Source of the DNA: Macrostomum lignano
Taxonomy: Eukaryota
Direction of reading: 5' to 3'
Assembly: GCA_002269645.1 (NCBI GenBank)
Contig: NIVC01002406.1
Location: 113,398 to 177,397 of the forward strand
DNA: 64,000 bases
This document shows positions 1-64,000 of this stretch, one piece after another. Within the stretch, counting starts at the first letter, position 1. Every line of letters begins with the position of its first letter. The position numbers were made by a program, and so were the translations under genes. Below the pieces are notes generated by a model that saw only the letters and a program-made list of their open reading frames with translations, did no database searches and was not told where the DNA came from.

Positions 1-3000
1 TCAAAGGCAAGATGATTCGACAAATAAAGAATGTTCATTTTTACCTTGAATAGAATTGTTCATTTTTACATTAAATATAATAAAATCTAACTAATAATAG
101 AAAAAGTCAGGGAACTATCCTTGAACACCAAAAAGCACATTGTGGATTTAATATCGACTGCATGTTCCTTAATAAAGGAATTCGGATACTATTCGGATAC
201 TAATTCGGATACTTCGGATACTCGGAAACTTGCTTGATTTTACTTTAAGTACTCATTACATTAATACTTATACCAAAGCTACATGTACTTAAAATAAAAA
301 ATTATAGTTACTTATTAGACATTTTACTCCAATTAACTTAAAATAATTCAAATTTATTTTAATTAATTCATTTTTTGAAACTTTTTGGAAAATAGACAAA
401 ATTGAATTATTTAATTAATTACCAAAAACCTACTAGCTTAACTAAAATAGCAATTAGTCTTTAAGAAAATATTTCACTTGTTAATTGAGAAAAATGAGGA
501 TGTGCGAGGTGTAAAAATGCGAAAGAGCATGCAGGAAACAGAGACAAACAAAAATGTAGGTAAAAGACACTGCACATGCACATAATATAATAACCAGACA
601 TGATGCGGACACTGAAACACCAGTAGCAATGACGCCCAAGCTTTTGATGATCACAAGCGAAAAGGCAAAACCCAGCCATCAATCAAAGAAGTAGACTATA
701 GCACGCATCTTGAGTGCATCACGCATTTTTTGCAGAGAAGCTCGAAAATTAACATTGTATTCTGTGCACAACCACCAACTGCGACAGGGTCTGCCGGGGG
801 ATTTGTGGGCACGCGGTCGCGGATACAAATCGGAGGAGTCGCTGACCATTCTGAAATTACAAGCTAGTACATGTAATTTTGTGTATTAATATATTTAGCC
901 CGCTTTATTTCTATGCTCTCGTCCGCCTCTCGTTAATGCATCCCCAGACTCATGCAATAATCAAACTTATGATCGAACTATGCATGGCTTCCGTCCCTCG
1001 CTTTGAATCTCTCACCTCCCCATAGTTCCATCAACCTTACCGTAGTGGCTTCCTATGCAAAAATCATCCCTCCGCATCTTACACAGGCTACTTCAGGCTG
1101 TAGACTGTACTACACTATTAATTAGTTGCGCTAAGGAATCTACATGTATTTGCTCGCAGCGCAGCGCGCTGCTCAAATAAGGTTAGATCCATCTAGATAT
1201 TCTAGTAATTTCAGGTTTGTCCATAGACTAGAGCTCATGAGATAAGAATTCCATTAACTAGTACATTTAATATGAATGAACTGCGTGTGTGTGCTGTACA
1301 TACATATGTATAATATACGAGTAGTTTATGGGCCAAATTATTGTGTGGCACAATTCTTGGCATCACTCAGCAGGCACAAGATGCAGTTAAGCAGCGCACG
1401 AAAATTCTACAAAAGAAATTGAGCCTGGTTGAGGTGATGCGAGGAGACAGATCCACACAATCTCAGTGAATACACCAGACTGCACCAGATACGAGTCCAG
1501 TCGAATGTGCGCACTGGTCTAAGCAGCACACGCATGTCCTCCTGACAATGACGGCACCTAGCTTCGTCCAAGCCTTTGCCAGCGTCACTGACAGCGTCAA
1601 TACTACCATGCAGTGCCACCTGCAGCACCGACAACGGCAATTCCTCCAGTTAGCCCACAACAGTGGCTAAACTGAGGGACAGGGAACCTACCCGCAGAAG
1701 ACACACACATACACACACAGCACCGGCAGCAGCACTCTGACAGCATACCTAAAGCTCCATGAGCTCAGTTTTCAAGCATTGAAGAAGCAGAAGCAGTCAT
1801 CTTGAATCCAGGGATCAGGAAGAGTGTTGCATGTCCGACATGTGCTGTTTCCGTGGCAAAAGGTGATGGAGCAAATTAATCAACACTTACTATCTAGCTC
1901 GTATTAAGACTAAAAAACTGAGGCAAGCTGGGATTAAACCAAGGAAAATTTTTTACTATACTTTTTTACCATATACTTTTACTATACTTTTATAGTATAG
2001 TAGAGAGGTACTCTATTTAAATGCAGTAAGAAGTGAAACAAATTTATATATTTAATTATTAAATTAAATTAATTCAAGGTAAATAACTAATTTAACCAAT
2101 TTATTAGGAGTATTTAATATTATAATAAATTGATTTTTATACCTTACACGAAATAAGCTCTACATTCATTTCTTAGCTTGGGGCCCATCTGTATAAGGTC
2201 AGTTTCTTCAAAATGCTGATTAATTAATTAAGGCCTGTTGTCTTTACTTAAATTTATAAGGGCATCTTAGAAGTTAATATTACTATATAATACATGTATA
2301 ATATTATTACTATATTACAATAATATAGTTGCAATTTTAATGACTATTGAATAAGTCTAAATGCTTCCCCTATTGACTTTAAATATATGGTATCTTTCCC
2401 TTCAGAAAAAATTAGCATAGAATGACTTGATGAAAACAAAAAAAATCATTTCGAGATACACATTTGTTGATCATTCAGGTCAAATTTCAAGGTCCAGTTT
2501 TGCACATGTTTCTCTGTAGCTTGGTTACAAGGATTCTAATAAAAATATAATAAATATGTCCAATGAACTAACTGATACATAGCCAAATTGAAGTATTTTC
2601 AAAAAAAAAATCATTTGCTCAGTTTACTTTACTGGATATCTGTGTAAAATTTCAGCTCAAAAGGTGCTCCATGGAGAATGCTAGTGTGGTTACAGGATAT
2701 TTATTTTGTGCTTCAAAGTAGGAGTTTATTGCAATGCATGGTTGCTTTTAATTATTTTTATCAACAATAGTGCTCTATTTCATAACAATTTTTTACAAAA
2801 AGATAATAAGACATGTTTTTCTAATTATCTGCATCAAAATGTATCATTTTAAGTGCACATTCTAGACGTCAGCTGAAAAATACATTTTGTGAGATAAGAA
2901 GAGGCTATCCCACCGGAAATGCTAGGCGTACAGTTAAGCGTCTATAAAATAATTTATAGTGCAGTTTATTAAGCTTTAAAAAAATCTTAAATTAAATTTA

Positions 3001-6000
3001 TATAAGCTTTCATTTTAAATGTAATATAGCAAGGTTTCAACACAACAACAACTTTTTTTAGCTACAGACATCTTGTAGTATCAAAAATTAACATCGGTGA
3101 AATGATTGAATTTGAATTTTTTCATCGCTAATTATCGTTTAATACCGCCAGATGATTAAAAACACTTTTGCATGATAAAGTTCAACCCAAAAATTATCTT
3201 TATTCACAGATAAAAGTGTCCTATTATTTTCAATATGGCAGTAACAATAGTAAATGTTCGGAAAATTGTTAAAATTTTTGCTCCTCCTAGAATTTGCGAA
3301 CGACCCTGGGAACTAAAACTGAAAAACCGGTCATCCCCCGCCCAGGATGGAATTCTTGTATTTCTTAAGTCAAACGGAATTATGCGATTTTTTTATGGTG
3401 CGCAAAATATTTTTTATTGGTCACATTTTTTATTTTGGTACTTAGCACGTGGCAAAATGGTAAAAACAAGTTTTTTAATGGCTTAGCTACTGCCTAATGA
3501 AAAATAACGAAAAATGCATTCTAAGAAAATGTAGTGATTTGAATTTTCGTCCAAATACGTATGTCAAGAGAATGTTACGAGTTTCTACTTTTTATAGAAT
3601 TTTGTGCCTTATTTAGTTTTTACTTTTTATTCTTTTTTTCTTCGTGATCTTAGCTAGTAGGATTATCTTTTGCAAAATTTAATATCTCAAGCGCACTTTT
3701 GCATATATTAAGAATTAGCAATTTTGTCTGAAATTCTGCGACGCATTTTTCCGGATTTTTTGACGCAAAATCGCATTTTTTCGCGCAATCTGGGTTTTTT
3801 TTTCGCCAGAGATAAGGTGCGAAATCGCACCTTGTGCCAAATTTCAAGGTGCGATTTTAAGGCTCAGAGTGCAATTTCTCTTGAGTCTTGTTTAGAATGT
3901 GGGGGTTTCACGAGAGATATTCAGACAGACATTCGAAACGATCGTCTGTAACTTTAAACAAAATTGACCCGCTTCAACCATCTTTTTGGCAAATACTTAC
4001 GCAAGTGTTGGGCGTCGAATAAGCTTTAATTTATTAACTGAAGTAAAAATCCTTCTGACATGCATTGATTTAAAAATTGCTTAGCAACACTAGCTCTGAT
4101 TAGAAATCGCTTTACTGTTGACTAAAATTGTTTTGATCGTAGCAGCCTAAAAGCAGATACTGGATTTAAAAATGCTTCGATTTACTCTATACGCATGTCT
4201 CAGCTTTAAAATGACACCTCAGGCGTCGCAAAAGACAGCTTTGATGCTGAGATATTCGACACTAAACATGCATTGCTTTGCGCAATCTCACATTCAGAAA
4301 TTTCACTGATTTTTTGTCGATATTTGTGCAGTTGCCATGTCCTTGTTTTTCATCAGAATCTTGTCAAATTCTAGTCATGTCTATACGCATGTCTCAGCTT
4401 TAAAATGACACCTCAGGCGTCGCAAAAGACAGCTTTGATGCTGAGATATTCGACACTAAACATGCATTGCTTTGCGCAATCTCACATTCAGAAATTTCAC
4501 TGATTTTTTGTCGATATTTGTGCAGTTGCCGTGTCCTTGTTTTTCATCAGAAACTTGTCAAATTCTAGTCATGTCCAGTTTAAACCTGGACTTCTCTTAA
4601 ACTGTCTTAAGTATTTGATTTTTAATGATTCCTGCCTTTATATTGCATAGATTGTACCTGAGTCAGTGAGTCTGTGAGTGTACATTTGTACATATGGCAA
4701 CCAATCATGACTTTTTCACCGCTTTGCGGTTCAAATAAATATACGAGTGTACGAGAAACATGTTCCAACTGTTATTGAGAGAAATTGACGTCGCGTTTAT
4801 TAACAGTCAGTGGCAATTAATATGAAGCAAATAGTTTATTGTTATGTTTTTACTTTTTTTTGCGTGGCAATTCTGCTATCCAAATCGGAATGAGGTAAGC
4901 GGTGGGAATAAAATAAAAAGGAAGAATTTTTTCTACTGTTGTTGCAACCCAATAGCTATATGTACTTCAAACTTTTTAGATTGAACAGGCGATTTCTAAT
5001 GTACTGCTAAGCTTTCCAATCCCTACGGACTACAGTAGCAGTTCTTAACTTTTTTTCTGTCTTGACTTCTAGACTCGGAATTCGGAACAACCTAAGGAGC
5101 CGCATGAAAATATTTAATTGGATAAAGATATTTTCTAAAAACAGCTCAAGTCGTGACACATCTTCTTCTCACCTCAGTCCATCAACTGCTGCTCCTTCTG
5201 AGACCAAAGCGATCGTGAAAGTAAAACAGATCAGTTTAGATCCCATGGCCATGAATACAACCATTTCAATTGTGAACCTGCTTCGCTTACTCGAGCACTA
5301 GCCTTCCATTTGATGCCATTAGCTCACTTAACTCTGAAATAGTTCAAGGACGGTTCCAAATGTTGAGATCTGACGTAGAAGCAGTCCAATTTGTGGAAAT
5401 TTATCAACTGGACTCCATGAATCACTCCAATGAAAGGCGGCGAATAGCTGCAGAATGCGTAAACAAGTTTAAGTGAGTCACAAAAACCCCATTTACTGTA
5501 ACTACATACACTTGTACGTTAGCAAGGCTCCATGCGATGGTTAATAAATGGAGAAGCAGACAAGCATCTGAACAAATATTGAATAAAAATCAGTGAAGTT
5601 TCCGAATGTGAGTTTCCCAGTGAAAAATGATTTATGGATTCCACGTGGGTTCCATGTGGCCATGTGGAATTTAAATGTTTCTTTTATTTTTGCAAATTAA
5701 TGAATTAAAGATTACATAATGGTATGCAAAGTATTTTTTATGCATTAATTTTCTATTTTTACTATCCTATTGTAGATGTGGATTTTACAAGGAATTCATT
5801 AGAAATACGCGTATATTGATTCAACATGGAATCCACTTCGATAAAAATACTGAGATATACTACATTCAGGTGTTTTTATAAAATTAATTTAATAAATTAT
5901 TATATTTATGTGATTTTAAGTAAAACTTAATAACTTTAAGCTAAATTATTATCGAAAAATTAGACACTGTTTGTTAAAATAGACAAAATAGAAGTGGACA

Positions 6001-6653
6001 GTAAAAAATGTTTCGTGCTTTTTAAAATTAAATTTATTTTATTTTTATTCGTCAATGTCTTGGTTGGTTCAAGGCCTTGAAAGATAAATTGCCTTGTTTA
6101 TGGCTATTTAAGCACCTTATAAATTTTAGTAGGCCTAACCTATAGGCAATAAGCCCCCTACTTATAAGGCCATGGTCTCCTCTAAGAAATCAGATAAATC
6201 AGTATTTTTTCCTAGATAGGCCTACTTTTGGTAAAATCCATGATAAAATTATTTATCCAATTTCTAGGAATCCCATGGCCATGCCCATAGTTTAGATACT
6301 CATTTTTAACTTCAATAGGCCTATAGAAGCTCATAATTTCCTCTTAGTCCTACCTACCTATCTGTTGGTCCCTGGACATTTCGGTGACAGGACGTTTCGG
6401 TGACAGCCTTTTCGGTGACAATTTAGGACGATTCGGTGAAAAATTTAGACGATTCGGTGACACGTTTTAAAAATGGAAGTTAATTTTGTCTGTAAGATAA
6501 TATAAACTCATGAACAAGACTTAATACTCAAAACTCGTCAGATTTTATTGCTTTGCGTTGATTTCGTAACTGACTTTGTTATATCTTTACACTTAAATAA
6601 AGGGTCATCTGCATTTCTAGATAAAGGTCAGTCGGCTGAGGCGACACGTCAAA

Positions 6654-6915
6654 GAGGCTTTTCATATTACCAATTCCAGAATCTGAATCGGTTCGGATCT
6701 TCCACGAAAAACAGCAGTATAACTATTTAATTCTGTTGAATGTTTGACTGCCTTAACAACCTCACTTAGCAAAATTTTTTACTTTCTTCTTGGCGATTGT
6801 CATTCAATAATAAAAACTTTATAGCACGTATCTCCCTCTAGTTATGGAGACAAAAAGTTATACTTTACAAATTGGTTTTGGTTCTGGAACCAGAACAAGC
6901 AATATGAAAAGGCCC
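6654..6915. mobile_element. Nest level 5: PIF/Harbinger-like MITE (262 bp), copy 1
   Basis: Imperfect TIRs gaggcttttcatat / atatgaaaaggccc and 3-bp TSD aaa/aaa. Closely similar to the copy at 29522-29783. Confidence 0.75.
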
Positions 6916-7249
6916 AAAGTCGCTTATTTTACACACTATAGCAGCATCATTTTTGCGACACTATCTGGATATATACCTGTGTTCAAGGCAATTCGTGTTA
7001 AAAATGTACATGTAGCCATGAGTCGCCTGGTCGATCTACTGTATTGATGCAAACAAAAGTTGTGGTTGTAGTTTGTTACTCTACTATCAGGGCTATGGAG
7101 AGGGGGCTGGGACATTCCATGCTTTATCCCCCTGCACCGCGACCCCACTTTAATTTGTTGACCTGTTATGATGGAAATCAATAATTTCTGCATGTTTTAC
7201 GGCGACAAAAAATAGCGCCTGCGGCACCAATTGAAATTGTGCCTGCGGC

Positions 7250-7372
7250 GCTGAAATAAGTGCAGCTACAGCGCTAAAATAAGTGCAGCTGCGGCGCTAA
7301 AATAAGTGCAGCTGCGGCGCTAAAATAAGTGCAGCTACAGCGCTAAAATAAGTGCAGCTGCGGCGCTAAAAT
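7250..7372. repeat. 24-bp minisatellite inside the MULE (gcgctaaaataagtgcagct-)
   Basis: About 5 tandem units visible directly. Confidence 0.85.
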
Positions 7373-8040
7373 AATCGCTGGCAACATCGATTCTAAAAAA
7401 AAATGTTGAAAATAATAATTGCTGACCATATTGACCAGGAAAGTCAAAGGAAAGACGGGGAAAGGACGACGTGAGGCCACATTAAGTTTTTAAATTGCAT
7501 AGTTTGCTTTTCAGAACTTGCTTTAAACGTTTGTTGCTATGCTACGTAAATAGGCAATTCCAGTATTTAATCTTTCGTCATTGTTAGATGGTTGATTAGC
7601 ACCTTTGATGGTTCAGTGTTGCAAAACAGTAAAGCTCGTTAAGTGAACCAATTGGGCTTAGTGGATCGAATTTTGATATCTACATGTACGAGTATTTAAT
7701 TACTAACAATGCTAATTCTGGAATGCCAAGCACCAATGATTTGGTTACGCGATAATTGCTACCATGCTAAAGCAAAATCATTGCTAGCAGAGAAGCATTG
7801 CTCGTACGGTGATATAATGTTTGTTTTTGACACGACACGACATTAGGGTTAGCAAAGCAGAACAACGGATTGCGTATGAAATATGAATGCGGATGAATTT
7901 ATAAAGACTCGTGGTATCTGAGGCGCCAATACGACTATATAACTTCTAGCAAACTCGAGCGATAGTTCTTCGAATTCTAGACGCATGCATATTCACAGCT
8001 CTGCTGGTTCTTACCTTTAATCAGTCAAAATAGTTATTTC

Positions 8041-11000
8041 ATGGACGATTACTGCCCAAAATGCAGCCATGCTGTTAGCGGCCGCCAACATGCACTTAAC
8101 TGTGATAGATGCAAGTTTTGGTATCATCGACTCTGTTTAACAGGTAAGATTCTAAACTTCGCTATTTTGCCCAACTTTTTCGTGTTTAACAGAAAAAAGG
8201 TATTCCATCATAAATTCTACATGTAACTTCGCCGAATTTCACTTTCCCATAATTTCATTTGCTCGTAATATCACTCCCAATTGCATCTCAAAGCAATTGC
8301 ATACACGGATGCGTGTAGCCAGTAAGTACATGTACGCTCGTAGCTACAGTCCATGCCACGCCTTTTTGTTATCATTTTAGGGCGCGCCAGCATCTCTATG
8401 GCTAAATATCGTGAGTTACAACGCCGCAGCTCCTTTAACTGGTGCTGCCCAAACTGCAGTTTAGCGGGCAATGAAGCTGCAGCGGATGAGGAAAGTGAGC
8501 AGGTTGCTACAGCCAGCGAATCTGAGGATGAGGCTGCAGCGGATGAGGAAAGTGAGCAGGTTGCTACAGCCAGCGAATCTGAGGATGAAGCTGCAGCGGA
8601 TGAGGAAAGTGAGCAGGTTGCTACAGCCAGCGAATCTGAGGATGAAGCTGCAGCGGATGAGGAAAGTGAGCAGGTTGCTACAGCCAGCGAATCTGAGGAT
8701 GAAGCTGCAGCGGATGAGGAAAGTGAGCAGGTTGCTACAGCCAGCGAATCTGAGGATGAAGCTGCAGCGGATGAGGAAAGTGAGCAGGTTGCTACAGCCA
8801 GCGAATCTGAGGATGAAGCTGCAGCGGATGAGGAGGTTGTAGCTGATGATGGCGGGATGATTCACGATCTCTATGAATCAGTTAGTGACCCAGAACCCAG
8901 GCCAATAGTTGAGCGAGGTCAAGAGTTAGAGACTTTTGAAGTCATGCAAGACGGAGGCAGCCGAGGGAACGTTCTTGTAATATCGTCGAATGGGTACTCC
9001 TATGGCCTTCATCGTCGGCGTGGTGCTCGTGAATATTATCGTTGCACTCAGCGCAGTCGTCATACCCCTTGTTGTGCTACTCTAATTCGCAGTGCCGGTG
9101 AAGAGTTCAAGCATGGGAAAAGCGGGCACAGCCATGCACCAACCCTTGGTGCTTCTGCTACTCGAAAGATTTATCGAGACGTAAAAGTTGCTGCCTCAAC
9201 GGATGTCTTTAAGTCTGCGGCACAGCTTACAGATGATAGACTACTGCGCGAACTCACTTCCTCCACGGCAGCGAACTTGCCGAATCCAACAAATCTAATT
9301 AGAGCTGCAAACCGGTTTCGCGAAAGAGGACGGCCAGAGGAGCCTAAGGATTTAAACTTCCAACTGCAGTTGGAAGCCTTGCCCAATGGATTTCTCAGAA
9401 GTGATGTCCAGGTTGGAGGAAGACGACACTTAGTATTTGCTACTAATCATCAATTGACACTACTGAGTAGTGCCCACGAGTTGTTCATGGACGGTACGTT
9501 TTCAATTGTCCGACGGCCATTTGTGCAACTTTACTCGATTCATGGCTTTTTCCGTGCTGAAGGACATCTGAAACAGGTGAGCATGCAATAGGTCAATATT
9601 ACGATCGTACTAAGCTCTAATATACGGAATTCGAATCCCTGGAACTATATTTCTGTATGAATCCTAATGAATCACACAACATCACGTCTTCTCTTCACTC
9701 TTCTCTCTTGTCTCTGTTCTCTTTTCGCCTCTTTCATCTCTCCCCTCTCTTCCCTCTCCCTCTCTCCCTCTCTTCCCTCTCTCCCTCTCTCCCCTCTCTC
9801 CCTCTCTCTCCACTCTCTCCCCTTTCTCCCCCCTCTTTCCTCTCTTCTCTCTCTCTACCTTTCTCCCCTCTCTTCCCTCTCCCTCTCTCCCTCTCTTCCC
9901 TCTCTCCCTCTCTCCCCTCTTTCCTCTCTCTTCTCTCCCTTCTCTCCCCTTTCTTCTTCTCTCCCCTCTCTCCCTTTTCTTCTTCTCTCCCCTCTCTCCC
10001 TTTTCTCCCCTCTCTCTCCTCCCCTCTCACCTTTCTCCCCTCTCTCTCCTCCCCTCTCACCTTTCTCCCCTCTCTCCCCTCTTTCCTCTCTCTTCTCTCC
10101 CTCTCTCCCTTCTCTCCTCTCTTCTTCTCTTCCCTCTCTCCCCTCTCTCCCTCTCTCCCCTCTCTCCCTCTCTCCCCTCTTTCCTCTCTCTCTTTTCTCC
10201 CCTCTCTCCCGCCCTCTCCTCTTGCTTCTCTCTTCTCTCTATAAGGGAAAGAGAGACAGGCGGATGTTGTACATGATTGCATGCTATATACATGTGTATG
10301 TACTGTATCCATGTATTGCAATTACCGCCGTTTTAAACTAATGGCAGGTCCCATTAGCGTTTGTCCTAATGTCTGGAAGAAAAAAGCGCGACTACAAGGC
10401 AATCCTGCGTGAAATTCGGAGACTAGTTCCTAACATGGATCCGAAGAGTTTTGTCCTGGATTTCGAGCACTCTGTGTGGAAGGCGATCCGGAGGGTCTTC
10501 CCAAATGCTAGTGTTCGTGGCTGCAATTTTCACTGGACTCAAGCAGTTTGGCGCAAAGTCCAGAACATAGGACTTCAACAGTCCTATCAAGAAGATGAAG
10601 GCACGCAAAAGTTCGTCCGGAAAATTATGGCCCTGCCTTATTTGCCCGCGGACACTATTGTGGCAGCCTTTGACGAGCTTCGGACAGAAAATGCCGTTGA
10701 AGCTGACGAACGTCTAGTTGAGCTCTGCAATTACGTTAGCGGCACCTGGCTAACGGAGGGCCATCAATGGACTCCAGGAGACATTTCTGTATTTGGCCAG
10801 CCAATACGAACCAACAACGACTTAGAAGGCTGGCACTACCGCCTTAATCGCAAAGCGGGACGACGGAACCTGCACTTCTACCTGCTGGTACAACTTATTT
10901 ATGATGAGGCTGCCTTAGTACCTCTTCAATCTAATCTGCTGTCTAGAGGTATGCTTTCTCGTGAACAGCGGAAGACGTATAGAACTGTTCAGTCCCGTCT

Positions 11001-11088
11001 GTTCCGATATTGGGCAGAGTTCGATTCTGGCAACCGAACGGTACGACAGCTTCTTCGAGCCTGTGGTCGGCTGTGTAATCCGAAGTGA
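8041..11088 (+). CDS. PHD-FLYWCH-MULE transposase, 3 exons, predicted 679 aa
   Basis: Exons 8041-8143, 8381-9576 and 10348-11088 join in frame at GT-AG sites. PHD: CPKC..CDRC..WYHRLC..WCCPNC. FLYWCH-like: YYRC...C...HSH. MULE motifs: FMDGTF, VLDFE, GCNFH, RTNNDLEGWH. No internal stops. Confidence 0.9.
8473..8833 (+). repeat. 57-bp coding tandem repeat (EAAADEESEQVATASESED x6)
   Basis: Six near-identical units in frame within transposase exon 2. Confidence 0.95.
9680..10240. repeat. CT-rich polypyrimidine low-complexity tract in transposase intron 2
   Basis: Almost exclusively c/t; produces spurious S/L/P and R/E/G ORFs. Confidence 0.95.
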
Positions 11089-14064
11089 TCGAACCCTCTC
11101 AGGACAACGGCCTGCAGCATGTGCTGGATGACGGCCACAGGCACAGAGAGGAATCTGTTGGACGGCCGCCTGTGCTAATGCAATAGCTATCTCTCTGTTA
11201 TAGCGCGAACTTAGAAAAGTTGTTTACTACATGTATAACGATCTTTCAATTCACTCAATCATGTATTGTTAATCATTTCGAATAGGATTTTTCTTCCATG
11301 CTATAGTTTTATCGCCAATTGACAATTATTTTACTTTCAGCTTTTCGTTGTAAATTTTCTAAGACCATTAATTCATGGCAATTTTTCTGTTGTAAATATA
11401 AAACCCATTATTAAAATCCACTAATCACAAATCGCTATGCCATGCATATTTTTCATGTTTTAATATTCGATATTTGTGGAAATTGAGTCGCAATACTAAT
11501 AAATGCTCTAAATATTAAATAAATTATGTTATTTTCTTCCTTAAGCTTGAATATAAGTGTACTATACATGTATGACAGTACAAATGTCTGATCTTACGCA
11601 ACAATCAACCATGCAACCATGCAATATGCACTGTAGCTACTTATATTCATATGAATGTGAACAATAATTAACTAACAATAACTGTTAAAATATACTCGTA
11701 AAAATGTTATGCTTTTTGACATAAATTTGCTCGACTTTGCAAAAATCAATAGGCCAGGGTAGGCCTATTGCCAAAATTCTTACTTTCATAAAATAAATTT
11801 AAGTGTTATAAATTTAAGTGTAGTGATATAACAAAGCCAGTTACGAAATCAACGCAAAGCAATAAAACCTGACGAGTTTTGAGTATTAAGTCTTGTTCAT
11901 GAGTTTATTATCTTACAGACAAAATTAACTTCCATTTTTAAAACGTGTCACCGAATCGTCTAAATTTTTCACCGAATCGTCCTAAATTGTCACCGAAAAG
12001 GCTGTCACCGAAACGTCCTGTCACCGAAATGTCCAGGGACCCTATCTGTTTATATGTATGCTTATTAGGCCTATTTTAAGCCGTAACTATCAAGTTATAT
12101 ATCTTTCTATTTTAATTAAGGTTAGGACTAGCTTGACTTTGTGAATTGAGTAGTCAATCTAGCTATTCAGTTAAATCTATTAAATAATGATTTTCTGCAA
12201 GAAAGCCTGTTAGCATCTTTTGGACTTGTTGCATTTTTAAAAACAATGTTATAGATCTAATAAATAGGCCTAAATTCTTTGCAATTATACTTGCAACTTG
12301 CTTTTGGCATAACTAGCCTAGTAGCTAAGGTTATTATGAATAAATAATGATTATTGTAAATTTGATCAGATATAGGGCTAGGCCAAGTCTAGAATTTAAT
12401 AGCCATGGGGCATAATGCCTATTTAGACTTAGGCCTCATGTTTTATCATACTAGCAAATAAATGGAACTTGCATTGTTTTGCCTAAAAACTATATGGTCT
12501 AGAACCAATTTTAAAATAAAAAAATTAAATCTAAAAACATATATAATAATAATTTCTATACTCATTATTTTATTGGTATTTCTATTTATTGACTTAGGCC
12601 TTGTTACTTTTGAAATAGTCTTTATTAAGTATTCATCCTTAAAAGTATACTAATATAATCTATCAATCTTAATTGGCAACAACTATTTTTTGTTTCATTT
12701 ATGCCTAACATCACGTGGCTTATCCTGAAACTTGGGTGTCACCTTGGTCTTGCCTTTGAAGAAGCATGCAAAGCTACTTGGAATTTGAATTTAATATCCA
12801 GAATGCTACCTTTTGTGAAGCTGTGGTAAGTTTTAGTTACAAACTGATTTTTTTCTGTCATCAAAATGTACATTTATCTGTTATCCACAGATACTAATAA
12901 AATTCTGTAATTTAACTCATTTCTTTTCTAAGGTTTCTCACCTGACCTGAAGAAGCAGCATTCTGGCGATTGGCAGCAGCTTGTTTCTGAGTGTTCTAAT
13001 TCTGGTGCATTATAATATTTTTAATTAATGCTATTGACAATGTCAGTTTCAAATTATATATTGTATCATATGCGCAACTCTTAAAGGTATCAATATCTAC
13101 ATCAGTGTGTTTATTCTTTGTGTGCCAGTGACTTACTACTGTACATAAATACACCTTACTTATTGAGACATCCTTTTTGAATATATTTTTGTGCAGAAAT
13201 ATTTTTTGGCTTTAGTGTTTTTATCTGTGTTTCAGTTTTTTATATGGTATTGAGATCTGGGGTGTGTATGAAATTTTGAGATCTGGTATTATTTTGAGAT
13301 TTAAGATGCAATAATTTATTAGGGCAACCAGTATAATGGCTGCTACTCAATGACAATGTGGATTCTATGTGAAATACATAATTACTTCCATGTGGATCTT
13401 CCATGTGGAATCCATATCTTGATTCCACATGGATGGACAGAGACAAATGAACATATGGATTTCATATGAAAAATCCACATGGAATCCATATCATTTTTTT
13501 CACTGGGTTGAGCAAAGCAATGTTTAGTGTCGAATATCTCAGCATCAAAGCTGTCTTTTGCAATGCCTGAGGTGTCATTTTAAAGCTGAGACATGCGTAT
13601 AGACATGACTAGAATTTGACAAGATTCTGATGAAAAACAAGGACATGGCAACTGCACAAATATCGACAAAAAATCAGTGAAATTTCTGAATGTGAGATTG
13701 CGCAAAGCAATGCATGTTTAGTGTCGAATATCTCAGCATCAAAGCTGTCTTTTGCGACGCCTGAAGTGTCATTTTAAAGCTGAGACATGCATATAGAGTA
13801 AATCGAAGCATTTTTAAATCCAGTATCTGCTTTTAGGCTGCTACGATCAAAACAATTTTAGTCAACAGTAAAGCAATTTCTAATCAGAGCTAGTGTTGCT
13901 AAGCAATTTTTAAATCAATGCATGTCAGAAGGATTTTTACTTCAGTTAATAAATTAAAGCTTATTCGACGCCCAACACTTGCGTAAGTATTTGCCAAAAA
14001 GATGGTTGAAGTGGGTCAATTTTGTTTGAAGTTACAGACAATCATTTTGAATGTCTGTCTGAAT

Positions 14065-17000
14065 GGGTCTCCCTAAAACACGCCCCGGGGTGTGTATAAA
14101 AGCTGGCACTGGCACATTGGACACATTGGACACCCCTTTTTATAACAAAATTAGATATGAAAATGCAGAATAAACTTGCGGAGTTACTTTAAATAATTTT
14201 TAAAAAATGATAATATTAGAAATGACATCCTTGCTTTCGTGATAGATGATTTGTTAAATATTCTTTGTATTATCGTTTTTTGTACATGTTTAATTTGGCA
14301 TTCGATTTTTTAAAATAATCGCACATGTATGCAAAAACTGCAGCTTGCAATGCTATTACACTGTGATTTTACTACCCGAAGGTTCTGTACTACAGGCGTA
14401 CCGATTTAATGCTAAATATGCCTGATATATAAAATGATCAAACTAATAGTCAGAACTCAATTTTCCATAAAATGATGAAGCATTCTGCTCTTATCAAAAA
14501 ACCACAACTTATTTTGTTAGGATTACTTCATGAAGAACGAACTTTGGATATTCCAAGTTGCAAGTATTTCTATATTAAAAAAGTTAATACATTGGCAGAT
14601 TATTTGATGAAAAAATTGCACCCAAAAAGTTTTTTTTTACTTTGTAAGATGATGATTAAATTGATAATTTCCAAGCTTCTTCTTTTATTATTTCAATTAC
14701 TTTTTCTATGATTTCAACCAACAAAAAAGGAATAGCTACTCAGTGAAAGTTCAAATTACAGTCTCTTCTTTATATACAATCCTTGTAAGAAAACCTTTTA
14801 TTATGAATAATTTGCCAAGTCATGATATTTAAGAAATTGTGCTAATCATTTAAATTATGAGTTAAAAAATTCAAGCATTTAAGTAAAAAATCTACCTTAC
14901 AGACCAAGAAGTCTTTTTACTGAAAAGTTATGTGACACTTTGAATAAACAACATATAAACCATCTTCACATAACATTTATTGTCATTTATTTCAGGCCTA
15001 AATCCTTTAGCACATAAATATTCTGCACGTATGTTGCAGGGTATACTTCCTTCTTCTAAAATCCTACAAATGCCACAAAGTTTTAATAGGCAGATTTATT
15101 AGTATTGTTTATATTAATATTTCTATATTTATGAGAAGTGTCCCAATAAGAACAAGTTCCCAATCAGTAAAACACTATTTTTTAATTCTAATGTCCAAAA
15201 TTATGGCATTCTAAGGGACCAAGTGATAGGTTTTAAGCTACTATTAGCACCTGCATGATTTATTTATTTAATACCTACACATTCCTTAATGTCTATAGTT
15301 CGCCTAATTGCCTAATTGCTAACCCTAATTCTAGCCTTCTTGGCTTACAATTTTGCGTCTTCACAGCACATTATTCAATTCAAGCCCTACTAATTTTATT
15401 AATTTTATTAGCCTCTCTTAATTTTATAAAATAATAATTTTCTTTAGTGTAACTGCTCCAAAAATTTAAGTGGTGTGCCGAAACACCACTTGCACCATTA
15501 CAGCCCTGTCTATAATTTTTTTGTGCTAATTGGTTGACCACTTTCAATAATTTTCTTGGGTCAAGAGTGTGATATATGCATATTGCAGCATGAATTTTTT
15601 AAAGAATCCCTAATTTTATACAAGGAATCATACATATTTATAGAAAGTTAGCTCTTAGAGTAGAGATAAAGTACATAAGACTATTAATAGCAACTTTTCA
15701 TACAATTGCTTATGGTAATGACTTCTATTGTTATAAAGTTACAAATAAATAAAAAGTTACATTGCATTAAAACTGTACTTTATGAGTTGTAAGCCTTTCA
15801 ACTCAGAGTGCACTTCAATTGCTTTAATATACATTGCTAGATATTATTTAGCATTTCTTTGTTATTTATCATTTAACTCATTGCATTATTTAATTGCTAA
15901 TTTCATTTGCTCAGCTGCAATATTTATAACTTTTTTATTAATGCCAATGTTTGTTATACTTTTTCTCCCCATTTTTAGTGTTTGTGGTATTCTTTTGTCA
16001 AATTTTAATTTTTCAGCTGTATCTATCTTTACAAAAAATTGTACCTGTAAACTTATGGTTTTTTGCTTACAATGGTACTGTACTAAATTATATTTATTTC
16101 CTTGTTAGATTCTCTAAATTGAAAAAGTAATGCACTGCTTTATTATTATCCATATTGAATATTAAGGAGTTAGTATTCCTTCCTTGAAAAAGATTCTAGA
16201 GTTGGATTCTATTTGATAAGAGAATAAATAATTTATTGAGTTTTAATGTTTTTAAAACATTAATTAATTGCATTTTGATGGACACCATAACTTAAAAAAT
16301 TATTCATTTTTTTATTTAAGACACGGGGGATTTTAAAAGTCCATATTAACAACAAATCAAACATTAACATTATGGGAGAGAGAGAGAGAGAGAAGGATTA
16401 GATTCACTTTCACCATTGCTGTTGATTTATGGAAAGGCAGTAAACAAGCCAGAGCAGCTGCAAATTGTCAAATATGCCATGTCCGGCTATAAAATTCTGC
16501 AACTAGTCTGCTGCTCACTTTTTCCAACGTTTATTGAGAACAAGAAACGGCATTTAATGTTTCTATGTTTTCTGTAAGTGCACCAACTAGGTAAATGAAA
16601 ATGACGTACCGAAAGTAGTTCGACAATAAAGCAAGATAAGAAATGAATTTAAATGTAGAATAAAACTTGTTGATACTACCAATCTCATGGTTGTTAAAAG
16701 TATATAAAAAAGTGCAATTATAAATAAATATTTACATTTTCATTCGAAAGCCAAAGTAGATTTATTTAAGCAAAACAACGATCAAAACTCGATTTTTGTT
16801 AACATAAGGGGTGTCCAATGTGCCAATGGTGCCCTGCTTTTATACAGACCCACACGCCCCGCACTGCCCTGCAGCGCTACACATTAAAACAAATTGGACT
16901 ATAACTAAAGACACTTCAGAATGCGTTTTCTGTTAAGCTTCAAGTTTTTATTAAATTTAGTTTTTTTACTTTGAAATATAAAATTCGGTGAACAATAAGT

Positions 17001-17192
17001 GATATTAATAATAATATTATAATTTAATAATGAAAACGAGAATATAAAAAATAATAATATTTAAAAAAATAAATAAAGATATTTATTCCATTACTATTTT
17101 AACTTTTCCTTGCAATCAAATACTGCATTGACAAAAATGTTATAATGTGTAGCAGTTCGGGGCCCGGTGCGGGGCGTGTTTTAGGGAGCCTT
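14065..17192. mobile_element. Nest level 3b: Mutator-type MITE (~354 bp net)
   Basis: TIR core ctccctaaaacacgccccgcac...gctacacatta is restored once the inner insert is removed. 9-bp TSD tgtctgaat (14056-14064, 17193-17201). The outermost bases are mismatched (gggt vs aagg). Confidence 0.8.
14088..16851. mobile_element. Nest level 4b: non-autonomous Mutator-type element (2764 bp) inserted in the left TIR of level 3b
   Basis: ~55-bp TIRs gggt(g/c)tgtataaaagc...ggcacattggacacccct. 10-bp TSD acacgccccg (14078-14087, 16852-16861). No transposase ORF seen. Confidence 0.85.
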
Positions 17193-18745
17193 TGTCTGAA
17201 TATCTCTCGTGAAACCCTCACATTGCTCACATTTCAGACAACTGGGAATGTATATTTTAATATCTTACATAAGGCTATAGCTATAGGCTATATCGCCTAT
17301 ATGACTTAGTAGGATTTAAAGAGTTATTTTGTTTCATATTTTAAGGCAGTGCATAAAAAATAGCTTAAGCATGGTTAAGCCTTTAAAGAAAAATGGTTAT
17401 AAGACCGCACCTAAACCGCACCTACTTTTTTAATTTCAGGGTGCGATTTTAAAATTTAGGGTGCATACGCACACTCTGCGCACAAAAAAAAACCCTGCGC
17501 GCAATCGCATAACGCGTTGTGATTTTTCTGCAAGAATTCCATCCAGGTCGGGCCCCGCTGCTCAACGTCAATCTCGTCAATCTCGTCCACGTTTGTTGAT
17601 CATATTAATAAATAAATATTTAGTCTGTAAGCTGAGATAAAGTTATTCAATATTTTAATCAAGTTTTGTCTATCGTCTATGATTGAAAGGGACTAAGACA
17701 AGTAATTATTTTCTGAAATTTTATATGCTTGAAACTGAAACTACTATATAGTCATATTAAATATAGCATGCATGATGCTGCATAGGCCTAATCATTGATG
17801 TATAGATTTGATGCGATTCGAATTGCCCCCCTATCTGCTATTTATAGGCCTAATTTAAGCCTGAGTTTTATTTTGTAGGTATAGATTGATTAAGTTCAAG
17901 GCATACTTTTAAATTTAGTATTGCAATGGATATTCAAGCAATGCAAAACAGACTTATATGTCTAGGCTTAGTCTAAAATAGATTGATAGGCCTATAGTAG
18001 TAAGGCTCATCTTCCACAAATAAAGTGTCAAATGATTTGATTTGTATTACTTTAGCTACACTACAGTACAGTACAGGGTAGGCCCTGGCCTAGGCCTAGC
18101 TGAAATAAGAAATTTGATAAATTATAAGGCTTAGGCCTATCACAATTAGAAATATTACATTTTATTTTAAGCCTTTTTGACTTAAGCATAGGCCTTGGTC
18201 TTGGGCCTACAAATAGTTAAAAGCTACATAGTTATACATTACATAGGTCTATATCTATATTTTAGTCCAATTCATATTCTAGTATTAACCTAGCTAAGAT
18301 AAAAGAAAACTAAGATAAGATAAAAGGGTCAAGCCAGTCTTTAAAATACAACAAATATTTTCATTTTAAGCAAACTTAGATTAAACATATAAAAGAAAAT
18401 GCAAAATTTACATTCTTAGCAATTATTTATATTAATCTAATGTTATTTATTGTTAATTTTAAAACAGCAAAAAGTTTATCATTAACTTTCTAGACTAAGC
18501 CTATACAATTTTTCCATTACTTCACTTAAAAGTTAATTTACATTACAATTTTTATGCACAGCACAGCATATATTTATTCATCAAAATTAGTAGGCCCTAT
18601 GCCAAAAAATTGGCATCAATTTGTGCATCAAAATTTGTAGACCTATGCCTACAAAAATTGCATGAATTTGTATGCCAACTTTGAAAGGGGTCATTTGTGT
18701 GCTAGAAATTTTTTGGCATATATATGACCTTCTGGAGTCTGGCAC

Positions 18746-19043
18746 CATACATGCGCTACAGTCGGCCGAGTTGGCCGATCTGGCCAACTAATTTGGCGGC
18801 CAACCAAGGTAAGTCGCAAAAAGGCTTACCCCAAAGAATACACACGTAGTTCTAATTAGATAATGTGGTATTTAGCCCTTATAAGACAGTCATAGTTACT
18901 CTTGCCATTTACCCAAAATTGTATTAATTTTGCTTTAGGGTTTCTTTCATAGGTAAGTTGCATTTTTGGCCTAAAACTATTTCGCATTTTTTGTTAAAAC
19001 TAAGTCGCATGGCTGACCAAATTTTGGAAGTTGCACATATATA
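18746..19043 (+). mobile_element. hAT MITE family catacatgcgc, copy 1 (older)
   Basis: Homologous to 22235-22525. TSD tctggcac/tctggtac (1 mismatch); right TIR is decayed. Confidence 0.8.
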
Positions 19044-20757
19044 TCTGGTACTATAACTTTCAGCATCATTAGGTGATAATATTTTGAAGTAGATTGAAAA
19101 AAAATCTATTTCATTTCCCTCTCTCTTAGACTTTAGTATCTTCATCTCAATAGTTATATAAAATATTTCTTCTATTCAACTTTTGTCTTTACTGAGAAAA
19201 TTATTGGCTGTACTATCTAGAATTGTTTATCATTTTTTTGCTTGAATTTGATTCTTTTTTAATAATCCAAAAATATAAAACAAGTAAAGCCTAAACAAAT
19301 TAATAGTTTAGGCCCACTAGCATTTATTAGCTACGAAATTGCTTTTATAGTCAATTGCAACATTATAATATAATGATATTTGGGTAATAGATATATCCTA
19401 GGTAATTTCATCTAGGATATATCTCTAACATTTGAGTTTATATGCTAATGTATTAGAAAGGCTTTACAATGTTTTGGCAAAGTACTTTGGCCAAGTACAT
19501 TTTGGCAAATTCAAAAAAATGATATACTATATATAGAAAATTGAGACTGCTTAGCTATAATATTTTATTACCCTTCCTTGGAATTGAGGACCTACAGCAG
19601 ATAGAGTAATCAATGTAGAATACATTCTACTAAATTAATTGTTAAACTATTAATTTGTTCACCTGTTTTATATTTTTAGACTCTAAAATGGGAAAGAATT
19701 ATATTCAAGCAAAAAAATTAATGAATTATTCTATAGGATAGCTAAATTACCTAAGTTATATTCAATCTTTAATATTTCTTAAGATTAGAACTCACAAAGC
19801 TGTAAAGGTTAGAAGTAAACCCTATTGGAATAAGTTTCAAAAACTTGCAGACATGCGACACTGGTGCCAAAATTGTACCCTCAAAAATGTGATGTGACAC
19901 CAAATTTTGTTGATTAGGGGGTGACATGGCAACACGACACCAATGTCTGTTGACCAAATGACTGGGGGCAAGGGATGAGAGTATTCCTTTCCAATTTTGC
20001 AAAAAAAGAAAGGAAATTTAAAAACAATTAAAAGTAAATCAACAATGGTACAGCAGTTAAAAAAACAGTGCATACTATAACTAACAAGTAACATTTCTAA
20101 AAATTATATTCAAAGTATTAGTTACTTTATCGTCAAAATAAAAAAAAAACAATTCAAGAACTAGTTATTATCAAACATGTTTAAAACATTTAAATACCTA
20201 GAAACAACAGTGAACAGATTACAATGAAATACAGTTTGCAAGGTTTTGGCTGCAGATCCAGGCTGCAATGCGACACATGATAATGCTAGCTGCCAAGTTG
20301 CCACACTGTCGTGTCGCGATAAAACAAAAAATTACAAGAAGCTCATCTCTTGACATAATGACATTTACATTAATGAAAACCCAGAAAATGAAGACCCAGA
20401 TATAGTTTCTGACTGTATGTTCATTAATTGTGGCGACTGACAACTGCAACAGTGTCGCAACACTACCAAACAAAACCATGGACTCTGTGACGGCAACGCA
20501 ATACCAGCTGTTTGATGACTCCTCCGCAATGCAACACCACCCACTGAAGACTCCACCATAACGTGACACAGAAAAATTTTATAAACACAATGGACACCTA
20601 TCTATTTTGTCAGCTTATTCCAATATGGGAATAAATCAAATGGTTCAAGACAAGTTGCCTTCTTTTCCTTAAACTTTGTGTATTTATAGACTATAATAAA
20701 AAACATATGAACTAAAGCAAATTTTTCTTAGAAAAGAAGTATACTTAACTATAAATA

Positions 20758-21021
20758 TAACGGGTGATCCAAAAAATGGACAAACTTTGTAGTCATTCCT
20801 ACCATTACACATCTACTGTATGGCTTCAAGTTGAAAGTGACTGTTGGCTAAATTTAGAAATTTTAAGAAACTGGATAAAGATATCCATTCCAAAGTTGGC
20901 AGAAAAAATCTTATAGGTGTCAGGATTCACCTGCTGCGAGCCTATAAAGATTCACTGTATTGCCTTGGCACAGTTTCACTACAAAGTTTGTCCATTTTTT
21001 TGGATAACCCGACACCCGTTA
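20758..21021. mobile_element. Tc1/mariner-type MITE
   Basis: TIR taacgggtg-atccaaaaaatggacaaactttgtagt at both ends (the right end has a short extra duplication), flanked by TA/TA. Confidence 0.75.
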
Positions 21022-21539
21022 TATAGTATTAAAATTTCTTGGAATACTTGAATAAGGGCTTTTCTTATATATACTTTTCTTTTTTATATTTAATATATTA
21101 TACTTTAAACATTATATAACTTGCACTTTGCTGTACCACTACCATGCTAAAAGCAATTGTCACACTTAGGATAAAAAAGTATAAGCCAAAAAATTTGGCA
21201 TGCATTGGCCTTTGCATACCAAAAGTTAGGTATACACACCTAGTATGCACTATGCACTATATAAAATCATGTGGAAGAGTTAAGTAGAAAAAATATTGAA
21301 AAAAATATTTTTATACAAATTTCATGCTTTCTAGTTTTTAAGCTTATAAAAAGCCATTTAAACAAATATTGCATATTGATTTTCGAATATAAATAGTATA
21401 GACAAAAAGGATAAATAACCAAATTATAAGCAAAAAGGGTCCTTTATGCAATATTAAAAAGGTAATTTATTATTGCAATGCAAAAAGTCATTTATTGTTA
21501 TAATACCAGCTTAGATTTAGGATGTAAGCATACATGCAC

Positions 21540-21691
21540 AACCTTGGGATTCACTCGGCTGTTTTCAATGGCAACACATATGTAAGTCGCTATTGGCTGA
21601 GAGTAATAGTAGTCACGTGACTACTATTTTGTCCAATAGCAACTTACATGTGTATGTTGCCAATAGAAATGGCTGGGTGAATCCCTAGGTT
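21540..21691. mobile_element. ~150-bp imperfect palindrome (hairpin MITE)
   Basis: Arms aacct(t/a)gggattcac...ggcaaca...tgtaagt(c/t)gctattgg...atagtagtcac mirrored around cacgtg (21614-21619). Confidence 0.7.
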
Positions 21692-21889
21692 GCACCCAAG
21701 CATGGATGTAAGCATGTACTAAATTTATTTGGCATGCAATTGTAACTATTAAATTTTTGTTTGGGTGTGCACCCAGCATGATGGAGACTATAAAGAGCAA
21801 CTATGCTATCTACATTCTATATGCTAAGGTATTGGCCTTAAAAGGCTTCTGTGTACTAGAATTTTTTAGACACAGACATTGGGTCTATA

Positions 21890-23135
21890 AGGATTGCTTG
21901 CAGGAAAATAGCTTGTCAAAGTTTGCTTGCAGGAAGATTGCTTATCAAAGTTTGCTTGTCAAAGTATCTTCATGCCAAAATTTGCTAGTATGAAGTTAGT
22001 TTGCTTGCTTGCAAAAGATTGCTTGCAGGAAGTTTGCTCACCAAAAGATACTTATAGAAGTTTATTAGCCATACTTTTGTGCTATTTTGCTTGACAAAGT
22101 TTGCATTATTATTCAATTGTAAAGATAACTATATGGAGTTACAACAGCATAATCATAATCCTCAACTATGATTATAAGTGTATTTAACTGCAAATTACTT
22201 AACTGACCACATCAAATTTTTTTTCTGTTATGCACATACATGCGCAACAGTCGGCCGAGTCGGCCGATCCGGCCGACTGATTTGGCAGCCAACCAAGGAA
22301 GTCGCAAAAATGCCCACCCAAAAAAATACCCCCGTAGTAGTACTAAGTAGCTGACGAGGCATTTTTGCCTGATAAGACAGTCATAGTTACTAGTCCCAAA
22401 GTTGCGTTAATTTTGCTTTGGGGTTTTTTTTACATGTAAGTCGCATTTTTGGCCAAAAACTACGTCGCATTTTTGTTAAAACTAAGTCGCACGGCCGACC
22501 GAATTTTGGACGTTGCGCATGTATGGTTATGCAATACTTTTAAATTGCTTAGTGCAATTTAAGTAACATAAGCATAACAAATGCACATGAAAAGTTAAAA
22601 GCTACATGAAGTAGAAATAAAAAAAATATAATGAATAGTTTTTGAAAATCATATTATACTTCTAATTAACATTTTAGTACATTTCTAAGAGGTTGAAATA
22701 ACCTAAGTATTTAAAAATGATTTGAATATTTTGTCTACTTTAATATACTATTGTGGCAAAGTCATAAGCTAATAAAATATGGAAAAGTATAGTGTTACTC
22801 AAAGTGAATATAATTAAAATGCTGCTGTAAACTAAAATTGTGTGTCCTAAATTGTGTGTTGCAAATATCCTGCAAGCAAAATTTGGCAAGCAAAGTACAA
22901 TAAGCAATTGTCATGCAGGCACATTTTGGCAAGCAAAGTATAGTAAGCAATCGTCATGCAGGCACATTTTGGCAAGCAAATTTTAGCCAGCAGATTTTAG
23001 CAAGCAATGTTTAGCAAGCAGACTTCAGCAAGCCAACTTTGGCAAGCAAAATTTGTCAACCAAACTTCAACAAGCTCAGTAAGCAAATTGTTGCAAGCAA
23101 ACTTTAATAAACAAACTTTGGCAAGCAAAATTTGT
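21890..23135. repeat. Inverted clusters of ttgcttg / caagcaa short repeats, possibly a degenerate TIR element
   Basis: tttgcttg motifs at ~21890-22105 and complementary caagcaaa motifs at ~22870-23130. Ends and TSD not resolved. Confidence 0.4.
22235..22525 (+). mobile_element. hAT MITE family catacatgcgc, copy 2
   Basis: 14-bp TIR catacatgcgcaac/gttgcgcatgtatg. Perfect 8-bp TSD gttatgca (22227-22234, 22526-22533). Confidence 0.9.
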
Positions 23136-24018
23136 ACTCCCATCAGGAGATTATCCCAAATGTGGCTAGGCCTTAATTAATAATAATATAAATAAGCTAC
23201 AATATATAACAAGGTTCTTATTAAAATAGACATATAAGACTATTATATGTTTGTATATTAAAGAATCATTGTACTACATGATCAAACTTATTCTTAGTCC
23301 TTAAAATCATATTTTTATATAAATTTAACAAAGTTAGCCTTATTTTCTAAACAAAATTTATTCTAGTTGCTTTCAACTTTCCTTGCTATCAAAAGAAAGA
23401 TTTATAATCAAAGATCATATATAAATTTATTCTGTTTTACTATTTAATATCTATATATTTTACTTAAGATAAAATCCTTACTATATTAAAAATGTAAAAA
23501 AATATAGCTTGAGTTTTTTGCTAGAGCAATGATGCAAAATTGCATGTAAGGTCTAAAAAGATTGAAAGATATAGTTTTAAAAGATAGATGCGATAGCATA
23601 TTTATTGCACAAAATTTAGGTGTTGCTATATATCTAAATTAGAGTTAAATTGTATAATAAGACAATTAAGGGGGTGCAGTGCCCAAATTGGTATATTTAT
23701 AAAATAGTAACTTAAGTAAAGTGAGTATAAAACGGGTAGAATATGCAACTAAAGAAAGAGGTAGGATTGAAGAGCCAACTAGATGGCAAAAAGATAGATA
23801 ATGATAACAAGATTAAACTAGACAAAGAGAGAAAACAGAATAAATTAAGACAAATTAAGTTTAACTAAAGAAATGACTAAGTTGCAATAATCACTATCTA
23901 TTGAGTGCTATCCAAAGGGTATTTTATCCTAGAAGCTAGAGGTACCATAACAAGGATACTATTTTTATCCAAGGGATACTGTCCTAAAAAGACTATTCTA
24001 GGGTATTTTTCCATTCTA

Positions 24019-24707
24019 CCTATACTAAATCTCTAAGGTTTGTTTGTTTGTCTGTCTGTAACGCTCTAGAGATCGCAATTCTTGACCGATTTTGATCGCG
24101 TTTTCGCCAAAAGATTCAAAATTGTCTGGAAAGAAGACAGTTAAAATTTCTTTAATCTGCTTCAATGCTAAAGGGATTAAATATTCGAAAAACGGTTTTA
24201 AATGGGCAAATTCAATGTATTTTTTATCAAACTGCTCGCAGCGATAGAATTCACAGCCAATTTTAATGATTGTGCCAGAGTAACTGATCAGAAAGCTCAT
24301 ACATGTGCAACCTCCAAAATTCGGTCAGCTGTGCGACTTAGTTTTAACAAAAATGCGACGTAGTTTTTGGCCAAAAATGCGACTTACATATAACAAAACC
24401 CGAAAGCAAAATTAACGCAACTTTGGGTAAACGGCAGGAGTAACTATAACTGTTTTATTAAGCTAAAATGCCTCATCAGCTACTTAGTACTACTACTTTT
24501 GTTTTGTTTTTTTTGGGTGGGCATTTTTGCGACTTCCTTGGTTGGCCGCCAAATCGGTCGGCCGGATTGGCCGACTCCGCCAACTGTTGCGCATGTATGA
24601 GAAAACTCACTGGGCCCCACTGGCGAGATAACAAACTCTATTTAAATTTCGCAACCATTAAATGGGTGAATATAAAAAGTACTCTCGATGCTGGCAGACA
24701 GCTCTAG
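24019..24707 (+). mobile_element. Non-autonomous Helitron-like element, interrupted by hAT MITE copy 3 and followed by a partial tandem copy (~24712-24860)
   Basis: 5' tatactaa..gtttgtttgtttgtctgtctgt..ccgattttgatc layout; 3' gctg..cagc hairpin followed by CTAG|T. About 150 bp recur in direct orientation just downstream. Confidence 0.5.
24298..24599 (-). mobile_element. hAT MITE family catacatgcgc, copy 3 (reverse orientation)
   Basis: Reverse-complement homology to copy 2. TSD agaaagct/agaaaact (1 mismatch). Confidence 0.85.
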
Positions 24708-26439
24708 TTAGCTATCGCTCTACAGACTGCAATTCTTGACCAATTTTGATCGCACTTTCGCCGAAAGATTTATAGTTATCTGAAAAAAAGACAGTTAGAA
24801 TTTCTTTAATCTGCTTCAATGTTGAAGGCATTAAATATTCGAAAATCAAGTTTTCCTATAATTTTAATGCAAGGTTGAATTCTTGGCTGGCTGAATTCCA
24901 AATCTAATTTTGATTGCGCCACAACTGTGTACTGCATATTCTCGCTATACGCTGACTCCAAGCTTTTTAGGTGGAGGCAGTATGCCAAGCATAGCGCAGG
25001 CACTTTGGAGGGAGAGAGGAATCAGCCAGTGCATTTTAAAAGTATTGAAATTAAAATAATGCTCAGTGGCTGCGTGTGTACATTCTTTTGACCCTGGCTA
25101 AATGGCGGACTGCATAGACAATTGCTATTTATAGATTTCTCTTAACTGTGCATTGGCTCTGGCAGCACCAAACCTGTGCACACTGAGCAGCCTATCACTG
25201 CTATGTATTTGACTGCAATGTCGAAGCATATATGGCTGATTTTTGCGCCCTCCCATCATCAGTAGGCGGAATAGCCGCAGTGTAGGCACTACGACTAGGT
25301 TTAGGCTAGGCGTAAGGTCTAAGGTACGAGTCCGCCTCGCAGGCCAATAATTAAAATTAAATAAATTAGTTCATTTATAGCTTGCGCCTCAACTAATTGA
25401 ATCATTTTTGATTAATTAGTAAGCCACACTCAATGAATGATTTTTGCTATTCAACACAAGTTGCTAAACAAACTTGATTTTGTCAATTTGAATTTGATTT
25501 GATTTCAGCCAGTGCATTTTAAAAATTGATTTGTAGAAAAACTGTTTTGTGTATTATTGCTCCCGAATTGCAGACGATGCTGCTAAATAGCTAAACAGCT
25601 GAAGGTACTGCTAAATGATGAGCTGCGCAAAAGACTGCCGATATGTATCGCAAAATTGATTAGTGAGCTGTACTAAATACTGAGCAAATTATCAGATTAC
25701 TGAAAGAATCATTGCTGAGAAGACTCATTCATGCAGACTGCAATGGGAAAAATTGAAAAAAAACTGCTGAGGTATTCCTCCAGACTTATGAGTGTATAGC
25801 AGAGCAAGTTGTTGAGGGGATACAAGTAACTGCGGACTGCTGAGTGAATTATTGTAGTTTGCCAATGTTAATGAAAGTTGTAGACAGCAAGGTGGATACT
25901 CGTACCTGCAGGCTGCTAAGAGTATGACTGCAGTCTGTTTGCGGGATTAGAAGTGATAGCTAATTTCAGGTTGTTGTGGGGATAACTGCCAATTTCTATG
26001 GGGAGGGGTTAACTTCAAAGTGTGAAGTTACTAAACTTCTAGAATAGTATAAGTCTTTTAGTAGAAGGTCGGCAGTTTGAGTCTACATTGAAGTAGCGAA
26101 TTTATCTTTGTGATAATAATCATTGTTTCCTATGGGTTAAGGGTTAGGCTTAGGGTTCAATTATAGAGCGATAGTTGTGTCAATCATTAATGATCCATCG
26201 AGGAATTGCTAAGATTAAATGCTCTTGGGGCGAATTACTTAATTGCTTTGGCTCTACTGGGAATTATTGACAGGTCAAGGCTTCCGGTGAAATTTAGATT
26301 TAAAAGCTTATGAGGAAGTTACTTTAATGCTGAGGCTCAATGCTCATTGTGGAAATTTCTAACATGCCAAGATTTTCTTATGGGTTAGGGTTAGAGGCTT
26401 AGGGTCAGTTTTGATTCAATCATAGATTAACCGCTGTCA

Positions 26440-27380
26440 ACCATCAATTAAAGACTTGCTAAGATATCTAAGCTCATCGGGGAATAGCTGAGTTGTCAAG
26501 GCTTATAAGGGGATTGCTGAGTTATCAAGGCTTATAAGGGGATTGCTGAATTCTTGGGAGAGGGGAGTTGGGTTGTTGGGATGTCATGGCTAATTACTGC
26601 AGTGGGAGAATTGCATAGATGTCGAGGCTGGAGTTTAATTGCTGCGATGTCGAGGCTTAATGTGGTTATTCCTGAGATGTCAAGGCTTACTGGGGAATTG
26701 CTGAGATCTCAAGACTTACTGGGGGAATTGCTGATATGCCAAGGCTAACTGGGGAAATTACTGAGATGTCAAGGCTTACTGGGGGAATTGCTGAGATGTC
26801 AAGGCTTACTGGGGGAATTGCTGAGATGTTAAGGCTTACTGGGGAAATGCTGAGATCTCAAGACTTACTGGGAAAAGTTTTGAGATCTCAGAGCTTACGG
26901 GGGAAATTGCTAACATCTCAAGGCTTACTGGGGGAATTACTAAGATGTCAAGGCTTACTGGGGGAATTACTGGGATGTCAAGGCTTACTGGGGGAATTGC
27001 TGATATGTCAAGTCTAACTGGGGGAATTACTGAGATGTCAAGGCTTACTGGGGGAATTGCTGAGATGTCAAGGCTTACTGGGGGAATTGCTGAGATCTAA
27101 AGGCTTACTTGGATCTCGAGGCTTACTGGGGAAATGCTGAGATCTCAAGACTTACTGGGAGAATTTTTGAGATCTCAGAGCTTACGGGGGGAAATGATGA
27201 GATCTCAAGGCTTACTGGGGGAATTGCTGATATGTCAAGGCTAACTTGGGGAATTGCTGAGATGTCAAGGCTTACTGGGGGAATTGCTGAGATCTAAAGG
27301 CTTACTGGGATCTCAAGGCTTACTGGGGGAATTTCTGAGATCTCAAGGCTTACTGGGGGAATTGCTGGGATGTCAAGGCT
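26440..27380. repeat. 30-bp minisatellite (gctgagatgtcaaggcttactgggggaatt)
   Basis: Roughly 25-30 units, well conserved from ~26670 and degenerate at the left end. Confidence 0.95.
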
Positions 27381-27754
27381 CATGGACAATGGCTGAATTG
27401 TTGGGGGGGTGTTAGGTTGTTAGGCGATTGTCAGATAGTCAGGTAGTATGGCTCAAGTAGCTCATGTAATTCAGATAATGAAAAAGTACACATAAGTGAT
27501 GCTGATTTCTGCTAATAGGAAATACCAGCGCATTCAGTAAAGGTTTGATCCTTTGATTTAGGCTAATATAGAGAGAGGGTCTAAGGGCATCAGGGATTTG
27601 CATATTGAGCTCCTGCTGCGGATTAGAATATGCCCCAGCCATTGACGATATCCATCAAGAGTTTGTGCTTGAAAAATAAGCACTATTTGCTGATTTAGAA
27701 AGGGTTTTCAGCTGATGAAGGAAACTTTTTTGGCTAATGAAAGGTGTCAATTAC

Positions 27755-27965
27755 AAGGCTCCCCAGCGGGGGGCTAAATGGCTAGTTCCATATACTAAAA
27801 ATGAAAATCTTGCTTGTTTGTATGAAATCGATTTTCTCCCGAAAGGCTCAACCGATTTTGTTCAAATATGCACTGTTCGATCAGAAATTTTCCCGGGATG
27901 GTACATGTATTTTGGCTAAGAAATTGTCCAATATTAAAGGGATTAAATATTCGAAAAACATGCTT
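27755..27965 (+). mobile_element. Helitron-like 3' end joined to a new Helitron-like 5' end
   Basis: GC hairpin gctcccc-agc-ggggggc then CTAG (27782-27785), T, then tccatatactaa..cttgcttgtttgt..aaccgattttg. Shares aaagggattaaatattcgaaaaac with the 24019 element. Confidence 0.5.
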
Positions 27966-29108
27966 TTTTGCAAAGGTCAAGCATTAAAATTCATTGTAAG
28001 AATGCTACCAGAAAAACTGACTGGTTGTTGAATTCTGATTCTAAAGTAGATTGCATCACAATACACTTTATTTATCGTCTGTGTACTGGCTGAATTTGAC
28101 ACTCAATTGAATTGCGTCACAGCTTTGAGTGTGAAAGCATAGCGCAGTACTCAATTTATATTACGTAACAAGCTGTTGAAACCCGCGGATTTTGAACCCG
28201 GGGGATTCCAATCCCCGGAACTACTTTTGCATGTATTCTGAAATCTAAGGTCATACACAAACAAAAACTTGTTAATAGTTAGTAGGATAGAGGTAGACAT
28301 AAAATGGACACATTCGTGTAAAATTAGGATTTGAAACAAACATTGATATTGTTGGCTGGGGTACTTCACAGAATGTCAGGCAATGTCTGTCTGACTCTAA
28401 AACATGTATTGGCAAACTCTGGCCTCCCCCTGACTCTCCCTATGTCCCTTGGATCCTTTAAAATTTCTATCGTCTCTTCTGTTTCCTCTCTTCTCTCTCG
28501 TCCCTCGTCTCTCCTCTCTCTTCTCTCCTCTCTTCTCTCATATCTTCCCTCATCTCTCTTCTCTTTCATCTCTCTTATCTTTTGTCTCTTTTCTCTTCTC
28601 TCCTCTCTCCTGTCTCCTCTCTACTTTTCGTTTTCTCTCTCCTCTCCTCTCTCCTCTCTACTCTTTCGTTTTCTCTCTCCTCTCCTCTCTCCTATCTTCT
28701 TTCGTATCTTCCCTCATCTCTCTTCTCTTTCATATCACTTATCTCATCTCTTCCCTTTTCTTTTCTCTCTCCTCTCCTCTCTCCTCTCTACTTTTTCGTT
28801 TTCTCTCTTCTCCTCTCTCTCCCTCTTCTCTCGTCTCTTCCTTCTCCTCTCTATTCTTTTCTCTCTTCTCTTAACTCTCTCCTCTCTCCTCTTTCCTCTA
28901 TCTCTCCTCTCTCCCCTCTTCTCTCGTCTCTTCTCTCACCTCTTTCCTCTTTCTCTTTCCTCTCATCTCTTTTCTTGTTTTATCTCTTCTTTCTCCCCTC
29001 GTCACTCGTCTCTTCCCTCACCTCTCTTCTCTCTTGTCTGCGTTTTTATCTCTCCTTTCTCTTCTTTTATCTTTTCTCTCTTATCTCTTCTCGTTTCTCT
29101 CTGCTCTG

Positions 29109-29168
<60 letters not shown>

Positions 29169-29177
29169 TCTCCTCTC

Positions 29178-30282
29178 CAGTGTTGGGCACTTCCGTTACC
29201 GAGTAACTTGCAAATGGTAACGCAAGTTACTTTTTCGTAAAGCGTTTCTTACGCAAGTTACTTTTTTATTTTAGTAACGGAGTAACGGTAAGTTACTCAA
29301 ATTTCGGAAGTCCGTTACAGTTACTTTGCAACAATCGCAATATTTAAATTAAAAACTGAAATGCTTAGCTAGTACGCCGGTTGTCACATGTTTTTGCATT
29401 TTTCATTCATAAATTCAAAATTAAGTGAATAGTATCATATGGTATTGCGCTTAATTAATGAAGAAATACTTGAAACATGTATTACTTTGTTAATATTGGT
29501 AAAATATTTTCGCCTTTCATTGAGGCTTTTCATATTACCAATTCCAGAATCAGAATCGGTTCGGATCTTCCAAGAAAAACAGCAGTATAACTATTTAATT
29601 CTGTTGAATGTTTGACTGCCTTAACAACCTCACTTAGCACAATTTTTCACTTTCTTCTTAGCGATTTTCATTCAATAATAAAAACTTTATAGCACGTATC
29701 TCCCTCTGGTTATGGAGACAAAAAGTTATACTTCACAAATTGGTTCTGATTCTGGAACCAGAACTAGCTATATGAAAAGGCCCATTTTCGTTACTAAAAA
29801 TTTTTAAGTTTGATTCAAACAAACAACCAAAGAAAGAAATTCATCTGTAGCCTCCACAAGTCCCTCCACTGGCACTGCAGTACACTACACCATTTTATAC
29901 AGTTCTATTTATTTTACTCTATTGAATTATTGATATTCGTATGTTTTATCATTTATAATTTTAATTATTGATTGCCATTGCCCATTGGTCCTTCTACTTG
30001 CCTCACATCGTGTCGCCAATTCCTGTCTCTGTCTGTTAATCGGTTAATCCCAATGCCCAATGGCAAATTTCGGTAACAACAATGTGAAAAAAATGTGCAA
30101 TGTGAAAAAAGCAGAAAATTTTGTTAATAACATGGGTAACGGAAGTGAGTAACGGACAGTAACTTAAAAGTTACCAGGTTTTTGTCTAAAGTTACTAGGC
30201 TAACGTAAGTTACTTTTTAAAAATTGGTAACTTAAGTTACAGTAACGCAAGTTACTTTTTTTGAGTAACTTGCCCAACACTG
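29178..30282. mobile_element. Non-autonomous hAT element (1105 bp)
   Basis: 12-bp TIR cagtgttgggca/tgcccaacactg, many subterminal gtaac/gttac motifs, and 8-bp TSD ctcctctc (29170-29177, 30283-30290). Confidence 0.92.
29522..29783. mobile_element. PIF/Harbinger-like MITE, copy 2, nested in the hAT element
   Basis: Same sequence family as 6654-6915; 3-bp TSD att/att. Confidence 0.8.
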
Positions 30283-31759
30283 CTCCTCTCCCATCTCTCT
30301 TCTCCTCTCTACTCTCTCCCCTCTTCATTCTCCTATTTCCTCTTCTCTCTCCCTGTCTCTCCTCTCTCCTCTAGTCTCTGTAATCTCTTCTCTCTTATCT
30401 CTCCTCTGTTCTCTCTACTCTCCCATCTCTCGTCTGTTCACCCTCATCTCTGCTCTCTCATCTGTCATCTTTACTCTCTAATACGTTCTCTCACTTATCT
30501 CCTCTGTACTCTTCTCTTTCACCTCTTCTGACTCCTCTCTTTCCTTACTCCTCTCTTCTTTTCTCTTCCCTCTTCTATACTCTCTCTCCTCTATTATCTT
30601 CTCTCGTCTCTCTGCACTCTCCTCTCACCTTTTTCATCTCTCATCTTTACTCTCTCATCTCTCCTTTCATTTGTCTCATCTCTACAATCTCATCTCTCCT
30701 TTCTCCCCTCTTCTTACACCCCACTCTTATCTCTATCTCTTCTCTTCTCACTCCTCTCTCCCCTCTTATCTCCTCTTTTCTCTATCCTTTCTACTCTCTC
30801 CTCTCCTCTTGACCCTCTGTCATCTTCTTTCTGCTCTCTCATCTCTACTCTCTTCTCACACTTCTCTACTCTCCTCTCATCGATCCTCTGTCTCATCTCT
30901 CCCCTCTTCTCACCTTTACTCTTTCCTCTCCCTCCTTTCTCCCCTCCTCTCGCTTCTTCCTCCCTTCATCTCTGCTCTCTCCTCACCACTTGTCTCTCCT
31001 CTTATCTTCCATGTTTTCTCTTATCCCCGTCTCGCCTCTCCTCTATTCTAATAGTCTATTCCTTCTCCTTTCCACTCTCATCTGGCCCGCACATAAGCTG
31101 GATTCTTTATCTGGCTTTTGAAGTAAAAGTCTGCCGATCCCTGCTTCGAAAGCCAGTTTGTGGGACGTACTACTCTCATCATTATTCTCATGGTTTGATC
31201 ACGTCATCTTTCTTGCCAATTTGCAGCCCTGAAAGGAATTTGTGTATCTTCAGCTCCACTACAGTCTGCATCAGTCTAACAACCAAGGAAATACGCATTT
31301 CTTAGGAGGCCATTTAAAATTTACACAGTACCTTTAAAAGAAACCTAAAATTTCCATGGTGTGCCTAATTTAGTAGGGTTGTATTGCATTGCATCGCATC
31401 GCCTTTTCATAAATATTTCGCTTTTACAAACCATGCTGGATAGTGGATTCCCTCGATTTGCCAATTGCCATCCAGTGTTAAACTGCTGCAGAGTTTGCCA
31501 ATACAGAGGACAGTGGTTAGAATTTCTCACTAAACTGTCACGGCTAAACGTAGCCTCTCCACTCTCGGGGTGCAGAGAAGGCTACAAATAAAGTTATTCC
31601 AAAACACTGTACATTTGCTATGTACATTCAGTCCTATCGCCTGACCCTTCGTCTGGCTCTGGGGAATGAGTGAGTGAGTGGCACAAACAACAGAAAAAGC
31701 AGACAAACTTCACATGCTTACAGTTTCTTTTTCGGTTGAGTTACAGAGTTGAAACTTTA

Positions 31760-32309
31760 CATTTAGATAGAGAATGAGTCAATGAAGAATTGTGTCAAGT
31801 TTGAAGTCAATCGCTTTACGTGGAGCAAACTTATGGCAGCTAAAAGTTAGTCAATTTTGAAACCCTTTTACACATCTGGGCCCAGATCGGGAAAGAGAGG
31901 CAGGCGGGCGGAGGTTGGGGTGGCTGCCTCGCTGAAAAAAACAGCCCAACTTTAAAAGTGCACAGCGGCTTTCAGGATTAACTTTGAGATTTGAAATTTT
32001 ACACGATTGTGTCAAAATAGTTGAAGATTGTCTGTGTTAAATTTGAAGAGAATCGGTAGAAGTGGAGCGGCGCTATGGAGGATTTAGTGAAAAAATCGCG
32101 CATTTTGAGCAGTTTTTTGTACTTTTAGGTAGGAAGACTTGAGTCTAGGAAATTAAAAGGTAGCCTAAGACATTCTCCGTAGTAAGTTTAGGGTGGGTGT
32201 AAAGTTTGGTGTAATTTGGTTGAGCGGTTTGGGAGTCCATAGCGATCAAAATTGTCCACACACAGACAGACACACACACACACAGAGTTTTGATTTTTAT
32301 ATGTAGAGA
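31760..32309 (-). mobile_element. Helitron/Helentron-associated (DINE-1-like) non-autonomous element
   Basis: Minus strand begins A|TCtctacatataaaa, then a (tg)n/tctg microsatellite and the aaccgctcaaccaaatt..caaacttt motif. Repeated aagtttgaag-tcaatcg motifs. 3' end not resolved. Confidence 0.45.
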
Positions 32310-32604
32310 TCATATTGTTAACTTTCATAGACACTGGTACTGACTTGCCAAGAAATTGATTATGTCATAACTGATTCATGTGACTTTTTACTCTACCTGA
32401 CTTGGTGTGAGTGTTGAATTATATAAGTAGTACAAATTCACTGATAACTTCAATGAGAGCTAGCCTAGAGCTGAACAGACCAGACTGCTAATGCAGCAAC
32501 CTGGGTTTGAATCTAAGTAGTTTAAAAGTAGTACTGTAAAATTTTTTATTAAAAGCTTTTAATAAAGGACTAAATAAAAACACTTAGATTACTGCACTGT
32601 ATAA

Positions 32605-33725
32605 GACAAAGATTATTGCTATTAATAAACCAAGGATTAATGCACTTGATTAATCAAGGATTATTGCTAATAATAAACCAAGGATGACTGCACTCGATAA
32701 GCCAAGAATCATTACTATCAATAAACCTAGGATTACTGCACTTGATAAGCCAAGGATTATTGCTATTAATAAACCAAGGATTAATGCACTTGAATAATCA
32801 AGGATTATTGCTATTAATAAAGCAAGGTTTACTGCACTTGATTAATCAAGGATTATTGCTATTAATAAACCAAGGATTATTGCACTCGAGAAGCCAAGGG
32901 TTATTGCTATTAATAAACCAACGATTTATGCACTTGATTAATCACGGATTATTGCTATTAATAAACCAAGGATTACTGCACTCAATAAGCCAAAGATTAT
33001 TGCTATTAATTAACCAAGGATTAATGCACTTGAATAATCAAGGATTATTGCTATTATTAAAGCAAGGATTACTGCACTTGATTAATCAAGGATTATTGCT
33101 ATTAATAAACCAAGGATTACTACACTAGATAAGCCAAATATTATTGCTATTAATTAACCAAGGATTAATGCACTTGAATAATCAAGGATTATTGCTATTA
33201 TTAAAGCAAGGATTACTGCACTTGATTAATCAAGGATTATTGCTATTAATAAACCAAGGATTACTACACTAGATAAGCCAAATATTATTGCTATTAATAA
33301 ACAAAGGATTACTGCACTCGATAAGCCAAGGATTATTGGTATTAATAAACCAAGGATTAATGCACTTGATTAATCAAGGATTATTGCTATTAATAAACCA
33401 AGCATTACTGCTCTTGATAAGCCAAGGATTATTGCTATTAATAAACCAAGGATTATTGCACTCGATAAGCCAAGGATTATTGCTATTAATAAACCAAGGA
33501 TTACTTCACTCGATAAGCCAAGGATTATTGGTCTTAATAAACCAAGGATTACTGCACTCAATAAGCCAAGGATTATTGGTCTTAATAAACCAAGGATTAC
33601 TGCACTCGATAAGTCAAGGATTATTGCTATTAATAAACCAAGGATTACTGCACTCGATAAGCCAGGGATTATTGGTCTTAATAAACCAAGGATTACTTCA
33701 CTCGATAGCCAAAGATTACTGCACT
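32605..33725. repeat. 24-bp satellite with alternating A/B monomers (48-bp and 144-bp higher-order periods)
   Basis: A = caaggattattgctattaataaac. B variants = caaggatta(a/c)tgcact(t/c)ga..taa(t/g)c. Confidence 0.95.
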
Positions 33726-33739
33726 TGATAAGCTTGGCT

Positions 33740-34125
33740 ACATGTATAGGATTATTTCTATCCAGGGATGCTTGCTATTTAGGGATTCTTGCTATGTGCA
33801 GGATGCTTGCTATTTAGGGATTCCTGCTATGTGCAGGATGCTTGCTATCTGGAAGGATGCTTCTACATTATTTGGGGGATGCTTGCTATCTGGGTGGATG
33901 CTTTTATCTAGGGGATGCTTCTATTTGGGGATGCTTGCTATCTGCAAGAAGCTTGCTATCTGCAGATGCTTGCTATCTGGGTGGATGCTTGCTAGGAGTA
34001 TTAGGGGATGCTTGCTTTCTGGGTGGATGCTTGCTAGGAGTATTAGGGGATGTTTGCTATCTGCGGTTGCTTACTTTTGGAGGCGGGTGCTTGCTACTGG
34101 GGGGATGCTTGCTGTCTTGGGAATA
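33740..34125. repeat. Degenerate ~20-bp minisatellite (ggatgcttgctat-)
   Basis: Recurring gatgcttgcta core directly abutting the 24-bp satellite. Confidence 0.85.
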
Positions 34126-37100
34126 TTTTCTATTTAGGGGTAATGACTGTGATCTTTGTGAAAGCTATATTTTCTTGTCTGTTTGTTAATTTTAGAAAAA
34201 AAGAGATTCATAGCAAATATCATTGTCCGTGACAATTTTAACTGAATAAGTTGATTTTTATAAGTGATGAAGGACTTGGTTTTTAAGAAAATGTGCTTTT
34301 TAATTGATTTCCATAAACTATTTTTGCTTCGTTCTTATTGGGCGCCCCGAAGGGGGGCCGCACTAGATTGCTAGTATAAGTGCTAAAGTTGCAAAAGAGG
34401 CATAGTATATATTCTTTTACTCTAGTTATTTGTCTATATCCTAGATTGTAATTGATTCTTTCTTGGTATAAGAAAATTAGTATAATAAAATAAATAGTAG
34501 TTGAATGTCTAGTATAATGTATAATAATCAAATTGGATATAGGTCTTGCTAGGTCCTTATCATATATGTGCAATTTTGGCCAGCTGACAAGGGACCTAGC
34601 CAAAATAATTTGTGAAAAATTGGGTACCTAAAAATGCCTATATAGTACTAAAAGGTATATATTAAGATACAGAGAGGAGACCCCTTGTGCATACATTCAA
34701 CAGGCAAAATAGGCAAGTAGCAGCAACCTGAGGGGTTTAGCACAAGTGCTTATAATTAAGAAACCATATTGTCAGTCTATTATTGCAAAGACCTAATTTT
34801 GCCTAGAAGGTATATATTTTTTAATTTTAATAATATGTTTTCAGAAAAAAATATAGTGAAAAAAAAAATAAGTTATTGTGAATAAAAAATCATATTATCC
34901 TGACTAAAGCAAAATATTGTAGATTATTTAATATTTGGTTTAGGTTTCTTTTTTGCTCCCAATATAAAGCCTTTAGACATTCACATTCTAGTTATTATCC
35001 CTAGAAAAAAATACAAGCTAAGCTTTGTAAGTTACTCATAAAGTAAACAATTAAAAGTTGACAAGTACCACCCTAGTATACTAGGATAATTATATGATTG
35101 ACTTTGACAGTTTGATTTGTATGACTTGCCAAGTATACTCCATATGTACTTGGCTAACTTATAAAGTATATTTGGTAGATGTTATATATACTTGGTTGAT
35201 GTATCAAGTATGCCAAGTAGATCCTGCATGTATTTGGTTGACTTATCAAGTCACTATTACTAACTATTATTACTAACTACCAAGTAGCAATGCTGCTACA
35301 GGGTATATCAAGAAATTATTGATCTAGCCTCTAATAAAAAAGCAATTCATATTGCTATGTTAAAAATCATTTTGTTAGAAACATAAAATGTTAATAGATA
35401 ATATATTAATTTTTGTTCTAACTCTGCAGGGCATAAAATAGGAAGCCAGAAGCCAGTTCTTCTGGACTATGTCTCTGAACACAAAGTTTAGCTCTCCATT
35501 TGGGAACAAGGCATACATTTATATTACTTGGCATTTTGGCCCTCCTCAAACCACATCAACCATAGCAGGTTTAGACTGCAAATTTGGGGGCATGGGGAAA
35601 TGTGAATACACTGAGCCTAAATGACTCATACATATGCTGCATATGTTAACCAACAATGCAGTCACAACAATTACAAATGTCAATTTAATGTTTGTTGTTA
35701 CATTTGAAAGTCAGAAAGTAGATAGGGAAACTTGTTACCTATCAGGGAACCTAGGAAAATCAATATCCAAGTGTCAAGAATATTCCCATTTGTATAACAA
35801 AAGTACAAGGATACAACAGCATAAAATAAACCATTTGCTATGTGGCAATACTATCCAAAGCACTAGAACTAGCCAAATCATTAATACTATGATCTAATAA
35901 AGCAGAAAGCTCAACAATTGAATATTAATTTCTCATGTTAAGTTGGTTTTCCAGCTTTCAACTAATCAACTCATATTCTTTAGTGTTAGTACCAATAAAC
36001 AACCTTGCTAGACAATTTGCTAGTAAGTCTAATAGAAGATTTCACTTCTAGCTTCCTAAGATCCATGCTTCTTAAGTTAGCTAGTAAACAGCTAGAAGCA
36101 GAAGACAAGGTAGAAATGTCTACAGGATATCTTCAGGAAAATATATTGCACAAATGTAACAATAAATTGAGTATCAATTCTGCTCTTAGTGGGTTTTAAG
36201 TTGCTAGGATTGCATTGCAATGATAGCATTAGTTAATATATTAAAATTTAATTATAAGTTAATTACAATAAATTTAAACAACATTTATTTATTTAAGTAA
36301 CTTGTAACTTTTGATAAAACTGACAGAACCAAATGATTCTAGTAGCATATTGTAGAAGGGAAAAGCCACTTTCCAGTGACACCTAACTTGTAATGATTGA
36401 TTGCATTGTTCATAAGCAGCATACAAAAGTATAAGTATGGAACAACCCTCATAGATTAATGGCTCTATTTTAAAGATAAACTAACATTTGATAAAGATAA
36501 AAAAGTCTAAATGAATCAGTTTAAAAGTATTCAAGAGTTAAGATATATAATATAAAAAATGAAACACAAAAATTCATACAATATATTATTGAATGAAACA
36601 AATCAACAATCTTAACACACTCTACCAGTTATGTTGCAACAATGTTGATATTTTAGTAGGCAATGTTGCAATGTTAACCAATGGCAATGTTGTAGGACAA
36701 CATTGTGCAAAGTATGTAGCAACATTGACACTCAACATTGTCACTAGCAATGTTGTCAATGTTGACATTGCAACATTCATTGATTTCTTTCCTGGAACAT
36801 ACTTGTACCCTTGATTTAAAAGCTTTTGGTTTCACTTGCAAACTGTGCTTACATATTCTGCAACAGGTGTAAAGTGGTCCCAAGGTATAGTGCAAATTGC
36901 AAAACACATTAGTGAGTGTTCATTAATGCTCGTATTATTGATTTGCATAGTTGTGGGTATGACAGCATATGAACAACAGTTTGTAGGTGAGTGAGCAGAC
37001 ATTGCACTTATTCATATTCCTCTTTGTCTTCATCATCGGCTGATGCTACCATCTTATTGCCTTCATTATCATCTGCTATGTTGTGGATCCTTATCTGCTA

Positions 37101-39056
37101 ATGCTACCTGGATGTGGACATGTAGTTGCTGCCAAAGCCATCTTTGTCATACTTTAGTCAGGTATGACATAAGGGATTACCAATTGCCTGCTTGATTGCA
37201 TTGGCATCAGCATGGCAAACAGTGCCCCAAATGATGTCTGAAAAATAGGGAATAAATATGTACAAAATTAGTAAATTATACAAAGACTGGCAAATACAAA
37301 TCAAGTACTAATACTGCTTTTGTCAGCCAAGTTGAGAACTAAGCTAACTAAGTTGATAAGAAGCCTACCAAATTAAGAAATTGGCTGCATCTTTGCAGTT
37401 CAACATAGCATGCAAGTATAGATATTGATAGATAAAAATATATATCATTTCTAAGTTCAATTCAGTTAAACTTTGATTTTTTCAACAAGAACAATATCCT
37501 TGGTCATTGCCACTTAAAATTAATAGCTAAGCATATGGTCTAAACTATGCCAAACCTCATATTGAATATAAGACTAAGTAAGAGGCTATAATAGGCAAAG
37601 CAGGTTTAATAAACTTTTGACTTTTAGACAATGGTCACTGCTCACTATAAAAAATATTTTTAATATTATTGAATGCTGCCAAAAATTCTTGATAAAGTGG
37701 ATTGAATCCTTCCCCAGCACTAACTAATCATTAGTCAATCAGAATATTTCAGAAGCCAACTAATAAGCAAACAAGTTGTCAAGTTAGACCAGGGAGCATC
37801 AGACAAATTGTAAGACATTTTATGCTCCCTTGGCTAAGATGGTGTGCTACAAGTGCATTTTAATTAAATTAATAGGCTTATAAAAGTTTTGGCTTGCAGA
37901 CAAATAGCCTGTTTGACCAATATCATTTATATAAGTCAAATTTAGTCACTCCCCACAAGTAATTTACCACCACAAGTAATTATAAAATTTGCAAAAAATG
38001 TATTTAAATGTATTTCTGAAGTTTCCAATTTTGAGTTACTTCTATGTATATATACAATTTAAAAGTAACAAAAGTTTCCCTTTTGCTTTCTTATATTATA
38101 AAATAGACATAAATAGACATATGCTGTCTTATTTTCCAAACTTGGCAAGTCAATTAAGTATACACATACATTGGATACTTTAAAAGTACTTATAAGTAGA
38201 CAGAAACTATATCTGTCTACTTGCATCAAAGAGATGCTTGTTCTTTGTAAGTAGTCTACTACTTAGACTAAGTAGTCTGCTACTACTGCATCAAAGTTGC
38301 TGTAAGTACTTACAAAGTAGTTAATGTTGTGTTTACTTGATTGACTTCCAAAGTTTAGAAAGTACACAGTGTGTCTGTCTACTTACAAGTACTTTTAAAG
38401 TATCCAATGTATGTATCTACTTAATTGACTTGCCAAGTTTGGAAAATAAGACAGCATATGTATTATCATTATTATGTATTATCATTAACTACTTTGTAAG
38501 TACTTTCAAAGTAGCTACTTGTAATACTTTGTAAGTAAACAAAAGTACTGCAGAAACATTGTATACTTAGCAAGTCGGTACAATTGTATGTATTACATGA
38601 TACTTACATGATATACTACATGATACTTACATGATACTTATAGTAACATGATACTTACTTGGAAAACTTTGTAAGCCAATCATGTCATGACAATACCATG
38701 GTTGACTTTCTAATTTCAGCAGGTTTCTTTTCTAGGGATGTCTTTGATGAATTTCGCTAGAATTGCCATGTCTACCTTTGAGTCATCATGTAAAATACTT
38801 ATATCTTATGCGGTTAGGCTTTAAAAGTTTAAAACTTTCTCAGATTTCCTTTTCAAATGTATCCTTGTGAGCACTCCTATTTTAATAATTATATTCACTC
38901 TTTTCTATGTTTCATTGGTGTGCTATTTTACAAGCGTATTTACATGTTTCTTTAAATTAAGTAATAAAACTTGCTTATGCTAACTCGCAAATTGCGTCGC
39001 GTTTCAGTCAGCCTACTTGTCTGCATGCGCTCTGCTATCTGAGTAAAGCACTTTAG

Positions 39057-42000
39057 ATGATCGAAAAGTCGTTAGACTGTGCAGAAATGCAGCAGCAGCA
39101 GCAGCGACATCACAGATTTTGGAGCAACCAGCTGGAATATATCAAGCGCGTTGCTCTTCCAGCAGTAATGAAGCTGCCAAACTCATGGCCATTCAAAGCA
39201 CCAGTGGACCCAGTAAAGTTGCAGATTCCTGATTATCCCAACATCGTCTTGAAGCCTATGGATCTCAATACAGTGAAGAACCGGCTAAATAGCGGGAAGG
39301 TGTATCAGTCTGGCCAGGACTGCATTGATGATATCAATGGCATCTTTCTCAATTGTTTTGTGTTCAACAAACCGGGTGACGATGTGGTGATCATGGCAGA
39401 AGAGGTGGAGGCTGTGTTTCGTGAAAAGATGCGCAATTACCCGCCAATCGAGCACGAGATTCCCACCGAGCGCTCAGCAAAGCTGTCTCCAGCTACTCCT
39501 ACTGCAGCTTTGAAGCGCAAAGCATCTTTGTCCGAAACGGACGCAGCTACTGTAACACCTGTGTCGGCAGCATCAGCCGCTGCTGTCAGGCCACTCAGCC
39601 AGCTGCAGCCAGCCGGCTCGCGCGAGCTGTCCAGTCGCGCAATCAAGAAACCGAAGCGCGAGGTGGTTGCCAGTAGCAACGGTACTGCCGGTGGCTTTGC
39701 GTCCGACGAGATGCGACAGTGCTCCGCACTGCTGCGTGACGTCAGCTCAGCACGGCAGAAATCCATTAACTGGCCCTTTCTGGAGCCTGTTGACGTTGTA
39801 GCCCTAGGCTTACACGACTACTATGATATTGTGACTCAACCCATGGATCTAAGCACCATGCGTAAGAAAATTGATTCGGGTCAGTACGCTGACCGAGAGG
39901 CTTTCGCTGCCGACTTTCACCTTATGATTGACAACTGTTTAAAGTACAATCCACCCGATTCCGAGGTGCATCGGTTGGGCAAGGAACTATCTAAGTACTT
40001 TGTTGATCACTACAATCGCGTATTCGCTAGTCACAATGCGACAGCCTCATCCGGTGCTGCTGTAAGCGGTGTTGTGTCACCTGTGTCGTCAACTACCTCC
40101 CCACCGATCAAGACGGGAGGCGCAGTCAGTGTTGGCAATGGGCGACTATCGCTGGCCGATGTCAACAAAGTCACTGAGCTTTCCGTAAAAGTGGAGCAGC
40201 TCTACACTCAGGTACTACTTGTTTTTCCTTGTCGTTTTCGGTAGTACCACTGCTTAGCCAGAAGATGCTTTGAAATTATATTTAGCTTCGTCAGCAGATT
40301 TATAGCATATCCACGCATAATATCCTGCTCATTTAAGAGTTACACAATGGGTCGAAGTAACATTTTTTTCTTTCGGTCTTAATATGACATTATGTCTTTT
40401 AAACTTAGTAATGAAATAACGCAAAATTAATTCTTATTATTTAAGTCGTCATTTAGCTGAGACTTATTAAAATCCATGAGTTAAAATATTTCCGGTAATT
40501 ATGCAAGCTGATGTCAGCAGCAATGATGACTTAACTGCGTGTCATTTGACTTTCTCAATGGTCCCAAGCGGGAGTCGAGTCTGTATGATTGAAGCAGTCG
40601 AGCATGCGACAGTAATGGCACAGTTGCTTTTTGTAGCCAGCTGTCGCTTGCCTGAGTTGTGCCACATGACATCACGCTTTGCAATCATTTTTCAAGGCTA
40701 CTAAAATACATTCGTCAGACAATATGCTTGCGCATATGGTTTTGTCATAGACACAATGTACCATTATGATATTATTGCCTTTGTCGGGTAAATTTCATTA
40801 TATGCCTATGTATTTGAATCAGTTGTTCAAGGCAGCAGGTCACAGGCAAACGAGTTTTCAGTCTAAGGATAACGAGAAACAAGAATAGAAGGAGCGCTTC
40901 CGTTTTTAGCGGACTGGAATCTAAAGTATATTGGGAAAAAACGACCAACTGTATATTTTTGCTTCTTAGTCACTGACTTTAGCGTTAGAAAACAAAAGAC
41001 GTTTCGCAGGGCTTTGTTGTATATTGATCTCGAAATTTCGTGATAATCTTGCTCAAACCTGCCATCAAGTGCGAAAGACATGTCCGATATTAAGATTGTG
41101 TCAAATAACTCATATCTGGCTTTTTCTTTGAAAGTTGGAACGCAAATTTGCTCCTAAGCAGAGTGTAGGTGCAGAGTAAAAAATCAAAATACAAGTTAGG
41201 CCTACCAATGAGATTTTGAGTTAGGCAGTCTTAAGCGATCGGGTAACTCCGTATCTAGACGATCACTAGCTTTGTTCGAAAAAATCAAGGTGCAAATGGC
41301 ACTCAAATTGGACCCAAATGCACAAAAAATCCCAGACTCCGATGCAGTTTTTATTAAAAGTTCGAGTTCTAGAGCAGAGATAATACCAAGGACCTTTTTT
41401 GCTATACTCTTATATTACTATGTAGTAAATGTGACAAGCGACAAGTAAAAGTAAAGTTTCCTTTCCTTTCATAGACTGATATGTAAATATAGCAACAAGC
41501 TACAAGTCTGGATTAGTGACTTAGAATAGCTATGGCCAAAACAACCGGTGTATTGTACCATGACATTTGTGCCCGCTGGGCACTTATTCTTGCCTTTTAA
41601 TGCCATAGACTACATTTAAGCCCGCTTGCAGTAAAGAAATATCGAAATTAGCGGGCAGTCGTGACCTAGACATTTAAGCACTCAAAACCAAGTATTGAAT
41701 CATTCATTGCTGGGGCAGTCGCGATTAACGCCCATCCAGACGAAATATGCTCTACGACAATATAGTCGACCATATTTAGTCTCTTACCCAGCGCAGTAAG
41801 CCCACTAACGAGCACGAAAATACCACCAACTTTTGAAAATAAAACGCCATACTGCGTATACTTAAAAAGAGAAAGGCCGAGTTATTTAGAGAATTTTGAG
41901 AATCGAAACTTTATCCACGTGTTTAAACCGCTGGGTCGCCTTGCAATTGTAACTTCAGAAGCGTCGTCGTCCGATGAGCCCGAATCGAATCGAATTGAAA

Positions 42001-45000
42001 GTGCTGGGAAAATATTAGTTAATGAATTTTTCTCAGGACTACCTAAGCTTGTCATAAATCAAGACTCATGATTCATTTCTCATGAACGGATGCCTATGAA
42101 TCAAACCACAAGAACAAGAACAAGAAAGAATAAGAACAAGACAAGAACAGTTATCACAACTCACTTGTCAAAACTCGTAACTGGACAAAATTCTATGAAA
42201 GGAATAGCACTATTCACTGCCATTAAGCTATTGCTATTCACTGACACACAGCACTTGTAGCCCATGAATGTTTTCTTTCTGCATTAAACATGCTAAGGAC
42301 TCGCACTCAACAGCTATACGAGCAACTAGGATTCCTTGACAATACATACAATCAATCAAGAAAAAATCTGTGGTTCCTTTTATTCACTCTTGAAATTTAA
42401 CTCTCTTGCGTATTGTCTGTGTTAAAAACGGCAGTGTTCTTGCTTTTCGTCCCAATTAGGCTGACAAACTCGTTCGTCTGAGGCCTGCTGCCTCGAACTG
42501 GGTCTAATACTTGGTCATAGAATTATAAGGAGCCATTTTATTTTGCTTTTATACTGTTCCTCTTAGCCCAAAAGGCAATTCTTGATTTAGCTCATGTGAG
42601 TTGACAGAATGTTGGTCTTTTATGTTAAGTGCGGTTTATCTTAATTTTGATAATGATCAATGCATTTAACTCAGATGACGTCATGCATCAGTGAGCTGCG
42701 CAGCATAGTTGCAGCCAATATTGTGAGCAATCATCACCCGCCAACGTCGACTCCGGGCCAATCGACTGCGAAAAAGCCGCGGAACAGCGGTGGCAGTCGT
42801 CAGGGCAAACAGCAGCCGCAGACGGCTGCCCCGCTCACTACACCAGCACCCAGTCAGTCTACTTTCGTCACACCAGCCTGCAAAAAAGCTTCAGCCACAG
42901 CGCCCAGGCAAAAGCGAGCCAGTGGTAGCGCTGGCAAAAAGGCTGCAGCCGCCCCTACTCTGTCCTCCAGCTGGGAAGCCGCTGCTCAGCCACAGTTTTC
43001 AGCCTCCGCTAACGGCGGAAACAGCGTAGGCTATCATCAGTCCCAGTCCGCTCCAAGTCAGGCCTCCCGACCAATGAGCTACGAAGAGAAGCGACAGCTG
43101 TCGTTGGACATCAATAAGCTTCCGGGCGACCGGCTAGGCCGGGTTGTTCAGATCATTCAGCAGCGGGAGCCCAGTCTGCGGGATTCTAACCCCGATGAGA
43201 TCGAAATCGACTTTGAGACCCTGCAGCTGGACACCCTCAGGGAGCTTGAAGCCTATGTCCGCTCTGTGCTTCAGGCCTCGCCTCCAGCACCTGCCGCGCC
43301 ACCGCCAACGCAACCGCCGCAGCCTCAGGCTCAACAGGCCAAGCCAAAACACCTGTCACCTGAGCAGCAACAGCCGCAGAATGCCGCCAAACCTGTTGCT
43401 AATAGCAACCGCAATAAGGGCGCTAAGTCAGCTGCGCCTGCAGCTGTACCTCCGCAACAGCCACCCACATTGCCCTTGCCGCCTGCGCTACCCAACCCGC
43501 CACAGCCAGCACCTCTCGCCCAGCAGCCTAAAGAGGCGTCGCCACCAAAGAAGCCTGCGGCGCCACCGACCTCTGCTAAGCCAGGTAATTGTTTAACGTT
43601 CTGCACGGGAGCTTCTGTAGTTATAGATATCTTTTTATGTAAAAAGCATCGAATATTGTTTCATCTGGCCTATCATCTAAAGTACTGATATTTAATATTT
43701 AAATATAAGACATTGATTACCTTGTTGAGATTCACTGTTTTGTTGTAGCAACCGGCCAAGACAGTAGCTCCTCAGATTCTGACAGCTCATCGGATAGTTC
43801 CGACTCGGGCTCATCTGGATCCGCCTCGGATCTTGACGCATCTTGTGAGTACTCAAATGTTGGCTCTCTGTGAATTCAGTAGCACCAATATTTATCTATA
43901 TCGAAATCAGTTAAGTTGAGACAAATACAATTGCACCTATCTATTCCTATGCCTTCATTTTACTTCACAGCTCGGCGAACCGCTACGACGTCCAAGGCGC
44001 CAGTGACGCATCAGCCGGTGCCGCCAGTGTCGCAGGCATCGGCCGCGCAGCAGCCTCCGCACCCCAGTCCTTGGAGCTCTCTGCTTCACAAAGCCCCGCA
44101 ACAGCAGACAAAGGCTGAGAGCGCTTCAGCGGCCAATACTGCAGCGATTCATGCGTTTCAGAAATTCCAGAAGCAGACTGCTGACAGCCGTAAGGAGCGC
44201 GAAGCAATGCAGCGTTTGCAACGCGAAGAAGAGACACGTCGGGCCAAGGCGACATCCGCTGCTGCCACCGCTGTTAGTCGATCGGGCGGCGGCAAGGACG
44301 CGCCATCGTCCTCCGTGACTGCTGCGGCTTCAACTTCTGCTGCGGTGCCGGCATCAGCTGGCCAAACTATCGGTGGCATCTCCGCTGCCGAACTTGAGAG
44401 GCGAAAACTGGAGGAGAAGCGTCGGCGAGAGGCGGTACGTTATTATGTTTGTTGAAGCTTATTTATCCGCTTGTAGCTTGGCAACTGTATTCAATAGTAA
44501 GTTATTTTGACTAAAATCTGCTCTTGTTTATAGCTTATAGCTCTGTGAGTATTCAAAGACAGAATAATGTTTAATCTTTAATTATCTAGATGGGGAGTGT
44601 CTAGCCTAGGAGTTTAGCGCAGTCTGCAAGTGCAAGTGTGTGATATACTCGTATAATTTGGTAGAATATGCAAATTATTGATTTTATAGTTATTTTCTTG
44701 TATTCAAATTCACATGAAGCAACGCAAATAAATTTACTAAATAATGCTCATCATGCTCCTAATGTAGAATACATTTTGAGACAGGGGGCTGCGTGCTCCC
44801 TGGCAAACCTTAGGCGACTGTCACACAACCGGCGAGAGGCATTACTGCCCATTCCGCCGACTCCCCTGAGCAGGCACACAAGCGCGCGGATACGTACGCA
44901 GTCATACGCAAAGGCACACTCACAGGAGTGTACAGCGACCCTAACGTTATATATCGTTACGCATGTACACTTCACTGTGCCTTGGGGGTTGGCCCTCAAG

Positions 45001-45277
45001 GGCGTTGATTGCAGTTACAAATTAATGTGACTGCACTTGGAATCAAGCCTGGGCCGCTGGCACATCAGAGCGCCGTGCTAAACCACTATAGGCACCTCTC
45101 CTGCTGAGCGTTAAATCTATGAAAACGTTTTTTAAAACTTTGACATTTATTGCTTGTGTTTTACTCAATTTTCAGGAGCTCACTCAAACAAATCTCGGCT
45201 TGAATACTCAAGAGGAGCTGATGAACTTTGAGGAAGAAATGAATATTGGCGACAATGACGAATACAACTTCTTTTAA
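39057..45277 (+). CDS. BRD4: BET-family bromodomain protein (BRD2/3/4/T, fs(1)h co-ortholog), BRD4-like with C-terminal motif; 5 exons, predicted 908 aa
   Basis: Exons 39057-40211, 42675-43584, 43749-43844, 43971-44434 and 45176-45277 are phase-compatible GT-AG. BD1 ([20 protein letters not shown]), BD2 ([20 protein letters not shown]), ET ([33 protein letters not shown]), Ser-rich SEED-like exon, and CTM ([15 protein letters not shown]). AATAAA near 45360. An upstream exon cannot be excluded. Confidence 0.92.
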
Positions 45278-47009
45278 GAGTCCTTATTCACTAGCTACAT
45301 AGTCTCATGGGTATTATGCGTCTGTATCATGTTTGCCTTTTTGTTTTTTTATATGTTATAATAAATCATTTCTCTCTTTGAATGCCCATTTAATAAATAC
45401 CTGCGTTCGTTTTCCTATAACATATCGTCCATGCACTTAAATCGAAAAAATGCAATATGTTTCTGTTTGTAGGCATGAGTTAGTTGGTTGATGTTCCTGG
45501 AACTTCTTGGTTCTCGATTCTGACTCTGTCCAGCTTGTAAAGTAACTGATAATCTCTCATTATGGCAGCAGTTTAAAGTATGCTTTGCAATTTTCTTCTA
45601 TCTGTAAAACTAATTTGTTAATTTGACCCTGAACAGATTCTTCAATTTTGGCACTATATTATAACGTTCACTTTTCGGACTTGGCTAGCAACGTGTTTAT
45701 ACTGCTTTGACATTTCGAATTTCGTCTTATATGCTGTAAGTAGTACTATCCTTTGATACTTCGTTTAACGTTTTAGCTCTTGAAATATTTGCTTTATTTG
45801 TTCAATGCCTACTGTTTATAAAGGCCTGTAAACTAGCTGTAATAGCTTTGTAATCTGTGCGTACACTTGAACTCTTACCTGTCCTACATTAATATTATTT
45901 AATATTTTCTGCTTGCGAGGCTTCGATCTGCAATTCAGATACACGAGTCAGTTATTCAGTGTGGCCTACTACTCAACCAAAAAATGAAGCAAGTTTATCG
46001 GGGCATTGTTGCACTGTCTGTTTTTCTCAGTTCCCTTGCACGCTTAGATACAATATTTGATACCTGTTATCTATTTCCATCTTTGTTATGCTTTTAGTAT
46101 TATTTTTACTCTTATTATAAATAGCTGTTTGTGTTCGCGATATTTCACCGCTTAGTAACGATATGGCGACAGTAGCTACACATAGGCATTTAACACATGT
46201 AACAAGCTGAGTTGCACAATAAAATGCGTGCGATAGAAGCCTCGCTGTTGACAAGGTGAGCGGTGTAATATTCGGCATTCTTATTAACTTATTTTAGTCT
46301 TGTAAGAGAGAGAGCCCTAATGTACTTGCCCTGTGAATTGCGCTTTTATTTATTTTTTCCAGCACCAAAGGCAATGTCATCGTTGTCTTTGTCAAACTGT
46401 TAGCCTATCCAGTTTGATGTTGTAAGTAAAATATGTGAGAAAGTCTTGTGCTTGTTCATTTTATTATCAAGCCTTGTTTAGCTCTGCGTTTCAACTATTA
46501 TCGCCATTTTCAACATTGGAATTAGTATCTGGCTCTGCTTTTCTCTTGGCTTTAATTGTATATTTGTTTTAATTCTCTTATTCATATTTCATTCGCCTGC
46601 TTGTGCTGCGCGTTTTGCAAGCGAACAGTTTTTTTCTACACTTGATTTAATACAAACCGCGTCACCGTTACATCTCCGAGCGTATTCTGTGTTTACCGTT
46701 TCCCCTGAACCCAGCTTATTCAGCTCTGAAAAGTTGCCCGTCCTATCTCTTGGTTCTGCCTGGCAACCTTAGCAGCAAGTAGCTTAACCCCGTTATTACA
46801 TTTATCCTTGCACATACAAATATATGCAAATAAACACGTTCTGCTTGCGGTCGTTTCCGAACAATTCTAATGCTTAACTTCACAGTCGTTTCTGTTTAAC
46901 TTCAATTAGCAAATATTTGTCGTTCATCTACAAAATTGAAATCCCAATTGGCTTCCAGTTATTCCCTTTATGGTTTGTAGCAGTTTAGACGATTGATAAA
47001 AGTAGCACA

Positions 47010-47571
47010 GCTTATTCAGTCCAGCTTACACAATCTAGTTTGCACAGTGCAGCTTACACAATCTAGCTTGCACAATCCAGCTTACACAGTGCAGCTTACA
47101 CAGTGCAGCTTACACAGTGCAGTTTACACAATGCAGCTTACACAGTGCAGTTTACACAATGCAGCTTACACAGTGCAGTTTACACAATGCAGCTTACACA
47201 GTGCAGTTTACACAGTGCAGCTTACACAGTGCAGTTTACACAGTGCAGTTTACAAAATGCAGCTTACACAGTGCAGCTTACACAGTGCAGCTTACACAGT
47301 GCAGTTTACACAGTGCAGTTTACAAAATGCAGCTTACACAGTGCAGCTTACACAGTGCAGTTTACAAAATGCAGCTTACACAGTGCAGCTTACACAGTGC
47401 AGTTTACAAAATGCAGCTTACACAGTGCAGCTTACACAGTGCAGCTTACACAGTGCAGTTTACACAGTGCAGTTTACAAAATGCAGCTTACACAGTGCAG
47501 TTTACACAGTGCAGTTTACAAAATGCAGCTTACACAGTGCAGTTTACACAATGCAGCTTACACAGTGCAGC
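47010..47571. repeat. 14-bp satellite (cacagtgcagctta and variants) ending at a splice acceptor
   Basis: About 40 units; stops immediately before ctcttattgttccag (acceptor at 47585). Confidence 0.95.
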
Positions 47572-47585
47572 TCTTATTGTTCCAG

Positions 47586-49266
47586 CCGCGCAAGCGCCAC
47601 CTCTCCGCCGTCAATGGCGATGACGCTGTGCCATCTTCGGCTGCCACAGCGCTGAAGGAGTCGGGTAATGTGCCAGTCTCTGCTCAGCAGCGGCAAAAAA
47701 AAACTGTTGCCGGACGCAAGCGTCTGTCACAGGCGTCGGGAAACCGACGGCAGTCCATCTCCGTGAGCAGCGCCTGCGATGACAATCGCTGTCTGTTGTG
47801 CTGGCAGGCGCCGCTGCCAGAAAAGGCAGATCTCAGCTGGCTGGACTTGCGCTGCGACTCCGCCTCGTCTGTGGCTGCCCACTATAAGTGTATGCTGTTC
47901 GCCAGCGCTCTGCCCCAGCTCGCTGATCCTGATGATGAGGTTCAGCCTCCAAACTCGCTGGCCGGATTTGAATTGACCAGTCTGGAGCGCGAGGCTCGCA
48001 GGGGTCAGCGGCTCCGCTGCAGCCACTGTAGGCGCTGCGGTGCCACTGCCGGTTGCCAGGAGCCCCGCTGCTCACGCGGCTATCACCTGCCCTGCGCTAA
48101 GCATGCCGGGGCGCTGCTCATTCACGCCGGCTCCTTCGCTCTTCACTGCCCAGCGCATTGGCCACAGAAGCTTCTGGAAACCTTCAAGGAGCGGTGCACC
48201 ACGGTCCGCCTGCAGAGTCGGGAGCAGCCGGAAGCAGCATTGCCAGCTGATAACTCCGAGCCAGTGGAACTCTCCTGCCCAGTCTGCTTGGAGCCTCTTC
48301 TTCTAGAGGCTGCTGATGCCTATCGCAATGTCGTGTTCGGTCTCTGCTGTCGGAATTGTTTCTGCCACCGGTCCTGTGCTCAGGTGTGCTACCTTGCAAT
48401 TTTTGCTGCCTACATTTTGTATCTATGCCTGTTCGATTCCGTGCGGCCACGTTCATTTTCTGCTCTTGTGTGTCCGAATATTGGCTGGGGGTGCGGTTCA
48501 CCAATTCGGCTACAAACATTCACCATGGACAAATTCTGTGAAAGCAAATTTGGCGACAATAAAAGAAGAACAGTTTTGTATAATCCTATTAATTCAACCC
48601 ATTCAGTGATATTAGTCAATACATAAGTTAGACAGTTGCTATGCAAAAACACCAGAAATGAATCACTGCTTGATTTTCCAGTTGTTTCGCTCTCAGACGC
48701 GGTCAGCTTGCATTAGTTAGACAGTTGCTATGCCAAAACACCAGAAATAAAGCACTGAGAAATCCAATTTGCCAATCCCGCAGGCCTACGCCAACTCAGC
48801 CGGTAGTCACTTTATCAAGTGTCCCCTGTGCGCCAACACTGAGAAGTTCAGGGACGCCTTGCTGGATCAGGGCATCGAGATTCCGTGTCGCGATGCCAGT
48901 TGGGAGCTCGACGAAAACGCCTACGCGTCCCACCGCTACCGACCGCGCCTATGCAGCCACCCGGACTGTCCAGACCCGGAGGTGGACCATTACGGCGTGT
49001 GGCTGCTGAAAATCTGCTACGTGTGCGGCGCCGATGCTCGTCACGTGACCTGCGCTGGTATGAAAACTGGGCGCCACCGGTACTGCTGTCAGACCTGCAC
49101 CGCTGCCATCGGCCCCGCTGCCGGCTCTTCGCGCAGCCGCAGGCCGCACGCCGGTCCTAGCTCTGCCAGCTGCGGCCCCCCAGATCAAGGCGATGCTAGT
49201 TTCGATTCCGACGTCAGGGCGACTATGGCGGACGTGCTTGATGTTGTTGAGTCCAGTGACACCTGA
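47586..49266 (+). CDS. PHF7/G2E3/pineapple-eye-like ePHD-RING-PHD zinc-finger protein, no HECT domain; 5' coding exon not located
   Basis: Exons 47586-48383 and 48784-49266 (phase 0 join). ePHD: CLLC..HYKCMLFAS..CSHC..GATAGC..C..YHLPC..HCPAH. RING-like: CPVC..CC..HRSC..KCPLC. Family motif RDASWELDENAY, then a further PHD. Confidence 0.85.
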
Positions 49267-51225
49267 GTAGATTTCTGTTCACCTTGGTGCTTCAGTGCTT
49301 GGGGTTTGAGCTGCCAAGGTGTTTCCCTAACATTTTTAGCTTTGAGAACACTGAATCCTTATTTGGTTTTCAACGTGTTTAAGGTTCTCGGCTTTTTGCG
49401 GGTTTCGCTAAGCCAAATTGCGACTTCAATATTAATTGAACACGTTAATAAAACGTTCAGCGTTGATAATGTATTTTTATAGTCGAATCCCAGGTGCTTA
49501 ATTAAAGACCACACTATGATTGGCCACTTTACCTTGAGCATTTATTGCCTCATTAATGGGAGAAAATTGATTTAAGCATTGATCCGATACCGCAAGTAAT
49601 GTATCTGTTTAATAGTTTTGCTACTAATAGTTTAAGCAGTCCAGCATTTTAATTCAATACAATTGTCTTTGGCTATTTTCATCTGTATTTGCATCCAATG
49701 TTTATTTCTTCATTTATGCGTACTTGTGCTTATACGAGTGCTATGTTTTCTTTGTGGCTTTGATTTTGAACGGAAATGTACTGCTCAATTGCTCAATAAA
49801 ATGCTGAGCACCTTACATCAATCCCGTGAGTGTTGTGTTCAATTTCTACTTCTATAGCGAATTATTAGTTTTACTGTGCAAAAATTAGTTTCAACTTTTT
49901 TTATTTTAACCATCATTTAGTTCCTGGCAATTTCTAAAGTAATTATTTACTCAAATATATATAAGAAAACTTAAGTGCATGTTTTTTTTGACAACCAAAA
50001 TTTACTCTATTTTGCTATGTAGTTTTTGCTTTAAAACAATACCTCGCCCTCAATTCCGTTTATCATGCAGCAACTCTACTTATACTTGAATTAATACGAT
50101 CGGGAAAATATCCATGTGCAATTTGAATCTTTGAATATTGCACATGTCTCATCAACTGAAAGCAGTTTGGAGTCCATGCTTTCCTGTTGTACCACGCGCA
50201 GAGGTAGCTGGCACATGTTAGCACAAGGTTTAAGCTAGTGACTGAGAAATGTTTCTGATCACCAAGTCATGCCTACATTTTCTGCTGTTAGGGTGTGCGT
50301 GAACCGCCTCATTTTGAAGAGTTTGATCGGGTGGTGATCAGTCACCCGAAAACTCCCACTTCCAGACACTTAAGCCTGGGAACAAAATCAGTGATCACTT
50401 ACTGTTGCGGGCTCCTCTTCTTTGTCGCGCGTGTCTGTAGAGCTCGTCTCCGTATGTTCCTCCCGGGGTAATCTTGAAGTCTAAAATCGGCCGAAGGTGA
50501 GAGCGTAACAATTTAATCCGTCGACTTTTTTTATTCCTCGAATACGGAAATCAATATAGGCCTCGGATTCAGAAATCAATATCAACGATGCGCCCTAATA
50601 ACAAAAAATCAACTTCTATAACAATACGAGGTCCTCCAGAAAGGGCGTCTTCTTCTAGAACTAACGGAATCGGAGTCGTGTGCTCCTATCGGTTAATCTA
50701 GGATAATCCAAAATCAATAACTCGATAATCCTCTAAGGGTATCGGAATCGTCCGCAGATCCTATCCAATCCCTTAGGAAAAGGGGGGCCTCAAACTCAAT
50801 AGACTCAGTAAAATCAACTGAACAGTAACGGCCGGCAATGAATCGCTCTCAATTAATCCAAATAACAAAGGATCACCAATTGGTTTACTTCTCCCTCAGA
50901 GATGTAGCCTCGAGTAGCTTCTGCAGTAAGCTCAAGATGTTTGGAGGCTGCTCCGAGTCTGAGATTTTTTAGCTCAGATTTTGGCTTGTATTTATAGTAA
51001 AATTTCGTGAAAAACAGATTCTTTTTAGCAGGTGACAGTTTTGCGTTTTGGAAATTTGACCCCTATAGAATATATTAGGTTTGAGCCTCGATTACCATAT
51101 TCAGAGTTCTAAATTTAAATGTTGCAAAAGATGGTCATTTGTTGCTTTCGTGGTCTTAAAAATAGTGTGTGACAATTTGCAGTTTTTAGCATTCGAGTTT
51201 TTCGCATCTTTACGTCACTACTTAT

Positions 51226-51811
51226 CAGGGTTTTTTTTTTACCCCAATTAGTACCCCATGGGGTATTAGTCAACTGATTTGGGGTACTATTTTGCCCATT
51301 AATACCCCAGAATGGGGTACTATTTTTTCGACTTTAATTCAAACAAGTTAAGCTTTTTTCTAAAATTTGCTGTTCAATTAAAATTCTGACTGGGCTGGTA
51401 TGGGTCTTTGTACTAAGGTATATCCACTCGTGTGGTGAGTCAGACTGTCAGGCTAAAACTCTAAAAGTGAGAGAGGGTTGGAATTGGAAACTGATCTAAT
51501 TGGAATTAGATTTAGATTAGATTGCGATACTGCAACGCCATCTAATTTACTTGAAATTTCGAAATCTAGCTTGTTCAGCCTTCAACGAAAGACACAAGAA
51601 TGCAGTCAAACATTAGCAGCTGTGTTTTAACTCTAAATATAGTCTTGATTAAGTTATTTGACTGCGCCAGAATCAATTTTTATAAGAATTCAAGTAAACT
51701 ACAGAGGCAAAATTAGAAATTTCATGGGGTATTACTCCTCCAAAATGGGGTACTACTCAGAGGCTTGATACCCCAATTCGGGTACTAATCAATAGCGAAA
51801 AAAAAACACTG
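51226..51811. mobile_element. hAT MITE (586 bp)
   Basis: TIR cag(g/t)gttttttttt, subterminal ggggtact/taccccc-type motifs, perfect 8-bp TSD ctacttat (51218-51225, 51812-51819). TIR resembles nest level 1. Confidence 0.9.
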
Positions 51812-52439
51812 CTACTTATAGTATTTTACTTTGTAACCGTATTTGGAGATCTCTACAATTTGATCAGAATCAGGCACAATATTCAGGACATTATTAAGAT
51901 GAACATCGTGTCTAACTGCGACTGTTAGCTGGCTGAACAATACATCAACTGCACTGGATTCGCAACTGACTGACAAACAATAGCGCACGCAAACAGTGCT
52001 TAAGCTGAACAGGCATGTTTTACTACAGCGACAGCACTTTGATAGCCGGTTAATTGCGTTACTAAAGTTGCAATCTTGCTGATGAGCGTTATCTGTGCTT
52101 GCTAAATTATTTGCCGGGTTTCTGTGACATTTAATCATGAATACAGACTGACATTTTCAGGTCCTAAAAAAGCTGCTACTCAACTTTGTGTTTGTTCTTG
52201 GTGCAGAGCATGCTGCATGTATGGACATAAATATTAATATAATAATCTCTTTACAGCATACCTCTAGAAGTTATTGTGCTTTTTATAGAAATCATGCAGT
52301 AACAACAGACTTACACAAAAATTAGCTAGCAGTATGGGTAGATGCTAGCTGGTTTAGAATTTTATAAAGTATGTTGGATTTTAATATACACTCGTACAAG
52401 TGTACGTATAAAGATGCACTAAACATGTAGACACGAACT

Positions 52440-54010
52440 AGAGGCTTTCTCGCGAGGCGGAGGCTCTGGCGGCTGTCTACCTGCTGCAGCAACAGGCCGT
52501 GTTGACGACGTCATCCAGGCCGTCACCGCCGCTGGACCCGACGCCAAATGGCGCGTAGCCTGGTCCGCCATCAACTCTCTGACCGGGCGGAAGCGGCGCA
52601 TCTTGCTCAACCTGGCTGGCGACACTCTGATGAGCGCACAAATGAGCTGATCAAGTTCTTCGCCGCCATCGTCAACGCGCCGCCGCCCCCGCTGTCAAAC
52701 GATCTAAGGCTGCCGCCGGGGACACCGTTGCCGGCAGAGGAGAGTTTCAGTGTAGCAACAGTCAGCACAGCCTGAGGACTCCGGGCAGCAATATAAGCGC
52801 TGGGTCGAGGCGCTGCGACTCGAGGCGCTGCGACTCCACTGTGTGGCCAGCGAGGTCGCCAACGTGATGAATCGTGAGGTGAGGCGGCACCCAATTAATG
52901 GACCGCGGCGCACATCGTCGCTATTTTCGAAGAAGCCGTGCACCACACGGCTCGATCGAGGAGCACCGAGGTGTCTGGCTGCAGTCCTGCGCTGCGAAGC
53001 TGTTTAACCGAATGCTGCTATCGCGGTTGCAGCCCGTGCTTGATCCGTGTTTGCGGCCTGGGCAGAACGGGTTCCGGCCCCATCGCGGCGCGGTGGCGCA
53101 GATCCTGGCTCTTCGCCGAGTCATTAAGAAAGCGCGGATTCGCCTGTCGAGCCTGATTGCTCTCTTTATTGACTTCAGGAAGGCTTTCGACTCGGTAGTG
53201 AATGCTGCGCTCCCAGTGATGCTTCGTGCGTATAAGGTGCCAGAGCAGCTGATTTCCGCTGTCATAGCTCTTTATCACGGCACGAGCGCTTCTGTGATGC
53301 GCTTGCGCCGTTCCTGTTTGTTCTGGTGCTTGACTGGTTGCTGCGGACTGCTCTCCCTTCTAACGACGACGGCTTCCTACTGCAGCGGCGCGTGGGTCGA
53401 CGCCGACAGGAGAGGCGGCTCAGTGTGCTTGGCTACGCCAGCGAACTCGATACGCCCAGCTGTCCTCGACCGTCGAAGGCGCCCAGCGCCAGCTGGACCG
53501 GCTGGTAAGCGTTGCCGCGAGCGTCGGCCTGGTGGTCAACGCGCAGAAAACCGTCGTGCTCTGTGTGCCGGATGACATTGTGGCTGCTTTTTTCTGCCGA
53601 AGCGCTGACGGGCAGGTGAAGAGGCTTCCACACTGTCAGCAGTTCGTCTACCTCGGCGGTCTGGTGCCCGACGTTCGCAAGGATCTGCGACGTCGCCGTG
53701 GACTTGCCTAGACTGCCTTTTGTTCTGTGAGGGCAGTCCTGCAGTCCGAGGCCCTGCTTGACCGCCAGAGGGCGGCGTTGTTCCAGGCGGTGATCGAGAC
53801 CGTCCTGTTGTACAACGCCGAGACCTGGACGCTGACGGATTCGCTCGAACAGCAGGTCGATGCAGCGCCGCCTTCAAGATCGGCTACGAGCGAGTCACCG
53901 ATGCGGCACTCTATCACCGCACCGGCCTGTTCCTAGCGAACTGTTGCGCCGTCGGCGACTCCAGCTGGCAGGCCATTTCATCGAAGCCGAGTACTGCTCA
54001 CTGCTAACGC
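52440..54010 (+). pseudogene. Degraded, 5'-truncated non-LTR retrotransposon reverse transcriptase
   Basis: AAKLFNRMLL..QNGFRP..QILALRRVI..FIDFRKAFDSV, then PFLFVLVLDW and AVIETVLLYNAETWTL across shifted frames. The GVxQGD segment is missing, YADD reads YASE, and there are multiple frameshifts. Confidence 0.88.
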
Positions 54011-55496
54011 TGCAGGCGAGAAAACTGATCGAGGTAGCTTTAATCCGTTCAACCCTCGCACACCCGCTCCCCCCACTGCATTCCTCAACTCAAGTCTGCC
54101 GCGGCGTAGCTAAGTTGCGTCACTCGCAAAGATTGAGAGACTTTGCCTGCACTCTCAAAAGTGGCGACCACAGACGGAATCTTCTGTGGTGGCGACTTTT
54201 CGATGTTGCTGAGTATATTTTGTTGCGTTGTTGTTGTTGGTTGACTGTACCAATTATGAATGTAAATAAGCGTTAACCATTGAATATACAGATCTCAAAT
54301 CGAAAACCATTGGCAGTATGAATATCGTCAGCTAAAGTGTAAAAATTGTCGCCTCGCGTGTTTGACAGTCGCTCGATAGGTTGCGAAACGATTGTTGCTG
54401 GCCAAACCTAGCTACTATCACAGCGGCTCAGGCGTTAAAGGAAAAAAAGTCGAGCTGACTTACATGTATGCCGTACTTGATATTCCAATGCATTATAGTA
54501 GCGTACATGTATGCCGTACTTGATATTCCAATGCATTATAGTAGCGCACATGTATGCCTACAAGTCCAGCTGCCCATTCTCTTTCCCCCAACGCCTCTGG
54601 GCCGCGCCTGTCTTCGGTTATCAGATGCGTATCTCTCTGAGCGCAGCCTTTCTCGCTAATCCTGTTTGCTAATGCATCTCCGTGCTTCTGGCAATTCCTT
54701 TGCCATCAGCGTGCGGCATTCGCTGCTGCGGTTTTTTTTTGAGTCTTCAATCTTGTGAAGCATTTCCGTTTTTTGTATATTATTCATCCGTTCAATGCAT
54801 GCTCAATGGGAATTCTTGTGGCTTTGCGTTTTTATTGTAGTTTTGTAACTCACTATTACTGTAACCCCTTTATAGGCAAGTAGTCTATCTGGTTGTCTTG
54901 ATGCAAACTAAAAGGAATATAATGACTCTATTGATTGACTTTTTTGAAGATTCAGTTGAAGCAAAATCGTTTTTTACCCTTTTATTATCTGTAGCTACTT
55001 TTATACAATTTCTGGGTGTTTTTTGGATAGTTTCGAATGCTTCAGAAAGTTTCGGATTATGAGAAGCGAGAGAAGAGCTCAGATGAAGCTGGCTTAGCGC
55101 AGCTAAGAGCTTTGAGTCTCGGTTCCCATGCAAAGCGAAGACAGTCGCTGGGCTCGTTATTGGGATTTGGATTAATGAGGATAGCAGAAAAATGCATGCG
55201 TGAAGAAGTCGCCGAGTTTTTTTGAACGAGATGAAATTCGGTTTGGTGCCTATATTGAAACTCTTGCGCTTCTACCGGGCTCTGCTCACTAATAATCAGG
55301 TCTCAACTCAGAAAACTAGTTCATTAAAAGCAGGTACACCTAAATTTAAAAATGTCTTAAGCTTTATACTATATTTTTATACTAACCTCCGCTACTATGT
55401 GCCAATCGAAATTTTATACATGTAGTATTTGATGCAATCTAAGGATATATATCAAATTATGCACTGCAGTACATTTATTGACTCGTGTGCCTTTGC

Positions 55497-55700
55497 AGAG
55501 TCCGGTCTGATTGGCTTAGCGGTGTCACGTCTGACTCTTATTCGAAAGTCCCTGAGTTCGATCGGTTTCGCTCGTGAGGACAGTCGTTAGATACCAGCGT
55601 GAGACAACCCATTAGAATCAACCCCCAAGGTACAGAGTGTGTCCACTGCCTGATGAGGACCATTGTGCACCCTGTGTGCGTATCTGTGTGTGCTAATGGG
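55497..55700 (+). mobile_element. tRNA-derived SINE-like head
   Basis: A-box-like tggcttagcgg (55512-55522) and B-box-like gagttcgatc (55554-55563) at tRNA-like spacing; no complete cloverleaf. 3' limit uncertain. Confidence 0.5.
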
Positions 55701-56610
55701 TCAGAGGGACTCCTTGCTGCATGGCTTCGAAGACTGCGAATTGACTTTCCCGTCGGTCCCTAGGCTCACACCGATTTCATTCTGGAATAGCAAGGCTAAT
55801 TTTCTCCGCCAAGACGGAACTGGCTCCATCTGAGCGCACACACCAGCATGAAAACTCAACCGAGGCTCATTAAAGTTGGTTTGTTCAAAAAGCGCTGATC
55901 TGCAGGAAATTCCGTTAGCCAAGTTCGCCGCAAACTGCAAATATCGCTCGAACCTTTCCTGTCTTTTCGCATTCGCAAATAACCAAACGGCTGCCGAAAA
56001 AATCAAATCAAGGAACAACTTAACCTGCACAATCATCGAGTTGGGGGGCAATGTAACCCTCCAACTCACCACTAGTAACACCAGAAGGGCGAAAATGATG
56101 CCTTGTATACTTTTTTGTCTACATACTCACGTAAGTTCTTCCTAGTTTGTCAACACTTTTGTATCCAGCAGGCGAGCTATCTGAGACCAAGTAAATTCCA
56201 CATAAGTATATCCGTCCTGTTCGCGAGAAGAAAGTCGGGTTTTTTATGGCTATGTTTCAAACTCGGATTGACTAGGTTTACTAGATCAACTTCGAAACAC
56301 ATACGATTGCTCGAAATAAAACCATTATAAATTCAGTGTTAAACAGCTGAAAGGAGCAAGTCGGCCTTCAGAAAATTTTGCATGACTCGCAAACGCTCCA
56401 GCTGGTGCCTGTCAGAGTAATCCCGCAGCGCTAGAACTAGAGAAGAACCCAATCGCAGAGCGCATACTTTTGTGCAAGACCTCAGAACCAATGACAGACG
56501 CCCCACGAAGCTGCTGTCTGACTTCTTATTCTAAGCGGGCGAGCTCCAACGCCCCATGTCGGACTTTAGGCTGTACACAGAAGGCTGCTCAATAGCGCTC
56601 TCGCTCTCTC

Positions 56611-57132
56611 ATGGCCGAGCCCAGCACGGCCACCTGGCTGGCGGACGAGCATCAGCAGCAGCTGAAGTATCCCGCGCATCGGCGTGTCCTTTTCAGCGGA
56701 GCTGGACGGGACATTGGCGGCGGTGGCCACCACGGCGGCGACGGCTTCGCTCCGTTGGAGTTCAGTGCCGGCGGCTGGGACGCCAGCGAGATCGGCCTGC
56801 TGGTCATCGCCTGCCTGCTGCTCTGCACTGTCGCCCTGCTCACTCTGCTGTCGCTTGTCTTCTGCAGGAAACGCAACACTGTCTTTGTGGCGGACGGCGC
56901 CTTTCCCGGCGAAGTCGGAGCGACAGTTCGGCGCCTGGAGCGCGCCAAGGAGCAAGAGATGATCGAGCTGGACTCGGTGCTGGCCGGCCTCGCCGGTTGC
57001 AGCGACAGTGCAAGCGCTGAAGTCGAGGGCTTCGACAGCGAATCCGGGAGAGAAGATGAAGAGGACGACACGGTAACGGCAGCTGACGACAGATGGCTCC
57101 TGCGGGATGCTGAGCGTGCAAACAGAGTTTAG
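56611..57132 (+). CDS. Hypothetical single-pass membrane protein (173 aa, or last exon of a longer gene)
   Basis: GC-rich ORF. Hydrophobic IGLLVIACLLLCTVALLTLLSLVFC followed by basic RKR and an acidic tail. Acceptor-like ctttag just upstream (~56568); AATAAA at ~57182. Confidence 0.7.
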   Translation: MAEPSTATWLADEHQQQLKYPAHRRVLFSGAGRDIGGGGHHGGDGFAPLEFSAGGWDASEIGLLVIACLLLCTVALLTLLSLVFCRKRNTVFVADGAFPGEVGATVRRLERAKEQEMIELDSVLAGLAGCSDSASAEVEGFDSESGREDEEDDTVTAADDRWLLRDAERANRV

Positions 57133-59905
57133 CTGTGGAGCTTCTGCATTTTAATTCAATTATTGAGGCACTCGTGACCCTAATAAATGTTTATACTCAT
57201 CTTGTGATTACAATCAACTCATGGCAGATCCTGAGCAAGCTGTTCGAATGTATTTACCTGTCTTCGAAGTAGACTGCTCCAATTTTCAGGCTCTAGTCAA
57301 CTGAATGAATTGCAGGCTAAGGTAAAATTTCATCACTTGTACAGGCTTTTACTTTGGCCATCAGAATATTTATGACTTTATGGTTATTATCCATATTCAA
57401 CGAACAAAAAAAATTCTGAACTGCAATTTTAATCAGCTGCACCAGAAATAGATTAGAAGCATATTTCATATTTCAAAGCTATTTTTATCTTGATATTAAC
57501 TTAATATTTATATTTTCATAGCCATGGCTGAACTCACGGTAGCAACGCCAATAATTTATGATCCCCTTTTTCAGCCAGCCATGCGCTCGTCTGCCAGCAG
57601 GCCCTTTCAGCTGAGAATGCTACTGAATGCTCCGTGAGCTCTTGGTTGCCGCGAGCATTGAATTGAAATGAAGAAAAAATTCTAAATTTTTATTTAGTAA
57701 TACTAGGAATTATTTACTGTTAGTCGATTATTTACAATGAATTGCTTCACCCGAGAACCGCACAGAGTCTGCGGAGACGTGCAATGGTAGGTTTTAGCAG
57801 AACTGGAACTGAAATAGTATTAAATTAGAAAGAAAACTCTAATGTTAAATTCATACCAGTTTTTCTTTGAATTCAAACTGCGAATCGTTTCTCTGGAAAA
57901 ATAATTTTTTCATTGTATTCTAAAATTTTCTAAGAGATTTGACGGCTCAGTTTATTAGCTTAGTAATATTATGAAAGTGAGCGGCAAATAGCAATGAGTT
58001 CGTATTGAGAACTTGACTGTCTTGTCTTGACAAATTAAAATGACAATTCGGTGTAATTATATATTAGTTAGGAATTTAAAAGAAATCCGTCAAAGGGAAT
58101 TTTGCTAGCTGCGAACTTTTTGATTGATTGATCCTGGTTTTCAGTTGGGCATCGGGGTTTTGGACCCAGGATGCCCATTGGGGCACTGCGGTTCTGACGA
58201 AAAACCCAGTTGGCCAACACCCTTCCTGCTAGACTCAAATGTTGACTTATGTATCAAGCATGTCTTAAGTTAGAAATTGTTCTGGAAGAAGCAGAAGCAG
58301 AGCTCCATTGCAAAATGCTTGCAAATCCTATCTGATCTCTTTGATGCATCGTTCTAAAACGCTAATTTCTAGACCTACAGTGTATGGCACAGTTTATGGT
58401 AAAAACCTACTTACCGTTGAGAAAATCAGTTAGGACTTAGGAGAACATAATTGAGCGAGTATCACCATAAACTTGCTATCAGCCAAATGTTTCTTTGCAA
58501 TTTTTAGGAGTTTTACCAAAGAAATGTACGGAGATGGAGTTTTTTGTTTTTAAGCACAAATTTTGTACATGTACTTGCTTTTAATACAAGGCTGACGCAA
58601 TGTTCATCTTTTGATATGACAATCCCTTCTTACAGCTCTATTGATATTTGTAGAGCTTTTTTAGGAAATTATACAGGATTCTATGTTCATTTCATATCCT
58701 AAGTACATGTCCGGTGCCTACAAGTCATACAAAACTTACATGCACAACTAATTGATTTATTCGTTTAATGAATCTTTTTGTCATGCTTAGCTAATAATAA
58801 CAAAAAAATTTCATTGTCTACACTCAGTAGTGAGCCTTCGTTAACGTAGAATAAAAGGCTTTAATTATATTAATGTATAGCTAATATACATGTAGGCCAT
58901 GCTTCTGAAAAAGCCTAGCCTAGTCAATATTCTGTTATTTGTCCGAATGTTTGAACAGTTGAAGCTAAAAATGAGTTTTGTTACACAGTCAATAAACTAA
59001 GCATGATAAAAACTTCATACTTCATACTTCGTACTTCATACTCGTACTTCGGAGTAAAACGAATGAATCAAGTTGTGTCAGGTTTGCATGATGTTTAGGC
59101 ACACGACATACGCATATAAGATATAAAATTGTCACATAAACCTAATTCCCCCGTCATGTATTTTTTCAGTAAAACCGCGGCCTCCCTAAATTTTCCTAGA
59201 AACGTAGTCTCCCGTCCTTCTATTTTAGTAGTCCTTGGTATGAATATTTTTACTCCAGCGCACGATTCAAACTCTTTGTCGAAAAAATAATAGCAATATA
59301 AAAGCTTACTTACTCCTGTGTCCACAGTAGAGTGCTCAGAGTTCCTTAATAAAATCGAAGCCCTACAGAATTAAATAGCGTATTTATATTGGAGTGCAGC
59401 AATGAGTGCAAAGATTATAAAAAATGAAGACAGCTCTATTGTGAGCAGCTCAAAGCATGGTGGGGCAGCCCAGTGTGGCGGGCTAGCGGACTGTTATTAA
59501 TGGAGTTTTGGGAAAATCGAGAGGAGATGCTGAATTCCTGTGCGCATGCTTTTAGCTGAGATTCTGCGCCCTTCCGCTCATTCTCATCCTCCTGCACAAA
59601 GGCAGAGCTGAAGGGCAGAGTTACCCAAAGCAGCGAAGAGGCTGCGGTTGAAGTCGCTGCCTGCCAGTTGGCGACAAAAACAGCCCCCAGAAACTATTCA
59701 AAGATTGCTTAATAGCTTAATAAGCTTTTGTAGGGCCGTTCTTTCCATTGCGAACATGAGTATTGCTCGAATCGAGGCATTGAGTTAACTATAGTACACC
59801 TTGAGATCTACAGTGTATATCAGCACAAGTGTGCACAAGTCGCTGGGTGAGCATTTATTGGAGCCGATCTTCTTCTGAGTTCGTTTTAAGAGTAATTTTG
59901 AAAAA

Positions 59906-60378
59906 CAGCTGATACACTGCGGGATGTTTAGTGGAAACCCACCGAATACTCTGCCATGGAAACTGGGTTTCCACAGCTGATGCACTGCGGGATGTTTAGT
60001 GGAAACCCACCGAATACTCTGCCATGGAAACTGGGTTTCCACAGCTGATGCACTGCGGGATGTTTAGTGGAAACCCACCGAATACTCTGCCATGGAAACT
60101 GGGTTTCCACAGCTGATGCACTGCGGGATGTTTAGTGGAAACCCACCGAATACTCTGCCATGGAAACTGGGTTTCCACAGCTGATGCACTGCGGAATGTT
60201 TAGTGGAAACCCACCGAATACTCTGCCATGGAAACTGGGTTTCCACAGCTGATGCACTGCGGAATGTTTAGTGGAAACACCGAATACTCTGCAGTGGAAA
60301 CTGGGTTTCCACAGCTGATGCACTGCGGAATGTTTAGTGGAAACCCACTGAATACTCTGCAGTGGAAACTGGGTTTCC
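59906..60378. repeat. 68-bp tandem array, 7 units, each with an 11-bp inverted repeat
   Basis: Units start at 59906, 59974, 60042, 60110, 60178, 60246 and 60312. Stem gtggaaaccca/tgggtttccac. Confidence 0.95.
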
Positions 60379-62195
60379 GGACAGCAAAAAAGTCAGAATT
60401 TGGATGCTTCATTGTGCATTTGATTGATATTGTAGTAGCATAAAATCATTGAAAACATTTATTAGAAGATGTTTTAACTATACCACTTATAGTAGCGAGT
60501 GCTAGGTTTGATAGAACTAAGTCCATAAGTCCTGTTCGTGATGTGTAAAGTTCTTTCGGAGAATTGTCAACAGTCAAAGCATTATCACATGAAGATCCGC
60601 GTCTCCCCTCATTCTTTAGTGAGGAAAAATTTGTCAAAGGCTCGAAAGCTACCACTAAAAATGCCTGACCGGTGCTTGTGATTCTGTGAAATATTTTTTG
60701 AAGTTTAAATACGCATCATAGTTGAAGCAACAATTAATAATTGATATATATACTTTAATTTCTTTCAAAACTTGATATATTTTGTTAAGTAAACTGTGTT
60801 GTTGCAAGATCAAACCAAAGTGGCACTGTCGATGTACATCAGAGCGGTTACAGTTGCGGGTGATGAAAGCATCGCATAGAGTTGTCAATGAGCCGTGCCT
60901 GCCACTATTAATGCTGTGGTCGATAATTGCATGCTCGCCAATTAAAGTTGCCAGCACATTTCTAGGGCTGTAAAAATAGGGAAAAGTACGTATGAAGTCC
61001 TTGATAAAAATTAGGAGGGAATTTCTGTCAGTACAAAAATAATAATCACGGTACTTTTCAAAACATTTTTTATACAAACGTCTGCAACAAGTAGATGAAA
61101 GCAGTGGAAGCATTAGGTATAAGACGGATTAAAAGCCTCTATGTTGATTGACAGTGTCATAAGTGCTTTGGTGCTCTCCTGAAAATTCTGTGAAGGGTGA
61201 CAGATTTCGTAATATTGTTTTGTGCAGCTGCCAGTCTTTGGGCAAAAACGATAGTCACTCGCTGCCCGAACCACTCAGGCAAAATACGGTCGCAACTTTG
61301 CTTCTGGAAGACAAAAAGGCTATAGTACTTGGAGCAGGTACATGCAGTATAAAGCAACTTCTGTGGAGCAAAAGGAGGTAAAAACCCAGGAACAAAAGAG
61401 AAAATAAAAATAAAGCCTATTACTAATAATTTTACTAATTGCTTGCAAAACTTTTCTGTCGAATCCAACCTATGGAGAAGGCAGTAAACATACTTTAAAA
61501 GATTGAAGCACTGCAGAGATTTAAGCCGAATAGCGATATAATTGTCTTACATGCTGGCATCAACTGCGAATGCGAAATAAACGAACGTCTTACGAACTTC
61601 TTATTACCGTCGAAGAAGCGCTCAAGATATTTCAGTGTGAGGGAGGCTGTTTTGCGAGCCATTCCACTGAAGATGACATCGGGTGGAGAGCAGACAACTT
61701 GTACGTCTTCCAAGCTGAAGCCCACATCTTTAGAAAGTGGAGAAATTTGAAAAGTGAAAAACTGTGGACAACACGATGCAACCTTTCACATGAGTTTTCT
61801 GCTCATTGTGGATTTGGCAGTCTATTGTACGGGACAGTGTTTACTGGTAGGAATTTTGTGCACTATTTCAAATGTTCACTTTCTACAGTTCTCTAGGTTA
61901 GCAAAGTAACTCTGTTTTTATTGCATGATTAAAAACTGCCTGTAAATGGACAGGCGGAGAATTGACAATCGCATCCCCAACTCCAAGGACCCCCACCCAC
62001 CATTTTGCACACTCAGGGACGGCTTAAGTATCGTCCTTAAGTAGTCCTTGCTTGCACTAAAGATGAATTTTCAAAACTGATAGCAAGCTGTTTGTGAAAG
62101 AAGTTCGTGTCTTATATTCGGCTCAATAGCATAACATAAATATGAAAAACAATATTAACTGTGAGGAACAGAATGTTACAAAATAATCGGAAGCA

Positions 62196-63538
62196 TTAAC
62201 TAAACTTATTGTTCCTATTGTTCTTGATGCTGGGCAGCTGGCCCTTTGGCAGGAACATCTTGTGCGTACTCTGCTGCTGCTTTGAGCCGTAGAACTGTTG
62301 CTGCTTGCTCAGAGACTGATTAGCAAAGCCCAGCGCTGTGCCCGCGTCCGCCACGACGCTGCTTCCGCCCAGCAGAGCGGCGTGTCGCACAGCCGCGCCG
62401 GCTGCCATGGGGTGGTTGCTCGATGCCGCCAGCGCCCCGTGGCGATGAGGCTGCACCAGGCTGGGGAAGCTGAGCCCTGCGCCTCCGCCGCCTGCCAGTC
62501 GCGACTGCTGGTTTTGGCCATAGAGCTGCCCCATCCGGCGCCGGCGCAGCCGCTGCTGCTGCAACTCCTTCGCGTTGAACTTGTTGCCAAGCACGCTGCC
62601 GGCGGCCCCGACGGCTGCGGGACCTGCCGCCCCAGCTGGCGCATCCAGGACGGGCGTAAGTTTCCCCTTGCCTGCATCCGGCGCTGGAGCTAGGCTGCTG
62701 GTTGCCATAGTTACCTTCTGCCCAGCAGCTGCAGGTGACGGGCCAACACTGGTGGATGCTGTGGACACAGCTGCAGCGGCGGCCTCTGCCTGGGCGGAGC
62801 TTGCAACTGGTGCAGTGGCGACAGCGGCTCCGCTACCAGCCGTTGCTCGCTTTTGCTTCTGTTCCTGCTGGAACTGCTGAATGGCAGCTGCCAGCTCGCC
62901 TTTTGGCCGAAAGTCCCTGAAATAGGGTAGCTTGAGAAGACTTCGTGCTGAGGGCCTGGAGTCTGGATCATACTCCAGCATCTTCTTCACCACCTCGGCG
63001 CACTGGGGGCTCGCATTGCTGAGGAGGCTGTCTAGCCCAGTGCCCCGCTTCACTGCGAAGTTGTAGGAAATGTGCCGTGACTTGCCCTTGAACTTCAGCA
63101 GAACGTCGGACATTGGCGTTCCCAGAATTTCGTGTATTTTGGCGATCTGATCGACCTCATTAGATCCGGGAAATAGCGGGCGCAGTGACGTCACCTCGTA
63201 GATTACGCAGCCGGCACTCCAGATGTCCATTGCGGCGCCGTAGAAGCCGTCCGTCAGCAGACACTCCGGTGCCCGGTACCACCTTGTGCTGATGTACTCA
63301 GTGAAAGGCGGGTGGGATTTCACCGACCGACAGGAGCCAAAGTCGGCCAACTTAAGCCGATCATCGCGAATTAACAAGTTTTCCGGCTTAACGTCCCTGC
63401 AATGAATTGTTGAAAGGGTTCTGACACTTATTGAAGGCATTTACGAGCTCATTCGGACCTAAGTATTCACCTAAACTGTTTTTGTATTCTAGCTAGCAAT
63501 CTTATGAGCGTATATAGTTCTATCTATCTATCTATATA

Positions 63539-63576
<38 letters not shown>

Positions 63577-64000
63577 ATCTACGGTATGTCTTGATACTAC
63601 CTTCATTCATGTAGCTCTTGCCACTTGCGAGTGTTCAAAACCACTGCACGGAGACAATTTAATTTCCAAGACCCTTTATACAACCTATAGAGCTTTATTT
63701 TGCATTCAATTTGATCGTTTGAAGCGAGGAAGTAATTTTAAGATCGAGTAAAACTAAAAAACAATGGCAAATGTTTTAAAATATATTCTGAGCCTTACCT
63801 GTGAAAGATGCCCAGTTTGTGCATATGGTCAATGCCTCTCATCATTTGCCACATTAAAGCCTGAACCTTAGCTTCAGGCAAATAGTGCCTGCGGCCGCGA
63901 ATGAACTCGTACAGGTTCATTTCCATCAGTTCCAGCACCAGCACCAAGCTGCCTGACCGCTTGTCGTACACTATCTCCTCCAGCTGGACGATGAACGGGT
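62196..64000 (-). CDS. MOK: MOK (RAGE1/STK30) MAPK/MAK/MRK-overlapping Ser/Thr kinase, 5' part beyond the window
   Basis: Exons 64000-63799 (PFIVQLEEIV..ELMEMNLYE..HKLGIFHR) and 63396-62196 (DVKPEN..KLADFGSCRS..TEYISTRWYRAPECLLTDGFY..LFPGSNEVDQI) joined at a phase-2 GT-AG intron. Confidence 0.93.
63518..63576. repeat. (tcta)n microsatellite in the MOK intron
   Basis: Direct reading. Confidence 0.9.

Follow-up and report, generated by a model that had tools for sequence, protein, structure and literature searches.

Introduction

Nests of retrotransposons occupy the intergenic regions of maize, nested MITEs or MULEs are known from rice and maize, and the classic deep nests are those of LTR retrotransposons in plants. 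In contrast to the plant LTR nests, the stack described here is built solely from cut-and-paste DNA transposons, reaches a depth of five or six elements, and resides in the genome of a flatworm, Macrostomum lignano. With described nested transposon clusters (PMC3903597) the stack shares the insertion of elements into earlier insertions, a separate TSD for each element, the restoration of the host sequence upon excision, and an order of nesting that gives relative age. It is a clear-cut instance of a familiar phenomenon and represents neither a new kind of element nor a new transposon mechanism. Annotated DNA transposons amount to about 3% of the M. lignano genome, unclassified repeats having been discarded.

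Results

Architecture of the stack

Within the window, i.e., the whole 64-kb stretch of DNA that was analysed, positions 3337-17552 (14.2 kb) are taken up by eight inverted-repeat elements nested up to six deep. The main chain runs from L1 on the outside through L2, L3, L4 and L5 to L6, and a side branch leads from L3 to S1 and from there to S2. The nesting is genuine. The eight rebuilt elements (14,178 bp) and the TSD copies (38 bp) add up to 14,216 bp exactly, with a residue of zero. Exact TSDs flank L2 (8 bp), L5 (9 bp), S1 (9 bp) and S2 (10 bp), and the terminal sequences of each element are present in the window solely as their own pair. Coding capacity is confined to L5, the other seven elements being non-coding. 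The surroundings are a satellite-rich block of about 30% GC with further TIR elements, and a BET bromodomain gene lies about 21 kb downstream.

A stack in this interval had been proposed in an earlier note on the same DNA, and all eight elements were found there, leaving the interval fully decomposed. The note's element of about 500 bp grown to 14.2 kb corresponds to L1, which rebuilds to 500 bp. Its components were largely recovered as well: a CCCG element with a 2-bp TSD (L1, with CC on both sides in a C run, hence weak), a hAT MITE with an 8-bp TSD (the hAT-like L2), a CCCAG element with a 2-bp TSD (L4, with TT on both sides), a MULE with a 9-bp TSD (L5, which carries a MULE transposase), and, in one arm of a long-TIR element, a Mutator MITE with a 9-bp TSD and a Mutator-type element with a 10-bp TSD (S1 and S2, in the right arm of L3). 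The note counted at least four superfamilies; the data support three types of termini and TSD, namely hAT-like, Mutator-like, and CCC termini with a 2-bp TSD, with L3 and L6 unclassified as to superfamily. The claim that removing each insert in silico restores its host holds for S2, S1, L4 and L2, but in its general form it reaches beyond these four.

The outer elements

3337-3789, unstranded: L1 (outermost, CCCG...CGGG), left part; TIR 3337-3358, flanking CC 3335-3336
17506-17552, unstranded: L1, right part; TIR 17531-17552, flanking CC 17553-17554
3790-3895, unstranded: L2 (hAT-like MITE), left part; TSD copy CGCGCAAT at 3782-3789
17225-17497, unstranded: L2, right part; TSD copy CGCGCAAT at 17498-17505

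The 22-nt TIRs of L1 (total span 3337-17552) match at 20 of 22 positions, and weaker similarity extends out to about 53 bp. The 2-bp flank is CC at both ends, inside a run of C, and is weak evidence taken alone. When L2 is excised in silico, the inverted-repeat alignment of L1 becomes continuous over the junction.

L2 (span 3790-17497, rebuilt length 379 bp) has the 8-bp TSD of a hAT element, in two exact copies of CGCGCAAT. Its left TIR reads CTGGGTTTTTTT and its right TIR CAGGGTTTTTTT, and both subterminal regions contain GGTGCGA motifs. The exact 8-bp TSD, the short TIR and the repeated subterminal motifs are shared with hAT-type MITEs; unlike these, L2 comes without a transposase and without a link to an autonomous hAT. 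The right terminus starts with CAGGG, which we take to be the YARNG form of hAT ends, whereas the left terminus, CTGGG, has one mismatch to the expected form.

The long-TIR element and its inserts

3896-5615, unstranded: L3 left arm (3896-4575), interior (4576-5563) and innermost right-arm piece (5564-5615)
13510-14064, unstranded: L3 right arm, main part; 98% complementary to 3919-4471
17202-17224, unstranded: L3 right arm, outermost 23 bp, severed from the remaining arm by S1
5616-6366, unstranded: L4 (CCCAG...CTGGG), left part; flanking TT 5614-5615, L5 TSD copy 6358-6366
12051-13507, unstranded: L4, right part; flanking TT 13508-13509
14065-14087, unstranded: S1 (Mutator-like MITE), left 23 bp; TSD TGTCTGAAT at 14056-14064
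16862-17192, unstranded: S1, right part; TSD copy TGTCTGAAT at 17193-17201
14088-16851, unstranded: S2 (non-coding, Mutator-type, 2764 bp); TSD ACACGCCCCG at 14078-14087 and 16852-16861

L3 spans 3896-17224 and has arms of about 650 bp, the left of which holds 194-bp tandem subrepeats. At its ends, 31 of 32 positions match in an inverted repeat (3896-3927 and 17193-17224). Once S1 and L4 are removed, the right arm is collinear with the left over about 650 bp and gapless at both junctions.

The termini of L4 (span 5616-13507, about 2.2 kb without its inserts) form an exact 12-nt repeat, CCCAGTGAAAAA, that is absent elsewhere in the window, and the subterminal motif CCAYRTGGA is confined to its two ends. 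Removal of L4 together with one TT makes a 194-bp subrepeat unit of L3 whole again, with a gapless junction. By published superfamily TSD ranges (PMC12730594), the 2-bp TSDs of L4 (TT) and, weakly, of L1 (CC) agree with CMC (EnSpm/Mirage/Chapaev) or with ISL2EU/Harbinger-related elements. Neither element has the 5'-CA...TG-3' ends that are usual in the CMCT clade: those of L1 are CCCG...CGGG and those of L4 are CCCAG...CTGGG.

S1 (span 14065-17192, rebuilt length 354 bp) lies between exact 9-bp copies of TGTCTGAAT, and its excision leaves a gapless junction in the right arm of L3. Excising S2 in turn extends the TIR similarity of S1 from 23 to about 52 bp. S2 has TIRs GGGTGTGTATAAAAGC (left) and GGGTCTGTATAAAAGC (right) and an exact 10-bp TSD, and its ORFs gave zero matches to protein families. 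Both TSDs fall within the 8-11 bp of Mutator/MULE elements. Under the Repbase rule for shared termini (positions 1-11, at most one mismatch; PMC4455052), the starts of S1 (GGGTCTCCCTA) and S2 (GGGTGTGTATA) do not match that of L5 (GGTCCCTGGAC), the sole autonomous MULE compared.

The Mutator-like element and the innermost MITE

6367-12041, + strand: L5, autonomous Mutator-like element; TIRs 6367-6598 and 11812-12041, TSD CTATCTGTT at 6358-6366 and 12042-12050
8041-11088, + strand: L5 transposase gene, 679 aa; exons 8041-8143, 8381-9576 and 10348-11088
6654-6914, unstranded: L6, innermost MITE; direct repeat CAAA(G) at 6650-6653(4) and 6915-6918(9)
29522-29782, unstranded: second copy of L6, outside the stack; flanked by CATT and CATT

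The TIRs of L5 are 232 bp long and 97.4% identical, the outer 136 bp being 100% identical, and each contains five TTCGGTGA motifs. The spliced frame of the intact transposase is open; the gene includes an in-frame 57-bp tandem repeat (8471-8834) and, in intron 2, a CT-rich microsatellite (9685-10240). Pfam searches of the transposase returned a MULE domain (PF10551, E = 5.9e-11, 43.1 bits against a cut-off of 27.6), a FLYWCH domain (PF04500, 8.5e-06, 26.3 bits against 23.6), and a weak PHD match that stays under its cut-off (18.6 bits against 24). The protein is collinear over its full length with six animal MULE proteins (38-43% identity) and keeps the conserved acidic and CxxH/RTNND.EGWH positions; in the alignment with the animal homologues the splice junctions reconstitute invariant residues. 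The exons are 100% identical to the annotated M. lignano protein P0001.

Published MULEs have TSDs of 8-11 bp and TIRs that are often hundreds of bp long (PMC6446971), and L5 combines the MULE (DDE) domain, a 9-bp TSD, long TIRs and a zinc-finger DNA-binding domain. Judged by published group features, it resembles the animal Mutator-like elements Phantom, Rehavkus and Aedes Muta1 (PMC6446971, PMC5225508) in its 9-bp TSD, in its long TIRs (232 bp), in a single MULE transposase ORF with FLYWCH and PHD-type zinc fingers, and in the possession of minisatellites. In Rehavkus the minisatellite is located just before the 3' TIR, whereas that of L5 is in frame, within the N-terminal portion of the ORF. 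The open ORF, the identical outer TIRs and the match of the exons to an annotated protein of the species suggest that L5 is possibly active; judging from its sequence, it is an apparently intact autonomous Mutator-like element.

L6 (261 bp) sits in non-coding DNA, 56 bp inward of the left TIR of L5. Its boundaries were fixed by comparison with the copy at 29522-29782, to which it is 95.4% identical. Homology between the copies begins right after the first four bases of the direct repeats, so that the TSD is 4-5 bp long, CAAA(G) in the stack and CATT at the other copy. The earlier note had assigned a 3-bp TSD and a Harbinger-like label, and L6 does share with PIF/Harbinger (Tourist-like) MITEs its small size and a TIR core, GGC(C)TTTTCATAT, with a GGCC-type start. 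However, the canonical TSD of PIF/Harbinger is 3-bp TWA (PMC2213677, PMC12730594). Neither CAA nor CAT is TWA, and to read the TSD as 3 bp one would have to accept an additional coincidence at each copy. With a TSD of 4-5 bp the label is therefore unsupported.

Chance and clustering

An inverted repeat combined with a TSD of at least 8 bp arose in none of 20 shuffles, and an inverted repeat matching at 20 or more of 22 positions, TSD aside, in one of 20. If insertion were uniformly random, the depth of nesting would be Poisson-distributed with a mean of -ln(1-f), f being the transposon fraction, a relation that was derived and also checked by simulation. At the published densities for M. lignano (DNA transposons 3.05%, at most 13% with all 'other repeats' counted), the post-hoc expectation is fewer than 0.03 elements of depth six per genome. 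This argues for non-uniform insertion or retention, and the insertions are likely clustered. The hotspot or safe haven suggested by the earlier note agrees with this non-uniformity, but the two are not separable here. The depth of nesting against the low genome-wide load of DNA transposons hints at insertions concentrated in AT-rich, gene-poor DNA.

Discussion

The region is very probably a record of serial cut-and-paste transposition in a flatworm genome. For insertion into these copies the order is L1, L2, L3, then L4, L5, L6, with S1 and then S2 following L3. The non-autonomous 500-bp L1 would have entered AT-rich intergenic DNA, with the BET bromodomain gene about 21 kb downstream, and the hAT-like L2 would then have broken into it. 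The 2.3-kb L3 may have been carried by L2 or received into it. Its right arm would have been struck twice, at one site by the 2.2-kb L4 and at a second by the 354-bp S1. L4 would later have received the 5.7-kb autonomous L5 carrying the 261-bp L6, and S1 the 2.8-kb Mutator-type S2. The integrations would have left target duplications of 8, 2, 9, 4-5, 9 and 10 bp. The stack presumably has no function of its own. It may persist because in a region poor in genes an insertion into transposon DNA that is already dead does no harm, and every insertion would widen the target.

An inner element may have travelled inside its host, as S2 in S1 or, as the earlier note already suggested, L6 in L5, so that the order does not prove that every event took place at this locus. 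The relative chronology of family activity offered by the earlier note stands as an order for these copies, but it says little about family-wide periods of activity without genome-wide copies. Fewer independent events would be needed at the locus if L6 came in L5, S2 in S1, or L4 to L6 in L3; we see this as possible and, on the whole, doubtful. It is favored by the position of L6 in non-coding DNA, which leaves the transposase intact, so that L5 with L6 inside could still transpose. The 4.6% divergence of L6 from its other copy, compared with outer L5 TIRs that are identical over 136 bp, likewise fits an older MITE in a recently moved MULE. On the other hand, S2 interrupts the left TIR of S1 at 23 bp from the end, and the right arm of L3 is disrupted by both S1 and L4, damage that would probably impair later mobilisation of these hosts.

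The depth of six proposed in the earlier note is borne out as a six-deep chain, but the boundary between L2 and L3 is drawn solely from the inverted repeat. No TSD of any length was found at or near the L3 repeat ends, so that L2 and L3 could belong to a single element, in which case the depth would be five. This element would then be a non-autonomous one of hAT type that contains a long inverted duplication; alternatively, L3 would be a segmental duplication in inverted orientation rather than a transposon, again giving a depth of five. The ORFs of L3 had zero matches to protein families, and no second copy of L3 was found in the 64-kb window, both of which agree with the one-element reading. 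Nevertheless, we consider such a reduction rather unlikely. The L3 repeat stops sharply at 3896 and 17224, the L2 sequences outside it (106 bp and 273 bp) have no mutual inverted similarity past the L2 termini, and an unrelated long-TIR element at 22234-24600 indicates that elements of this architecture move, or at least recur, in the genome. That the stack is an assembly artefact, with repeats chimerically joined or collapsed, is a very remote prospect. Assemblies of M. lignano are reported to be difficult owing to repeats and a recent genome duplication (PMC5730564); however, exact 8-10 bp TSDs at every level and gapless restoration over four junctions are not what mis-joins produce, and within the window each family is present just once, which leaves no local repeat to mis-join.

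Returning to serial insertion, the stack yields a relative order for at least five families of transposons, in a flatworm that serves as a regeneration model and has a poor catalogue of DNA transposons, and an L5 as intact as its sequence suggests could matter for genome instability or for transgenesis tools in M. lignano. A bolder, joint reading strikes us as improbable. It would make the stack a true insertion trap and not a chance pile-up, either as a locus or chromatin domain entered preferentially by several superfamilies or as a piRNA-producing transposon aggregate, and would at the same time make L1 and L4, with their CCC termini, 2-bp TSDs and shared ATGGAAT-type motifs, a lineage possibly undescribed in flatworms. 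The 436 piRNA clusters reported for M. lignano have a median length of 9.7 kb and cover 0.63% of the genome (PMC4604429). As to the host, the exons of L5 are identical to a protein of M. lignano, and the best matches of the BET gene downstream are flatworm sequences.

Structure of the stack

The interval 3337-17552 is a nested stack of inserted DNA transposons, as the earlier note had proposed, with nested termini, exact target-site duplications (TSDs) and an exact length sum. Inverted-repeat and self-BLAST searches return strictly nested pairs of termini. Boundaries were set by aligning each left end to the reverse complement of its right end, together with a scan for a terminal repeat plus TSD. 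The main chain runs from L1 inward to L6, and in a side branch L3 carries S1, which carries S2:

3337-17552: L1, CCCG element; terminal inverted repeat (TIR) CCCGCCCAGGATGGAATTCTTG, 20/22 matching, with weaker similarity to ~53 bp; CC on both flanks
3790-17497: L2, hAT-like MITE; TIR C[T/A]GGGTTTTTTT...; exact 8-bp TSD CGCGCAAT
3896-17224: L3, long-TIR element; arms of ~650 bp with 194-bp tandem subrepeats; no TSD
5616-13507: L4, CCCAG element; exact 12-nt terminal repeat CCCAGTGAAAAA; TT on both flanks
6367-12041: L5, MULE; 232-bp TIR; exact 9-bp TSD CTATCTGTT
6654-6914: L6, MITE, the innermost element
14065-17192: S1, Mutator-like MITE; exact 9-bp TSD TGTCTGAAT
14088-16851: S2, Mutator-type element; exact 10-bp TSD ACACGCCCCG

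The eight reconstructed elements (14,178 bp) and 38 bp of TSD copies add up to 14,216 bp, exactly the length of the interval, so that nothing in it is left unexplained. L1 is reconstructed at exactly 500 bp, which bears out the suggestion that an element of about this size has grown to 14.2 kb; the other interrupted hosts come to ~379 bp (L2), ~2.3 kb (L3), ~2.2 kb (L4) and ~354 bp (S1).

Restoration of the host by excision is the strongest test possible without other copies. When S2 and one copy of its TSD are excised in silico, the terminal inverted similarity of S1 grows from 23 to ~52 bp and crosses the junction. Excision of S1 with one TSD copy, and of L4 with one TT, makes the right arm of L3 collinear with the left over ~650 bp, and the rebuilt arm is gapless at both junctions; because the L4 junction lies inside a 194-bp subrepeat with paralogous copies, the duplication can be fixed at exactly 2 bp. 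With L2 excised, the terminal similarity of L1 reaches the junction. The claim that excision restores the host therefore holds, through realigned inverted repeats, for S2/S1, S1/L3, L4/L3 and L2/L1, whereas L5/L4, L6/L5 and L3/L2 offer no comparison sequence. Even so, the insertion of L5 can be regarded as secure because of its 232-bp TIR and exact 9-bp TSD, and that of L6 because a second copy exists.

Chance is a poor source of such structures. In 20 block-wise shuffles, inverted repeats of at least 13 nt with a TSD of at least 3 bp arise ~2.7 times per shuffle, but TSDs of at least 8 bp, of which the real stack has four (L2, L5, S1 and S2), never do. A 22-nt inverted repeat with at least 20 matching positions occurs in 1/20 shuffles, whereas the real sequence has 12 distinct diagonals of this kind, and in fuzzy searches of the 64-kb window every terminal sequence is found only as its own cognate pair. 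A search of the rest of the window for diverged copies of the eight reconstructed elements (blastn, word size 7) returned only the second L6 copy. An inverted repeat plus TSD scan for additional small nested elements gave counts equal to the shuffle background, S2 excepted, and a seventh, outer level was rejected, as 1-3336 shows no inverted similarity to 17553-40000. Exact-protein look-ups in public assemblies with two window ORFs and P0001, an M. lignano protein identical to the L5 transposase exons, found none on record, and an exact-pattern scan of metagenome contigs for the L6 terminus gave 0 matches.

The depth of the stack turns on L3. We find no TSD at or near its ends, even with boundary shifts of a few bp and one mismatch allowed, no second copy in the window, and no coding capacity. 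That L3 is an element independent of L2 is nevertheless plausible: the edges of its repeat are abrupt, no inverted repetition is seen in the L2 sequence around it, and the window has another long-TIR element, unrelated to it, at 22234-24600. Of the six levels proposed, the nesting stands, but L3 lacks a TSD and may be one element with L2, and the depth is six or five. At 17217-17234, exactly on the right L3/L2 boundary, lie two tandem copies of CTCACATT with a single G between them, which may have arisen as a footprint or by replication slippage at this TSD-less junction.

Classification of the elements

L5 is an autonomous Mutator-like element. Its transposase has an open 679-aa frame in three exons:

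8041-8143: first transposase exon
8381-9576: second transposase exon
10348-11088: third transposase exon

In the protein, a MULE domain (E = 5.9e-11) is accompanied by a FLYWCH finger that scores above its cut-off and an N-terminal PHD-type finger that scores below its own. The protein aligns end to end with cnidarian, crustacean, mollusc and amphioxus homologues. Both splice junctions rebuild conserved residues, e.g., K-Q-V-P-L across intron 2. TSD length, long TIR and fingers agree with published MULEs, which have TSDs of 8-11 bp, long TIRs and, in animal groups, FLYWCH or PHD fingers (PMC6446971). Five TTCGGTGA motifs, probably binding sites, lie in each TIR. With an intact ORF and TIRs identical over their outer 136 bp, this copy looks young and may be active. 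The N-terminal part of the transposase includes repeats of an acidic 19-aa unit, encoded by an in-frame 57-bp tandem repeat at 8471-8834 (6.4 copies, 99% identical), and P0001 has an equal number of 19-aa repeats. A 23-bp tandem repeat (5.7 copies, 7243-7374) lies in the 5' non-coding region of the MULE, upstream of the transposase start.

In the elements other than L5 there is no ORF of at least 55 aa with a credible Pfam match; a sub-threshold match to Pox_G7 (E = 0.007, 15.8 bits; cut-off 27) was taken as chance. Without a family-matching ORF, these seven elements are non-autonomous and classifiable only by termini and TSD length, as Repbase classifies such elements (PMC4455052). The 8-bp TSD and CAGGG terminus mark L2 as hAT-like, and the 9-bp and 10-bp TSDs and GGGT termini of S1 and S2 point to Mutator-like elements, with termini that differ from those of L5. 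CCC termini, 2-bp TSDs and ATGGAAT-type motifs are common to L1 and L4, which may belong to one superfamily. TSDs of 2 bp are known from the CMC/Transib clade and from Harbinger relatives (PMC12730594); L1 and L4, however, lack the CA...TG termini that typify the former.

L6 had been described as Harbinger-like with a 3-bp TSD. Its second copy, at 29522-29782, is 95.4% identical; homology begins directly after CAAA and CATT, and the respective tetranucleotide recurs after each right end. This comparison gives a TSD of 4 bp, or of 5 bp with one mismatch; 2 or 3 bp is disfavoured, as each copy would then need a further coincidence. PIF/Harbinger duplicates TWA, which fits neither CAA nor CAT, and the assignment is unsupported. 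In place of at least four superfamilies we recognize three supported types and two unclassified elements.

Order and mode of accumulation

The nesting gives a valid insertion order, as had been proposed, limited to these copies. Inner elements may have arrived within their hosts; L6 in L5 is the most plausible case, because the non-coding position of L6 does no damage to the transposase. Given such riding, ~4 to 7 events occurred at this locus. The stack most probably grew by serial cut-and-paste insertion into already dead transposon sequence within a gene-poor, AT-rich block, where each insertion would be harmless and would enlarge the target. The L3 arms are 98% and the outer L5 TIRs 100% identical, which suggests that everything from L3 inward accumulated quickly, although TIR identity is no proper clock; dating by TIR divergence was rejected, as the two TIRs of an element may already differ when it inserts.

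If insertion is uniform and random and transposons make up a fraction f of the genome, the genome fraction at nesting depth d is Poisson-distributed with mean -ln(1-f); we derived this model and confirmed it by simulation. For the 764-Mb M. lignano assembly, 3.05% annotated DNA transposons and 10.05% other unclassified repeats are reported (PMC5730564 supplement). A genome should then contain ~1e-6 depth-6 elements at f = 0.03 and 0.004-0.03 at f = 0.13, and about one is expected only if the effective f is at least 0.3. Uniform insertion thus does not readily explain the stack; by this estimate, either target preference or survival must gather insertions into part of the genome. The estimate is post hoc, the window having been chosen as unusual-looking. 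The earlier suggestion of a hotspot or safe haven is supported as to non-uniformity, and the calculation fits either one.

Nested transposon clusters are textbook knowledge from plant genomes, and so is the inference of relative age from the order of nesting. Nested MULEs and MITEs have also been described (e.g., PMC3903597). The stack is a tidy instance of a known phenomenon and holds no surprise for the specialist; specific here are the restriction to DNA transposons, the depth of five or six, the flatworm host, and an apparently intact MULE with PHD and FLYWCH fingers. It can serve the curation of M. lignano repeats and may help to identify an endogenous transposon that is active.

Setting of the stack

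The window is eukaryotic, with a repeat-rich block of ~30% GC at 1-38 kb and genes beyond:

26637-27380: satellite array, 30-bp unit
32587-33722: satellite array, 48-bp unit, 23.7 copies
39057-40244 and 42660-43688: host BET-family exons of a BET bromodomain gene (~39-44 kb), two bromodomains and ET domain
47008-47572: satellite array, 14-bp unit, 40 copies, overlapping the 5' end of the next ORF
47103-48626: PHD-like zinc-finger ORF (47-48.6 kb), zf-HC5HC2H domain
52898-53575: ORF with partial RVT_1 (E = 3.8e-10) in the GC-richest part of the window, a retroelement fragment
59905-60378: satellite array, 68-bp unit, 7 copies, 97% identical
62-63 kb: kinase

No structured RNAs or tRNAs were found anywhere in the window. 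The best database matches of the BET ORF are from Schistosoma and other flatworms (~41% identity), and no near-identical M. lignano BET protein is among them, in contrast to the 100% M. lignano match of the MULE protein; either the protein is missing from the database or the DNA comes from a species closely related to M. lignano. On the strength of the transposon match, the source is taken to be M. lignano or a species very close to it. M. lignano itself is a hidden tetraploid of recent origin (PMC5704211, PMC10733133). A compact, MITE-like palindromic element at 38117-38461 (91-nt arms, 96% complementary, 163 nt apart) lies ~600 bp upstream of the BET bromodomain ORF, near a possible promoter region.

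With 12 occurrences where 0.9 would be expected, the palindromic octamer TAGGCCTA is overrepresented (6130-6323, 11760, 12066-12272 and 17783-18139). It clusters in the L4 interior on both sides of the MULE, with one occurrence in the MULE 3' subterminal region and five in host DNA directly right of the stack; L4 and this flank have no alignable homology, though both carry the octamer.

The long-TIR element at 22234-24600 (~2.4 kb, termini CATACATGCGCAACAG) has ~300-bp arms of 93-95% identity, and a solo third arm, 81-91% identical, lies 3.2 kb upstream at 18746-19042. Three CT-rich microsatellite arrays share 72-75% mutual identity, probably through low-complexity convergence: one fills intron 2 of the MULE transposase (9685-10240), and the other two (28473-29177 and 30286-31002) flank the second L6 copy.

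Follow-up and report, generated by a model that had tools for sequence, protein, structure and literature searches.

An apparently intact Mutator-like transposon of Macrostomum lignano whose transposase is predicted to carry an N-terminal Pygopus-type PHD finger

Positions 6367–12041 of the window (the whole stretch of 64,000 nucleotides analysed here) hold an apparently intact, autonomous Mutator-like (MULE) cut-and-paste DNA transposon of Macrostomum lignano. Judged by its sequence, it belongs to a transposon family spread across marine invertebrates in which one transposase combines a PHD finger, an acidic linker, a FLYWCH zinc finger and a DDE/MULE core. We give roughly even odds (about 0.5) to the full explanation, in which an intact MULE would have its TIR repeats bound by FLYWCH, be excised by the DDE core and dock on a histone tail through the PHD finger.

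The element is bounded by a perfect 9-bp TSD (CTATCTGTT; 6358–6366 and 12042–12050), as originally predicted; a 9/9 match has a chance probability of ~4e-6. The left TIR (6367–6598, + strand, 232 nt) and the right TIR (11812–12041, − strand) are near-identical, as had also been claimed, and pair over 232 nt at 97.4% (GGTCCCTGGACATTTCGGTGACA). Their outer arms (6367–6502 and 11906–12041; 136 nt) are 100% complementary and their inner arms (6502–6598 and 11812–11908; 97 nt) 96% complementary. These values agree with the 8–10-bp TSD and long TIRs by which Mutator elements are recognized. Five copies of a subterminal repeat, TTCGGTGAMA, lie in each TIR (left, 6380–6462, + strand; right, 11946–12028), confirming that the TIRs are repeat-bearing; the ten copies in the whole window (0.16 expected) all fall within the two TIRs. 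By analogy with the subterminal repeats of Muta1 (PMC5499845), these repeats (TTCGGTGACA) are candidate transposase binding sites and putative targets of the FLYWCH region.

The 5′ non-coding region of the element contains a MITE-like insertion of 262 bp (6654–6915, + strand), ~95% identical to 29522–29783, with TIRs of ~14 nt (GRGSCTTTTCATAT) and 3-bp flanking duplications (AAA at 6654–6915, ATT at the 29522–29783 copy). It also contains a 23-bp minisatellite (7243–7374, + strand; 5.7 copies, 91% matches by Tandem Repeats Finder). From the stop codon to the right TIR the only tandem array returned by the same program is a 1.9-copy 15-mer (11793–11821) running into the TIR. A sigma-70 promoter and terminator scan gave background counts, the method not being applicable to a eukaryotic element.

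The transposase is encoded by a predicted spliced ORF of three exons on the + strand (8041–8143 + 8381–9576 + 10348–11088) that gives 679 aa with its sole stop at the end and with GT..AG boundaries at both introns. It reads, as claimed, in the order PHD, acidic repeat, FLYWCH, MULE. Exon 1 (8041–8143) extends from Met1, whose ATG follows an in-frame stop, as far as base 1 of codon 35, with the donor GT at 8144, and encodes the PHD ligands C5, C8, C21, C24, H29 and C32 plus W27. Intron 1 (8144–8380; 237 nt) interrupts the finger, and 8143/8381 is the only junction that both gives an open frame and completes a C4HC3 finger. Exon 2 (8381–9576) supplies the rest of the finger (Y44, W55, C57, C60), the acidic repeat, FLYWCH (8965–9135) and the start of MULE, including the D405 codon (9490–9492). 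The acidic repeat is a coding tandem array of a 57-bp unit (8471–8834, + strand; 6.4 copies, 99% matches by Tandem Repeats Finder), which encodes a 19-aa acidic unit (AAADEESEQVATASESEDE) starting at residues 67, 86, 105, 124, 143 and 162; homologues have a variable acidic linker at this position. Intron 2 (9577–10347; 771 nt, phase 0) is mainly a CT-rich microsatellite (9690–10240), and splicing it out joins LKQ to VPL and re-forms K-Q-V-P, a motif invariant in the family. Exon 3 (10348–11088; stop at 11086–11088) carries D471 (10459–10461), C492xxH495 (10522–10533), W574 and E593 (10825–10827).

A Pfam profile search, proposed as a check on the 679-aa protein, placed two domains above their cut-offs: MULE (PF10551, residues 403–497; 42.9 bits, cut-off 27.6) and FLYWCH (PF04500, residues 230–286; 26.0 bits, cut-off 23.6), the latter with Tyr in place of the eponymous Trp (YYRC). 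The PHD match (residues 5–60) is marginal in the whole protein at 18.3 bits and exceeds the cut-off of 24 only for the N-terminus alone (24.6 bits). The predicted catalytic residues are all present: D405 (DGTF), D471 (DFE), C492-x2-H495 and E593 (NNDLEG). In an 18-sequence alignment the exon 3 catalytic columns are invariant or nearly so, and the columns of D405, D471 and E593, likewise invariant or nearly invariant, correspond to the MULE DDE triad. C492-x2-H495 lies 21 residues past D471, inside the 15–45 spacing of the (C/D)x2H motif, and W574 lies 19 residues before E593 (18 in Muta1), with the Trp equivalence drawn from spacing alone.

Homologues were searched with the protein minus its acidic repeat; the full 679-aa query was dominated by repeat words and returned 4 matches only. 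Nine homologues span 94–100% of the query, with Pfam PHD, FLYWCH and MULE matches, and those with a named source (n = 6) come from Actinostola, Palaemon, Apostichopus, Mytilus and Tegillarca. These cnidarian, mollusc, crustacean and echinoderm relatives (33–44% identity) share the N-terminal PHD. TIRs with subterminal repeats flank the sea anemone and sea cucumber homologue loci (2 loci), and no 9-bp TSDs were evident there at the chosen boundaries. Within M. lignano, P0001 is 100% identical to the window protein across the aligned part and may originate from the same locus, P0004 represents at least one diverged, broken copy, and an exact-sequence look-up with the exon-3 ORF matched no further contig. 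As the PHD is conserved in distant relatives with invariant ligands, the finger has long been a component of the transposase under selection and is not a captured exon.

These homologues bear directly on whether exon 1 is part of the transposase mRNA at all. If it were a fortuitous ORF, or a host exon captured only recently, the protein would start in exon 2; this would suit an intron that divides the finger and a public gene model, P0001, that lacks the PHD. P0001 is visibly mis-spliced, however, skipping the DGTF block and ending in another frame, and at L001 the finger halves are adjacent, parted only by a 1-nt frameshift. The same finger stands in frame with FLYWCH-MULE in relatives from four other phyla, so we regard a protein without exon 1 as extremely improbable. 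Because the last Cys pair of the finger (C57 and C60) is encoded in exon 2, so that the finger is complete only once spliced, and because homologues have the same PHD in a single continuous reading frame, the predicted splice of exon 1 to exon 2 is very likely real. Homologues also begin 3–5 residues ahead of Cys1, like the start of exon 1.

By domain architecture the element appears Phantom-like (FLYWCH plus MULE, repeat-bearing TIRs, 9-bp TSD), and the match to Phantom-type Mutators put forward in the original prediction is supported at that level. It shares with Muta1 of Aedes aegypti, a biochemically characterised member of the Phantom subclass (PMC5499845), a FLYWCH zinc finger joined to a MULE DDE core (PMC3169594). 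Further likenesses are the 8–10-bp TSD, the TIRs with subterminal tandem repeats, the DDE triad, the (C/D)x2H motif and a Trp ~18–19 residues before the Glu (PMC3169594, PMC5499845, PMC6446971). The window element differs from Phantom in that its FLYWCH is preceded by a linker of acidic repeats and, before this, by a PHD finger; a published table gives Phantom zinc fingers as 'None or FLYWCH or SWIM', with PHD absent (PMC6446971). No insect Phantom or Muta protein came up in the homologue searches, whether by single sequence or by profile.

PHD fingers do occur in other transposases of this kind. Rehavkus, a Repbase group that serves as outgroup to the MULEs, has one in its transposase (PMC6446971), a likeness to the window protein, in which the finger is N-terminal. 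The window element differs in having FLYWCH and a canonical DGTF where Rehavkus has D-S/A-T-G-S. The DDE core of Rehavkus-1_HR has no significant similarity to the window protein (BLASTP E 0.37 over 12 residues only). A Rehavkus-type minisatellite just before the 3′ TIR was not found by Tandem Repeats Finder, which placed arrays at 7243–7374, 8471–8834 and 9690–10240. MULE transposases of Ciona and C. elegans have a C-terminal PHD (Babu et al. 2006; PMC1702500), whereas the finger of the window protein lies at its extreme N-terminus, and they use an insert-containing WRKY-GCM1 DNA-binding domain and two classic zinc fingers where the window protein has FLYWCH. With MULE-type transposases bearing PHD fingers already on record (PMC6446971, PMC1702500), the novelty first proposed is weakened: the MULE with an N-terminal PHD is real, but the same PHD-FLYWCH-MULE arrangement is common among public protein sequences.

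Profile and predicted fold both assign the finger to the Pygopus/MLL1-PHD3 type. In a profile search of the PDB, Pygo1/2 PHD is closest (human Pygo1/2 and Drosophila Pygo; E 2.8e-10), followed by MLL1 PHD3 (E 1.6e-7), and Foldseek places the AF2 model of the finger (pLDDT 74.9) on the Pygo PHD with TM 0.80–0.89 and rmsd 0.8–1.4 Å. The precomputed Pfam match to PF27108 PHD_Pygo on homologues P0005 and P0020 is labelled 'weak', a label that belongs to the homologues. The motif common to the finger and Pygopus PHDs is C..C...V...Q.A(L/I).C(D/E)..C..W.HR.C(.)TG......Y........W.C..C. The finger had been called ambiguous for its Asp two residues before Cys1, its Trp two before the His and an Ala where ING has Met. 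The named residues are all there (D3, W27 two before His29, A18 three before Cys3), and A18 is the exact counterpart of Pygo1 A356; the ambiguity itself is narrowed by the profile and fold searches, which group the finger with Pygo and MLL1 PHD3 rather than with the ING or BHC80/AIRE type.

Conservation across the family is concentrated in the residues that would hold a peptide. C5, C8, C21, C24, H29, C32, C57, C60, W27 and Y44 are invariant among 10–11 sequences. Among 139 fingers of the same type we find V12 in 94%, Q16 in 93%, A/G18 in 93%, L/I19 in 94%, D/E22 in 90%, W27 in 98% and W55 in 91%; Y44, outside that count, is also invariant in a 32-sequence alignment. The window finger keeps equivalents of Pygo1 V350, A356, I357, E360, W366, Y379 and W390. 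The first six of these correspond to the H3-tail docking framework (V12, A18, L19, D22, W27 and Y44), of which 5/6 are 90–98% conserved in the 139 fingers, and since this framework is retained, H3 would be the most likely ligand. Pygopus PHD is a reader of H3K4me2/3 in which the roles of the pocket residues have been described (PMC2726290). The semi-aromatic K4me2 cage of Pygo1 is changed in the window finger, with D3 for Y341 and G14 for D352, which in Pygo1 form the wall and lip of the K4 pocket, and the acidic EVNDDQD K4-pocket loop of Pygo is a basic xVRPRQ (VRPRQ-type) loop in the family. The Cys2–Cys3 loop has a net charge of ~+1.2 in the family and +1 in the window copy, which reads VSGRQ against the family consensus VRPRQ, versus −4 in Pygo1. 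With the acidic loop replaced by a basic one, neither the ligand nor the chromatin state recognized is inferable from sequence, and the altered lip of the K4 pocket could reduce affinity for a basic histone tail or mean that the ligand is a different one. The VSGRQ deviation and the MITE in the 5′ region suggest that this copy might be less active than its appearance implies. The setting also differs, the finger sitting in a transposase where Pygo is a Wnt co-activator.

The transposition steps that we propose follow the mechanism of Muta1 (PMC5499845). The FLYWCH domain would bind the five TTCGGTGAMA subterminal repeats of each TIR; the DDE core (D405, D471 and E593, with CxxH and W574) would excise the element through double-strand breaks, leaving hairpins on the flanking DNA; and the 3′-OH ends would be joined to the target with a 9-bp stagger. 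Least secure is the role of the N-terminal PHD finger, which would attach the transposase to the N-terminal tail of a histone and thereby tether transposition or bias it according to chromatin state. The same finger could instead be a protein–protein adaptor or regulatory module that reads no histone mark, an alternative that we take seriously but consider somewhat unlikely. As such it might recruit a host cofactor, assist transposase assembly, mediate auto-inhibition or contact nucleic acid through the basic VRPRQ loop, whose conservation in place of the acidic pocket loop of Pygo would fit. The Pygo PHD also binds BCL9 HD1 (PMC2726290) and an MLL1 PHD3-Cyp33 chimera is among the PDB matches; these protein partners make a non-histone role plausible. 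In a Pygo crystal, the N-terminal tail of a neighbouring PHD occupies the peptide pocket as a pseudoligand (PMC2726290), so such pockets take non-histone N-termini. Against an adaptor stands the fact that the residues docking A1, T3 and the backbone of H3 (A18, L19, D22, W27, Y44) are the most conserved in the family, which favours docking on a histone tail.

A stronger version of histone docking, in which the finger would bind this metazoan-wide family to one defined state of a histone tail, would make it a natural chromatin-mark-guided MULE family in a single polypeptide, a one-chain analogue of RAG1 plus RAG2, and would add shared ancestry with Pygopus-PHD and FLYWCH factors through domestication or capture; we think this combination improbable. 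RAG1/RAG2 and RAG-like transposons resemble the element in DDE cut-and-paste chemistry, in hairpins on the flanks as in MULEs and in their association with a PHD finger, which RAG2 and RAG2L possess (PMC7204232) and which in RAG2 is among the K4me3-preferring fingers of Fiedler et al. (PMC2726290). There, however, the PHD belongs to a separate subunit, RAG2 with kelch and PHD, beside a Transib-related catalytic subunit, whereas the window element has PHD and DDE core in one Mutator-superfamily polypeptide. For a possible common origin of this transposon family with the Pygopus-type PHD fingers and FLYWCH factors of animals, the one indication is that Pygo is the closest solved relative.

The landing site had been read as a preference for repeat chromatin, the element having been counted as nested in four other transposons. 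Two elements that enclose it and are bounded by TIRs, 5616–13507 and 3896–17224, are confirmed and the other two are not; between the element and the first of these, further TIR pairs were limited to weak matches, the best 27 nt at 85% (E 0.008). The M. lignano genome is more than half repetitive (PMC5730564), and with one insertion a repeat target is therefore the null expectation, uninformative on preference, so that the proposed preference is not supported. Steering by the PHD into repeat-rich or silent chromatin would accord with the nesting of the element in two or more TIR elements, where the sequence is AT-rich (28–30% GC, compared with 39.5% in the window). It would also accord with D3, which stands where H3K4me0 readers have their Asp. 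Such an Asp two residues before Cys1 occurs, however, in just 37% of fingers of the same type, and the nearest solved relatives read H3K4me2/3. Other MULEs prefer open chromatin near genes, Mu insertions co-localising with open-chromatin marks (PMC2774946). We consider such steering very unlikely, and the nearest relatives of the finger suggest that any chromatin bias would be towards active rather than repeat chromatin. Chromatin-guided insertion is offered here as a testable idea that arises from the conservation of the PHD.

Little is understood of how DNA transposons select their insertion targets. Mutator elements insert near gene starts in open chromatin, and to our knowledge integration has been tied to a chromatin reader in few cases, such as that of the PHD in RAG2 and those of certain retrotransposon integrases with chromodomains. 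Should the finger prove to be a protein adaptor, or to be dispensable, this would be just another well-preserved MULE. The corrected gene model of 679 aa is better than the public P0001, and, M. lignano being a model for transgenesis, an endogenous transposase that appears intact has practical interest there. If the finger is functional, it could inspire targeted transposase tools, and a Mutator transposase family with a built-in, conserved PHD of the histone-reading type would provide a testable handle on insertion bias.

The Mutator element of Macrostomum lignano lies at 6367-12041, the span given in the original prediction, which also held that its TIRs are near-identical and its 9-bp TSD perfect. 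The TIRs measure 232 nt at 97.4% identity overall, the outermost 136 nt being 100% complementary and the adjoining 97 nt 96%, and the 9-mer CTATCTGTT abuts both element ends (6358-6366 = 12042-12050). The motif TTCGGTGAMA is found 5 times in each TIR (n = 10 in the window, 0.16 expected) and nowhere outside the TIRs. The ORF, TSD and outer TIRs are perfect, and it is plausible that the element is young; TIR identity is no clock for its age. An exact-sequence look-up of the exon-3 ORF returned no exact second copy. The 5′ non-coding region of the element carries a 262-bp MITE-like insertion (6654-6915) with TIRs of ~14 nt (GRGSCTTTTCATAT). A second copy, ~95% identical, is located at 29522-29783, and the 3-bp duplications flanking the two copies are AAA and ATT.

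The element was described as landing inside four other transposons; two enclosing layers are borne out and four are not. The first enclosing element has 36-nt TIRs (5616-5651 and 13472-13507) and subterminal repeats CCATGTGGA. Around it lies a foldback-like element (3896-17224) with terminal 32 nt at 3896-3927 and 17193-17224 and TIRs of ~552 nt at 98% identity (3912-4463 and 13520-14071), within which there is a 194-bp tandem duplication. Its right TIR is interrupted by a further insertion at ~14066-17191, with TIRs GGGTCTCCCTAAAACACGCCCC; the 9-mer TGTCTGAAT stands on either side of it, and this length matches a Mutator-like TSD. An additional TIR pair (14111-14155 and 16789-16833) is present inside this insertion. 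With repeats making up over half of the M. lignano genome (PMC5730564), one insertion into a repeat is the chance expectation and uninformative on preference, so the proposed preference for repeat chromatin is unsupported. The nearest solved fingers read, if anything, marks of active chromatin.

Elsewhere in the window, a ~300-bp repeat occurs in three copies, 82-88% identical (18742-19042, 22232-22525 and 24298-24599). Two of these are inverted about a 1.8-kb interval and are probably TIRs of another transposon family. Self-BLAST of the window also revealed self-match ladders of four large tandem arrays (26637-27380, 32587-33731, 47008-47572 and 59905-60378), in keeping with the reported abundance of satellites in M. 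lignano.

Joining exons 8041-8143, 8381-9576 and 10348-11088 yields 2,040 nt, comprising 679 codons and a single terminal stop, as expected from the stop-free spliced ORF originally described. Both transposase introns are bounded by GT..AG, and neighbouring splice junctions give no open frame. Intron 1 splits the PHD ligands (six in exon 1, C57 and C60 in exon 2); the C4HC3 finger is complete only once spliced, which argues for a real exon 1-exon 2 splice. The second splice is supported in turn by the conserved LKQ/VPL motif that its junction re-forms, in which an 18-sequence homologue alignment shows no variation at K432, Q433 and P435 (full-protein numbering). Intron 2 is nearly all CT-rich microsatellite (9690-10240, ~550 bp, units TCTCTCCCC and TCTCTTC). 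Homologues at 33-44% identity hold the finger, FLYWCH and MULE in a single frame, starting 3-5 residues ahead of Cys1. With three arguments from sequence in agreement, the exon 1-exon 2 splice is very likely real.

Public M. lignano models of this transposon family are mis-built. The UniRef protein P0001 is 100% identical to the window protein over the aligned part and lacks the PHD and the DGTF block, and its C-terminal end is out of frame; the 679-aa model is therefore the better annotation. A second UniRef protein, P0004, joins a diverged copy to unrelated, reverse transcriptase-like sequence and reflects a broken copy of the Mutator element elsewhere in the genome. Gene callers also missed the finger of the relative P0003, because of a 1-nt frameshift with no intron: on its contig (coverage about 3x) the first PHD half lies at ~5900-6010, in a different frame just 5′ of the called gene. 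Some 'PHD-less' relatives among the matches may be similar frameshift artefacts.

All of the predicted domains and catalytic residues were recovered by Pfam and residue checks. MULE (residues 403-497, 42.9 bits, cut-off 27.6) and FLYWCH (residues 230-286, 26.0 bits, cut-off 23.6) are found alongside the PHD (residues 5-60); against a cut-off of 24, the PHD scores 24.6 bits when the N-terminus is taken alone and 18.3 bits within the full protein. The catalytic set is complete: D405 (DGTF), D471 (DFE), C492-x2-H495 located 21 residues past D471, W574 and E593 (NNDLEG). The acidic linker is encoded by a 57-bp unit (6.4 copies, 99% identity).

In alignments of 10-11 family sequences the eight zinc ligands, W27 and Y44 of the finger are invariant, and Q16, L19, R30, T34 and W55 show conservation of at least 90%. 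A search of all PDB sequences with the finger profile ranked the Pygopus (Pygo) PHD first (E 2.8e-10), ahead of MLL1 PHD3 (E 1.6e-7) and then KMT2C/D fingers. The AlphaFold2 model (mean pLDDT 74.9) likewise superposes best on Pygo PHD (TM 0.80-0.89, rmsd 0.8-1.4 Å), and, independently of profile and fold, PF27108 (PHD_Pygo) is among the homologues' precomputed Pfam matches. Sequence and model thus describe a conserved finger that is real and better termed Pygo-like.

Mapped to human Pygo1 via Fiedler et al. (PMC2726290), the finger retains the residues docking the constant part of the H3 tail (Pygo1 = window protein: V350 = V12, A356 = A18, I357 = L19, E360 = D22, W366 = W27, Y379 = Y44), and the residues that read methyl state are changed (Y341 = D3, D352 = G14). 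Where Pygo has the acidic loop EVNDDQD, 139 fingers of the type borne by these transposons have a conserved xVRPRQ(E/Q) loop, with net charge about +1.2 versus −4 in Pygo1. The finger had been called ambiguous; the Ala-for-Met change holds and is the Pygo state (A356 = A18). The Asp at Cys1−2, linked to H3K4me0 readers, occurs in just 37% of the 139 fingers. We conclude that the finger is Pygo-like, folded and under selection, and that its probable ligand is an N-terminal peptide tail, most plausibly that of H3.

Searching with the window protein minus its acidic repeat retrieved 62 relatives, 9 of which span 94-100% of the query, finger included; their sources include the sea anemone Actinostola, the shrimp Palaemon, the sea cucumber Apostichopus and the bivalve Tegillarca. 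The finger is also present in two Mytilus proteins of lower coverage, and one relative is already labelled 'PHD-type domain-containing protein' in UniRef. With a profile search the range extends to corals, oysters and a nemertean, and no insects were among the matches. TIRs with their own subterminal repeats bound two homologue loci (sea anemone and sea cucumber), indicating transposons rather than domesticated genes. From these sequences the PHD-FLYWCH-MULE architecture is old and widespread, and the finger was not captured recently in the flatworm. One relative, P0031 (ENA contig), has an OTU-like cysteine protease (PF02338, 23.1 bits) between a PHD remnant and FLYWCH. OTU domains were reported earlier in some MULE transposases.

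In a complete HMMER scan of 1.84 billion representative proteins, the finger profile had 4,278 matches at E ≤ 1e-3, of which 680 reached E ≤ 1e-10. The best 150 of the 4,278 are for the most part short fragments; the 32 longer proteins among them include 7 with FLYWCH and 1 with MULE. Alignment to the window protein extends past the finger, to the FLYWCH region or beyond, in 27 of the 149 best matches. Another match, P0063, has four tandem PHD fingers of this type and then a segment without a Pfam match, which we take to resemble the start of a LINE (non-LTR retrotransposon) endonuclease; by this protein, the finger type may be common to more than one transposon class.

Phantom transposases combine FLYWCH and MULE (PMC3169594), and by architecture alone the window element fits this published description, in agreement with the Phantom-type match first proposed. 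PHD fingers are on record in Rehavkus MULE-type transposases (PMC6446971), and Ciona and C. elegans MULEs have a C-terminal PHD (PMC1702500). Identity with Rehavkus was rejected, as the DDE cores lack significant similarity (Rehavkus-1_HR, E 0.37); Rehavkus also carries a minisatellite before its 3′ TIR, whereas the window element has none. PHD fingers on MULE-type transposases are thus already known; for an N-terminal Pygo-type finger with FLYWCH-MULE, our search of the literature found no published description.

Muta1 of Aedes aegypti, a biochemically characterised Phantom-subclass element, combines FLYWCH with a DDE core and binds its own TIRs, whose 12-bp subterminal tandem repeats influence transposition; cleavage produces double-strand breaks with hairpins on flanking DNA and needs D214, D283, E419 and W401 (PMC5499845). 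By analogy, FLYWCH would bind the TTCGGTGAMA repeats, and the DDE core would then excise the element and reinsert it with a 9-bp stagger. We infer the role of the PHD finger with chromatin-linked DDE transposition as precedent. RAG2/RAG2L carry a PHD finger (PMC7204232), that of RAG2 being grouped with K4me3-preferring fingers by Fiedler et al. (PMC2726290), and maize Mu insertions co-localise with open-chromatin marks (PMC2774946). It is a reasonable hypothesis that the finger may guide the element by chromatin.
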